Positions 1 to 32,000 of a stretch of DNA of 32,000 nucleotides are shown here, one piece after another. The notes beneath the pieces are model-generated. The model was given only the letters and a program-made list of their open reading frames with translations, made no database searches and had not been told where the DNA came from. How positions within the stretch are numbered: the first letter of the stretch is position 1; each line of letters starts with the position of its first letter. Position numbers and translations under genes: made by a program. Origin of the DNA: Nitratidesulfovibrio vulgaris str. Hildenborough (GTDB lineage Bacteria > Desulfobacterota > Desulfovibrionia > Desulfovibrionales > Desulfovibrionaceae); the NCBI RefSeq assembly GCF_000195755.1, contig NC_002937.3, positions 1,350,001 to 1,382,000 on the forward strand, read 5' to 3'.

Positions 1-22
1 CGATCTTCATCCATCCGGAGGA

Positions 23-1132
23 TCAGTAGTCGTCGTCATCCTGTAGGCTCAATGGACGTTGCTGGGTTGCCGTCTCACGCTGAGCAAAAGCGGCGAACCG
101 CTGCTTGTCCATGGCATGGGTCGCGGCATCGCGCGCGCTGATGACCCCCTGTGACAGAAGGCGCATGATGTCGTCGTCGAGGGTCTGCATCCCTTGTGCC
201 TTGCTCGTCTGGAGGAAACTCGGAATCTGGAAGGTCTTGCTCTCGCGGATAAGGTTGCGCACGGCGGGAACACCCAGCATGATTTCCAGTGCCGCCACAC
301 GTCCCGGTTTGTCGGTGCGTCGCAAGAGCACCTGTGAGATGACCGCCTGAAGCGTCTCGGAGAGGCTTGTCCGTATCTGCGCCTGCGTGTCGGAGGGAAA
401 GACCTCCACGATGCGGTCGATGGTCTTCGCGGCCGAGATGGTGTGCACGGTCGAGAGCACGAGATGCCCGGTCTCTGCGGCTTCAAGCGCGAGCGTGATG
501 GTTTCGAGGTCGCGCATTTCGCCAACGAGGATGATGTCGGGGTCTTCGCGTAACGCACCGCGGAGGGCGGCAGCGAAGCTGCGCGTGTCGCGCCCCACTT
601 CTCGCTGGTTGATGAGGCAGCCGCGTGGCGTGTGCACGAATTCGATAGGGTCTTCGATAGTGATGATATGGTCGCGGCGGTGGCTGTTGGCGTAGTCGAT
701 CATCGCCGCAAGCGTCGTCGACTTGCCGCTGCCGGTCGGCCCCGTGAGCAGGACAAGCCCCTTGGGGAGCATGGCGAGTTCCTGAAGCAGCGGTGGCAGC
801 CCAAGTTCATCGACTGAGAGGATGTGCTGCGGAATTTCGCGAAAGGCCGCGCCAACGCCGCGTTCCTGCCGGAAGAGGTTGGCGCGGTAGCGGGCGATGC
901 CGGGGACGGCATGGCTGAAGTCCACATCGCCGCATTCTTCGAAGAGTGCCAGTTTCGCGGGCGGTGTGATTTCGTGCAGCAGGGCGCGCATCATGTCGTC
1001 TGTGAGGGGCGGGTGGTCGAGCCTTTCAAGCCTGCCATGTACCCGCAACATGGGAACGCACCCCACCGAGAGGTGCAGGTCGGACCCGTGACGCTGATGC
1101 AGTATTTCGAAGAACCTGTCGATGGCGGGCAT
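23..1132 (-). CDS. pilT: Type IV pilus retraction ATPase, PilT family
   Basis: ORF 23..1258 trimmed to the ATG at 1132 (MPAIDRFFEIL...), with AAGGA about 8 nt upstream. Readable motifs: Walker A GPTGSGKST, Asp box IITIEDPIEF, Walker B DIILVGEMRD, His box GHLVLSTVHT, PilT signature AVRNLIRESK. Confidence 0.9.
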   Translation of the reverse strand: MPAIDRFFEILHQRHGSDLHLSVGCVPMLRVHGRLERLDHPPLTDDMMRALLHEITPPAKLALFEECGDVDFSHAVPGIARYRANLFRQERGVGAAFREIPQHILSVDELGLPPLLQELAMLPKGLVLLTGPTGSGKSTTLAAMIDYANSHRRDHIITIEDPIEFVHTPRGCLINQREVGRDTRSFAAALRGALREDPDIILVGEMRDLETITLALEAAETGHLVLSTVHTISAAKTIDRIVEVFPSDTQAQIRTSLSETLQAVISQVLLRRTDKPGRVAALEIMLGVPAVRNLIRESKTFQIPSFLQTSKAQGMQTLDDDIMRLLSQGVISARDAATHAMDKQRFAAFAQRETATQQRPLSLQDDDDY

Positions 1133-1307
1133 AGGATGTCCTTGTGGTTGTCGAAGCTGGCCATGCGCCGTATGGTTCGGGGCCGACGCACGAGAGCCTT
1201 CCGCGGCTGATGGTATGCGAGCGGCAGAAATTAGCAACCCCCATATAATAATAGTCAAAGGTGTCGTGCCACGTTACAGGCGACGCATCCGCGAACGAGG
1301 TTCCCCC

Positions 1308-2111
1308 ATGCACCAGCTACCCCCTGAACTATTGCCGTGGTTCGCTCTTGTGTTCGGTCTCGTGTTCGGCAGCTTCTATAATGTCTGCATCCATCGGTAT
1401 ATCGCGGGCGAATCCATAGTATGGCCTCCTTCACGGTGTCCCAAGTGCGAGACGCGTCTTGGCATACCAGACCTCGTGCCTGTATTCAGTTATCTTTTCC
1501 TGCGCGGAAAGTGCCGTCATTGCGGCAGTCACATCAGTGTGCGCTACCCCGTTGTCGAACTTGCATCGGGTCTGCTGGCCTTTCTTCTGATGCACCGCTA
1601 CGGTCTCACATGGCCTTTTGCCGTGTACTATGTCTTTGGCAGTGCACTGCTGGTGGCTTCGTTCATCGACTTCGAACTCTTCATCCTGCCCGACCCCATC
1701 ACGCTGGGCGGTGCCGTTCTCGCCCCGCCCGCCGCCATCCTGCTACTCGACCTGCCGTGGCAGGCGAGCCTTGCCGGGGCTGTCGTAGGCGGCGGCGGCT
1801 TCTGGCTGGTGGCTTGGCTGTTCCGCAAACTGCGCGGTGTCGAAGGCATGGGCCTCGGGGACGTGAAGCTCATGCTGCTCATCGGCGGGCTGTGCGGCGC
1901 GTCGGCGTTACCTCTCGTTACCATCATCGCGGGCTGTGCCGCGCTGGGGGCGAGTCTGTGGTTTCTCGCCCGACGCGAGAAGGGAACGGACGCGCGAGAG
2001 GTGCAGATTCCGTTCGGGCCCTTCCTCAGTCTTGGTGCGGTGATGCACATGCTCTATGGCCCGGACATCATCCACTGGTGGATAGCCCTTGTCACCGGAC
2101 GGCCCTTCTAG
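1308..2111 (+). CDS. pilD: Prepilin peptidase / N-methyltransferase (A24 family, PilD/GspO)
   Basis: ORF 1122..2111 trimmed to the ATG at 1308 (MHQLPPELLPWFALVFG...). Cys pairs CPKC...CRHC match the methyltransferase region. Catalytic-Asp contexts FIDFELFILPD and GMGLGDVKLM are present. Polytopic membrane profile. Divergent from pilT. Confidence 0.9.
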   Translation: MHQLPPELLPWFALVFGLVFGSFYNVCIHRYIAGESIVWPPSRCPKCETRLGIPDLVPVFSYLFLRGKCRHCGSHISVRYPVVELASGLLAFLLMHRYGLTWPFAVYYVFGSALLVASFIDFELFILPDPITLGGAVLAPPAAILLLDLPWQASLAGAVVGGGGFWLVAWLFRKLRGVEGMGLGDVKLMLLIGGLCGASALPLVTIIAGCAALGASLWFLARREKGTDAREVQIPFGPFLSLGAVMHMLYGPDIIHWWIALVTGRPF

Positions 2112-2418
2112 CGCCTTCTGATGGGTGGATGGATTTCCCCTTGTGCAGGGCACACTGGCGTGTCGTCGCAACCGTCCGTCAGGTGACCGGGGATGTCGGG
2201 TGCCGCGAACATACCCTGCGACCACGCCCGGTGGCTTTCCGATGCCCTTCCCCTGCGGTAGCCTGCCGGATGGGGGCTGCACTACGGCGGTCTGGCTGCG
2301 TGGCGTGGGGAGCTTGCTGTGACGAGGGTGATGACACTGGTGTGTGTCCACTGATGCGGCTCACCTGCCAGCGCCAGCCTGTGCATTCTCTCACGCTATT
2401 GTCGATGCCGCGTGGCCT

Positions 2419-3180
2419 TCAGCGGCGACTCAGGCGTTCGTAGGTCGCCATGACCTTGGTGACATAGTTCTGTGTCTCCGGAATGGCGGGAATGCCTCCG
2501 CAACGTGCCACTCTTTCGGGTCCGGCGTTATAGGCGGCGAGAGCGAGGCGCGTATCGCCAAAGCGCTGCATGAGCGACTTCAGATAGCGCACGCCACCCT
2601 CGACGTTGGCGTCGGGGTCGAAGGGTGCCTCCACCCCAAGGTCCTTCTGCGTACCGGGCATGATTTGCATGAGTCCCTGCGCCCCGGCGGATGACACGGC
2701 GGTGGGGTCGTAGTTCGATTCCACGGCGATGACCGCCTCGACGAGGTTGGGGTCGAGTCCATGGCGTTTGCCGTACTTGTCGGCAAGGCTGTGAATGCCC
2801 CGGGTGCCCACGGTGCGCACGAGGTCGTGGACGCGAAAACGCCCGAACACGCGATACCGTCCGTCGCCGCATGGCCTGTTGGTGAGGTGGACGACACCAT
2901 GTTCGTCGACGTATTTATAGATGGTGACGCGCTCTTCACCCGCGAAGGCGATGCCCGCCCGTCCGGAGTCTCCCCTCCGTCCTGTCTCTTCCGGTAGGAT
3001 GGGCAGTGTGCTTGCAAGCAGGATGAAAGCGGCAGTCAGCGCGGGCAGGGGCTGCCGGCCGGTAGCGCTGCGCTGCCTGAAGCGGCGTAAAAGGCTTCGC
3101 AGCCGGAGGGTTACGGCGTAGTATAAGACGGTGCAGCAACGTGGCACGTGGAGATGTTCGTTGGTCGTGAAAGGCAGCAT
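2419..3180 (-). CDS. Lytic transglycosylase (SLT domain) with N-terminal DUF4124-like module
   Basis: SLT catalytic region AVIAVESNYDPTAVSSAGAQGLMQIMPGT and AYNAGP motif. DUF4124-like IYKYVDEHGVVHLTNRP follows a signal/anchor helix. Start is uncertain: ATG 3180, GTG 3147 or TTG 3204. Confidence 0.8.
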   Translation of the reverse strand: MLPFTTNEHLHVPRCCTVLYYAVTLRLRSLLRRFRQRSATGRQPLPALTAAFILLASTLPILPEETGRRGDSGRAGIAFAGEERVTIYKYVDEHGVVHLTNRPCGDGRYRVFGRFRVHDLVRTVGTRGIHSLADKYGKRHGLDPNLVEAVIAVESNYDPTAVSSAGAQGLMQIMPGTQKDLGVEAPFDPDANVEGGVRYLKSLMQRFGDTRLALAAYNAGPERVARCGGIPAIPETQNYVTKVMATYERLSRR

Positions 3181-3940
3181 GGAGGTTCCCGTGAGTCGTC
3201 GCAATTATGTTTCCCTGACCGGAGTGGCGGTCCTTGCCCTCGCGGGGCTGGTCATCTTCGCGCGTCCGGCCGTTTCGGGCAAGGTCTACATGTGGACGGA
3301 CGAGGCGGGAGTGCGTCACATCACCGACACGCCTCCGCCTGAACAGAAGAGTGGCGTGAAGGAACTCACCGCCAATCCTGCGCCTGCCCGCGAGGCTGCC
3401 CCGGCACCTGCTGCGTCAGCCGCCCCGGGAGGGGCATCGGGAAGCGTCTGGGGCGGTGGTCCGGGGGCCGCTGGCATTCTGCCCGGTCTGCTTTCGGGCC
3501 AGAATCCGGGCGGGGGGGCTGGCAATGCCCCTTCAGGCAGTGCCGGTGGGGCAGGCGATGCCGCCAAGGGGCTTGTGCCTGCCTCGGTTGCCGACGACCT
3601 TGTGCGGAGTGCCTTGCAATCGGCACAGGAGCAAGCCAGAGATGGCAATCTGCCCGGCATGGCTGCGCCGGGTGACGTCATGCCCGGTAGTCCGGTTGCG
3701 GGCACCGAAGCCCCCGCGCGTGCCCCTTCCGCAGCCGACGAAGCGCGTCTCAATGAACTGCGTACCCGCCTCGATGCGCTTGAGAAGGAAAAGGCCGCCT
3801 ACGACCTGCAAGAACGCCGGGCGCGCAGCAAAGGCGACGGCTACGCCAAACAGCGGGCACGCTACCGCCAAAGCGACGTGGAAAAGCGCATCGATGAAGT
3901 GCAGGAGCAGATGCGGTCGCTCACCCCTGCCAGCGAGTGA
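3179..3940 (+). CDS. DUF4124-like secreted/anchored protein with Ala/Gly/Pro-rich linker and C-terminal coiled coil
   Basis: Signal-like SRRNYVSLTGVAVLALAGLVIFARPAVSG, then KVYMWTDEAGVRHITDTPPP (DUF4124-like). A low-complexity A/G/P tract follows, then a charged heptad-like tail (LNELRTRLDALEKEKAAYDLQERR...). Alternative start GTG 3191 sits 4 nt after GGAGG. Confidence 0.65.
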   Translation: MEVPVSRRNYVSLTGVAVLALAGLVIFARPAVSGKVYMWTDEAGVRHITDTPPPEQKSGVKELTANPAPAREAAPAPAASAAPGGASGSVWGGGPGAAGILPGLLSGQNPGGGAGNAPSGSAGGAGDAAKGLVPASVADDLVRSALQSAQEQARDGNLPGMAAPGDVMPGSPVAGTEAPARAPSAADEARLNELRTRLDALEKEKAAYDLQERRARSKGDGYAKQRARYRQSDVEKRIDEVQEQMRSLTPASE

Positions 3941-4390
3941 CGGATGCCAGTTGTGCGTCTTACGTTCGTCTGACGTCTGACGACGGCTGCATGACGTATT
4001 TCGACTGTCTGCCTGTCACCTGCCGGGCTACGTCTGGTCATGCCCGACCACGCCAGCCCAAGGCTGAACAGGGCAGGGGGGCAGGGCAACGTCCGCTGGG
4101 AATCGTACCCCCCAATAAAAAACGGTAGTTCAGACGAACGACCGGCAACAGCCTCCCGACGTGTTGAGCGATGCCTCATGCGTTGGCAGGGGTTTCCGAG
4201 TGTTCTTCTGCTGGCGGACTCGACGGCAGGGTTGTAGCCGTCGGCATGTGTTGCTCTCACATCCGCAAGCTCTTGCGCCCCGTGCGCCTACCGTCGTTAT
4301 CTCCCTGCCGCAAAGCATGAAAACTGCGACACCCGGCCATTCCCGCCATTGAACCCCACCGCTATTGCACAAAACCACCTGCCGTAACCA

Positions 4391-7300
4391 TCACTGCTGT
4401 ATGGGGGGCAGAAATCCCTTGCCGCCACGCAGGTCGAGTTGCAGCCCGAAGTCGTCGAAATAGAAGTTGGTTCCCGTCGGTCCGCTGGTGACGATGGAGA
4501 TACCTTCTGACGGGCTGTAGACTGGGTTGTCAGGGTCATAGGTCGGTGAAAGCAGGTTGGTACTCCGGACAATCGTTCGTGTGCGTTGCGAACCGTTGAT
4601 GTACTCGTTAAGGGCTGAAACGCCCGCCACCCCGGAACCCACCAGCGTCGCGTTCCCGGAGTTCGTCCCACCTGACGTGTTCACGACATCCCATTCTACC
4701 AGAGAGAAATAGTCGGTGGCAGCTTTCCACTGCTCGTAGTCGTCGGGTATCCAGCGCAGTTTGTCATTGTCGCCAAGGCGCGGGTTAGAGCGCCTGTCGG
4801 CGGACGAGAAGCCTCCGTTGCCGCCGGGGGCTTCTGGAGTGCAGGGGTTCGCGTCTCCCGTGCCGTTGCGTTCGGCGTCTGAGTAGTAGACGCGAATGAA
4901 GTTGGTCTTCGCCCCCAGTCCGCCGGTGCCTATGGTCGCGTGACTCACGTTGTTGACTTTCAGGGTCTGGCCGTTGCTGAAGTTCCCCGTCGCCCCTGTA
5001 TCCACGTTGGTCAGCACTAGCCGCCCTGAAGCCGTGCCGGATGTCCAGTCGCCGCTTTCGACGATGGGCTGACCGATGACCCGTGCCTTGGCGCCTGTCT
5101 GGGTGATGATTTCGTCGCCGTAGTTGATACGCAGTATACCGCCTGCCCCGTCAGACCCGCCGCCGTTGGTGAACTGCAATTCCTGTCCTTCGACAAGGCG
5201 CACCAGCAGGGTCGGCCACGCGTCGAGTCTGTATGTGGGGCCATTCTTACTGTAGGTGACAATACCCGATGAACTTCCAAGCTTCTTGTAGGCAAGCCAG
5301 CGAAATTGGCCATTCCTGCGTTCCCAGAGCATGATGGCAGGCCACGAATAGCGGCTCTCTTCATAGAAAATCCACCATCCCTCATCGACAATCTGGTTCA
5401 GGTCTTCATTATCGCCGAAAAGGGGGCCGCCCACATCGGGGTTGGGCGTGGCGTTGTAGCCCGGTACGAGTGAACTGGGAACGTCGTTGGGCCAGTACCA
5501 TCTGTCATTGAGCCATGTACGCCTCTGTCGAAAACGGACGAACGATATCCCGTAGCCGTCAAGGTCGTCTGAACCGCTGTTACGTCCTCTGAAGAGGAGG
5601 CCACCGAAGAAAGCCTTGCCCGAATCCTGATTGACATTGACCTTGAACTGGAGGTCGTAACTTGAGTTGCCGTAAGTGTCGGCCCATCCCCGTGCGAGGT
5701 TGACGTTCGTCCTGCCCCAGTTGAAGAACAGCGAACTCCATTGGTTATCACCCGAAAGCCATGACAGAAAACCGCCAAAGCCGGAGGTGGCAGCCGTCTG
5801 CATCCCGGTAACGCGTAGCGCCCCCCCGGACAGGGCGTGCGTCCCCAGATGGCCTTGACTGGAATCGCCCGTGAACCAGTTGGCGAGGCTTGCGAAATTG
5901 TCCTGATACTGTTCCTTACTGAAACTGCCCCCCCCAAGAATCCAGCCGATGGGCACGTTGTAGATGACCTCGCGCGCCATGCCCCCTGCGGGGATGCCCG
6001 TGGAGTGCAACCGCAGGTACGATTCAAGGGTCACGTCAGAGGCGGAAGACAGCGAGATGTCGGACCACGTCACGCCCTGACCTTCGACGAGGCGCACGTC
6101 TTCAAGGGTGTTTCCGTTCTTGCGCCGGTAGACGTAGGCGATGCGTCCATTGTTGGCGACGGGCCCGCCGCGGACGGTGAACATGCCGTTCACGTTGGGA
6201 AAGGCTGCGGCATGTGCCGAGTTGAGCGTCAGGTCTCCGTTATTGCCCACGGATGTGCTTGTGGGCGTGGCACTCAGGAAGATGTCCGCACCCGTATCGA
6301 TAGGGGGGGAAGGCGTCTGCGTCAGGGTGAAGGTGACCGTGTTGCCCGATGCCTGAATGTTGCTGTAGGTGTAGAAGACTGCGGCGTTGCCGATGCGTAG
6401 CCGCCCCGTGGTGTTGGTGGGCAGTGTGGGGGCGGTGCCGTAGACGCGCGTGACCAGCCGCGTTCCGGTGTTGCTGGTCGCCTCGAACCAGTAGGGCTCT
6501 ATCCCAAGCCGGAATGCCCCTGCATTGTTGGCGAAGGTATAGGTCGAACCGTCCATGGTCTGGAGAAGGTTCTTGCGGGCCTGTTCGTCTCCGGCGGCAA
6601 GGAACATGCTGCCCGCCGCCCCGAAGCCCGACTCCGCGAGATAATAGGCCTGGTCGCCCTGCACGGCGAAATAGCTGTTCTGCGTCGAAGCCGTCATCAT
6701 GGGCACCATGGCTGCGCCGATGACCGAAAAGGCCACGATGGTGACGATGACGCTGATGAGCACAGCACCGCGCGTACGCCCGCCGTTGCGACCATGGTCA
6801 GCGGCGGGCGGGTCGTGGCGCGCAATACAGGTGCCGTCAGACTTGCCGGTGTCGTTGCCGGAGAGATGCCTTGCGGTGGTGGGGCTGTTGTTGTCGGCGG
6901 CAGCCGTCTGTAACGGCGTGGTCTCTCTGTGCAGGGTGCCGCCGTGCAGTGCCGCCCCCAGCATGTGCCCAAGCACGAGAGACAGCATGAACAGGGTACC
7001 AAGGGCTATCGGGGCGTGCACGGCCATGCCGCACAGCGCGGCAAGGGGCGTCAGTATGCCCATGACGGCGGCCCGTACCGTATCATGCCCTTGCAGCATG
7101 TCGGCGAGTCGCGGCCCCACGGTGTAATAGGCGCGTACCAGCATGCGCCCCCCGCCCCATGTGAGCAGAAGCCTGTCACGGAATTCTCGTAGCTGCACCA
7201 CCACCGGGTGGCTTGTGTCACCGCTGGCAGCGGTAGCCACGAAGCAGATGTCGAAGCGTTCCAGAGAAGGCGGCACGGCTTCTGGCAGTGCGCCGCCGCG

Positions 7301-7828
7301 ATTCTCGTTGTTGCGCGGTACGATGCGGTTGCTGAAGGTGCGTGTGGTGCCGCCGGGCGCGGTGAGGGTGAAGGTCACGTCCACGCCGGAGAGGAGTCGC
7401 GGGTCTGTACCAGCCGACCATGTGGCCGTGGAGACATCTTCCTGCCAATAGTTGAGGCTGAAGGCCGTGACGTTGTCGATGAGCGTGTCACCATTCTGTG
7501 CGCCCTGTGCGCCGTTGGCGATGCGAATCTCGCGGGCGTTGGCAACATATTCTATCGACCTGTCGAATTGCCCCGCGCCGCCCGCCCCCACGTTACGCAC
7601 CACAAGACGGGTGGCGCTGCTGTCTGCGGGGACGGCGACCAATTCAATCACTTCGCGGGTGATGCGGTCGAGCGCAAGTTGTGCCTCCATGGCCATCGCA
7701 CCGGCTTCGCGTGCCTGCACGAAGCCGCGCACGCCGCTGACGATGCCCACACCTGCCACGGCAGCGATGACTCCGACGATGAGCAGTACCGCCACGGTCT
7801 CTATGAGTGTGAAGCCCTTGGCCTTCAT
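4391..7828 (-). CDS. Giant (1145 aa) prepilin-type protein: PilW/GspJ-like minor pilin + CFI-box-like hydrophobic module + PilX/GspK-like helix + large beta-rich C-terminal domain
   Basis: Uninterrupted ORF. N-terminus MKAKG|FTLIETVAVLLIVGVIAAV has a class III signal with Glu+5. AGGAGA RBS overlaps the upstream stop. See findings for domain boundaries. Confidence 0.85.
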   Translation of the reverse strand: MKAKGFTLIETVAVLLIVGVIAAVAGVGIVSGVRGFVQAREAGAMAMEAQLALDRITREVIELVAVPADSSATRLVVRNVGAGGAGQFDRSIEYVANAREIRIANGAQGAQNGDTLIDNVTAFSLNYWQEDVSTATWSAGTDPRLLSGVDVTFTLTAPGGTTRTFSNRIVPRNNENRGGALPEAVPPSLERFDICFVATAASGDTSHPVVVQLREFRDRLLLTWGGGRMLVRAYYTVGPRLADMLQGHDTVRAAVMGILTPLAALCGMAVHAPIALGTLFMLSLVLGHMLGAALHGGTLHRETTPLQTAAADNNSPTTARHLSGNDTGKSDGTCIARHDPPAADHGRNGGRTRGAVLISVIVTIVAFSVIGAAMVPMMTASTQNSYFAVQGDQAYYLAESGFGAAGSMFLAAGDEQARKNLLQTMDGSTYTFANNAGAFRLGIEPYWFEATSNTGTRLVTRVYGTAPTLPTNTTGRLRIGNAAVFYTYSNIQASGNTVTFTLTQTPSPPIDTGADIFLSATPTSTSVGNNGDLTLNSAHAAAFPNVNGMFTVRGGPVANNGRIAYVYRRKNGNTLEDVRLVEGQGVTWSDISLSSASDVTLESYLRLHSTGIPAGGMAREVIYNVPIGWILGGGSFSKEQYQDNFASLANWFTGDSSQGHLGTHALSGGALRVTGMQTAATSGFGGFLSWLSGDNQWSSLFFNWGRTNVNLARGWADTYGNSSYDLQFKVNVNQDSGKAFFGGLLFRGRNSGSDDLDGYGISFVRFRQRRTWLNDRWYWPNDVPSSLVPGYNATPNPDVGGPLFGDNEDLNQIVDEGWWIFYEESRYSWPAIMLWERRNGQFRWLAYKKLGSSSGIVTYSKNGPTYRLDAWPTLLVRLVEGQELQFTNGGGSDGAGGILRINYGDEIITQTGAKARVIGQPIVESGDWTSGTASGRLVLTNVDTGATGNFSNGQTLKVNNVSHATIGTGGLGAKTNFIRVYYSDAERNGTGDANPCTPEAPGGNGGFSSADRRSNPRLGDNDKLRWIPDDYEQWKAATDYFSLVEWDVVNTSGGTNSGNATLVGSGVAGVSALNEYINGSQRTRTIVRSTNLLSPTYDPDNPVYSPSEGISIVTSGPTGTNFYFDDFGLQLDLRGGKGFLPPIQQ

Positions 7829-7838
7829 GGTTCGTCTC

Positions 7839-8522
7839 CTAGCGCGAGAACAATGTGGTGGCCTGCTGGCCGTTCACTTCGATGGTCACGCGCAGCATGT
7901 CGCCGTTGGCGTCGGCTTGTTCGGCAAAGGCGTTGGTGCCTGTGTTCACGAAACGGATGCGCCGATTCACCACCACGGTATAGGTTCCATAGGTGGTACT
8001 CACCGTGCTGCCCGCAGCACCGATACGCCCGCTGATGATGCCGATGGGGTTCTCTTCGGTGGCCCACAGGTTGCGGTAGTCCGCGGTCATGGACTCGATG
8101 GCATCGGTGAGGCGCGACTGTGCGTCAGAACGCACAAGGCTTTCGGCGCTGCCGCGCAGTGCGGTACCTGTCATGGTGAGCAGCATGGTGGACATGATGG
8201 CGGCAAGGATGATGGTGACGATGATTTCAATGAGTGTGAAGCCGCCCTGGGCATGACGGGAAGACGCGGACGTGAAGGCGGCAGGGCGAGTGGATTGGGC
8301 GATGCTGTCTGCAGGCGGTGGTGCCGGTGCTGCATGGTTGAAGGCAGAACATACGGCAGAGGTTGCGGAATGGGCGGTAGGGGCAGCAGGCTGGCACAAC
8401 GTCTGGCACTCCGCGTGGCCTGCCATATGGCGTGTCGCGCAATGCGAAGAATACCCCGGAGTATGGCGTGCCCCATGGCGCGAGACTGGGTATGGTAAAT
8501 GGCGGCAGGGCTGACGTTTCAT
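7839..8522 (-). CDS. Minor pilin (prepilin-type N-terminal cleavage/methylation domain; PilV/GspI-J-like) with unusually long leader
   Basis: GG|FTLIEIIVTIILAAIMSTML at aa 134-136 of ORF 7839..8645. The ATG at 8522 forms an ATGA overlap with the upstream stop. Nearer in-frame starts are only ATG 8426 and TTG 8399, so the leader is at least 52 aa. Confidence 0.7.
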   Translation of the reverse strand: MKRQPCRHLPYPVSRHGARHTPGYSSHCATRHMAGHAECQTLCQPAAPTAHSATSAVCSAFNHAAPAPPPADSIAQSTRPAAFTSASSRHAQGGFTLIEIIVTIILAAIMSTMLLTMTGTALRGSAESLVRSDAQSRLTDAIESMTADYRNLWATEENPIGIISGRIGAAGSTVSTTYGTYTVVVNRRIRFVNTGTNAFAEQADANGDMLRVTIEVNGQQATTLFSR

Positions 8523-9088
8523 CGCATGAACCCCGTATTGCGGACGATGACGATGTTCTCCGTGGCACCCTGAAAACCCACCGTCACGGTGACATTGGCT
8601 GTACGCAGGGTGGTTCCTGACGCATCGGAACACGGACGTCCCCATTCGTCAAAGGAGATGGTGGTGGCGGCGGTGGTGAAGGTGGCACCCTGTGGCAGTG
8701 TGATGGTGCCGCCCGCTTCACCGGGCATGGTCACGCGGGTGTTGACGTTGCCACCGCGAAAGACCGCATAGGTCGTGCCGGAGATGATGCGTACCCCGAA
8801 CACTTCGTCACTGTTCATGGAACGGGTGCGCGCATAGCGGATGTTGTTGCGAACACTGGCGGCGATGGCACCCACCTCGCCCGCGCGCTGGTCGAACATG
8901 CGTTCGGCGGCGACAGCCGTTATCACAGCCATGATGACAAGTACGGCGATGATCTCGACGAGCGTAAAGCCTCGCTGACGCGAGGCATGATCGGCCCTCG
9001 AGGGGCGGCGTGTGCTGCTGGCGATGGCGGAAGGGGGCGAAGCCCTTCCGGGAGCGCACGGCGTGTTTTCGGGGCGTATGCTGTTCAT
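8519..9088 (-). CDS. Minor pilin, FimT/FimU/GspH-like, with long leader
   Basis: QRG|FTLVEIIAVLVIMAVITAVAAERMF. I found no in-frame ATG/GTG/TTG between the ATG at 9088 and the cleavage motif, so the leader is at least 40 aa. GTG 9133 is an alternative start. Confidence 0.7.
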   Translation of the reverse strand: MNSIRPENTPCAPGRASPPSAIASSTRRPSRADHASRQRGFTLVEIIAVLVIMAVITAVAAERMFDQRAGEVGAIAASVRNNIRYARTRSMNSDEVFGVRIISGTTYAVFRGGNVNTRVTMPGEAGGTITLPQGATFTTAATTISFDEWGRPCSDASGTTLRTANVTVTVGFQGATENIVIVRNTGFMR

Positions 9089-9232
9089 GCTGCGACCTGT
9101 ATGGGGCGGTGCCCATCTGCGAGGCGTGCGCACGGGGCTTGTGTGATGCCGGGACGTATGACGCCTTCGTGGTGCGGGACGTACTGACGTGCCATGTTCA
9201 AGCCTGCGCCGCCGTGGGCGTGGGGGCGCCTC

Positions 9233-10513
9233 TTATTTCTGGTTGAATTGCCGCACGACATCCTCAAGCGGCATGTCGTCGGTGACGGTGACGTACCCGT
9301 CGTACTCGTCAGAGGCAAGGGGCGGCAGGGCATGGGCAGGCATGACGTCGTCCATGCCGTTCATGCCGCTGTCATTCATGAACCGCACAGGGCGGGCGTG
9401 GCGTGCCTGTTCAGCCGCATAGTGGGTCAGACCCAGACCGTGGTCGACGAGGGGGCTCTCATAGTCTTCGCCGCCCGCCTCTTCAGGCGCGGGGCGAAAC
9501 ACGTTGGAAGGTGCCGAAAGCCGTTGCTGCCGCTCGAGGAATTCTGTTCGGTAGGCGTCGGCGGTGAACATGCCGTCACCCCTGCCCATCTCCATGAGGC
9601 TGGTGAGTTGGGCGAACTTGCCTTCGCGCACGAGCATCCGCACCGGGTTGTTACCCACAAGGATGGAAAGCACGGGCACACGGAAGCGCGCCGTGGGGTG
9701 CATCTGCAACTGCTGTACGACGATGGCGTTGAGCGAAGACGAAAGCTGATGCCGCACAAGGTCTTGTGCCTCGAGGGGGAAGGCGTTGCACAGCCGGTAG
9801 AGGGCTTCTTCGGGCGATGACGAGTGCAGCGAGGCGATGATGAGGTGTCCCGATTCGGCGGCACTGAGGGCAAGGCGGATGGTCTCTGCCTCGCGCAACT
9901 CGCCCACCAGCACCACGTCGGGGTCTTCGCGCAGCACGTCAAGCAGCCCGCGTTCGAACGAGGGAAAATGTCTGCCCAATTCACGCTGTTCGACGAACGA
10001 CTTCTTGGAGGCGAAGCGGTATTCGATGGGGTCTTCCAGCGTGATGATGTGGGCGGGGCGGGTACGGTTTATCTCGTCCAGCATGGCAGCCATGGTGGTT
10101 GTCTTGCCGCTGCCGGTGGCACCGCAGACCAGAATAAGCCCCGACCGCAACCGGGTGAATTCTTCGAGAGAGGGGTGCAGGTTGAGGTGGGCAAGGCTGG
10201 GGATGTGCCCCGCCAGAAGGCGCACCGCAAGGCTGAGACCCCGCGTGGTGTTGAAGATGTTCAGGCGCACCCGTATGCCCGCCACCGAGTGGGCGAAGTC
10301 GACCGACCAGCGGCGGCGCAGGATGTCGCGGCGGTAGGGTGTGAGCAGAAGCCGGGCGAGGTCGTCAAGTTGCGCGGTTGTGAAGGTGACATCGGGCAAC
10401 ATGCCGATGTCGCCGTCTTTGCGGTACACCACCGGGTGGTTGCCTGTCATGTGCAGGTCGGACCAGCCATAGGCGACAGCCTGCTGGATGATGGTGGAGA
10501 ATCGCTGAAGCAT
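9233..10513 (-). CDS. Divergent PilT/PilU-like hexameric ATPase with ~90-aa acidic C-terminal tail
   Basis: Walker A GATGSGKTTT, Asp box IITLEDPIEY, Walker B DVVLVGELRE, His box GHLIIASLHSSS, variant signature PVRMLVREGK. GAGGTG RBS precedes the ATG at 10513. Confidence 0.85.
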   Translation of the reverse strand: MLQRFSTIIQQAVAYGWSDLHMTGNHPVVYRKDGDIGMLPDVTFTTAQLDDLARLLLTPYRRDILRRRWSVDFAHSVAGIRVRLNIFNTTRGLSLAVRLLAGHIPSLAHLNLHPSLEEFTRLRSGLILVCGATGSGKTTTMAAMLDEINRTRPAHIITLEDPIEYRFASKKSFVEQRELGRHFPSFERGLLDVLREDPDVVLVGELREAETIRLALSAAESGHLIIASLHSSSPEEALYRLCNAFPLEAQDLVRHQLSSSLNAIVVQQLQMHPTARFRVPVLSILVGNNPVRMLVREGKFAQLTSLMEMGRGDGMFTADAYRTEFLERQQRLSAPSNVFRPAPEEAGGEDYESPLVDHGLGLTHYAAEQARHARPVRFMNDSGMNGMDDVMPAHALPPLASDEYDGYVTVTDDMPLEDVVRQFNQK

Positions 10514-10543
10514 GGCGCACCTCGCTTCGGGTGGGGAGGGGGA

Positions 10544-10569
10544 GGCGGCGGCACCGGGGTGCCGCCGCC
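10544..10569 (-). terminator. GC-rich hairpin between the major pilin gene and the downstream ATPase gene (attenuator/partial terminator candidate)
   Basis: Perfect 11-bp stem ggcggcggcac/gtgccgccgcc with loop cggg, 12 nt after the pilin stop. No U-tract follows on the minus-strand transcript. Confidence 0.45.
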
Positions 10570-10580
10570 GGGGCTTTATA

Positions 10581-11006
10581 CTACGGGCAAGACGGAAGGG
10601 TTACTTGTGCTGTCAGAGGGGTTGCACTGACATCAGCGTTCGTAAAGGCCACGTCGATTGTGTCACCCGCGTCCGTCGCAAAGTTGAAGGCTGTTGGGTT
10701 GGTCGTCCAGCCACTGAGGGTGCCTGCAGCTCCTTCCCAGAGTGCGGCTTCACGAGTGTCCATGCCTGCAAGAGCGGTAGCGCAGACACCGTTTGCAGTA
10801 ATAAGTTCACGAGCAAAAAGCTGGTTGATTCGGGCTTGGAGTTCCGCTGCTGTCGCATCAGCTGCACGCTGCGCAGCGTTAGTTTGAAGCTGGAAATACC
10901 TAGGTACTGCCACTGCAGCCAGAATGCCAAGAATAACGAGCACGGCGATGATTTCGATGAGGGTGAAACCCTTCTGCCCCTTCCGCTGTTCATGCAATCT
11001 CTTCAT
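10581..11006 (-). CDS. pilA: Major type IV pilin (141 aa precursor)
   Basis: ORF trimmed to the ATG at 11006 with an AGGAGA RBS. MKRLHEQRKGQKG|FTLIEIIAVLVILGILAAVAVPRYF has a 13-aa leader and Glu+5. Two Cys (GVCATA...LPSCP) could form the C-terminal disulfide loop. It sits directly after pilB-pilC. Confidence 0.85.
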   Translation of the reverse strand: MKRLHEQRKGQKGFTLIEIIAVLVILGILAAVAVPRYFQLQTNAAQRAADATAAELQARINQLFARELITANGVCATALAGMDTREAALWEGAAGTLSGWTTNPTAFNFATDAGDTIDVAFTNADVSATPLTAQVTLPSCP

Positions 11007-11118
11007 GGTCTTCTCCTGAATCGGTTGTTGTGTCGTTTGTTCGGTTACGGCAGTGCCGCACCCCCCTCCACTGACACCGGGTGCGCGGGCACACCGGCGA
11101 TACTCCCATTCGTTCATC

Positions 11119-12345
11119 CTAGCGCTTGCCAGCCATCTGCGTGAGGTCCCACATGGGCATGAAGATGGCGAGGGCGAAGAAGCCCACCACCGCCGCGAGG
11201 GCGACGATGAGCACAGGACCGATGGCTTCCGCCATGCCCGCCACGGCGTATTCCACTTCTTCGTCGTAGTGTCGTGCCACGTCATTGAGCATGGCGTCGA
11301 GACTGCCCGATTCCTCCCCGATGGCGACCATGTTCACCACCAGAGGGGTGAAGAAGCGGGCGGTGCGCAAAGGTTCGGCAATGCCCCTGCCTTCACGCAA
11401 CTGGTCTTGAATGCGGGTGAATTCGCGGGCGATGGCTGCGTTGCCGATGGTGTTGTTCAGTACGTCCAGCGCATCCAGCACTGAAACGCCGCTGGATTGC
11501 AAGATGGCGAAGATGGAGGCGAAACGCGCCATGACCGACTTCTGGATGACGGGACCCACCCCCGGCAGTCGCAGCACGAGTCTGTCGCGCCAGTACCTGC
11601 CGTCTTCGGTGCGTACCCAGTACTTGTAGGCGACGGTGCCCGCCACCACCACCGCCAGCACCACATACCAGTAGGTAGAAAAAACATAATGCATACCGAT
11701 GGCTATCTTGGTGGGCCACGGAAGGGTGATTCTGGCTTGCGAGAAGATGAGCACGAATTTGGGAATGACGAGGTTGAGCAATACGAAGAATGCCACTGCC
11801 AGCGCACCCATGACCATCTTGGGGTAACGCAGGGCGGACTTGATGTCTGAACGTATCTTGTGCTCATGTTCCAGCAGGTAGACGAGGCGGTCCATCACCT
11901 CGCCCAGTGCGCCAGAGGCTTCGCCCGCCCGCATCATGGAACAATAGAGTTCACTGAACACCTTGGGGTGGGCGCGGAATGCGTCGTACAGTGTGGCGCC
12001 ACCCATGATGGCTTGCGACATCTCGGCGGCGATGGCTTTCAACCGCTTGTGTTCGGTCTGATTCTGCAACACCTGCAACAACTGGGTGATGGGAATGCCC
12101 GCCTGAAAGAGCGTGCGAAACTGCTTGGTGAAGAGAATGAGTTCCTTGGGGGGAATGGGTGAAAGCGCATCCGCCAGTGCACCCAGCCCCAGCGAAAAGC
12201 CGCCGCCCGCGCCCGCCTTCACCTCCAGCGGTACATAGCCCCGGCTGAACAGGATGGCACGCGCCGCTTCGGTGCTTTCGGCGTCGATGACGCCTTCCAT
12301 CTTCACCCCGTTCTCGTTGCGGGCGGTATAGCTGAAGCTTGCCAT
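11119..12345 (-). CDS. pilC: Type IV pilus platform protein PilC (GspF family)
   Basis: 408 aa with two repeated GspF-type halves, each a cytoplasmic domain plus TM segments. The start lies 3 nt after the pilB stop. Confidence 0.9.
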   Translation of the reverse strand: MASFSYTARNENGVKMEGVIDAESTEAARAILFSRGYVPLEVKAGAGGGFSLGLGALADALSPIPPKELILFTKQFRTLFQAGIPITQLLQVLQNQTEHKRLKAIAAEMSQAIMGGATLYDAFRAHPKVFSELYCSMMRAGEASGALGEVMDRLVYLLEHEHKIRSDIKSALRYPKMVMGALAVAFFVLLNLVIPKFVLIFSQARITLPWPTKIAIGMHYVFSTYWYVVLAVVVAGTVAYKYWVRTEDGRYWRDRLVLRLPGVGPVIQKSVMARFASIFAILQSSGVSVLDALDVLNNTIGNAAIAREFTRIQDQLREGRGIAEPLRTARFFTPLVVNMVAIGEESGSLDAMLNDVARHYDEEVEYAVAGMAEAIGPVLIVALAAVVGFFALAIFMPMWDLTQMAGKR

Positions 12346-12348
12346 GGG

Positions 12349-14070
12349 CTACCCCTGCAACATGACGGCGGTCGCCGCCTCTTCGACGGTGGTGATGCCA
12401 GCCCGTACCTTGAGGGCGGCGTCCTGCACGAGGGTACGCATCAGCCCCGCTTCGATGGCGGTGTTGGCGATGACCTGCGTGGACGAACGGCGTACCACAA
12501 GTTCCTGTATCTCTGGCACCATGGGCAGAATCTCGAACAGCCCCGTACGCCCGCGGTAGCCCGTGTGGGCGCAATGGAAGCAGCCGCGCCCCTTGAGGAA
12601 GCGCGACCTGCCGTCGTGCCCCTCTGCGGGGTCGATGCCGAAGGCAGCCAGCGCGGCATGGGGCGGGTCATAGGGTTCGGCGCAGTTGGGGCACACGCGG
12701 CGCACCAGACGTTGCGCGAACGAGGCGAGCATGACCGATGAGACGAGAAACGGTTCGATACCCATGTCGATGAGGCGTGTGACCGCACCCGCCGCGTCGT
12801 TGGTGTGCAGGGTGGAGAGCACAAGGTGACCGGTGAGGGCCGCCTGTACCGCGATAGAGGCGGTTTCGGCGTCACGTATCTCACCCACCATCACCACGTC
12901 GGGGTCCTGACGCAGGATGGAACGCAGACCGCTGGCGAAGGTCATGCCCGCCTTGCGGTTGAGTTGCACCTGACGGATGCCGCCGATGCGGTATTCCACC
13001 GGGTCTTCAAGGGTGATGATGTTGATTTCCGGCGTGTTGATGCTCTTGAGGATGGCGTACAGGCTGGTGGATTTGCCGCTGCCCGTGGGGCCGGTGGAGA
13101 GTATCATGCCGTAGGGCTTGTGGATGACCCGCTTGATGACGGTGTGGTCGGTCTGTTCCATGCCCAGCTGGTCGAGGGTGTAGTCGCGTCCGCTCATGTC
13201 GAGAAGACGCAAGACCATGTTCTCACCGTAGATGGTGGGAATGCTGGACACGCGCACGTTGATTTCGCGGTTGTCGAGATTCATGGTGAAGCGACCGTCT
13301 TGCGGCACGCGGGTGACGGCGATGTCCATGTTGCCCAGAATCTTCAGGCGCGAGACCATGGCGGGGGCCACGTTCTTGGGCGGGGCGGGGGCTTCGCGCA
13401 GCTTGCCGTCGATGCGGAAGCGCACCTGTCTGGAGTCTTTCTCGGGGCTGATGTGCACGTCGCTGGCGCCCTCGCGCACCGCCTGTGCCAGAATGGAGTT
13501 GACCAGCCGCACCACGGGGGCGAGGTCTGCCTGACTGGCGAGTTCTTCGAGGGCCACGTCGCGGTCTTCGGTCTCGGTCTTGGCTGCGGTGGCGGTGTGC
13601 AGGTCGCCGAGGCTCTCTATCACACCGTCGAGATTGGTGAACATGCCGTAGACGGCGCTGAACAGCTGGTTGAATTCCTGCTCTGTGCAGATGACAGGCT
13701 CGACTTCGCTGTTGGTGGCGAATTCGATGGTGTCGCAGGCGTCGATGTCCAGCGGGTCGGTCATCGCCACCACAAGCACATGCCCGTGCTGTTGCAGCGG
13801 TACGGCGTTGCACTTCTGCGCCGTCTCAAGCGGCAGGCGTTCCGCCATGTTGAGACTCAGCGGAAAGTCCTGCGGGGAGTAGCGGTCGATACGCAGCTGG
13901 CGACTCACGGTGGCGACGACGTCGCCCTCGCGGCACACGCCCGTCTTGATGAGGAACTGGCCAAGCCTGAGCCCGCTCTTCTTGTGGTCGCGCAGGGCCA
14001 CCTTGAGCTGCTCGTCGCTTATGATGCCGGCTTCTACCAGCAGTTCTCCCAACCTCACTCGCTTACGCAC
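12349..14070 (-). CDS. pilB: Type IV pilus assembly ATPase PilB (GspE family)
   Basis: N-terminal T2SSE_N/MshEN-like RLGELLVEAGIISDEQLKVAL. Walker A GPTGSGKST, Asp box IITLEDPVEY, Walker B DVVMVGEIRD, His box GHLVLSTLHTN, tetracysteine CPNC...CFHC. GTG start at 14070; 14058 and 14052 are also possible. Confidence 0.92.
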   Translation of the reverse strand: MRKRVRLGELLVEAGIISDEQLKVALRDHKKSGLRLGQFLIKTGVCREGDVVATVSRQLRIDRYSPQDFPLSLNMAERLPLETAQKCNAVPLQQHGHVLVVAMTDPLDIDACDTIEFATNSEVEPVICTEQEFNQLFSAVYGMFTNLDGVIESLGDLHTATAAKTETEDRDVALEELASQADLAPVVRLVNSILAQAVREGASDVHISPEKDSRQVRFRIDGKLREAPAPPKNVAPAMVSRLKILGNMDIAVTRVPQDGRFTMNLDNREINVRVSSIPTIYGENMVLRLLDMSGRDYTLDQLGMEQTDHTVIKRVIHKPYGMILSTGPTGSGKSTSLYAILKSINTPEINIITLEDPVEYRIGGIRQVQLNRKAGMTFASGLRSILRQDPDVVMVGEIRDAETASIAVQAALTGHLVLSTLHTNDAAGAVTRLIDMGIEPFLVSSVMLASFAQRLVRRVCPNCAEPYDPPHAALAAFGIDPAEGHDGRSRFLKGRGCFHCAHTGYRGRTGLFEILPMVPEIQELVVRRSSTQVIANTAIEAGLMRTLVQDAALKVRAGITTVEEAATAVMLQG

Positions 14071-14358
14071 TGCTTGCCTGCCTTGTCTTGTTGTGCCGTG
14101 GCACGCGCCCCTTGGGGCTTGTGACGGGGCGGTGTGGCGCCCCCGCCTTACGGTACCGTATCGTTGTTTTCTGTCGCCTAGCCCGATGCCTAGCCGGTGC
14201 GCCGTCCGGCCCGTCGCGTTGTCTCACCGCCCGGGCGCATCGCTGACGGGGTCGTCTGCCCCGTCGCCCGGTCGAGTGTCCCAAGCTTCTGCATCAGCCT
14301 GGGCACCGGGGTTGTTTCCCGCGTCGTGCCCGGTCGCGTGCCTGAGTCCGGCCCCGTG

Positions 14359-15933
14359 CTAGTTGACGCTGGTTTCCTCGCGGTAGGGCAGGATGGCGGG
14401 CGTGATGAATATCAGCACGTCCTCAAGCTTGTTCGCCTTCGAGTCGTTGCCGAACAGCGCGCCGATGCCCTCTACATCCTGCAGGTAGGGCAGGCCCTGT
14501 CTGCGGGTGCTGCTGCGTTCCTTGGTGAGGCCGGAGATGACCACCGTCTCGCCGTCCTGCACGATGAGCGTCGTCTCGGTCTGCTTCTTGATGATGAAGG
14601 GGTTGCCCTCAACCGTGCGGGTAAGGTCGACCTCGTCCTTCTTGACCTGCACCTTGAGCTTGAGGTTGGACTCGTCGATGACGTGCGGGGTGATTTCAAG
14701 GCGCAGCACCGCGTCTTCGAACTTCACTTCGCGGTCGCCCTGTGCGTTGGTGGATACGTAAGGTACCTTCTCGCCGTTCTCGGTGAACGCCATCTGGTTG
14801 TCCAGCGTGGAGATGGAGGGCGACGAGAGGATGTTGAGCTTGCCATTGTCCTGCAGGGCCGAAAGCTGCACTTCGAGCATGTTGCCGCCGATGGTGCCGA
14901 ACATGAGGCCCAGCGAACCCATGGCCGTCTTGCCCGCCTTGTTCACCGGGAAGTTCATGCCGAAGCCCTGCCCGCTGAGGCCGCCCGGCGGGATGACAGG
15001 TACGCCGCCTCCTGCCTGCGGGTCTGTGGGCTTGGTGGGCCCCGAACCGCCGGGGGTTACCCACATGCGGTTGCCGTCGCCCATGTTGCCGGAACGACCC
15101 ACGCCACCCCACTGGATGCCAAGGTCGCGCGCGGTGTCGCGCGTGGCTTCGACGATGTGCGCCTTGAGCAGTATCTGTGCGCGGGGCTTGTCGAGGTTGT
15201 TGACGAGCGTGATGATCTTGGAAAGGTCGTCCTCAACGGCCTGTACGATGAGCGAGTTGGTATGCGTGTCCACGACCACGGCGCCCACGGGCTTGTTCTG
15301 TTCGTCCTTGCTGAGGAAGCCTTCAAGGTTCTTCTTGAGTTCAGCAGCTTCGGCGTAACGCACCTCGATGACCGAGGTCACCAGCGGCCCCACCTTGCGG
15401 CCCTTGAGTTGCTGCGCCATGCGTTGCGTCTCGAGCAGTTCGCGTTCGACCTCTGCCTTCTTGTCGGCGAGGGTCATCACCTGAATGAGCTCGCCACGCC
15501 ATGCGAAATCGAGCGCGTTGCTGGCGAGAATGCCCTTGAACACGTCTTCCCACGGCACCCTGTTCACGTTGATGCTGGCCGTGCCCTTGACGCCGGGGCT
15601 GACGATGATGCTGGTGTTGGCGGCGGCGGCAAGACTGCGAAGGGCCACGCCCACGTCGACATTGTGCAGTTTGAGGGTGACGGGCATCTGCGGCAGCGGG
15701 CGCTTCTGCTCTTCTTGCTTGGCGGTGACCTCTTCCTGACGCAGCAGCGTCTTGGGCTTGACGTCGCGCACCACCTTGGGCGGCGAGAAGCCCGTGGAAT
15801 TGCTGGCGAGGCTCTGCCACTTGCTGAAGAATGGGTCGGTCTCGTCCTTCTTCTTGCTGGCGCAACCTGCGACGAGCGCGACGGCGAGTAGAGCCGTGAA
15901 CGTGGTCATCAGTATCGTGTTCGTGAAGCGCAT
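14359..15933 (-). CDS. pilQ: Secretin PilQ/GspD family, predicted lipoprotein (liposecretin)
   Basis: ORF 14359..16392 trimmed to the ATG at 15933: MRFTNTILMTTFTALLAVALVAGC with lipobox VAGC. An N0/STN-like domain and N1 domain are present. C-terminal secretin core: GLPYLQDVEGIGALFG...VLIFITPAIL. Confidence 0.88.
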   Translation of the reverse strand: MRFTNTILMTTFTALLAVALVAGCASKKKDETDPFFSKWQSLASNSTGFSPPKVVRDVKPKTLLRQEEVTAKQEEQKRPLPQMPVTLKLHNVDVGVALRSLAAAANTSIIVSPGVKGTASINVNRVPWEDVFKGILASNALDFAWRGELIQVMTLADKKAEVERELLETQRMAQQLKGRKVGPLVTSVIEVRYAEAAELKKNLEGFLSKDEQNKPVGAVVVDTHTNSLIVQAVEDDLSKIITLVNNLDKPRAQILLKAHIVEATRDTARDLGIQWGGVGRSGNMGDGNRMWVTPGGSGPTKPTDPQAGGGVPVIPPGGLSGQGFGMNFPVNKAGKTAMGSLGLMFGTIGGNMLEVQLSALQDNGKLNILSSPSISTLDNQMAFTENGEKVPYVSTNAQGDREVKFEDAVLRLEITPHVIDESNLKLKVQVKKDEVDLTRTVEGNPFIIKKQTETTLIVQDGETVVISGLTKERSSTRRQGLPYLQDVEGIGALFGNDSKANKLEDVLIFITPAILPYREETSVN

Positions 15934-15952
15934 TGATATTTCCCCGCTGCTG

Positions 15953-16447
15953 CTACAGGTCGTCGCCGGTATACGGCAGTTCGCGTTCGGTTCCGTCTTC
16001 GGCGGCTGCCAGCACGACCTTGCCGGGCGTGATGGACTTGACCACATAGCCGCTGTCGGCCACGGCCTCTCCGGTGCGGTATTCAAGCCCGTCGACAATG
16101 GCGAAGACCATGTTCCCCACGGCAAGGTAGCCCGTGTAGGCCATGGTCTGCGCCGAGTCGGTTCCGCCCGGCCCCGCCATGCTTCCACTGCGTACGGTGG
16201 GTGCCGGCGGCAGCCTGAAGGGGTTGCCGCTGGCCTGGCGCACCGCTGCGTCGAGCACATACAGCTGGCTGGGCGAGACAGGCACTTCGGCAAGCGCCTT
16301 CTGGACGTTCTGAACCACGGTAGATGCCGGGGTGGTCTGCACCGCCTTGGGCGTGACACCTCCACCGCCGGGCATGGCGAACGAGAGCGCACCCACGACG
16401 GCGACCGCTCCCATCACGCCCAAAAGTATCTGTTCCCTGCGGGTCAT
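15953..16447 (-). CDS. PilP/GspC(HR-domain)-like inner-membrane alignment protein
   Basis: ORF trimmed to the ATG at 16447 (MTRREQILLGVMGAVAVVGAL, one TM). C-terminal beta-rich YTGYLAVGNMVFAIVDGLEYRTGEAVADSGYVVKSITPGKVVL. Position is between the pilO-like gene and pilQ. Confidence 0.55.
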   Translation of the reverse strand: MTRREQILLGVMGAVAVVGALSFAMPGGGGVTPKAVQTTPASTVVQNVQKALAEVPVSPSQLYVLDAAVRQASGNPFRLPPAPTVRSGSMAGPGGTDSAQTMAYTGYLAVGNMVFAIVDGLEYRTGEAVADSGYVVKSITPGKVVLAAAEDGTERELPYTGDDL

Positions 16448-16451
16448 GGCG

Positions 16452-17012
16452 CTACCCACCGTTGCCTTTGGTTGTGCCGCCGACCTGAATCCAGACCGAC
16501 ACCTTGTACATGGGCGACTGGGGCCCTGCCGTGACCTCCAGCTGTTCCACACGCGTCACCCACCGCTGCGAGGTGGCCTGAAGCATGAACAGCCTGAAGG
16601 CCTCAAGCGGGCCGTCCATGGTGCCGTCGAGCCTCACAAGCTCATTCGAACCCAGCACCGACTCGGCAAGGGGGACGAAGCGCACACCGCGCAAGGACGC
16701 GGCCGTGGCCATCTGTTGCAAGGCCGTGAGCCCTTCAGTGAGCGACGACGGCGGAGCGACCTCCGTCCCGGCTGGAAGGGTGGTGTGCTTGCCGAGTCTG
16801 CCCATGTCACCCTTCATCGTGGACACCAGCGGGCTGAACGCCTTCTGCATGTCGATGAGGGTCGCAAGCTGGGCGTTCTCGGCCTCGGTGCGAGATGTCT
16901 GGTTCATCAGCGGCATGATGACGAGAAGTGTCAGCGCTGCGATGGCGACCAGGGCCAGCACCGGGATGCGGTAGGGTGAAGAGCGGAACTGTTGCAGGGT
17001 CATGACGCTCAC
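16452..17012 (-). CDS. PilO/GspM-like bitopic alignment protein
   Basis: Single TM (IPVLALVAIAALTLLVIMPL), then a coiled segment and a periplasmic domain. GTGA overlap with the upstream stop (alternative ATG 17003). Call rests on size and position. Confidence 0.55.
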   Translation of the reverse strand: MSVMTLQQFRSSPYRIPVLALVAIAALTLLVIMPLMNQTSRTEAENAQLATLIDMQKAFSPLVSTMKGDMGRLGKHTTLPAGTEVAPPSSLTEGLTALQQMATAASLRGVRFVPLAESVLGSNELVRLDGTMDGPLEAFRLFMLQATSQRWVTRVEQLEVTAGPQSPMYKVSVWIQVGGTTKGNGG

Positions 17013-18928
17013 ACCAGTTTGAGGGTGGCTACGAACTGGAGCGTTTCAGCCCCGAGGCCGCTTTCGGCCCCCTTCTTCTCGACGGTGACAGACAGGACGA
17101 GAGGCGAACGCTCAAGGCGGTAGAGAAAATCGGCAAGAGCCGCCTCTCGCTGTAGTATGTCGCCGCTTACGGTTCCGGTGACGATGGCCATGGCGGAACC
17201 CTGTACCTTCTCGTCCGCCTGCGCTGGCTTCTTGCCGCTGGTGGCGGGTTGTGGTTCGACCCGCGTAAGACGCACCCCCGAAAGGCGCACGGCCTCGGGG
17301 GTGACGCTGGAGAGTTCAGAGACGAAGGCGACGCCGACCTGATGCTCACTAAGGGCACGCACGGCCTTGCGTAACGACTGGACCTGCACGGAGGCGAGCA
17401 TCATCTTCTGTTCGTCCATGGTCTCGCCGAACGCTGCCAGCTTCTGGCGCAGCTCTTGCTGTCTGTGCTTCGCCGCCGCAAGTTGTGTGCCCGTGTAGGA
17501 GGCGAACACCGCCGTCAGCGCAACGGCGACGGCACTGCCTATGGCGATGTGGCGGCACAGACGCAGGCGTTTGTCTTCCTGACGGCGTTCGCGGAAGGTG
17601 TGCACACAGTTCTGCGTGCGTCCTTCATGCGAGAGCGAGAGGCCTATCGCCCACACCGTCTCGCGATGTTCGGCGGGCAGCTTGGCGAGGTCGAGTTCCG
17701 CTCCCGGCGTCATGGCACCGCGCAACGAGTGCAGGCTTGCGCAGGGGAGTCCCAGATATTGCGAAAACTGCTCGAGAAGCGGGCGGAGGCAGCCACCGGG
17801 GGTGGCCACGAAGAGCTTCGAAATCTGAGGGTAGCCGAGAGTGTTGGTGAAATGCCCCATGGTGCGTTCAAGCTGACGCAGCAGACGGTCGATGGCAGGG
17901 GCGATGCGCTCGTGAAGCGCGTCGATACTGTGGGTGAGCGGGGTGGCGACGGCGCACTGCATGTCACCCATGGACTCTTCGAGCAGACGTTCGCGGACTT
18001 GCGCCTCGCCGGGGATGTTGGCGGGCACGTCCTGCCCTGCCGGGGGCATATCCGCGAAGACCGGGGTCGGCATGTACGATTCGACGACGGCGCGGATGAT
18101 GCTCGCAAAGCCTGTCTTGACGACGCGGCTTACCATCACCGAAGTGCCGGAGTAGATGTCGATGCGCGTCCAGTCTTCATCCATATGCACAACGGCGTAT
18201 TGCTCGCATCCGGCAGAGACCCAGCCTGAACTGAACAGGTTCTGCATGGCGGCTGCGCGCGTGGTGACGCCCTTGAGGGCGAAGCCCGTTCGCTGGATGA
18301 TATTGCGCATGTCGTGCAGGGCGGCGCGTCCGGCGATGGTGGCAGACACTGGAAACTTGGGCACACCCTGTTCGATGAGTTCGTCTCCGATGACGCAATC
18401 GAACACCGACTGGCGTTCATCGAAGTCGTGTTCTTTCTTCGCTGTCCAGTAGGCGACTTCATCACGCTCTTTGGGGGGAACCTTGGCGATGCGAAAGTGC
18501 CACTGTTCTGCCTGTTCGTCAGGCAAGGCCGTCCAGATGTCTATGTCTGGCATGGTGCCGCAGAACTCTGAAATCTGCTTGCGGAGGAATACGGCGAAGG
18601 TATCGTCCCCGGGGCGCATCCCCGCCGGGATGGGGGTGACCTGTACCCCTTGCAGTACGGGAGGAGTGGCACTGCCAAGACGTGTCTCGGCAAGGAACAG
18701 GGTCTGGTTGCGCCATGCAACGCCAATCGTACGTCTGTCACGGCCGTTGGTGCCAAAGAGCGAAAACAGTCCGCCAGCGGGGCTGCTCTGCGGGCGTGCC
18801 GCAGCAGGACCGGCCCTGCCGTTGCGTATGATGTCGACAAGGCGCCCGGTCGCGGTTGCATCGGCTTTGAGACCCATCATCCACCATCCAGATAGTTCGT
18901 GTATCAGCGCGGGTGCGGGGGAGAGCAC
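17009..18928 (-). CDS. PilM::PilN fusion (GspL-like architecture)
   Basis: aa ~53-440 look like an actin-like PilM fold (LFSLFGTNGRDRRTIGVAW..., KLFVATPGG). TM at aa 460-478 (about nt 17495-17551). A coiled coil and PilN-like periplasmic domain follow. Start is GTG 18928 or ATG 18880/18877. Confidence 0.7.
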   Translation of the reverse strand: MLSPAPALIHELSGWWMMGLKADATATGRLVDIIRNGRAGPAAARPQSSPAGGLFSLFGTNGRDRRTIGVAWRNQTLFLAETRLGSATPPVLQGVQVTPIPAGMRPGDDTFAVFLRKQISEFCGTMPDIDIWTALPDEQAEQWHFRIAKVPPKERDEVAYWTAKKEHDFDERQSVFDCVIGDELIEQGVPKFPVSATIAGRAALHDMRNIIQRTGFALKGVTTRAAAMQNLFSSGWVSAGCEQYAVVHMDEDWTRIDIYSGTSVMVSRVVKTGFASIIRAVVESYMPTPVFADMPPAGQDVPANIPGEAQVRERLLEESMGDMQCAVATPLTHSIDALHERIAPAIDRLLRQLERTMGHFTNTLGYPQISKLFVATPGGCLRPLLEQFSQYLGLPCASLHSLRGAMTPGAELDLAKLPAEHRETVWAIGLSLSHEGRTQNCVHTFRERRQEDKRLRLCRHIAIGSAVAVALTAVFASYTGTQLAAAKHRQQELRQKLAAFGETMDEQKMMLASVQVQSLRKAVRALSEHQVGVAFVSELSSVTPEAVRLSGVRLTRVEPQPATSGKKPAQADEKVQGSAMAIVTGTVSGDILQREAALADFLYRLERSPLVLSVTVEKKGAESGLGAETLQFVATLKLV

Positions 18929-19470
18929 TTCTGCGGTTCAAGCAGACGGATTACGTCGCGTTGGCGGAACCTGATGCATGGGCAAGGTGGATGCCGCCGC
19001 CGTGCATGGCGTTGGCAAAGACACTCCACAGCACAAGAGGTCCGTAATCTGTAGCTTGGTTGCGTGTGAGGTCTTACATAAAACCCTTGCGCAAAGTCCC
19101 CCCCTGCGCTTTTGTCGGGCTTCTATGGCCTGCGGTTGAGCTATATGCCGTAGTTTTATGAGAATGCAAGAGTATTATAACTTTTTATGATGGCTGCTAT
19201 TTCTGCAGGTTCATGCATGAAAATGAAGCGACACTTCATTTGTATACTGTGAAACTGTTGATTTGGCGAAGACGTGGCTGGGGCCATGTGACCACAACGA
19301 CTCTGCCACGTCGCTGTGGGATTGCGGCTAGTGGTGGGGCTGCCGTTTGAACGAGTCAAGATGTGAAGAGATGTGAAAGTCGTTAAAAAACGTTGTGTTA
19401 TTGCGGTGAAGGCCCTTTCGCCGGGGGCATTCACATCACACACCGTGACTGATGGCTGAATGCGGATATG

Positions 19471-19491
19471 AAAAAAGCCCGTTGCCGGGCT
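19471..19491 (-). terminator. Rho-independent terminator of selC
   Basis: On the minus strand: agcccg-gcaa-cgggct hairpin followed by TTTTTT, beginning 12 nt after the tRNA CCA end. Confidence 0.7.
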
Positions 19492-19502
19492 TGGTATGCT
19501 AT

Positions 19503-19596
19503 TGGCGGAAGCGTATAGGAGTCGAACCTACCGTAGACCTCTCGACCTACCACCGGTTTTGAAGACCGGGCCTATCACCGGATAGAAAACGCTTCC
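19503..19596 (-). tRNA. selC: tRNA-Sec (anticodon UCA)
   Basis: 94 nt: GGAAGCGT...ACGCTTCC-G-CCA gives an 8-bp acceptor stem. 6-bp D stem (TCTATC/GATAGG) with a 4-nt loop. Anticodon loop CTTCAAA. Long variable arm (GTAGGTC-GAGA-GGTCTAC). T-loop GGTTCGACTCC. Close in layout to E. coli selC. Confidence 0.95.
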
Positions 19597-19902
19597 AGAA
19601 AAAGGACATGTACCTCAAAGAGGGCATTATTTCAAGCGGGAAGCGCTTCTGTGTGCGGATGCCATTCCTTGCCGGAGGATTCGTGAGCGTGGACAGATGA
19701 TGTCTCTTCGCAGTGCGTCGGGTGAGAATGTTGCAAAAAAGGCGTGACAGGGGGGGCGCACAGTTGCTGGGCCGGTTGCTGATGGTTGGGTGGCAGATGG
19801 TTGCAGAAGCGGGCGATGTCGCCGGTGGGGTGCGCTGAAGGGTTTTTCAGGCGTCCCATCTGTGGTGCGCAGGCATAAAAAGGCTTTTCCTGCACGAGAA
19901 CA

Positions 19903-19931
19903 TTGTCAAACCGTGACAGGCGACTTAGTAT
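19903..19931 (+). promoter_or_regulatory. Candidate sigma70-type promoter for the ftsH operon
   Basis: TTGTCA, exactly 17 nt, then TAGTAT, about 55 nt upstream of the ftsH start. Sequence pattern only. Confidence 0.3.
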
Positions 19932-19985
19932 CTACCGACACCCGCAGGGTGCTCACAAAGAACACAAGCCATCCGGAGGCACGCA

Positions 19986-21956
19986 TTGAACCAGTTTTCG
20001 CGGAACCTGGTGCTCTGGGCGACCATATCGCTGTTGATGGTCGTTCTGTTCAACCTGTTCAATCAACCACAGGGCACGCAGCAGAGGGTCACCTATAGCG
20101 AGTTCCTGCAAAGGGTCGAGAAGGGCGAGGTCGTCGAGGTCACCATCCAGGGGCAGAAGCTCTCTGGCAAGACCACCGAAGGCAAACCCTTCCAGACATT
20201 TGCGCCCGAAGATCCCTCGCTGGTAAGCCGCCTCCTCGACAAGAAGATCGAAGTCAAGGCAGAACCGCAGGAAGAGGCCGCGTGGTACATGACGCTGCTC
20301 GTTTCGTGGTTCCCCATGCTTCTTCTTATTGGTGTGTGGATTTTCTTCATGCGTCAGATGCAGGGCGGCGGTGGCAAGGCCATGTCGTTCGGGCGTTCTC
20401 GTGCGCGCATGATCACGCAGGAGTCGGCACGCGTCACTTTCGAGGACGTTGCCGGTGTCGATGAGGCAAAAGAGGAACTCAGCGAGGTCGTCGAGTTCCT
20501 GTCCAACCCACGCAAGTTCACCCGCCTCGGCGGGCGCATCCCCAAGGGTGTGCTGCTTGTCGGTCCTCCCGGTACGGGCAAGACGCTGCTGGCGCGGGCT
20601 GTTGCCGGTGAGGCAGGGGTGCCCTTCTTCTCCATCTCCGGTTCGGACTTCGTGGAGATGTTCGTGGGCGTGGGCGCCTCGCGCGTGCGCGACCTGTTCA
20701 TGCAGGGCAAGAAGAACGCGCCGTGCCTCATCTTCATCGATGAAATCGACGCAGTCGGTCGTCAGCGTGGTGCTGGCCTTGGCGGCGGCCATGACGAACG
20801 TGAGCAGACTCTCAACCAGCTGCTGGTGGAGATGGACGGCTTCGAATCCAACGAGGGCGTCATACTCATCGCAGCCACCAACCGCCCCGACGTCCTCGAC
20901 CCGGCGTTGCTGCGCCCCGGTCGTTTCGACAGGCAGGTGGTCGTGCCCACACCGGACGTGCGCGGTCGCAAGCGCATCCTTGAAGTGCACGGCAGGCGCA
21001 CCCCGCTGTCCAGCGGGGTCAACCTCGAGATCATCGCCAAGGGCACCCCGGGCTTTTCCGGTGCCGACCTTGAGAACCTCGTCAACGAAGCCGCGTTGCA
21101 GGCTGCAAAGCTCAACAAGGACGTCGTGGACATGGGGGATTTCGAGTACGCCAAGGACAAGGTCCTGATGGGCAAAGAGCGTCGCAGCCTCATCCTGAGC
21201 GATGAAGAGAAGCGCATCACGGCCTACCATGAAGCCGGTCACGCCCTTGCTGCCAAGCTCATTCCCGGTTCAGACCCCATCCACAAGGTCACCATCATCC
21301 CCCGCGGCAGGGCTCTTGGCGTTACCATGCAGTTGCCGGAAGGCGACAGGCACGGCTATTCGCGCAACTACCTGCTGGGGAACCTCGTGGTACTGCTTGG
21401 CGGACGTGTCGCGGAGGAGATCATCTTCTCAGACGTGACCACAGGTGCAGGCAACGATATCGATCGGGCCACCAAGATGGCTCGCAAGATGGTCTGCGAA
21501 TGGGGCATGAGCGAGGCCATCGGCCCGCTGGCCATCGGTGAACAGGGTGAAGAGGTGTTCATCGGGCGTGAATGGGCCCACTCGCGCAATTTCAGCGAGG
21601 AGACGGCACGTCTGGTCGACGCCGAGGTCAAGCGCATCATCGAAGAGGCTCGCCAGCGTTGCCACACCCTGCTTGAAGAGAACCTGACTGCCCTGCACGA
21701 CATCGCCAATGCCTTGCTGGAACGCGAGACCATCAGTGGTGATGACATCGACATCCTCATGCGTGGCGAGAAGCTGCCTCCCGAAAGGGGAAACGGCGGG
21801 GCCCCGGCAAACTCCGGGACGACACCGCCAGCAGGGAACGCCACGGACGGGGCAAAGGCCGCGCAGTCGCCGCAGGCTTCGGAAGACGCCGCTACCCCGG
21901 CCGAGGAGTTCACCCTCGAAGCTGAAGAACCCGAAAAGAGGGACGACCGCGCATGA
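19986..21956 (+). CDS. ftsH: ATP-dependent zinc metalloprotease FtsH
   Basis: Two N-terminal TMs. AAA module [18 protein letters not shown], Walker [13 protein letters not shown] region, HEAGHA zinc site. TTG start at 19986 with GGAGG 8 nt upstream. Confidence 0.95.
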
Positions 21957-22813
21957 GCGCAGACGGACTCTGGATATTGAAGGGGGGCAGGGAGTTTCGC
22001 CCTGCCCCTTTTTGCGTTTATGGCATCGTCAACGTCACTCCCGATTCGTTCTACGACGGGGGGCAGCACGAGACGACCGAGGCCGCAGTCCAACATGGTC
22101 GAAGACTTGTTGACGATGGGGCGCACATCCTGGACATCGGGGCCGAGTCGTCTCGACCCTACGCCGCCCCGGTCTCACTTGAGGAAGAACTCGCGCGTGT
22201 CCTGCCCGTTGTCGACGGTCTGAAAGGTCTGCGTGACGTTGCGGGCCTGCCCGTACCCCTTTCGGTAGACACGTACAAGGCGGCAACCGCCGTGGCAGTC
22301 CTCGACGCGGGGGCGGACATCATCAACGATATTTCCGCCTGTGCCTTCGACCCTGCCCTGCGTGACGTGGTGGCACAGTACCGCCCCGGCTACGTCCTGA
22401 TGCACAGTCTGGGCAAGCCCGGCACGATGCAGGATGCCCCCACGTATGCCGATGTCGTTGATGACATCCTCGCCTTCTTCGAACGGGAGATGGCAGCCCT
22501 CACCGCTGCTGGCTTGCCGGAGGGGCATATTGTGCTCGACCCCGGTATCGGCTTCGGCAAGACGATGGAGCATAATTTCGACATCCTGCGTCACATCGAG
22601 CGCTTTTCGACCCTGGGGCGGCCCGTATTCATGGGACTTTCGAACAAGTCGCTCTTCGGTGCGCTGCTTGGTCTGGCCCCGCATGAGCGAGGCACTGCGA
22701 CGCAGGTGGCCACAGCCCTTCTCGCCGGGCGCGGAGTGCGGTATCACCGCGTTCATGACGTTGTCGCCACGGTGCACACCTTGCGCCTTGTGGCTGCCAT
22801 GGGCGCCGTCTAG
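21953..22813 (+). CDS. folP: Dihydropteroate synthase
   Basis: GIVNVTPDSFYDGG, DIGAESSRP and GIGFGK motifs. ATGA overlap with the ftsH stop. Confidence 0.9.
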   Translation: MSADGLWILKGGREFRPAPFCVYGIVNVTPDSFYDGGQHETTEAAVQHGRRLVDDGAHILDIGAESSRPYAAPVSLEEELARVLPVVDGLKGLRDVAGLPVPLSVDTYKAATAVAVLDAGADIINDISACAFDPALRDVVAQYRPGYVLMHSLGKPGTMQDAPTYADVVDDILAFFEREMAALTAAGLPEGHIVLDPGIGFGKTMEHNFDILRHIERFSTLGRPVFMGLSNKSLFGALLGLAPHERGTATQVATALLAGRGVRYHRVHDVVATVHTLRLVAAMGAV

Positions 22814-22821
22814 GAGTATTC

Positions 22822-23568
22822 ATGCTGCTGTTCGATACCGTCACCGTGGGCTGGCGCGACTTGCTCGATATGGCACTCGTGGCTGTCCTCTTCTATCGTG
22901 TCATCCTGCTGGTGAAGGACACCCGTGCCGTTTCAGCCATCTATGGTCTGCTACTGCTGGTCGTCGTCTACTTCGTCTCGCGGGAACTCGGCCTCTACAC
23001 GCTCGGCTGGCTGCTTGAGAACTTCCTCGGGTCGTTGTTCCTCGTCATCATCGTGCTCTTCCAGAGAGACATCCGGCAGGCACTCACGGACATGGGGGCT
23101 CGAAGTTTCCGGCGGCGACGCTCCACAGAAGACGAGCATCTCAATGAAATCATCGGGGCGGCACTGTATCTTGCACAGCGGCGTATCGGAGCGCTCATCG
23201 TCATCGAACGCAATGTGGCGCTCGGCGACATGCTCGAACGCGGCGTGAAGTTGGGGGCACAGGTCTCGCGCGAGTTGCTCATCACCATCTTTTTTCCGAA
23301 GACCCCGCTTCATGACGGGGCAGTTATCATTCGCGGACGGGAGATAGCCGCTGCCGCCTGCATACTTCCGCTGGCCGCCGTCACCGAACGGCAGGACTTC
23401 GGCACGCGCCACCGCGCTGCGCTGGGCATCACCGAAGAGAGTGACGCGGTTGCCGTCGTCGTCTCGGAAGAACGGGGGGCCATCACGGTTGCCGTGGGTG
23501 GCAAGCTGACGACCAGTCTCGATGCGACGCGGCTCAAGCGCGTGCTACGCAACATACTGGAGAAGTAG
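22822..23568 (+). CDS. cdaA: Diadenylate cyclase CdaA (DisA_N/DAC domain, three N-terminal TMs)
   Basis: GALIVIER, DGAVIIRG and TRHRAALGITEESDAVAVVVSEERG motifs. GGAG RBS. Confidence 0.88.
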   Translation: MLLFDTVTVGWRDLLDMALVAVLFYRVILLVKDTRAVSAIYGLLLLVVVYFVSRELGLYTLGWLLENFLGSLFLVIIVLFQRDIRQALTDMGARSFRRRRSTEDEHLNEIIGAALYLAQRRIGALIVIERNVALGDMLERGVKLGAQVSRELLITIFFPKTPLHDGAVIIRGREIAAAACILPLAAVTERQDFGTRHRAALGITEESDAVAVVVSEERGAITVAVGGKLTTSLDATRLKRVLRNILEK

Positions 23569-23569
23569 G

Positions 23570-24472
23570 ATGCGCTCCAACTGGCTGTATATGCTCATGG
23601 CCTGTGTCATGTCGGTGACGATGTGGTACATGGTTACCGGACAAGAGCGTGTCGAAACGCTCATCGAAGTGCGCGTCGAATTCAAGGGGATGCCTGCGGG
23701 ATTGATCGTGCGCGACGGTCTCGTCAAGAAAGTCTCCGTGCGTCTGCGTGGCCCCAAGGGACTCATGCGGTCCATCAATGAGGCGAGTCTCACCTACGCC
23801 GTAGACCTTTCCACACTGAAGAAGGGAACGTCCATCGTACCGGTCGTAGTCGAGAAACTGCCCATCACGCGAGCTTTCGAGGTCGTGGAGGTGACGCCAT
23901 CCCGGCTGGTGCTTGAGGTCGATAGCGTGGCAGAACGTGAAGTCCCCGTCGATGCGCGTGTGACAGGGACGGTGGCGCCGGACGTGGTGGTCGAAGGGCT
24001 GCGGTTCACTCCTGCCAAGGTCAGGGTGCGTGGGCCTGAAAGCGTGGTGGATGCCTTGCGTAAACTCCACGCCGAGGTTCCGCCTCCTCCGGCTGATACC
24101 GTTGGGGATGTCCTCGTGGACGTGCCTGTGGTCGTTCCTGAACTTGTCGAAAGCACCCCGGCGCAGTTGCAGGTTGCCTACAGGGTCACCATCGCCCGAC
24201 GTGAGGTCGTTCTTTCGCGGCAGGTGCGCTTCGATGACATACAGGGGCTTCGCATCAAGGTCGCCCCGGCCAAGGTGTCCATCAGGGCCGAATTGCCCCG
24301 GTCGCAGGCTTCCGACGCAGAGGTGCTCAAGAGTATCGAAGCCCGGATAGAACTTCCGGAAGATGTGGCACCGGGAGTGCTGCACCTGCCGGTGCATACG
24401 GTATCCCCCGACGGTGTTCGCGTGGACGAGGTCGTCCCCGACACCGTAACGGTGACAATTCAGAAGAGATAG
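23570..24472 (+). CDS. cdaR: YbbR-domain protein CdaR (CdaA regulator)
   Basis: ORF trimmed to the ATG at 23570, 1 nt after the cdaA stop. N-terminal TM plus repeated beta-rich YbbR-like segments. Conserved position between cdaA and glmM. Confidence 0.7.
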   Translation: MRSNWLYMLMACVMSVTMWYMVTGQERVETLIEVRVEFKGMPAGLIVRDGLVKKVSVRLRGPKGLMRSINEASLTYAVDLSTLKKGTSIVPVVVEKLPITRAFEVVEVTPSRLVLEVDSVAEREVPVDARVTGTVAPDVVVEGLRFTPAKVRVRGPESVVDALRKLHAEVPPPPADTVGDVLVDVPVVVPELVESTPAQLQVAYRVTIARREVVLSRQVRFDDIQGLRIKVAPAKVSIRAELPRSQASDAEVLKSIEARIELPEDVAPGVLHLPVHTVSPDGVRVDEVVPDTVTVTIQKR

Positions 24473-24531
24473 GCTATCTGCCCGTTGCCCTGCGGGGCCT
24501 CGGCAGGCATTGCACTTCAGGAGAATGACAT

Positions 24532-25884
24532 ATGGGCAGAAGGCTTTTCGGCACTGACGGTCTGCGCGGACAGGTCAACATATACCCTATGACCGCCGAT
24601 ATGGCGTTGCGACTTGGCCTCGCAGCGGGCACGCGTTTCCGCAATGGCAATCGCAGACATCGTGTCGTCATCGGAAAGGACACGCGGCTTTCGGGCTACA
24701 TGTTCGAGTCGGCCCTCACCGCTGGCTTGTGCGCTGCGGGCATGGATGTCTTTCAGGTGGGGCCGCTGCCTACACCCGCCATCTCGTTCCTGACCCGCAA
24801 TATGCGGGCTGACCTCGGAGTGGTCATCTCCGCTTCGCATAATCCCTTCATGGATAACGGTATCAAGTTCTTCGACCGTTCCGGCTTCAAACTGCCCGAC
24901 GATGTCGAGAACCAGATGACCGACATGGTCCTCGACCCGGACTGGCAGTGGGATTATCCCGCGTCGGAGAAGGTCGGGCGTGCCTACAAGATTGCAGACG
25001 CACCCGGTCGCTACATCGTCTACATCAAGAGCAGCTTCCCCGCAGACCTCACCCTCGACGGGTTGCGTGTCGTCATCGACTGCGCCAACGGGGCGAACTA
25101 CAAGGTCGCTCCCCTCGCGCTGGAGGAACTCGGCGCAGAGGTGATCAAACTGGGCACGGAACCAAACGGACTCAACATCAACCACCAGTGCGGGTCGCTC
25201 TATCCGGAAGTGGTCGCTGCAAAAGTGCGCGAGACCCGCGCCGACATCGGTCTCGCACTCGACGGTGACGCCGACAGGCTGATTGTCGTGGACGAGAAGG
25301 GCACCATTCTGGATGGCGACCAGATCATGGCCCTTTGCGCCCAGGACCTCATGGCCAAGGGAAAGCTTCCCGGCAATATGCTGGTCGCCACCGTCATGAG
25401 CAACATGGCGCTCGAAGTCTTCATGAAGGAGCATGGCGGCACCCTGCTGCGTACAGCCGTTGGCGACCGCTACGTGGTCGAGGCCATGCGCCAGCATGGA
25501 GCCCTGCTGGGGGGAGAACAGTCCGGGCATCTCATCTTCCGCGAGTACAGCACCACGGGCGACGGCCTTCTGGCGGCCCTGCAGATTTTGCGCATCATGC
25601 GCGAACGCGGTAAGCCTCTGTCCGAACTGGCTGGACAGTTGCAGCTTTTCCCGCAGCAGCTTATCAATGTCCATGTGGAGCGGAAGATACCCTTCGCGGA
25701 GTGTCAGCCGGTTGCGGACGCGGTTGCAGCCATAGAAACCGAACTTGGCGACCGTGGGCGCGTCCTGCTGAGGTACTCCGGGACAGAATCCGTATGTCGG
25801 GTCATGGTCGAGGGTGAACACCCCGAACAGGTTGCCCGGCTTGCCGAGATGCTTGCAGAGACCGTGCAGAAGCATTTGCGCTAG
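24532..25884 (+). CDS. glmM: Phosphoglucosamine mutase
   Basis: FGTDGLRG, active-site [21 protein letters not shown] metal loop, GGEQSGH. AGGAGA RBS. Confidence 0.95.
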
Positions 25885-25921
25885 ACCTCTTCAACGCCGT
25901 AGTTCCCTCGCGGAAAGGAGT

Positions 25922-26800
25922 ATGCCCGTGAACATACGCAAGGTGGTCATTCCTGTCGCAGGGTGGGGCACTCGGTCGCTTCCGGCGACCAAGAACATCC
26001 CCAAGGAGATGCTCCCGGTCTACAACAAGCCTGTGGTACAGTATGTCGTAGAAGAGGCGCAAAAGTCCGGTATTGGCGATGTCGTCTTCGTCACCAACCG
26101 GGACAAGAAGATCATCGAGGACCACTTCGACTACAACCTCCAGCTTGAATCCGTTCTCGAGCGTGCCGGCAAGACCGAAATGCTCCGGCAGGTGCGCGAG
26201 GTCGCCGAGATGGTGAACATCATCTCGGTGCGCCAGAAGAAGCAGCTTGGCCTTGGGCATGCCGTTCTTTGCGCACGTGAGATCGTCCGGGATGAACCCT
26301 TTGCCGTCATGGTGGGTGACGACCTGATGTTCGGCATGACGCCGGGTATCCAGCAACTCATCGATGTGGCTGTGGCAGAGCACTTGCCTGTCATCGGGGT
26401 CATGGAGGTTCCGGCCGACAAGGTCTCGCGTTACGGCATCATTGCGGGCGAGGAGACGGCCCCGGGCATCTACAAGGTTTCCCGCCTCGTCGAGAAGCCG
26501 AGCATCGCTGAAGCACCCTCACGCCTCGCCATCGTGGGGCGCTATGTCCTCACGCCGGATATCTTCGACAGCCTTGAAAAGGTGAAACCCGGACATGGTG
26601 GCGAGATTCAGCTCACCGATGCGTTGCAGAACCTTGCCGATGACAGGGGGCTGCTTGCCGTCAAGATTCGGGGCATGCGTTTCGACGCAGGCGACTGGGC
26701 CGAATATCTCACGGCCAATATCTATTTCGCACTTCAGGAAGAAGGCTTGCGCGACGACCTCATAAGTCAGTTGCGACCTCTCCTGCCTTTCCGTTGTTGA
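25922..26800 (+). CDS. galU: UTP-glucose-1-phosphate uridylyltransferase
   Basis: ORF trimmed to the ATG at 25922 (AAGGAG RBS). VIPVAGWGTRSLPATKNIPKEMLPV, GLGHAVLCA, VEKP motifs. Confidence 0.9.
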   Translation: MPVNIRKVVIPVAGWGTRSLPATKNIPKEMLPVYNKPVVQYVVEEAQKSGIGDVVFVTNRDKKIIEDHFDYNLQLESVLERAGKTEMLRQVREVAEMVNIISVRQKKQLGLGHAVLCAREIVRDEPFAVMVGDDLMFGMTPGIQQLIDVAVAEHLPVIGVMEVPADKVSRYGIIAGEETAPGIYKVSRLVEKPSIAEAPSRLAIVGRYVLTPDIFDSLEKVKPGHGGEIQLTDALQNLADDRGLLAVKIRGMRFDAGDWAEYLTANIYFALQEEGLRDDLISQLRPLLPFRC

Positions 26801-26804
26801 CACT

Positions 26805-26830
26805 GGTGCCCGGCTGCAAGGCCGGGCACC
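26805..26830 (+). terminator. Hairpin after galU (weak intrinsic terminator candidate)
   Basis: Perfect 10-bp stem ggtgcccggc/gccgggcacc with a 6-nt loop, followed by ttgctt (poor U-tract). Confidence 0.4.
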
Positions 26831-26875
26831 TTGCTTCGCCCCTCGGGGCCGACCTCTCAATCCCTCCCGGTCACC

Positions 26876-29254
26876 ATGTCTGAACGGTTGTTTTCCGTCG
26901 CGCTTACCAGCCCGCCTTATGCCACCCTGACGTATGCACTTCCCGCATGGCTTCAGGACACCGCACTCTCACCGGGAACGCGTGTTATCGTGCCTCTTGG
27001 TGCAGGAACCTTGCGCGTCGGTGTCGTGCTGGGCGATGACGGCAATACGGTCGCTCTTCCCGAGGGGGTCACACCCAAACCCCTCATCTGTCCGCTTGAC
27101 GTCGAACCGTGCCTGAACGGGGACTATCTTGACATGGTGCGCCATCTGGCCTTGCGGCAGGGGGTGACACAGGGGCGTATTCTCGGCAACCTGCTTCCCG
27201 CAGGGCTGCGTACGTCGAAGGTTCGTCTGCGACTCATCGATAACGGTCGAAAACGCCTGCTGAAGCCGCGTGAACTTGCCGGACTTGATAAAGAGGTTCT
27301 TCAGAGGCTTGGACAGCTGTGGCGCGAAGGCTCTTTCGAGGTGCTTGTCGCCGGAGAGGATGCGGCAGCCAGCGAGATGTGCGTGCTCAAGGCTGACCCG
27401 CCGTGGCCGCTACGTCCATCGGCCCATCGGCAGGCGGCTATCCTTGATTTCCTTTACGAACGTGGCACGACGAGTCGCAAGGTGCTCACCGAAACGCTGG
27501 GGACCGGCTGTACGACTGCCCTCGGTGCGCTCCTTGAGCGAGGACTTGTCGCTATCGAGGCCATCGACGAGGCCTCTTGCGCGTGCGGTATCAGTGAAGC
27601 CTCCTCAACGCCCCTCGATGCGCCGCAAACGCTGGTGCTTACGGAGGAACAGTCCGCCGCAGTCGGAAACTTCGCAGCGGCCATGGATGCGGAAGGCCCG
27701 GCCACGTGGGTCCTCTACGGCATCACGGGCAGCGGCAAGACGGCAGTCTATCTCGAACTAGCCAAGATGTGCCTGGCCAGAGGGCGCAGTGTGCTGCTGC
27801 TCGCACCGGAAGTCGCACTGGCATGCAAGTTGCGCCGCGACGTGGCGAACAGCCTGCCAGAGGCGCCTGTCGTGCTGTACCATGGCTACCAGACACCTGC
27901 CGTGCGTGAGGCTACGTTTCGCCTTCTGGCGACGACCCGAAATCAACCGCGCATCATCGTGGGAACCCGGTCGGCATTGTTCTTGCCAGTTCAGGATATC
28001 GGGGCTGTCGTACTCGACGAGGAGCACGATTCTTCATTCAAGCAGGATGAAGGGCTCAACTATCAGGCCAAGGAAGTTGCGTGGTTCAGGGTAGGGCAGT
28101 CGAACGGGCTTCTGGTTTTGGGGTCTGCCACGCCGGACCTCAAGACATGGCATGCAGCCCGTGAGGGGGTGCTTCCCGCAGCCCGGCTTACCTCGCGCGT
28201 TGGAGGCGGCACCCTGCCATCCGTCGAACTGGTGGACATCCGGTCGTTGGGGCCGACCGACGGCATACTCGCGCCAGCGACCACAGCCGCGCTCGGTGCC
28301 ACATTGGCAAAAGGGGAGCAGGCGGTCATTCTCCTGAACAGAAGAGGATACGCCCCGCTCATGTATTGCCTGGACTGCGGCACTGTTGCGCGTTGCCCGC
28401 ACTGTGACATCGGACTCACGTATCACAAGGGCCGCGAACGTCTGGTCTGCCACTATTGCGGCCACTCCGTGGCCTATCCGGCAGTCTGTCCCAATTGCAA
28501 AGGCATGCACTACCTGCCCATGGGGGAAGGGACAGAGCGCCTCGAGGAGTCCATTGCGTCCTTTTTGCCACCCGGCGGGCGTGTGCTGCGCCTCGACAGG
28601 GACAGCACGCGACGTCAGGGGCGCATGGAGGAGATTCTCGCGGCCTTCGCCCGTGAAGAGGCACAAGTGCTTGTAGGGACCCAGATGCTGTCGAAGGGCC
28701 ATCATTTTCCCAAGGTCACGCTGGCGGTTGTCGCAGATGGCGACCTTGGCCTGAACCTGCCGGACTACCGGGCATCAGAGCGTACATTCCAGTTGCTCGT
28801 GCAGTCATCCGGGCGGGCAGGTCGTGGAGAGTTGCCGGGCAAGGTACTCATCCAGACAAGAGACCCGGGGCATTACTGTTGGCAGTATGTGCTTCGTGGC
28901 GACTATGAAGCCTTCTTCGAACACGAGATTGCCATCCGGCAACGGCGACGCTATCCTCCGTTCGTCAGGCTTGCCCTTGTCCGGATGAGCTATCCTGTAG
29001 ACTGCCGCGAAGGCCTTGCAGAAGTTACGTCATTGGCTGGTGAACTTCGTCGGATGGGGAGTCAGGAAGGTGTTCAGGTGCTGGGCCCCGCACCTGCCCC
29101 CCTCCCTCTCCTGCGGGGAAGAAAGCGGTTCAATTGCCTTCTCAAAGGGGCAGACTGGCTAGGTTTGCGCCGTGTCTACGGTGCGGCCTCTGGCAGTGTA
29201 TCGCACCGCCATCTTTCGCTCTCACTGGATCTCGACCCTGTTAACATGCTATAA
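26876..29254 (+). CDS. priA: Primosomal replication restart helicase PriA
   Basis: ORF trimmed to the ATG at 26876. Walker A GITGSGKT, DEEH box, Cys-rich zinc region CLDCG...CPHC...CHYCG...CPNC. Confidence 0.9.
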   Translation: MSERLFSVALTSPPYATLTYALPAWLQDTALSPGTRVIVPLGAGTLRVGVVLGDDGNTVALPEGVTPKPLICPLDVEPCLNGDYLDMVRHLALRQGVTQGRILGNLLPAGLRTSKVRLRLIDNGRKRLLKPRELAGLDKEVLQRLGQLWREGSFEVLVAGEDAAASEMCVLKADPPWPLRPSAHRQAAILDFLYERGTTSRKVLTETLGTGCTTALGALLERGLVAIEAIDEASCACGISEASSTPLDAPQTLVLTEEQSAAVGNFAAAMDAEGPATWVLYGITGSGKTAVYLELAKMCLARGRSVLLLAPEVALACKLRRDVANSLPEAPVVLYHGYQTPAVREATFRLLATTRNQPRIIVGTRSALFLPVQDIGAVVLDEEHDSSFKQDEGLNYQAKEVAWFRVGQSNGLLVLGSATPDLKTWHAAREGVLPAARLTSRVGGGTLPSVELVDIRSLGPTDGILAPATTAALGATLAKGEQAVILLNRRGYAPLMYCLDCGTVARCPHCDIGLTYHKGRERLVCHYCGHSVAYPAVCPNCKGMHYLPMGEGTERLEESIASFLPPGGRVLRLDRDSTRRQGRMEEILAAFAREEAQVLVGTQMLSKGHHFPKVTLAVVADGDLGLNLPDYRASERTFQLLVQSSGRAGRGELPGKVLIQTRDPGHYCWQYVLRGDYEAFFEHEIAIRQRRRYPPFVRLALVRMSYPVDCREGLAEVTSLAGELRRMGSQEGVQVLGPAPAPLPLLRGRKRFNCLLKGADWLGLRRVYGAASGSVSHRHLSLSLDLDPVNML

Positions 29255-29448
29255 TCAAGGTGGTTGTCATGATCGTTGTCGTTAGGAACTGTGCTGATTG
29301 CCCCTTCTGTACAAGTGGAGACCCTTCACGGTGTAGCGTGTCGACACCAAAGCATAGACCTCTTGATGAGAAGCTGGACAGACCTTCGTGGTGTCCTCTG
29401 CGTCGTGAGCAGGTCATCGTCAGAGAGCCTTCCTGAACCTCCACAACA

Positions 29449-29477
29449 TTGCCGTCCGGCCCGCTTTGGTCTACTAT
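29449..29477 (+). promoter_or_regulatory. Candidate sigma70-type promoter for the receiver gene
   Basis: TTGCCG, 17 nt, then TACTAT. The implied TSS lies near 29484, which favours the ATG at 29504 (preceded by GGGGGG) over the ATG at 29483. Confidence 0.25.
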
Positions 29478-29503
29478 CCGATATGGCCGATACCGGGGGG
29501 AAC

Positions 29504-29896
29504 ATGGATCACGCATCTGTGCTCGTGCTCGTCGTGGATGACGAGGAAATGGTTCGCGAGAATCTCGAAGCCTATCTCGAAGATGAGGGGTTCAATGTCG
29601 TCACCGCCTCCAGCGGTGAGGACGCCCTGAATCTTCTGGCAGAGGTCTCACCCCATGTCGGAATCATAGACATGCGACTGCCGGGCATGAGCGGCAACGA
29701 TTTCATCCTCAAGGCTCATACTTTGCGTCCGGCGCTCAGGTATCTTATCCATACCGGTTCGACGAACTATAAACTCCCACCCGAATTGATCGCAATCGGT
29801 GTCACTCGTGACGATATCTACACAAAGCCCCTTCAGAACATGGATGATCTCGTGAAGGGGATTGGGCGCCATATGGGATCGCTGGTTGGTGGTTGA
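29504..29896 (+). CDS. Stand-alone response-regulator receiver (CheY-like)
   Basis: VLVVDDEE acidic pocket, phospho-acceptor context GIIDMRLPGMSG, HTGS, conserved Lys in YTKP. No output domain. Alternative start at 29483. Confidence 0.8.
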   Translation: MDHASVLVLVVDDEEMVRENLEAYLEDEGFNVVTASSGEDALNLLAEVSPHVGIIDMRLPGMSGNDFILKAHTLRPALRYLIHTGSTNYKLPPELIAIGVTRDDIYTKPLQNMDDLVKGIGRHMGSLVGG

Positions 29897-29932
29897 GCCT
29901 CGGTACGCTATGTTATGATTGCAGGCGAATGG

Positions 29933-29962
29933 GCCTCCGGCGTTATGGCCGGGGGCTTTTTT
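29933..29962 (+). terminator. Rho-independent terminator of the receiver gene
   Basis: 9-bp stem gcctccggc/gccgggggc (one G-U pair), loop gttatg, then TTTTTT. Confidence 0.75.
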
Positions 29963-30030
29963 CGTGTGCAGAAAAATCTTCGCAGGCGGGCTGGACATCT
30001 GCACACAGCCTTTCGCGTACTCTTTCGCGA

Positions 30031-30065
30031 AAAACAAAAAAGGCCCGCCTCTTGCGAGGCGGGCC
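30031..30065 (-). terminator. Rho-independent terminator of the dsrP-like gene
   Basis: Perfect 10-bp stem ggcccgcctc/gaggcgggcc with loop ttgc. On the minus strand it is followed by TTTTTTGTTTT, 18 nt after the stop. Confidence 0.8.
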
Positions 30066-30083
30066 TTGATGTCGGAAGGGGGG

Positions 30084-31247
30084 CTAGAACGTGCCAGCTT
30101 CCTTCTTCACTTCGATGGCTATCTTCCACAGCAGCGAGAGCACCAGAAGGCCGAAGGCGTAGATGCCAAGGGCGATCAGGATTTCGGGGACAGAGGGTGC
30201 GTAGACAGTGATGCCTTCGAAGGGGTTCGGGGTGAAACCGCCGATGAGCAGGCCGAGGCCCTTGTCGATCCACGATGCGATGACAAGCATGACCAGAGCC
30301 CAAGGCAGAACCTTCTCATTGTCGCGAATCTGGGGCGGAATGAGCAATGCCAGCGAAAGGAAGGCAAAGACGACCGCCGTCCACATCCAGCCGTTCACCC
30401 AGTAGGAATGCCCGCCGTGACCGGCGAAGAGGAACACGAGCGGATGCTGGTGTCCGGGCATGCCGCTGTAGAACGCGGTGAAGACTTCGAGCAGGTAGAA
30501 GAACACGTTGATGCACATGGCATACGTGATGATCTTCGTGAGCGTCTGCACAGCTTCGCGACCGGGGTTGAAGCCTGTCAGGCGGCGCAGCACGAATACC
30601 AGCAGCAGCAGGATGGCAGGACCGGAGCAGAAGGCCGAAGAGAGGAAACGGGCGGCCATGATGGCTGTGAGCCAGTAGTGGCGGCCGGGGAGACCGGCGT
30701 AGAGGAACGCCGTGACGGTGTGGATGCTGAACGCCCAGATGACGGACAGGTAGATGAAGAACTTGATCCACTTGGGAGGTTCAACATCATGCCGCTCAGC
30801 CTCAAGGGTCACCCACCCGACCAGCAGGTTGATGAACAGGTAGCCCATCAGGACCATCATGTCGTAGAACATGACGGAGTTGGGGGTGGGGTGCAGGATG
30901 ACGTTGAGCATCCGCTGGGGCTGGCCCATGTCGACCACGATGAAGAGCATGCACATCAGCACTGCCGATATGGCCATGAACTCACCGAGGATGATCATTT
31001 TCTTGAACTGCTTGTAGTGGTGGAAGTAGGCGGGCAGCACCAGCATGACCGCCGACGCCGCAACACCGACGAGATACGTGAACTGGGAGATGTAGAGACC
31101 CCAGGACACGTCGCGGCTCATGCCGGTGATGGCGAGGCCGTACTTCAGCTGGAACAGGTAGGTGAACCCCCCGAGACCGACGATGCTGCCGAGGAAAAGC
31201 AGCCAGATGTAGTACGCCGGGGAGCCCTTGAGAAGCTTCTCAACCAT
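30084..31247 (-). CDS. dsrP: NrfD/PsrC-family integral membrane quinone-interacting subunit, probably DsrP
   Basis: 387 aa, about 10 TM helices, NrfD-type N-terminus (YYIWLLFLGSIVGLGGFTYLFQLKYGLAITGMSRDVSWGLYISQF). It follows a Tat-type FeS subunit. The DsrP versus HmcC/QrcD assignment rests on remembered Desulfovibrio vulgaris gene order (priA, receiver, dsrPOJKM), not on sequence alone. Confidence 0.7.
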   Translation of the reverse strand: MVEKLLKGSPAYYIWLLFLGSIVGLGGFTYLFQLKYGLAITGMSRDVSWGLYISQFTYLVGVAASAVMLVLPAYFHHYKQFKKMIILGEFMAISAVLMCMLFIVVDMGQPQRMLNVILHPTPNSVMFYDMMVLMGYLFINLLVGWVTLEAERHDVEPPKWIKFFIYLSVIWAFSIHTVTAFLYAGLPGRHYWLTAIMAARFLSSAFCSGPAILLLLVFVLRRLTGFNPGREAVQTLTKIITYAMCINVFFYLLEVFTAFYSGMPGHQHPLVFLFAGHGGHSYWVNGWMWTAVVFAFLSLALLIPPQIRDNEKVLPWALVMLVIASWIDKGLGLLIGGFTPNPFEGITVYAPSVPEILIALGIYAFGLLVLSLLWKIAIEVKKEAGTF

Positions 31248-31258
31248 GGCCAGTCCTC

Positions 31259-32000
31259 CTAGACGATGTAGTAGACGCCGGGCTGGGTGCCTACACTGGG
31301 CTTGCGGCGAATGCTGTAGTTTTCGTTCAGGGCCTTACGTACGGGCGAGTTCGGGTCATCCAGGTCGCCGAAGAGAATGGCGCCGTTGGAGGCCTCCACG
31401 CACGCGGGCAGCTGGCCCACGGCAAGCCGTTCGCTACAGAAGGTGCACTTTTCCACGACACCGCGTGTGCGGGCCGGGAACTTCGGATTGATGGCCTTGA
31501 TGTGCGGCTGCGGGTCGCCGAAGTTGAAGCTACGGGCGCCGTAGGGGCAACCGGCCATGCAGAAGCGGCAACCGATGCAACGGTGGTAGTCCATGACGAC
31601 GATGCCGTCGGCGCGCTTGAATGTGGCCTTGGTGGGACACACACGCACGCAGGGCGGGTTCTCGCAGTGGTTGCACAGGAGCAGATAACGGCGTTCGAGA
31701 ACTTCCTGCGACAGGTGGGGGTTCATGTCGTCAGGGAAGGTCGCTTCGTAGGTGTCCGTCCAGAGCCACTTGATCTCCTGATTGCCTTCGATGGAAGGAA
31801 CGTTGTGGATCGAGTGACAGGCCTCGATGACGCGCGAGTAGTCCTCGGGGGAGGTGAACTTGCGCATGTCGATGACCATGGCCCAGCGTTTCGCCTTGAG
31901 CGCGGTCGCACCGTCTTCATATTTGCCGGTCAGCGCAGCGGCGTCCGGGGTGGTGCCAGCGGCGACATCAAGGACGCCCTTGGCCCCAAGGCCGAAAACC
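31259..32000 (-). CDS. dsrO: Periplasmic 4Fe-4S ferredoxin-type subunit, probably DsrO (5' end outside the window)
   Basis: The frame stays open to the window edge (..FGLGAKGVLDVAAG...KRWAMVIDMRKF..), so the listed 31879 ATG is internal. Cys clusters CNHCENPPCVRVCP, CIGCRFCMAGCP, CTFC...C. The first cluster site lacks its cysteines. Confidence 0.65.
   Translation of the reverse strand, partial: VFGLGAKGVLDVAAGTTPDAAALTGKYEDGATALKAKRWAMVIDMRKFTSPEDYSRVIEACHSIHNVPSIEGNQEIKWLWTDTYEATFPDDMNPHLSQEVLERRYLLLCNHCENPPCVRVCPTKATFKRADGIVVMDYHRCIGCRFCMAGCPYGARSFNFGDPQPHIKAINPKFPARTRGVVEKCTFCSERLAVGQLPACVEASNGAILFGDLDDPNSPVRKALNENYSIRRKPSVGTQPGVYYIV

Follow-up and report, generated by a model that had tools for sequence, protein, structure and literature searches.

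A conserved fusion of GspJ/PilW-like and PilX/GspK-like minor pilins joined by a CFI-box-CTERM membrane-anchor domain in Nitratidesulfovibrio vulgaris

The minor pilins of the tip and priming complex are FimU-PilV-PilW-PilX in P. aeruginosa and GspH-I-J-K in type II secretion, and GspK and PilX have no Glu5. The CFI-box-CTERM domain is widespread at the C-termini of proteins, as a membrane anchor or putatively for sorting. In pilus assembly, the extreme C-terminal strand of PilY1/PilC completes the sheet of the K-like pilin, and CpaL of Tad pili and GspK use a C-terminal β-strand of their own instead (PMC12918778). Modular type IV pilins are exemplified by PilB (vWA) and PilC (lectin) of Streptococcus sanguinis (PMC8179133, PMC9934059). 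How does the pilus cluster of Nitratidesulfovibrio vulgaris str. Hildenborough compare with these systems? In the 32,000 nucleotides that we analyzed (GCF_000195755.1 NC_002937.3:1350001-1382000, hereafter the window), one gene of 1145 residues is a real, widely conserved fusion of J-like and K-like minor pilins through a membrane-anchor domain. Its three parts are a complete GspJ/PilW-like prepilin, a complete CFI-box-CTERM domain and a complete PilX/GspK-like prepilin (Table 1).

As in the GspJ/GspK and PilW/PilX sets, the genes follow the pilus ATPases in H-, I-, J-, K-like order; here, however, J and K are one polypeptide with the CFI-box anchor between them. An earlier note on this DNA, made from the sequence alone, had read the three ORFs after the second ATPase as FimT/U-like, PilV-like and a giant, and our ORF and profile scan bears this order out, with a PilT-like ATPase, a GspH/FimU-like pilin ORF, a small pilin ORF and then the giant; the same minor-pilin order is found in related loci, including L012 and L022. 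The GspH/FimU-like ORF carries the prepilin motif QRG↓FTLVE at ORF residue ~53, its best NCBIfam match being GspH (E 2.5e-8, under its cut-off), and the small pilin ORF has its true start internally, with QGG↓FTLIE at ORF residue ~133. The cluster also includes a secretin and PilB/PilT motors, the prepilin peptidase gene lies 2.3 kb from the giant ORF, and, in agreement with the earlier note, none of the ORFs scanned in the window matches PilY1/PilC.

The giant ORF is real, ATG-started and open over its whole length, and translation and hydrophobicity place all its landmarks where they had been reported: MKAKG↓FTLIE at aa 1-10, ...TRTFSNRIVPRN ending at aa 173, a hydrophobic stretch at aa 253-294, RG↓AVLISVIVTIV... 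from aa 353/354, QAYYLAESGF at aa 393-402 and then ~740 residues. GC3 is 0.64-0.83 across all 100-codon blocks, indicating that the ORF is coding throughout. A homologue search returned 107 matches, ~100 of them full length (967-1456 aa), with identity down to ~25 %, and full-length proteins of 99, 88, 87 and 79 % identity occur in independent assemblies. The same layout is present in Nitratidesulfovibrio, Smithella/Syntrophales, Syntrophobacterales and Desulfatibacillaceae. Three hydrophobic segments are common to the 107 matches, and CF(V/I)ATAA lies ~190-230 aa from the N-terminus.

Table 1. Features of the J-K fusion gene and its neighbours, numbered from the first nucleotide of the window; arrows mark prepilin-type junctions.
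Feature	Residues	Position	Strand	Basis
J-CFI-K minor-pilin fusion (putative polyprotein), whole ORF	1-1145	4391..7828	minus	ATG start, 1145 aa + stop
GspJ/PilW-like minor pilin module	1-173	7310..7828	minus	N_methyl, AF2, Foldseek, L012 alignment
Class III signal MKAKG↓FTLIE + α1 helix of J module		7745-7828	minus	
Pro-rich linker (NENRGGALPEAVPPSLERFDI)	174-194	7247..7309	minus	low model confidence
CFI-box domain, CFVATAA motif + three helices	195-271	7016..7246	minus	NF041770, AF2
CFI-box-CTERM transmembrane helix	273-297	6938..7012	minus	hydrophobicity, AF2
Linker, predicted cytoplasmic, ending in basic leader ...GRNGGRTR	298-353	6770..6937	minus	
Internal class III-like signal + α1 helix (G354↓AVLISVIV...QAYYLAESGF), PilX/GspK-like	354-411	6596..6769	minus	
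Gly354 codon	354	6767-6769	minus	
β-rich extracytoplasmic region of K-like half, putative adhesin/tip module	412-1145	4394..6595	minus	
β-sandwich region common to unfused K-like proteins	604-879	5192..6019	minus	hhalign
Conserved extreme C-terminus (YFDDFGLQ...GKGFLPPIQQ)	1122-1145	4394..4465	minus	alignment
Small minor-pilin ORF, GspI/PilV position		7839..8645	minus	N_methyl 26.1 bits, translation, related-locus gene order
GspH/FimU-like minor-pilin ORF		8519..9133	minus	N_methyl 31.5 bits, translation
PilT-like ATPase		9233-10513		
Prepilin peptidase (PilD-type, A24)		1122..2111	plus	A24_N_bact E 1.3e-33, Peptidase_A24 E 1.4e-15

The J module is the third position of an H-I-J-K minor pilin operon, with two small pilin genes upstream in the window and in L001, L002, L007, L010, L012 and L022. 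Its N-terminus is a type IV pilin-like class III signal (TIGR02532, 20.5 bits, cut-off 16.3), and PF07963 (N_methyl, cut-off 21.2) reaches 24.3 bits when the module is scored alone and 19.9 bits with the entire protein. Unlike in the GspJ and PilX families, the T2SSJ and PilX_N Pfam scores are both under threshold here; T2SSJ (PF11612) reaches 19.5 bits (E 1.3e-3, cut-off 28), with the last 60 residues alone matching. The fold is nevertheless that of GspJ/EpsJ. AF2 models a helix at 8-61 and a β-sheet at 63-169 with pLDDT ~90, and the best-ranked PDB matches in Foldseek are the EpsJ chains of 2ret (prob 1.0, TM 0.54-0.58, rmsd 4.6-6.8) and the Thermus pilin TTHA1219 (prob 1.0), with E-values of only ~0.01-0.1, as the search was run with the full-length protein. 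Over its entire length the module can be aligned with the stand-alone L012 pilin (E 1e-15), and in split loci the pilin gene ends precisely at the homologous ...V(A/N)PRN; fold and stop both agree with the earlier description of aa 1-173 as a complete PilW/GspJ-like minor pilin. Beyond it, a conserved 'PRNNxNxGG' gives way to variable Pro-rich sequence, and pLDDT falls below 50 at aa 180-200.

The key to the fusion architecture is the CFI-box-CTERM domain, which the earlier note missed, recording only a hydrophobic module. That module is present and can now be named: NCBIfam NF041770 matches aa 195-262 with 72.1 bits (cut-off 40) over profile positions 1-68 of 69. The motif C195-F-V-A-T-A200 is at least 90 % conserved in the family alignment, and AF2 places helices at 208-221, 225-245 and 249-271, then at 273-297. 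The match covers the full domain, with the same motif, helices, single hydrophobic transmembrane helix and basic tail as in thousands of other proteins, but those carry it at the extreme C-terminus, whereas in the giant ORF it lies within the chain (aa 195-297 of 1145), attached to a pilin. A phmmer search with the domain gave 11,143 cluster representatives, and of 136 other CFI-box matches, 90 have the motif 77-120 aa before their C-terminal end. In the fused homologues, a hydrophobic 17-mer lies between the Cys and an invariant Gly in 90/90 (median Kyte-Doolittle 2.53), and most members have 114-117 aa from the Cys to the Gly; the K half therefore starts where CFI-box proteins normally end. 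The helix at aa 273-297 is predicted to run from periplasm to cytoplasm. This long form of the domain has ~55 residues between motif and membrane helix, unlike classical short sorting signals; in a short-form subfamily the helix follows the motif almost directly. We found no paper on the CFI-box-CTERM domain, and an ORF and domain scan of the window revealed no enzyme acting on the CFI box.

Between the anchor helix and the K-like helix, the linker of aa 298-353 (AF2 pLDDT <50) contains no in-frame ATG, GTG or TTG, so the K half cannot be translated alone; J, CFI box and K are one reading frame without an internal start codon. Across the family this loop has a median length of 16 aa, a median K+R of 4 and a median D+E of 0.5, and it is net positive in 87 of 90 fused members; in the lineage of the window it has grown to 56 low-confidence residues. 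In this otherwise variable stretch sits Gly354, invariant, like A398 and G401, in 91 sequences. The position before the internal signal is R or K in 76/91, and Glu is absent from position +5, which is taken by G, S, A, V or T, so that the signal combines the Gly at -1 and the absence of Glu at +5 of PilX and GspK. AF2 predicts a helix of 58 residues (354-411) and β-strands after it.

From G354 onward, the sequence can be matched position by position to the N-termini of four K-like proteins that stand alone. The PilX/GspK-like helix of the earlier note stands on this alignment, although the PilX_N profile (PF14341) is marginal: 14.2 bits (E 0.044, cut-off 25.5) for the protein in the window, 19.5 bits for the stand-alone protein P0106, and E ≤0.1 for 3 of the 29 family N-termini compared (best 3.2e-5). 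Likenesses to PilX and GspK are the basic leader ending in Gly, the hydrophobic helix lacking Glu5 and, for PilX, the conserved ...A(Y/F)(Y/F)LAE(S/A)G, the motif that closes the PilX_N profile. In contrast to them, the K part is 4-5 times the size of PilX, a GspK-like fold match is not detectable, and we provisionally call it PilX/GspK-like mainly from gene order and the N-terminal helix.

The fusion of PilW and PilX positions is confirmed by other genomes that carry the same genes unfused. In L007, L010 and L012, J and K are neighbouring separate genes without a CFI box, and in L022 a J-CFI gene ends at a stop codon and K begins 3 nt on in the same frame; in each of these loci a stand-alone K homologue directly follows the J-like gene. 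Because the J stop and the K N-termini match the module borders, the two positions are truly fused in the giant ORF. In these loci two genes, J and K, stand in place of the giant, and no third.

The whole is best explained, and we consider this reasonably likely, by a natural polyprotein comprising the last two members of the H-I-J-K tip/priming set of a type IVa-like pilus. Judging from its sequence, the polyprotein is probably split into two parts by the pilin-processing peptidase. The chain would start N-in, with the J domain and the CFI helices in the periplasm; the CFI transmembrane helix would cross back in, followed by a short positive cytoplasmic loop, and the K helix would cross out, leaving the β-rich region periplasmic. 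Two N-in/C-out pilins could not be joined without the extra membrane crossing that the CFI anchor would give: because the anchor helix would bring the chain back to the cytoplasm, the second pilin helix could insert N-in, and the basic tail of the CFI domain would merge with the leader of the second prepilin. The prepilin peptidase, at the cytoplasmic face, would cut after G5 and after the invariant G354, freeing a normal K-like tip pilin. In the least certain step, a putative sorting enzyme would act at, or close to, the conserved Cys-Phe-Val and detach the J-like pilin from its C-terminal anchor. J and K would join the H- and I-like pilins and prime the pilus, with the β-rich region of K at the tip in place of the absent PilY1, and fusion would provide 1:1 synthesis and side-by-side membrane insertion of J and K.

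The candidate cleavage site at G354 is backed by the invariant Gly, the preceding R/K, the match to stand-alone leaders and the nearby PilD gene; the Gly could also be invariant for structural reasons, for instance to allow a tight turn from one helix into the next. It is possible, and we suggest it tentatively, that the polytopic polyprotein is handled by two membrane sorting systems, the prepilin peptidase internally and a CFI-box enzyme whose target would be the conserved Cys, where it would cleave or modify the J-like pilin. To our knowledge, an internal class III signal located after a transmembrane helix is a substrate type not described for prepilin peptidase.

It is rather unlikely that the chain loses only its N-terminal leader, J and K staying linked and the whole protein entering the pilus tip. 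The CFI and K helices would then form a hairpin pulled from the membrane into the hydrophobic core atop the filament, packing where the helices of higher subunits are missing. The short CFI-to-K loop (median 16 aa) and the tight Cys-to-Gly spacing (114-117 aa) would suit such a defined helical hairpin, and the fused state has been kept over several bacterial orders, to ~25 % identity. However, the 56-residue low-confidence loop of the window's lineage speaks against a tight hairpin, split systems work without the extra helix, the invariant Gly follows R/K exactly as in stand-alone K prepilins, and passage of a charged loop through the membrane would be unfavourable.

We regard as improbable a protein that never leaves the inner membrane, in which the CFI anchor would tether the J-K pair as a fixed priming or nucleation site or a retraction stop and not as a tip component. 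Three membrane segments would fit such a platform, as would the occurrence of J-CFI proteins with a C-terminal anchor as separate genes, which makes the anchored J-like pilin a recurring design. On the other hand, the secretin and motors indicate a surface pilus, and the ~730-aa β-rich region, which varies in length among homologues and in some carries inserted MAM-like or 'choice-of-anchor J' modules, is a better fit to an exposed binding module than to a periplasmic scaffold. This is reminiscent of PilB and PilC of S. sanguinis, where a pilin module likewise bears bulky grafted modules, likely at the pilus tip, and to which the β-sandwich inserts add a further likeness; those pilins, however, contain a single pilin module and lack internal membrane segments, whereas the giant ORF has two prepilin-type helices parted by an anchor domain.

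The AF2 model of the K half (aa 354-1145; pLDDT 87.9, pTM 0.75) is almost all β after the helix. Foldseek gave it no PDB fold match reaching E 1e-3, and neither GspK, a pilin, PilY1/PilC nor any other β-propeller is among the matches listed. No Pfam family was found in aa 412-1145, and PF05567, the PilY1 propeller, gave no match on isolated segments even at E up to 10. The family profile does match the L012 K-like protein (hhalign, 99.3 %, E 1.1e-20, aa 604-879), and because unfused K-like genes already have the β-rich region, it belongs to the K-like protein and not to a third fused gene. At the very C-terminal end AF2 predicts short strands; conservation at D1125, D1126 and F1127 is 90 % or higher, up to invariance, and most full-length members end in GF(L/V)xPIQ(Q/E/Y). 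As in CpaL and GspK, a pilin-like helix at the N-terminus leads into a large middle part and conservation is strong at the very C-terminus, in a cluster without PilY1, but no sequence or fold relationship to them was detected, and they are not fused to a J-like pilin. By analogy with the strands described in PMC12918778, the peptide of aa 1122-1145 may act as a tip-complex assembly strand.

The earlier note had proposed a triple fusion of pilW, pilX and pilY1, in which the C-terminal ~700 residues would derive from a PilY1 gene. The lack of a PilY1-like gene in the cluster would suit this, and the large C-terminal region with its conserved terminal peptide recalls the PilY1/PilC assembly strand (PMC12918778), but the PF05567 and Foldseek results just described, the latter from a confident model, weigh against it, and unfused K-like genes of 457-790 aa, which no third gene accompanies, already encode both the homologous β-rich region and the terminal motif. 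We consider such an origin very improbable and the triple-fusion reading largely refuted: the PilW and PilX positions are fused, as the split loci demonstrate, and the PilY1 part is unconfirmed because no homology to PilY1/PilC was found in sequence or among the listed fold matches, the C-terminal region being at most a functional stand-in. That a missed stop or frameshift in sequencing or assembly merged ordinary genes is exceedingly improbable and, for the family, refuted: the L022 genes are parted only by TGA-GCC in identical frame, so a single base error could mimic the fusion, but isolates as well as metagenomes contributed the ~100 independent homologues of full length, the complete genomes of N. 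liaohensis and N. termitidis among them, and the linker in the window is 56 open codons with high GC3.

The fusion points to a design rule: two N-in/C-out membrane proteins may be fused if a C-terminal anchor domain gives a return crossing, and the basic tail of the anchor may double as the leader of the next signal peptide. An unrelated metagenomic protein, P0107, follows this logic too, with a Sec signal: its MXAN_2561-like part leads into a CFI box and basic tail, after which come a Sec signal peptide (..VARA↓Q) and an outer-membrane barrel like MXAN_2562. As in the pilin fusion, the anchor and its tail are followed in frame by the signal peptide of a normally neighbouring gene's product; the downstream signal is, however, of the Sec/SPase I and not the prepilin type, and P0107 is a single sequence. 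It may represent an independent parallel to the pilin fusion. The fate of the CFI-box-CTERM domain, present in >11,000 phmmer clusters, would be readable here inside a well-understood machine, and if two-system processing is true, this pilin family would be the first tractable substrate for the function of the domain. As a natural experiment, the fusion also gives access to how J and K pair and to tip complexes without PilY1, a current question in pilus assembly (PMC12918778). Its carriers are sulfate reducers and syntrophs, in which pili matter for attachment and cell-cell contact.

What might explain an ATG-initiated ORF of 1145 codons as the last gene of a minus-strand type IVa-like pilus cluster? 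The earlier note read it as the pilW, pilX and pilY1 positions covalently fused, with the caveat of a missed stop or frameshift, and all of the landmarks that it quoted are found at the residues it named. An artefact joining ordinary genes is largely refuted. Searching 5.8 billion proteins gave 107 relatives. About 100 are full-length proteins of 967-1456 aa that are collinear with the giant ORF. Homologues are present in independent assemblies (99, 88, 87 and 79 % identity) and in the complete genomes of Nitratidesulfovibrio liaohensis and N. termitidis (62-63 %), and the family extends, at identities as low as about 25 %, to Smithella, Syntrophales, Syntrophobacterales and Desulfatibacillaceae. 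For the family as a whole this excludes a missed stop or frameshift, and the roughly 100 full-length homologues, together with a uniform GC3 (0.64-0.83 in each 100-codon block), led us to reject an assembly artefact. NCBI names the homologues only as 'PulJ/GspJ family', 'PilW family', 'type II secretion system protein' or 'CFI-box-CTERM domain-containing protein'.

Features of the pilus region and of the giant ORF
Feature	Window position	Strand	Residues of giant ORF	Remark
PilM-like, 639 aa	17009-18928	-
PilQ secretin	14359-16392	-
PilB	12349-14070	-		MshEN/c-di-GMP N-terminus
PilC/GspF	11119-12345	-
Pilin	about 10581-11006	-
PilT	9233-10513	-
GspH/FimU-like pilin ORF	8519-9133	-
Small pilin ORF	7839-8645	-
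Giant ORF	4391-7828	-	1-1145
J-like pilin			1-173	MKAKG/FTLIE (slash, predicted cut)
Pro-rich linker			174-194	low model confidence
CFI-box-CTERM domain			195-297	NF041770, 72.1 bits, cut-off 40
Loop ending in basic residues	6770-6937		298-353	low model confidence
K-like helix			354-411	58 residues from G354; RTRG/AVLISVIVTIV ... QAYYLAESGF
Beta-rich region			412-1145	almost all beta
Prepilin peptidase (PilD)	1122-2111	+		downstream of giant ORF
Second PilT-type ATPase	23-1258	-		near window edge
tRNA-SeC (anticodon TCA)	19503-19596	-

The N-terminal module resembles the GspJ/PilW minor pilins. In the AlphaFold2 model (91-sequence alignment, mean pLDDT 81.5) its helix of 54 residues leads into a beta-sheet, at a pLDDT of about 90. 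Among PDB folds, Foldseek ranks EpsJ (2ret, probability 1.0, TM 0.54-0.58) and TTHA1219, a Thermus pilin, best for the whole-protein model. The match to Pfam T2SSJ is weak (E 1.3e-3), and searching PDB sequences with the family profile matched pilin N-terminal helices only. The linker leads into a CFI-box domain whose CFVATAA motif is at least 90 % conserved across the family, with modeled helices at residues 208-221, 225-245 and 249-271 and a hydrophobic helix at 273-297.

To judge from proteins elsewhere, this domain normally terminates a chain. A phmmer search with residues 185-300 (E up to 1e-3, 1.84 billion cluster representatives) matched 11,143 proteins; 90 of the 136 newly returned are non-pilins with the Cys-Phe-Ile motif 77-120 residues from the C-terminus, and every CFI-box example read ends in a hydrophobic helix and an Arg/Lys cluster. 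The CFI box is thus a membrane-anchor domain of protein C-termini, matching its name; we found no paper on the domain. In most fused pilins the motif Cys lies 114-117 residues before an invariant Gly, and the K half therefore starts at the very point at which a CFI-box protein is expected to stop. A short-form subfamily (proteins P0052-P0072, P0073 and P0101-P0104; positions 7523-8900 of locus L003) has the membrane helix and basic tail within about 10 residues of the motif and a Cys-to-Gly distance of 57-86 aa; some members have a degenerate motif (CFISTAQ, CFVDTVA, CFIGTAN) that retains Cys-Phe. Cys-Phe-(Val/Ile) is the piece always kept.

All 90 of 90 fused members have a hydrophobic 17-mer between Cys and Gly (median Kyte-Doolittle score 2.53). 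The loop behind it, with a median of 16 residues and median counts of 4 for K+R versus 0.5 for D+E, is net positive in 87 of the 90. In the Nitratidesulfovibrio lineage this loop has expanded, reaching 59 low-complexity residues at its longest, and in the window protein and its closest relative, P0002, it is not clearly net positive (K+R 7, D+E 6). The equivalent of Gly354 is invariant in 91 of 91 sequences amid variable, low-confidence surroundings; Arg or Lys precedes it in 76, and the +5 residue is never Glu. Separate translation of the K half was rejected, as residues 298 to 354 contain no in-frame ATG, GTG or TTG.

What follows Gly354 has the helix of a second prepilin: 25 internal segments aligned with four stand-alone K N-termini share the invariant Gly and L-A-E-x-G. 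This half is called K-like from its place in the gene order, from its N-terminal helix and from PilX_N scores that are marginal. A second model, of residues 345-1145, is confident (pLDDT 87.9, pTM 0.75). Against the PDB it gave no fold match in Foldseek at E up to 1e-3; the matches listed are only small beta-barrels and low-probability Ig/FnIII/MAM ectodomains, with no GspK, PilY1/PilC or propeller among them, and residues 412-1145 match no Pfam family. At about residues 760-896, homologues P0058 and P0059 have an insert absent from the window's protein, a beta-sandwich of the MAM-like, Reelin subrepeat-B or 'choice-of-anchor J' kind. We did not name the C-terminal region MAM-like or 'choice-of-anchor J', since the insert is limited to some homologues and does not align to the query. 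Such inserts, and the family lengths of 967-1456 aa, suggest swapping of binding modules. The extreme C-terminus is conserved, GF(L/V)xPIQ(Q/E/Y) ending most full-length members.

Related loci contain the same parts unfused. In L012 (Syntrophobacteraceae) J and K are separate and without a CFI box: the pilin, ending ...TFSTRVAPRN-stop, aligns to residues 5-173 of the giant ORF (E 1e-15), and the 527-aa K gene starts seven bases past its stop (N-terminus MNTPINHLRRLHRPLRSRG/SVLIAVIVTIV...KAFYLAESG). L010 (Desulfobacula) and L007 (Syntrophales; K gene about 790 aa) are arranged likewise. L010 has two paralogous stand-alone K-like genes, 2082-3428 and 5300-6673 (448 and 457 aa), one preceding and the other following the H-I-J pilin genes. 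In L022 a 313-aa pilin with a CFI box, ending ...GKSRHHFHLRKGV-TGA, is followed in the same frame by a separate K gene whose ATG comes after GCC (MLKNQRG/AVLIAVIITMM...QAYYLAESGY), and four more such J-CFI proteins were found. A single base change in this type of stop codon would yield the fusion present in the window and about 100 others, among them L001 and L002, where H-like and I-like genes precede the giant. As the genome scan gave at least 600 candidate stretches, the proportion of fused to split loci should not be read as a census.

Comparing the family profile with the L012 K protein gives a match over the beta-rich part at 99.3 % probability. This region is therefore part of the K-like gene and does not come from a third, PilY1-derived gene, an origin that we rejected because a stand-alone K protein already has it. 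No PilY1 homology turned up in Pfam (whole protein and four segments) or among the listed Foldseek matches (two models), and the triple fusion of PilW, PilX and PilY1 is largely refuted. No PilY1-like ORF was seen among the ORFs scanned in the window.

How could two N-in/C-out pilins share one chain? The reasoning starts from the positive-inside rule and from prepilin peptidases being known to work on the cytoplasmic side of the membrane. The chain would run from inside to outside (J domain and CFI helices), back inside at the basic loop, and out again with the K region, the CFI anchor giving the membrane crossing required to join the two pilins and its basic tail serving as the leader of the second prepilin. 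The prepilin peptidase encoded 2.3 kb away would cut after G5 and G354. The weakest step is release of the J pilin from its anchor at Cys-Phe-Val, which the short-form CFI signals suggest. A motif with a membrane helix and basic tail close behind is the arrangement of classical C-terminal sorting signals. We know of no enzyme acting at the CFI box, and no candidate sorting enzyme was found in the window, where the genes downstream of the giant ORF encode PilD, the other PilT-like ATPase, an SLT transglycosylase and a DUF4124 protein, and the remainder beyond the pilus genes is housekeeping.

The K protein probably caps the pilus, and its variable beta-rich region, with extra inserts in some homologues, would serve as an adhesin. 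A membrane-retained platform is possible, although it fits less well with variable, exposed-looking modules. An uncleaved J-K chain that carries the hairpin into the pilus tip is a possible alternative too, but it fits poorly with the loop of 56 low-confidence residues in the window's lineage and with split systems, which do without the extra helix. By analogy, the conserved C-terminus could play the part that the last 6-10 residues of PilY1/PilC play in other type IV filaments, where they license tip-complex assembly by adding a strand to the K-like pilin; GspK and CpaL provide that strand themselves (PMC12918778).

The rest of the cluster has features of its own. PilB carries an MshEN domain with an MshE-type cyclic-di-GMP-binding motif at residues 6-58 (NF053729, E 2e-16), and pilus assembly may be under c-di-GMP control. 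PilM is a weak match (TIGR01175, E 1.4e-6; Amuc_1101 family PilM-like, E 3e-6) for the 639-aa ORF that precedes the secretin gene, and no Pfam family matches this ORF; it may be a fused or divergent alignment protein of the PilM-N-O type. The minor-pilin block lies between two PilT-type ATPase genes, of which the one near the window edge adjoins the prepilin peptidase gene. Opposite-strand ORFs 2419-3204 (-) and 3131-3940 (+), an SLT lytic transglycosylase and a 269-aa protein, overlap, and both have DUF4124 matches. The tRNA-SeC gene, between the cluster and ftsH, sits in the window's sole low-GC kilobase (19001-20000, GC 0.52).

A big tip pilin is in itself already known. As far as we found, with nothing in the literature on the minor-pilin/polyprotein architecture of this ORF, what is undescribed is the combination of two prepilin modules in one chain, a C-terminal anchor/sorting domain serving as an internal connector, and an internal class III signal downstream of a membrane helix. 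The same fusion logic, but with a Sec signal, is seen in the unrelated P0107 (739 aa, JGI metagenome): an MXAN_2561-like protein, a CFI box, RRWRRRGRR, LATAALVLGLVGAASGVARA/Q and an MXAN_2562-like outer-membrane barrel, the basic tail leading directly into the Sec signal peptide (..VARA/Q). CFI-box anchors may repeatedly mediate the in-frame fusion of adjacent secreted-protein genes.

Follow-up and report, generated by a model that had tools for sequence, protein, structure and literature searches.

An in-frame fusion of two minor-pilin genes across a CFI-box module in Nitratidesulfovibrio vulgaris, with a predicted second prepilin-peptidase site

Layout and conservation of the fused gene

The window analysed in the current work, a stretch of 32,000 nucleotides from Nitratidesulfovibrio vulgaris str. 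Hildenborough, carries on its minus strand a long open reading frame (ORF) in which two pilin-like halves are joined by a membrane module of the CFI-box type. The features of this ORF and of its surroundings, given in window coordinates with residue numbers (aa) of the encoded protein, are the following:

4391..7828, minus strand: whole ORF, ATG start, 1145 aa, 122 kDa; read as a fused GspJ/PilW-like and PilX/GspK-like minor pilin
7739..7828, minus strand: aa 1-30, the first of two class III (prepilin) signals, with MKAKG as leader, a cut predicted at G5/F6 and Glu at +5
7304..7813, minus strand: pilin body of half 1, aa 6-175; predicted GspJ/EpsJ-like fold, conserved P-R-N motif (aa 171-173) at its end
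7085..7246, minus strand: soluble part of the CFI box, aa 195-248; invariant Cys195-Phe196, predicted helices 196-200, 208-221 and 225-245
7016..7084, minus strand: H1, aa 249-271, first hydrophobic helix of the CFI module
6935..7012, minus strand: H2, aa 273-298, second hydrophobic helix of the CFI module
6770..6934, minus strand: linker, aa 299-353, predicted to be disordered and cytoplasmic
6764..6769, minus strand: G354/A355, predicted second prepilin-peptidase site (invariant Gly, alignment with stand-alone orthologues)
6596..6769, minus strand: alpha-1 helix of half 2, aa 354-411, GspK/PilX style, no Glu at +5
4394..6766, minus strand: predicted mature half 2, aa 355-1145, 85 kDa, beta-rich with adhesin-like domains; C-terminus GFLPPIQQ
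1122..2111, plus strand: prepilin peptidase (PilD) gene; Pfam A24_N_bact 1.3e-33, Peptidase_A24 1.4e-15
7839..9133, minus strand: two upstream minor-pilin genes, ORFs 8519-9133 (GspH-like) and 7839-8645 (small, GspI/PilV-like)

The codon of C195 occupies nt 7246-7244, that of G354 nt 6769-6767 and that of A355 nt 6766-6764. Together with the two upstream genes, the fused gene gives the order H - I - [J~K], which is also found in two of the orthologous loci described below (L003 and L011), and the PilD gene, the real start of which probably lies inside the ORF listed, is located at a distance of 2.3 kb. Among the ORFs of the window no candidate for a CFI-processing enzyme was found near the fused gene, a CPBP-family sorting protease included, and a comparison of the Nitratidesulfovibrio and Smithella loci revealed no neighbour genes common to both.

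The first prepilin signal, with its G-F-T-L-I-E N-terminus, is recognised by TIGR02532 (20.5 bits, cutoff 16.3), and the AlphaFold model of half 1 consists of a helix (residues 8-61) and of strands between residues 74 and 169. When the full model was submitted to Foldseek, it matched chains B, D, F and H of 2RET, which have 155-159 residues and which, on the grounds of this length, we take to be EpsJ, with a probability of 1.00 and TM values of 0.54-0.60 over 148-173 aligned columns; these matches vanish if half 2 alone is used as query. Among curated GspJ models, PF11612 remained sub-threshold at aa 105-165 (16.3 bits, cutoff 28) and TIGR01711 gave no match. Going by the modelled fold, half 1 (aa 1-194) is probably a GspJ/PilW-like prepilin resembling EpsJ (GspJ). 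The proposal of an earlier, sequence-only reading that the first 354 residues would act as a giant leader is not the best reading and was abandoned, because the first 190 of these residues represent a conserved pilin with an EpsJ-like predicted fold and with an invariant G-F-x-x-x-E of its own.

The fusion is regarded as real because the prepilin motif, the Cys-Phe motif and the second helix occur in this order on one chain in 102 of 107 homologue clusters. Among the matches listed, fused members include complete Nitratidesulfovibrio genomes and metagenome-assembled genomes (MAGs) of Smithella, Syntrophales, Syntrophobacterales and Desulfatibacillaceae. Alignment of 78 diverse fused members, 22-91% identical to the query, showed that G5, F6, E10, C195, F196 and G354 are invariant (78/78), as is A200. 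It could be argued that the long ORF is an artefact, in which two genes were joined by the loss of a stop codon, by a frameshift or by misassembly, considering that split two-gene versions occur elsewhere and that GC-rich DNA yields long open frames by chance; yet the identical fusion recurs in those 102 clusters, from many samples and with closed genomes (4.26 and 4.30 Mb) among them, the GC3 of the frame is of coding type (0.75) throughout, and conservation runs on across the joint, by which the artefact explanation is effectively refuted. Within the fused ORF no in-frame ATG, GTG or TTG is present between M289 and G354, and half 2 therefore cannot be translated on its own from a start that would give it a short leader of the normal kind. 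A protein that had been considered as a stand-alone second half (P0106, 854 aa) was rejected as such: only 84 nt of its contig precede the called ATG, the frame is still open there, and it therefore represents a truncated fused gene. The strong persistence of the fused state speaks to some extent against a precursor that is cut apart, as it could mean that the link itself has a function.

Split orthologues were retrieved from three metagenome contigs (L002, L003 and L004), in which a gene A terminates in a CFI-box-CTERM domain, with its stop 8-15 residues past the hydrophobic stretch, and is followed by a gene B corresponding to the second half. Gene B starts 3 nt after gene A or overlaps it, is preceded by its own Shine-Dalgarno sequence, and encodes a short leader that ends at a Gly aligned to G354. 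In the split orthologues P0113, P0129 and P0189 the CFI module is located at the extreme C-terminus. The suggestion, made from the letters of the fused gene, that an ancestral gene ended at the CFI module is borne out by the stops of the first genes in the three contigs. A further locus (L011, from a Syntrophales MAG) is classically split and possesses both genes without any CFI box, its gene B matching half 2 from end to end (BLASTP, 2e-45). A VKOR/DsbA-like gene was noticed 3' of gene B in one contig only.

The CFI-box module and its predicted topology

Residues 195-262 align to positions 1-68 of the 69 positions of the NCBIfam model NF041770 (CFI_box_CTERM). The score of 72.1 bits (E 2.4e-20) exceeds the curated cutoff of 40 and is far above chance, and the resemblance to a CFI box that had been proposed from the sequence thus proved to reflect a complete CFI-box-CTERM domain. 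Its signature reads CFVATAA (aa 195-201), and about 850 residues follow the module, placing it far from the C-terminus. Pfam holds no model for the module, nor did Foldseek searches with the full model or with half 2 return an informative match for it. Two other readings of this region were discarded: a lipobox at Cys195 is unlikely, the residue before the Cys being variable and no hydrophobic region being present upstream, while an intein or Hint-type domain is, as judged from the alignment, disfavoured by the shortness of the module and by its lack of any conserved His, Ser or Glu. The approximately 45 hydrophobic residues that had been placed after aa 195-297 are in fact contained within that segment, as the predicted helices 249-271 and 273-298.

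In the AlphaFold model the helices of the soluble part have a pLDDT of about 77-87 and are followed by two hydrophobic helices with a kink at residue 272, the orientation of which was assessed by means of Kyte-Doolittle windows, the additive Hessa scale and charge counts. The additive insertion energy of H1 amounts to +3.6 in the window protein and to a median of +2.0 in the family, while in 89 canonical CFI proteins the median is +6.3 and the value falls below 0 in none (0/89). On this scale H1 is not predicted to insert by itself, H2 gives a marginal value, and strong insertion is predicted for the pilin helices. These values suggest that H1 probably lies at the membrane surface without crossing, and that H2 is likely to be the single membrane crossing of the module, directed from periplasm to cytoplasm.

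Residues 296-354 are modelled with a pLDDT below 50, and the linker within them is equivalent to a CFI-type basic tail that is continued by the leader of the second signal; in canonical CFI-box proteins the chain stops 8-15 aa past H2, with a tail of about 10 aa containing 4 K/R and 0 D/E. At 60 aa the linker of the window protein is the longest of the family (median 19 aa). Its earlier description as basic holds for the cluster at its end (GRNGGRTRG), while over its whole length it is weakly basic (7 K/R vs 6 D/E). A cytoplasmic location, as had been supposed on the condition of an odd number of crossings, is favoured by three sets of observations: linkers are net positive in 76 of the 78 family members; 13 of the 78 possess a reduced joint composed of CF[VI]xT and exactly one hydrophobic helix; and in unrelated proteins a Sec or lipoprotein signal peptide, which needs a cytoplasmic N-side, directly follows the CFI module. 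We infer from these that the linker is cytoplasmic.

With a combined length of 45-50 residues, and with the two kinked helices of the AlphaFold model, H1 and H2 could in principle form a two-pass hairpin. In that arrangement the linker and G354 would be periplasmic, PilD would have no access to the site, and the orientation of the second helix would be outside-to-inside, which would leave an Arg/Lys-rich tail outside and an adhesin-like half of 85 kDa in the cytoplasm, yet the orthologues of half 2 are exported prepilins. The insertion energies of H1 in canonical CFI proteins, the relatives with a single hydrophobic helix in the joint and the signal peptides that follow other CFI modules all argue against such a hairpin as well, and we consider it very improbable.

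The candidate second cleavage site

The second site reads ..GRTRG/AVLISVIVTIVAFSVIGAAMVPMM, and the junction RTRG/AVLISV at G354/A355 (nt 6764-6769) had been quoted exactly as the ORF encodes it. Its attribution to a signal of the GspK/PilX style agrees with the family alignment, in which Gly occupies -1 in all 78 fused members and Glu is never found at +5; the residue at -2 is K/R in 65 of 78, that at +1 is S/A/N, and that at +5 is Gly, Ser or Ala. Minor pilins of the GspK and PilX types likewise lack Glu at +5. In stand-alone orthologues (L002, L003, L004 and L011) the corresponding site is N-terminal, rather than 354 residues into the chain, and their junctions align residue for residue to RTRG/AVLISV: MLKNQRG/AVLIAV, MTSAIISNQKG/SLLIGL and MSHKHERG/AILLTL, as well as RLRQRG/SVLITL in L011. 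A class III signal is defined by a hydrophilic or basic leader that ends in Gly and is followed by about 21 mainly hydrophobic residues (PMC8179133), a description that applies to site 2. The helix of half 2 begins exactly at residue 354 in the AlphaFold model, and its insertion energy is -1.65.

Curated profiles nevertheless do not reach their cutoffs at this site. TIGR02532 and PF07963 match site 1 and give no match at site 2, and weak N_methyl matches were obtained for 5 of 26 N-termini of the family (best E 0.029). On half 2, PilX_N (PF14341) scored 10.8 bits against 25.5 and GspK (NF037980) 12.5 bits against 130, both alignments starting from the first positions of the models; among 26 relatives, PilX_N ranked first of all families in only 6 (best E 0.0022). 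The AlphaFold model of half 2 (pLDDT 87, pTM 0.71) found generic small beta-barrels and neither GspK nor PilX among the top 50 Foldseek matches, whether the full model or half 2 was used, and a sequence profile search of the PDB gave matches restricted to N-terminal pilin helices. Homologues of half 2 contain MAM-like, Reelin-B or CBM5/12 domains.

As judged from these sequence patterns, cleavage of the polypeptide by PilD at both sites is plausible. The same architecture and topology could also exist with site 2 left uncut, in which case the second helix would serve as a signal-anchor of a single three-pass inner-membrane protein, G354 would be kept because of its structural role, for instance in capping a helix or in a tight turn, and the protein could act as a platform in the membrane by which the fibre is nucleated or limited. 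The maintenance of the fusion in more than 100 clusters is compatible with such a protein, as are the failure of site 2 to reach the curated prepilin models and the shortness of the loop that would be offered to the peptidase between H2 and the second helix (usually 11-20 residues, median 19 aa); the literature searched, moreover, describes no prepilin peptidase that cuts a chain behind an earlier membrane helix or at an internal site. Against it stands the observation that, within an otherwise highly variable linker, the sole invariant residue is the Gly at -1, accompanied by K/R at -2, which is the pattern of a prepilin peptidase site. Stand-alone orthologues carry an ordinary short leader ending at the same Gly, and one subgroup of fused members retains a fossil leader within the linker, MKKS[IM]A[TI]HxEKG/S. 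An uncut second site is in our judgement unlikely.

Proposed processing and relation to known systems

We consider it fairly probable that in this ORF the two minor-pilin genes at the end of an operon, part of a type IV pilus or type II secretion-like cluster, have naturally become fused in frame, and that its product is a precursor cut twice. In the mechanism proposed, which is predictive as regards the topology, the two cuts and whatever processing the CFI module may undergo, the chain would insert with three crossings, leaving both globular parts in the periplasm. The CFI module (aa 195 to about 303) would comprise the Cys-Phe motif, three short helices, the surface helix H1, the crossing helix H2 and a basic tail, and this tail would bring the chain back into the cytoplasm and directly into the leader of the second class III signal. 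PilD would then cut at G5/F6 and at G354/A355 and so generate the two tip subunits in equal numbers (1:1, as fixed by the shared chain) and adjacent to each other in the membrane. Half 1 would keep the CFI anchor, which may be removed or modified by a further step at the Cys-Phe motif, or else half 1 may stay tethered. Since half 1 would be anchored at both ends after the two cuts, its incorporation into a fibre is hard to reconcile with the mechanism unless such a further step takes place. The sequence-only interpretation as a whole is partly supported, its computationally testable parts having held.

A broader reading, which we put forward tentatively and rate slightly short of even, is that the family represents a bacterial membrane polyprotein with an internal class III signal that is cut by the prepilin peptidase, in which the CFI box is a reusable joint and its Cys-Phe motif marks a second processing event. 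Such a joint would allow two exported proteins to be made as one polypeptide, and processing at Cys-Phe would free the upstream protein or anchor it to lipid. In unrelated proteins the module is directly followed by Sec, lipoprotein or prepilin signals. We know of no cognate enzyme for the CFI box.

It is established that GspK, GspI and GspJ form a heterotrimer at the tip of the pseudopilus (PMC8179133). The genes of GspJ and GspK, or of PilW and PilX, stand side by side within the order H-I-J-K or fimU-pilV-pilW-pilX, and the gene order is the same here. Half 1 shares its predicted EpsJ-like fold with GspJ, and the N-terminus of half 2 resembles those of GspK and PilX in having Gly at -1 and in lacking Glu at +5. 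The system differs from these pairs in that the two subunits are located on one polypeptide with a membrane module between them, in that half 2 has no detectable likeness to GspK or PilX beyond the N-terminal helix, and in that the J-like half bears a C-terminal membrane anchor, which was not found for any pilin described in the literature searched. Two pilus-tip pilins placed in one chain by means of a CFI module is an arrangement absent from that literature.

With canonical CFI-box-CTERM proteins, in which the distance from the Cys to the end has a median of 108 aa, the module shares the entire layout of Cys-Phe motif, helical box, H1, H2 and basic tail. The module is at the extreme C-terminus in 94 of 136 other top-scoring CFI proteins; here, in contrast, it is internal and is carried by a pilin instead of a Sec-exported surface protein. 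Signals of the MYXO-CTERM type have in common with the CFI module a signature with an invariant Cys, a membrane helix and an Arg-rich cytoplasmic tail, and they too are linked to machinery of the type II secretion type. In MYXO-CTERM-type signals, however, a short Cys motif abuts the helix, whereas the Cys motif of a full CFI box is separated from it by H1 and by about 55 helical residues that are conserved; the 13 relatives with a reduced joint do have the MYXO-CTERM-type layout.

Modular type IV pilins, for instance PilB and PilC of Streptococcus sanguinis, also combine a pilin with a large functional module (PMC8179133, PMC9934059), and the large module of the fused protein would, as in these, probably be displayed at the tip of the fibre. 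Modular pilins possess one class III signal and one pilin module (PMC8179133, PMC9934059), unlike the fused protein with its two pilin-type helices, two candidate cleavage sites and intervening membrane helices. An analogy, and nothing beyond an analogy, is offered by mitochondrial Arg5,6, a tandem precursor whose internal targeting signal is processed by the presequence peptidase MPP (PMC8734313): in both cases a signal-removing peptidase would cut an internal copy of its recognition site and thereby separate two proteins, while compartment, enzyme class and substrate differ.

A precursor in which a J-like and a K/X-like subunit are fused would bear on the ratio and order in which the tip complex is assembled, and the fused family, for which the literature searched contains nothing relevant, would constitute a natural experiment on stoichiometry and on the co-insertion of subunits. 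If the proposed processing is true, the substrate range of prepilin peptidase would extend to internal sites, and in half 1 an anchor of the C-terminal sorting type would be seen on a pilin for the first time. The CFI-box domain itself is represented by more than 10,000 clusters at 50% identity and finds no mention in the literature searched; the fusions described here, in which its tail is predicted to be cytoplasmic and in which an exported partner is found downstream of it again and again, provide an experimental handle on this domain.

A conserved fusion within a pilus cluster

An ORF of 1145 codons (4391-7828, minus strand, ATG start) encodes a protein whose N-terminus, MKAKGFTLIE, is a prepilin-type signal (predicted cut G5|F6, site 1). 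The gene belongs to a type IV pilus/type II secretion-like cluster encoded on this strand, which shares with canonical minor-pilin operons the order H-like, small I/V-like, J-like, K/X-like.

Pilus/secretion cluster and genes downstream of the fused gene
14359-16413, minus strand: secretin
12349-14070, minus strand: PilB-type ATPase
11119-12345, minus strand: PilC-type platform protein
within 10581-11285, minus strand: pilin
9233-10513, minus strand: PilT-type ATPase
within 8519-9133, minus strand: GspH-like minor pilin
within 7839-8645, minus strand: small minor pilin
3131-3940, plus strand: DUF4124 protein, downstream of the fused gene
2419-3204: SLT transglycosylase with DUF4124 at its N-terminus, downstream of the fused gene
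1122-2111, plus strand: prepilin peptidase, PilD (A24_N_bact 1.3e-33, Peptidase_A24 1.4e-15)
23-1258, minus strand: second secretion-type (PilT/secretion-type) ATPase, downstream of the fused gene

Two PilT/secretion-type ATPases are present beside PilB, together with two DUF4124-containing proteins, and pilD lies 2.3 kb from the fused gene on the opposite strand; the layout fused gene, DUF4124, SLT, PilD, ATPase is repeated at a Nitratidesulfovibrio locus (L008). The ORFs of the three other pilins (7839-8645, 8519-9133 and 10581-11285, minus strand) begin 50-130 codons before the respective G-F-T-L-[IV]-E motif, so that the true starts must be much nearer to these motifs. The remainder of the window consists of housekeeping genes, and in the low-GC stretch that separates the pilus cluster from ftsH there is a selenocysteine tRNA gene (19503-19596, minus strand; ARAGORN; Rfam RF01852, 81 bits).

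The fusion is genuine and has been conserved. When ≈5.8 billion proteins were searched, 107 clusters matched, mostly 1000-1450 aa in length and with the entire query covered; among the matches listed, the sources are Nitratidesulfovibrio (some of them closed genomes), Smithella, Syntrophales, Syntrophobacteraceae and further Desulfobacterota. A prepilin motif, Cys-Phe-[Val/Ile] and the second-half AYYLAESG motif follow one another on a single chain in 102 clusters, the remaining five being truncated or unrelated. In an alignment of 78 diverse members (22-91% identity to the query), the columns without variation include G5, F6, E10, C195, F196, A200 and G354. The stretch quoted in the sequence-only reading, running from the CFI motif to RTRG, was found where it had been placed (C195, nt 7246-7244; G354, 6769-6767; A355, 6766-6764), and its proposed internal signal with Gly at -1 and no Glu at +5 (site 2, G354|A355) holds throughout the alignment: position -2 is K/R in 65/78 and -1 is Gly in 78/78, followed by Ser, Ala or Asn (+1), Val/Ile, Leu and Ile/Leu/Val (+2 to +4) and Gly, Ser or Ala (+5), with Glu at +5 in none. 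The linker ahead of this site (11-60 residues) is otherwise unconserved. It is longest (60 aa versus a median of 19) in the window protein (aa 299-353; nt 6770-6934, minus strand) and in P0001 and P0002, the relatives nearest to it, owing part of its length there to a low-complexity insert, TTPLQTAAADNNSPTTARHLSGNDTGKSDGTCIARHDPPAADH, that is missing from relatives at 79-87% identity to the query.

Database names of these proteins (PulJ/GspJ, PilW, PilX or ‘CFI-box-CTERM, partial’) each time refer to one piece, and no description of fused minor pilins or of an internal prepilin-peptidase site, nor any mention of the CFI box or its motif, was found in the literature searched. Modular pilins are already known (PMC8179133), yet these combine one signal with one pilin module, unlike the protein described here.

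Identity of the two halves and their separate relatives

An AlphaFold model based on the family alignment (pLDDT 81.8) places a pilin helix (8-61) and a beta-sheet (74-169) in half 1, helices at 196-200, 208-221 and 225-245 followed by hydrophobic helices H1 (249-271) and H2 (273-298) in the CFI part, disorder at 296-354, and then a 58-residue helix, the first residue of which is exactly G354, followed by beta-rich domains. Foldseek matched this model to chains of 2RET which we take to be EpsJ (probability 1.00, TM 0.54-0.60); since these matches were gone when half 2 (aa 355-1145) was modelled (pLDDT 87) and searched alone, half 1 represents the GspJ-like part. For half 2, no GspK or PilX was among the top Foldseek matches and the PilX_N and GspK models scored below their cutoffs, their alignments beginning at the model's first positions, at Arg-Gly. 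Among the relatives of half 2 there are MAM-like, Reelin-B or CBM5/12 domains, a content that would suit an adhesin.

On three metagenome contigs (L002, L003, L004) the half-1 orthologue is a separate protein of 298-313 aa (gene A; BLASTP of window aa 1-304 against that of L002, 7e-65) that stops 8-15 residues past the hydrophobic stretch, which makes it a minor pilin ending in a genuine CFI-box-CTERM. Gene B begins 3 nt beyond gene A in L002, preceded by AAAGGAG, and overlaps it in L003 and L004; its leaders are MLKNQRG|AVLIAV, MTSAIISNQKG|SLLIGL and MSHKHERG|AILLTL, respectively, each with an AYYLAESG-type sequence downstream. In L003 the pair is followed, on this one contig, by a membrane protein of 348 aa (5710-6756) whose VKOR and DsbA-like matches are weak. 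A Syntrophales MAG (L011) is split and has no CFI box: its J-like gene (183 aa) stops right after a P-R-N motif, as do J-like genes in several other genomes, and its second gene (797 aa, RLRQRG|SVLITL) matches half 2 from Arg-Gly through the C-terminal GFLSPIVQ (2e-45). Four states can thus be told apart: two separate genes of the classical kind, two separate genes of which gene A bears a CFI box, a fusion containing the full box, as in the window, and a fusion with a reduced joint. In one subgroup (P0079-P0093; L001 1-150) the linker reads RRS-IF-MKKS[IM]A[TI]HxEKG|S, which from its sequence looks like a fossil of the start codon and leader that a formerly separate second gene had; on a truncated contig this start misled the gene caller (P0106, rejected as a stand-alone half 2, the gene being merely cut by the contig end). 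We regard it as nearly certain that the architecture is a fusion and that it arose from two genes.

The CFI module as a joint

The CFI-box similarity proposed in the sequence-only reading was borne out by NCBIfam CFI_box_CTERM (NF041770), whose model positions 1-68 of 69 align with aa 195-262 (72.1 bits, E 2.4e-20; curated cutoff 40 bits), while no Pfam model covers the module. When 1.84 billion cluster representatives were scanned in full with aa 190-312 as query, 10,642 proteins were recovered at E ≤ 0.001. Among 136 new top-scoring matches that were classified, 94 are canonical (median 108 residues between Cys and protein end), 26 are pilin fusions, four have a short pilin form, nine carry an internal box and three fall outside the motif pattern used and were left unclassified. 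The canonical C-terminus comprises the box, H1, H2 and a ≈10-residue tail with about four K/R and no D/E, so that the module of the window protein is complete; given the 114-117 residues separating Cys from Gly(-1) in most fused pilins, its basic tail also serves as leader of the second signal.

In P0108, which is not pilin-related, the module is directly followed by a lipoprotein signal peptide (VFVSGC|S), in P0139, P0144 and P0151 by a Sec-type signal peptide and a second module, and in P0149, P0199 and P0107 by a Sec signal and a barrel-like domain; some of these seven terminate in a second CFI-box-CTERM. Unrelated as they are, these proteins use the module as an internal joint, and each resembles two exported proteins joined in a single chain. 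At L026 (977-2030) and L027 (3966-5956), and also at L028 and L029, a canonical CFI-box-CTERM gene immediately precedes a gene for a small outer-membrane beta-barrel (PF13505), in one case with a 4-nt overlap, and P0149, P0199 and P0107 resemble such a pair in fused form. The pairing is not general: a response regulator comes after P0124, and a PilC/GspF-like gene comes before P0164.

Three inner-membrane crossings are predicted (pilin helix 1, H2 and pilin helix 2), with both globular parts periplasmic and the linker cytoplasmic. The latter prediction is based on the net positive charge of the linker in 76/78 members (median +4), and is supported by the lipoprotein and Sec signals right after CFI modules, which need a cytoplasmic N-side. 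On the additive Hessa scale both pilin helices are predicted to insert in every case, H2 is marginal and H1 is not predicted to insert (the medians being +2.0 for the family and +6.3 for 89 canonical proteins, 0/89 below zero); of the two CFI helices, H2 is the predicted crossing. A single crossing before site 2 is also predicted from the reduced joints of 13/78 members (52-81 residues from Cys to Gly, CF[VI]xT kept), in which exactly one hydrophobic helix precedes the basic stretch and Gly. A membrane hairpin of H1 and H2, leaving the linker and G354 periplasmic, is very improbable, as it would put the adhesin-like domain in the cytoplasm, yet its orthologues are exported.

Predicted processing of the fused pilin

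With the chain threaded three times through the inner membrane and its globular parts on the periplasmic side, PilD would cut at G5|F6 and G354|A355. Cleavage at the latter site is judged probable. That the second helix instead remains an uncleaved anchor is rather unlikely, considering that G354 is the only invariant residue of a highly variable linker and that one subgroup retains the fossil leader MKKS[IM]A[TI]HxEKG|S.

Once both sites were cut, H2 would keep half 1 anchored in the membrane, and to our knowledge a C-terminally tethered pilin does not enter the fibre. The invariance of Cys-Phe even in members without the rest of the box, the lack of a second conserved cysteine (those of the window protein are at 195, 266, 334 and 996), the flexible spacer before Cys195 (aa 188-194, low confidence in AlphaFold) and the poly-Gly preceding Cys in canonical CFI-box proteins point to a putative processing or modification step at this motif. 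We know of no enzyme acting on the CFI box. Such a step would be alike in spirit to MYXO-CTERM, Cys-containing signals cut by myxosortase, although their layout is unlike that of the CFI box (PMC11980579; bioRxiv 10.1101/2023.06.07.544157). Loci of the L011 type, having no CFI box, show that this module is dispensable for the J/K pair.

The proposed products, one J-like (aa 6-354, 36.6 kDa) and one K/X-like (aa 355-1145, 85 kDa), would be made in equal amounts and side by side, ready to form a tip with the H-like and I-like subunits.
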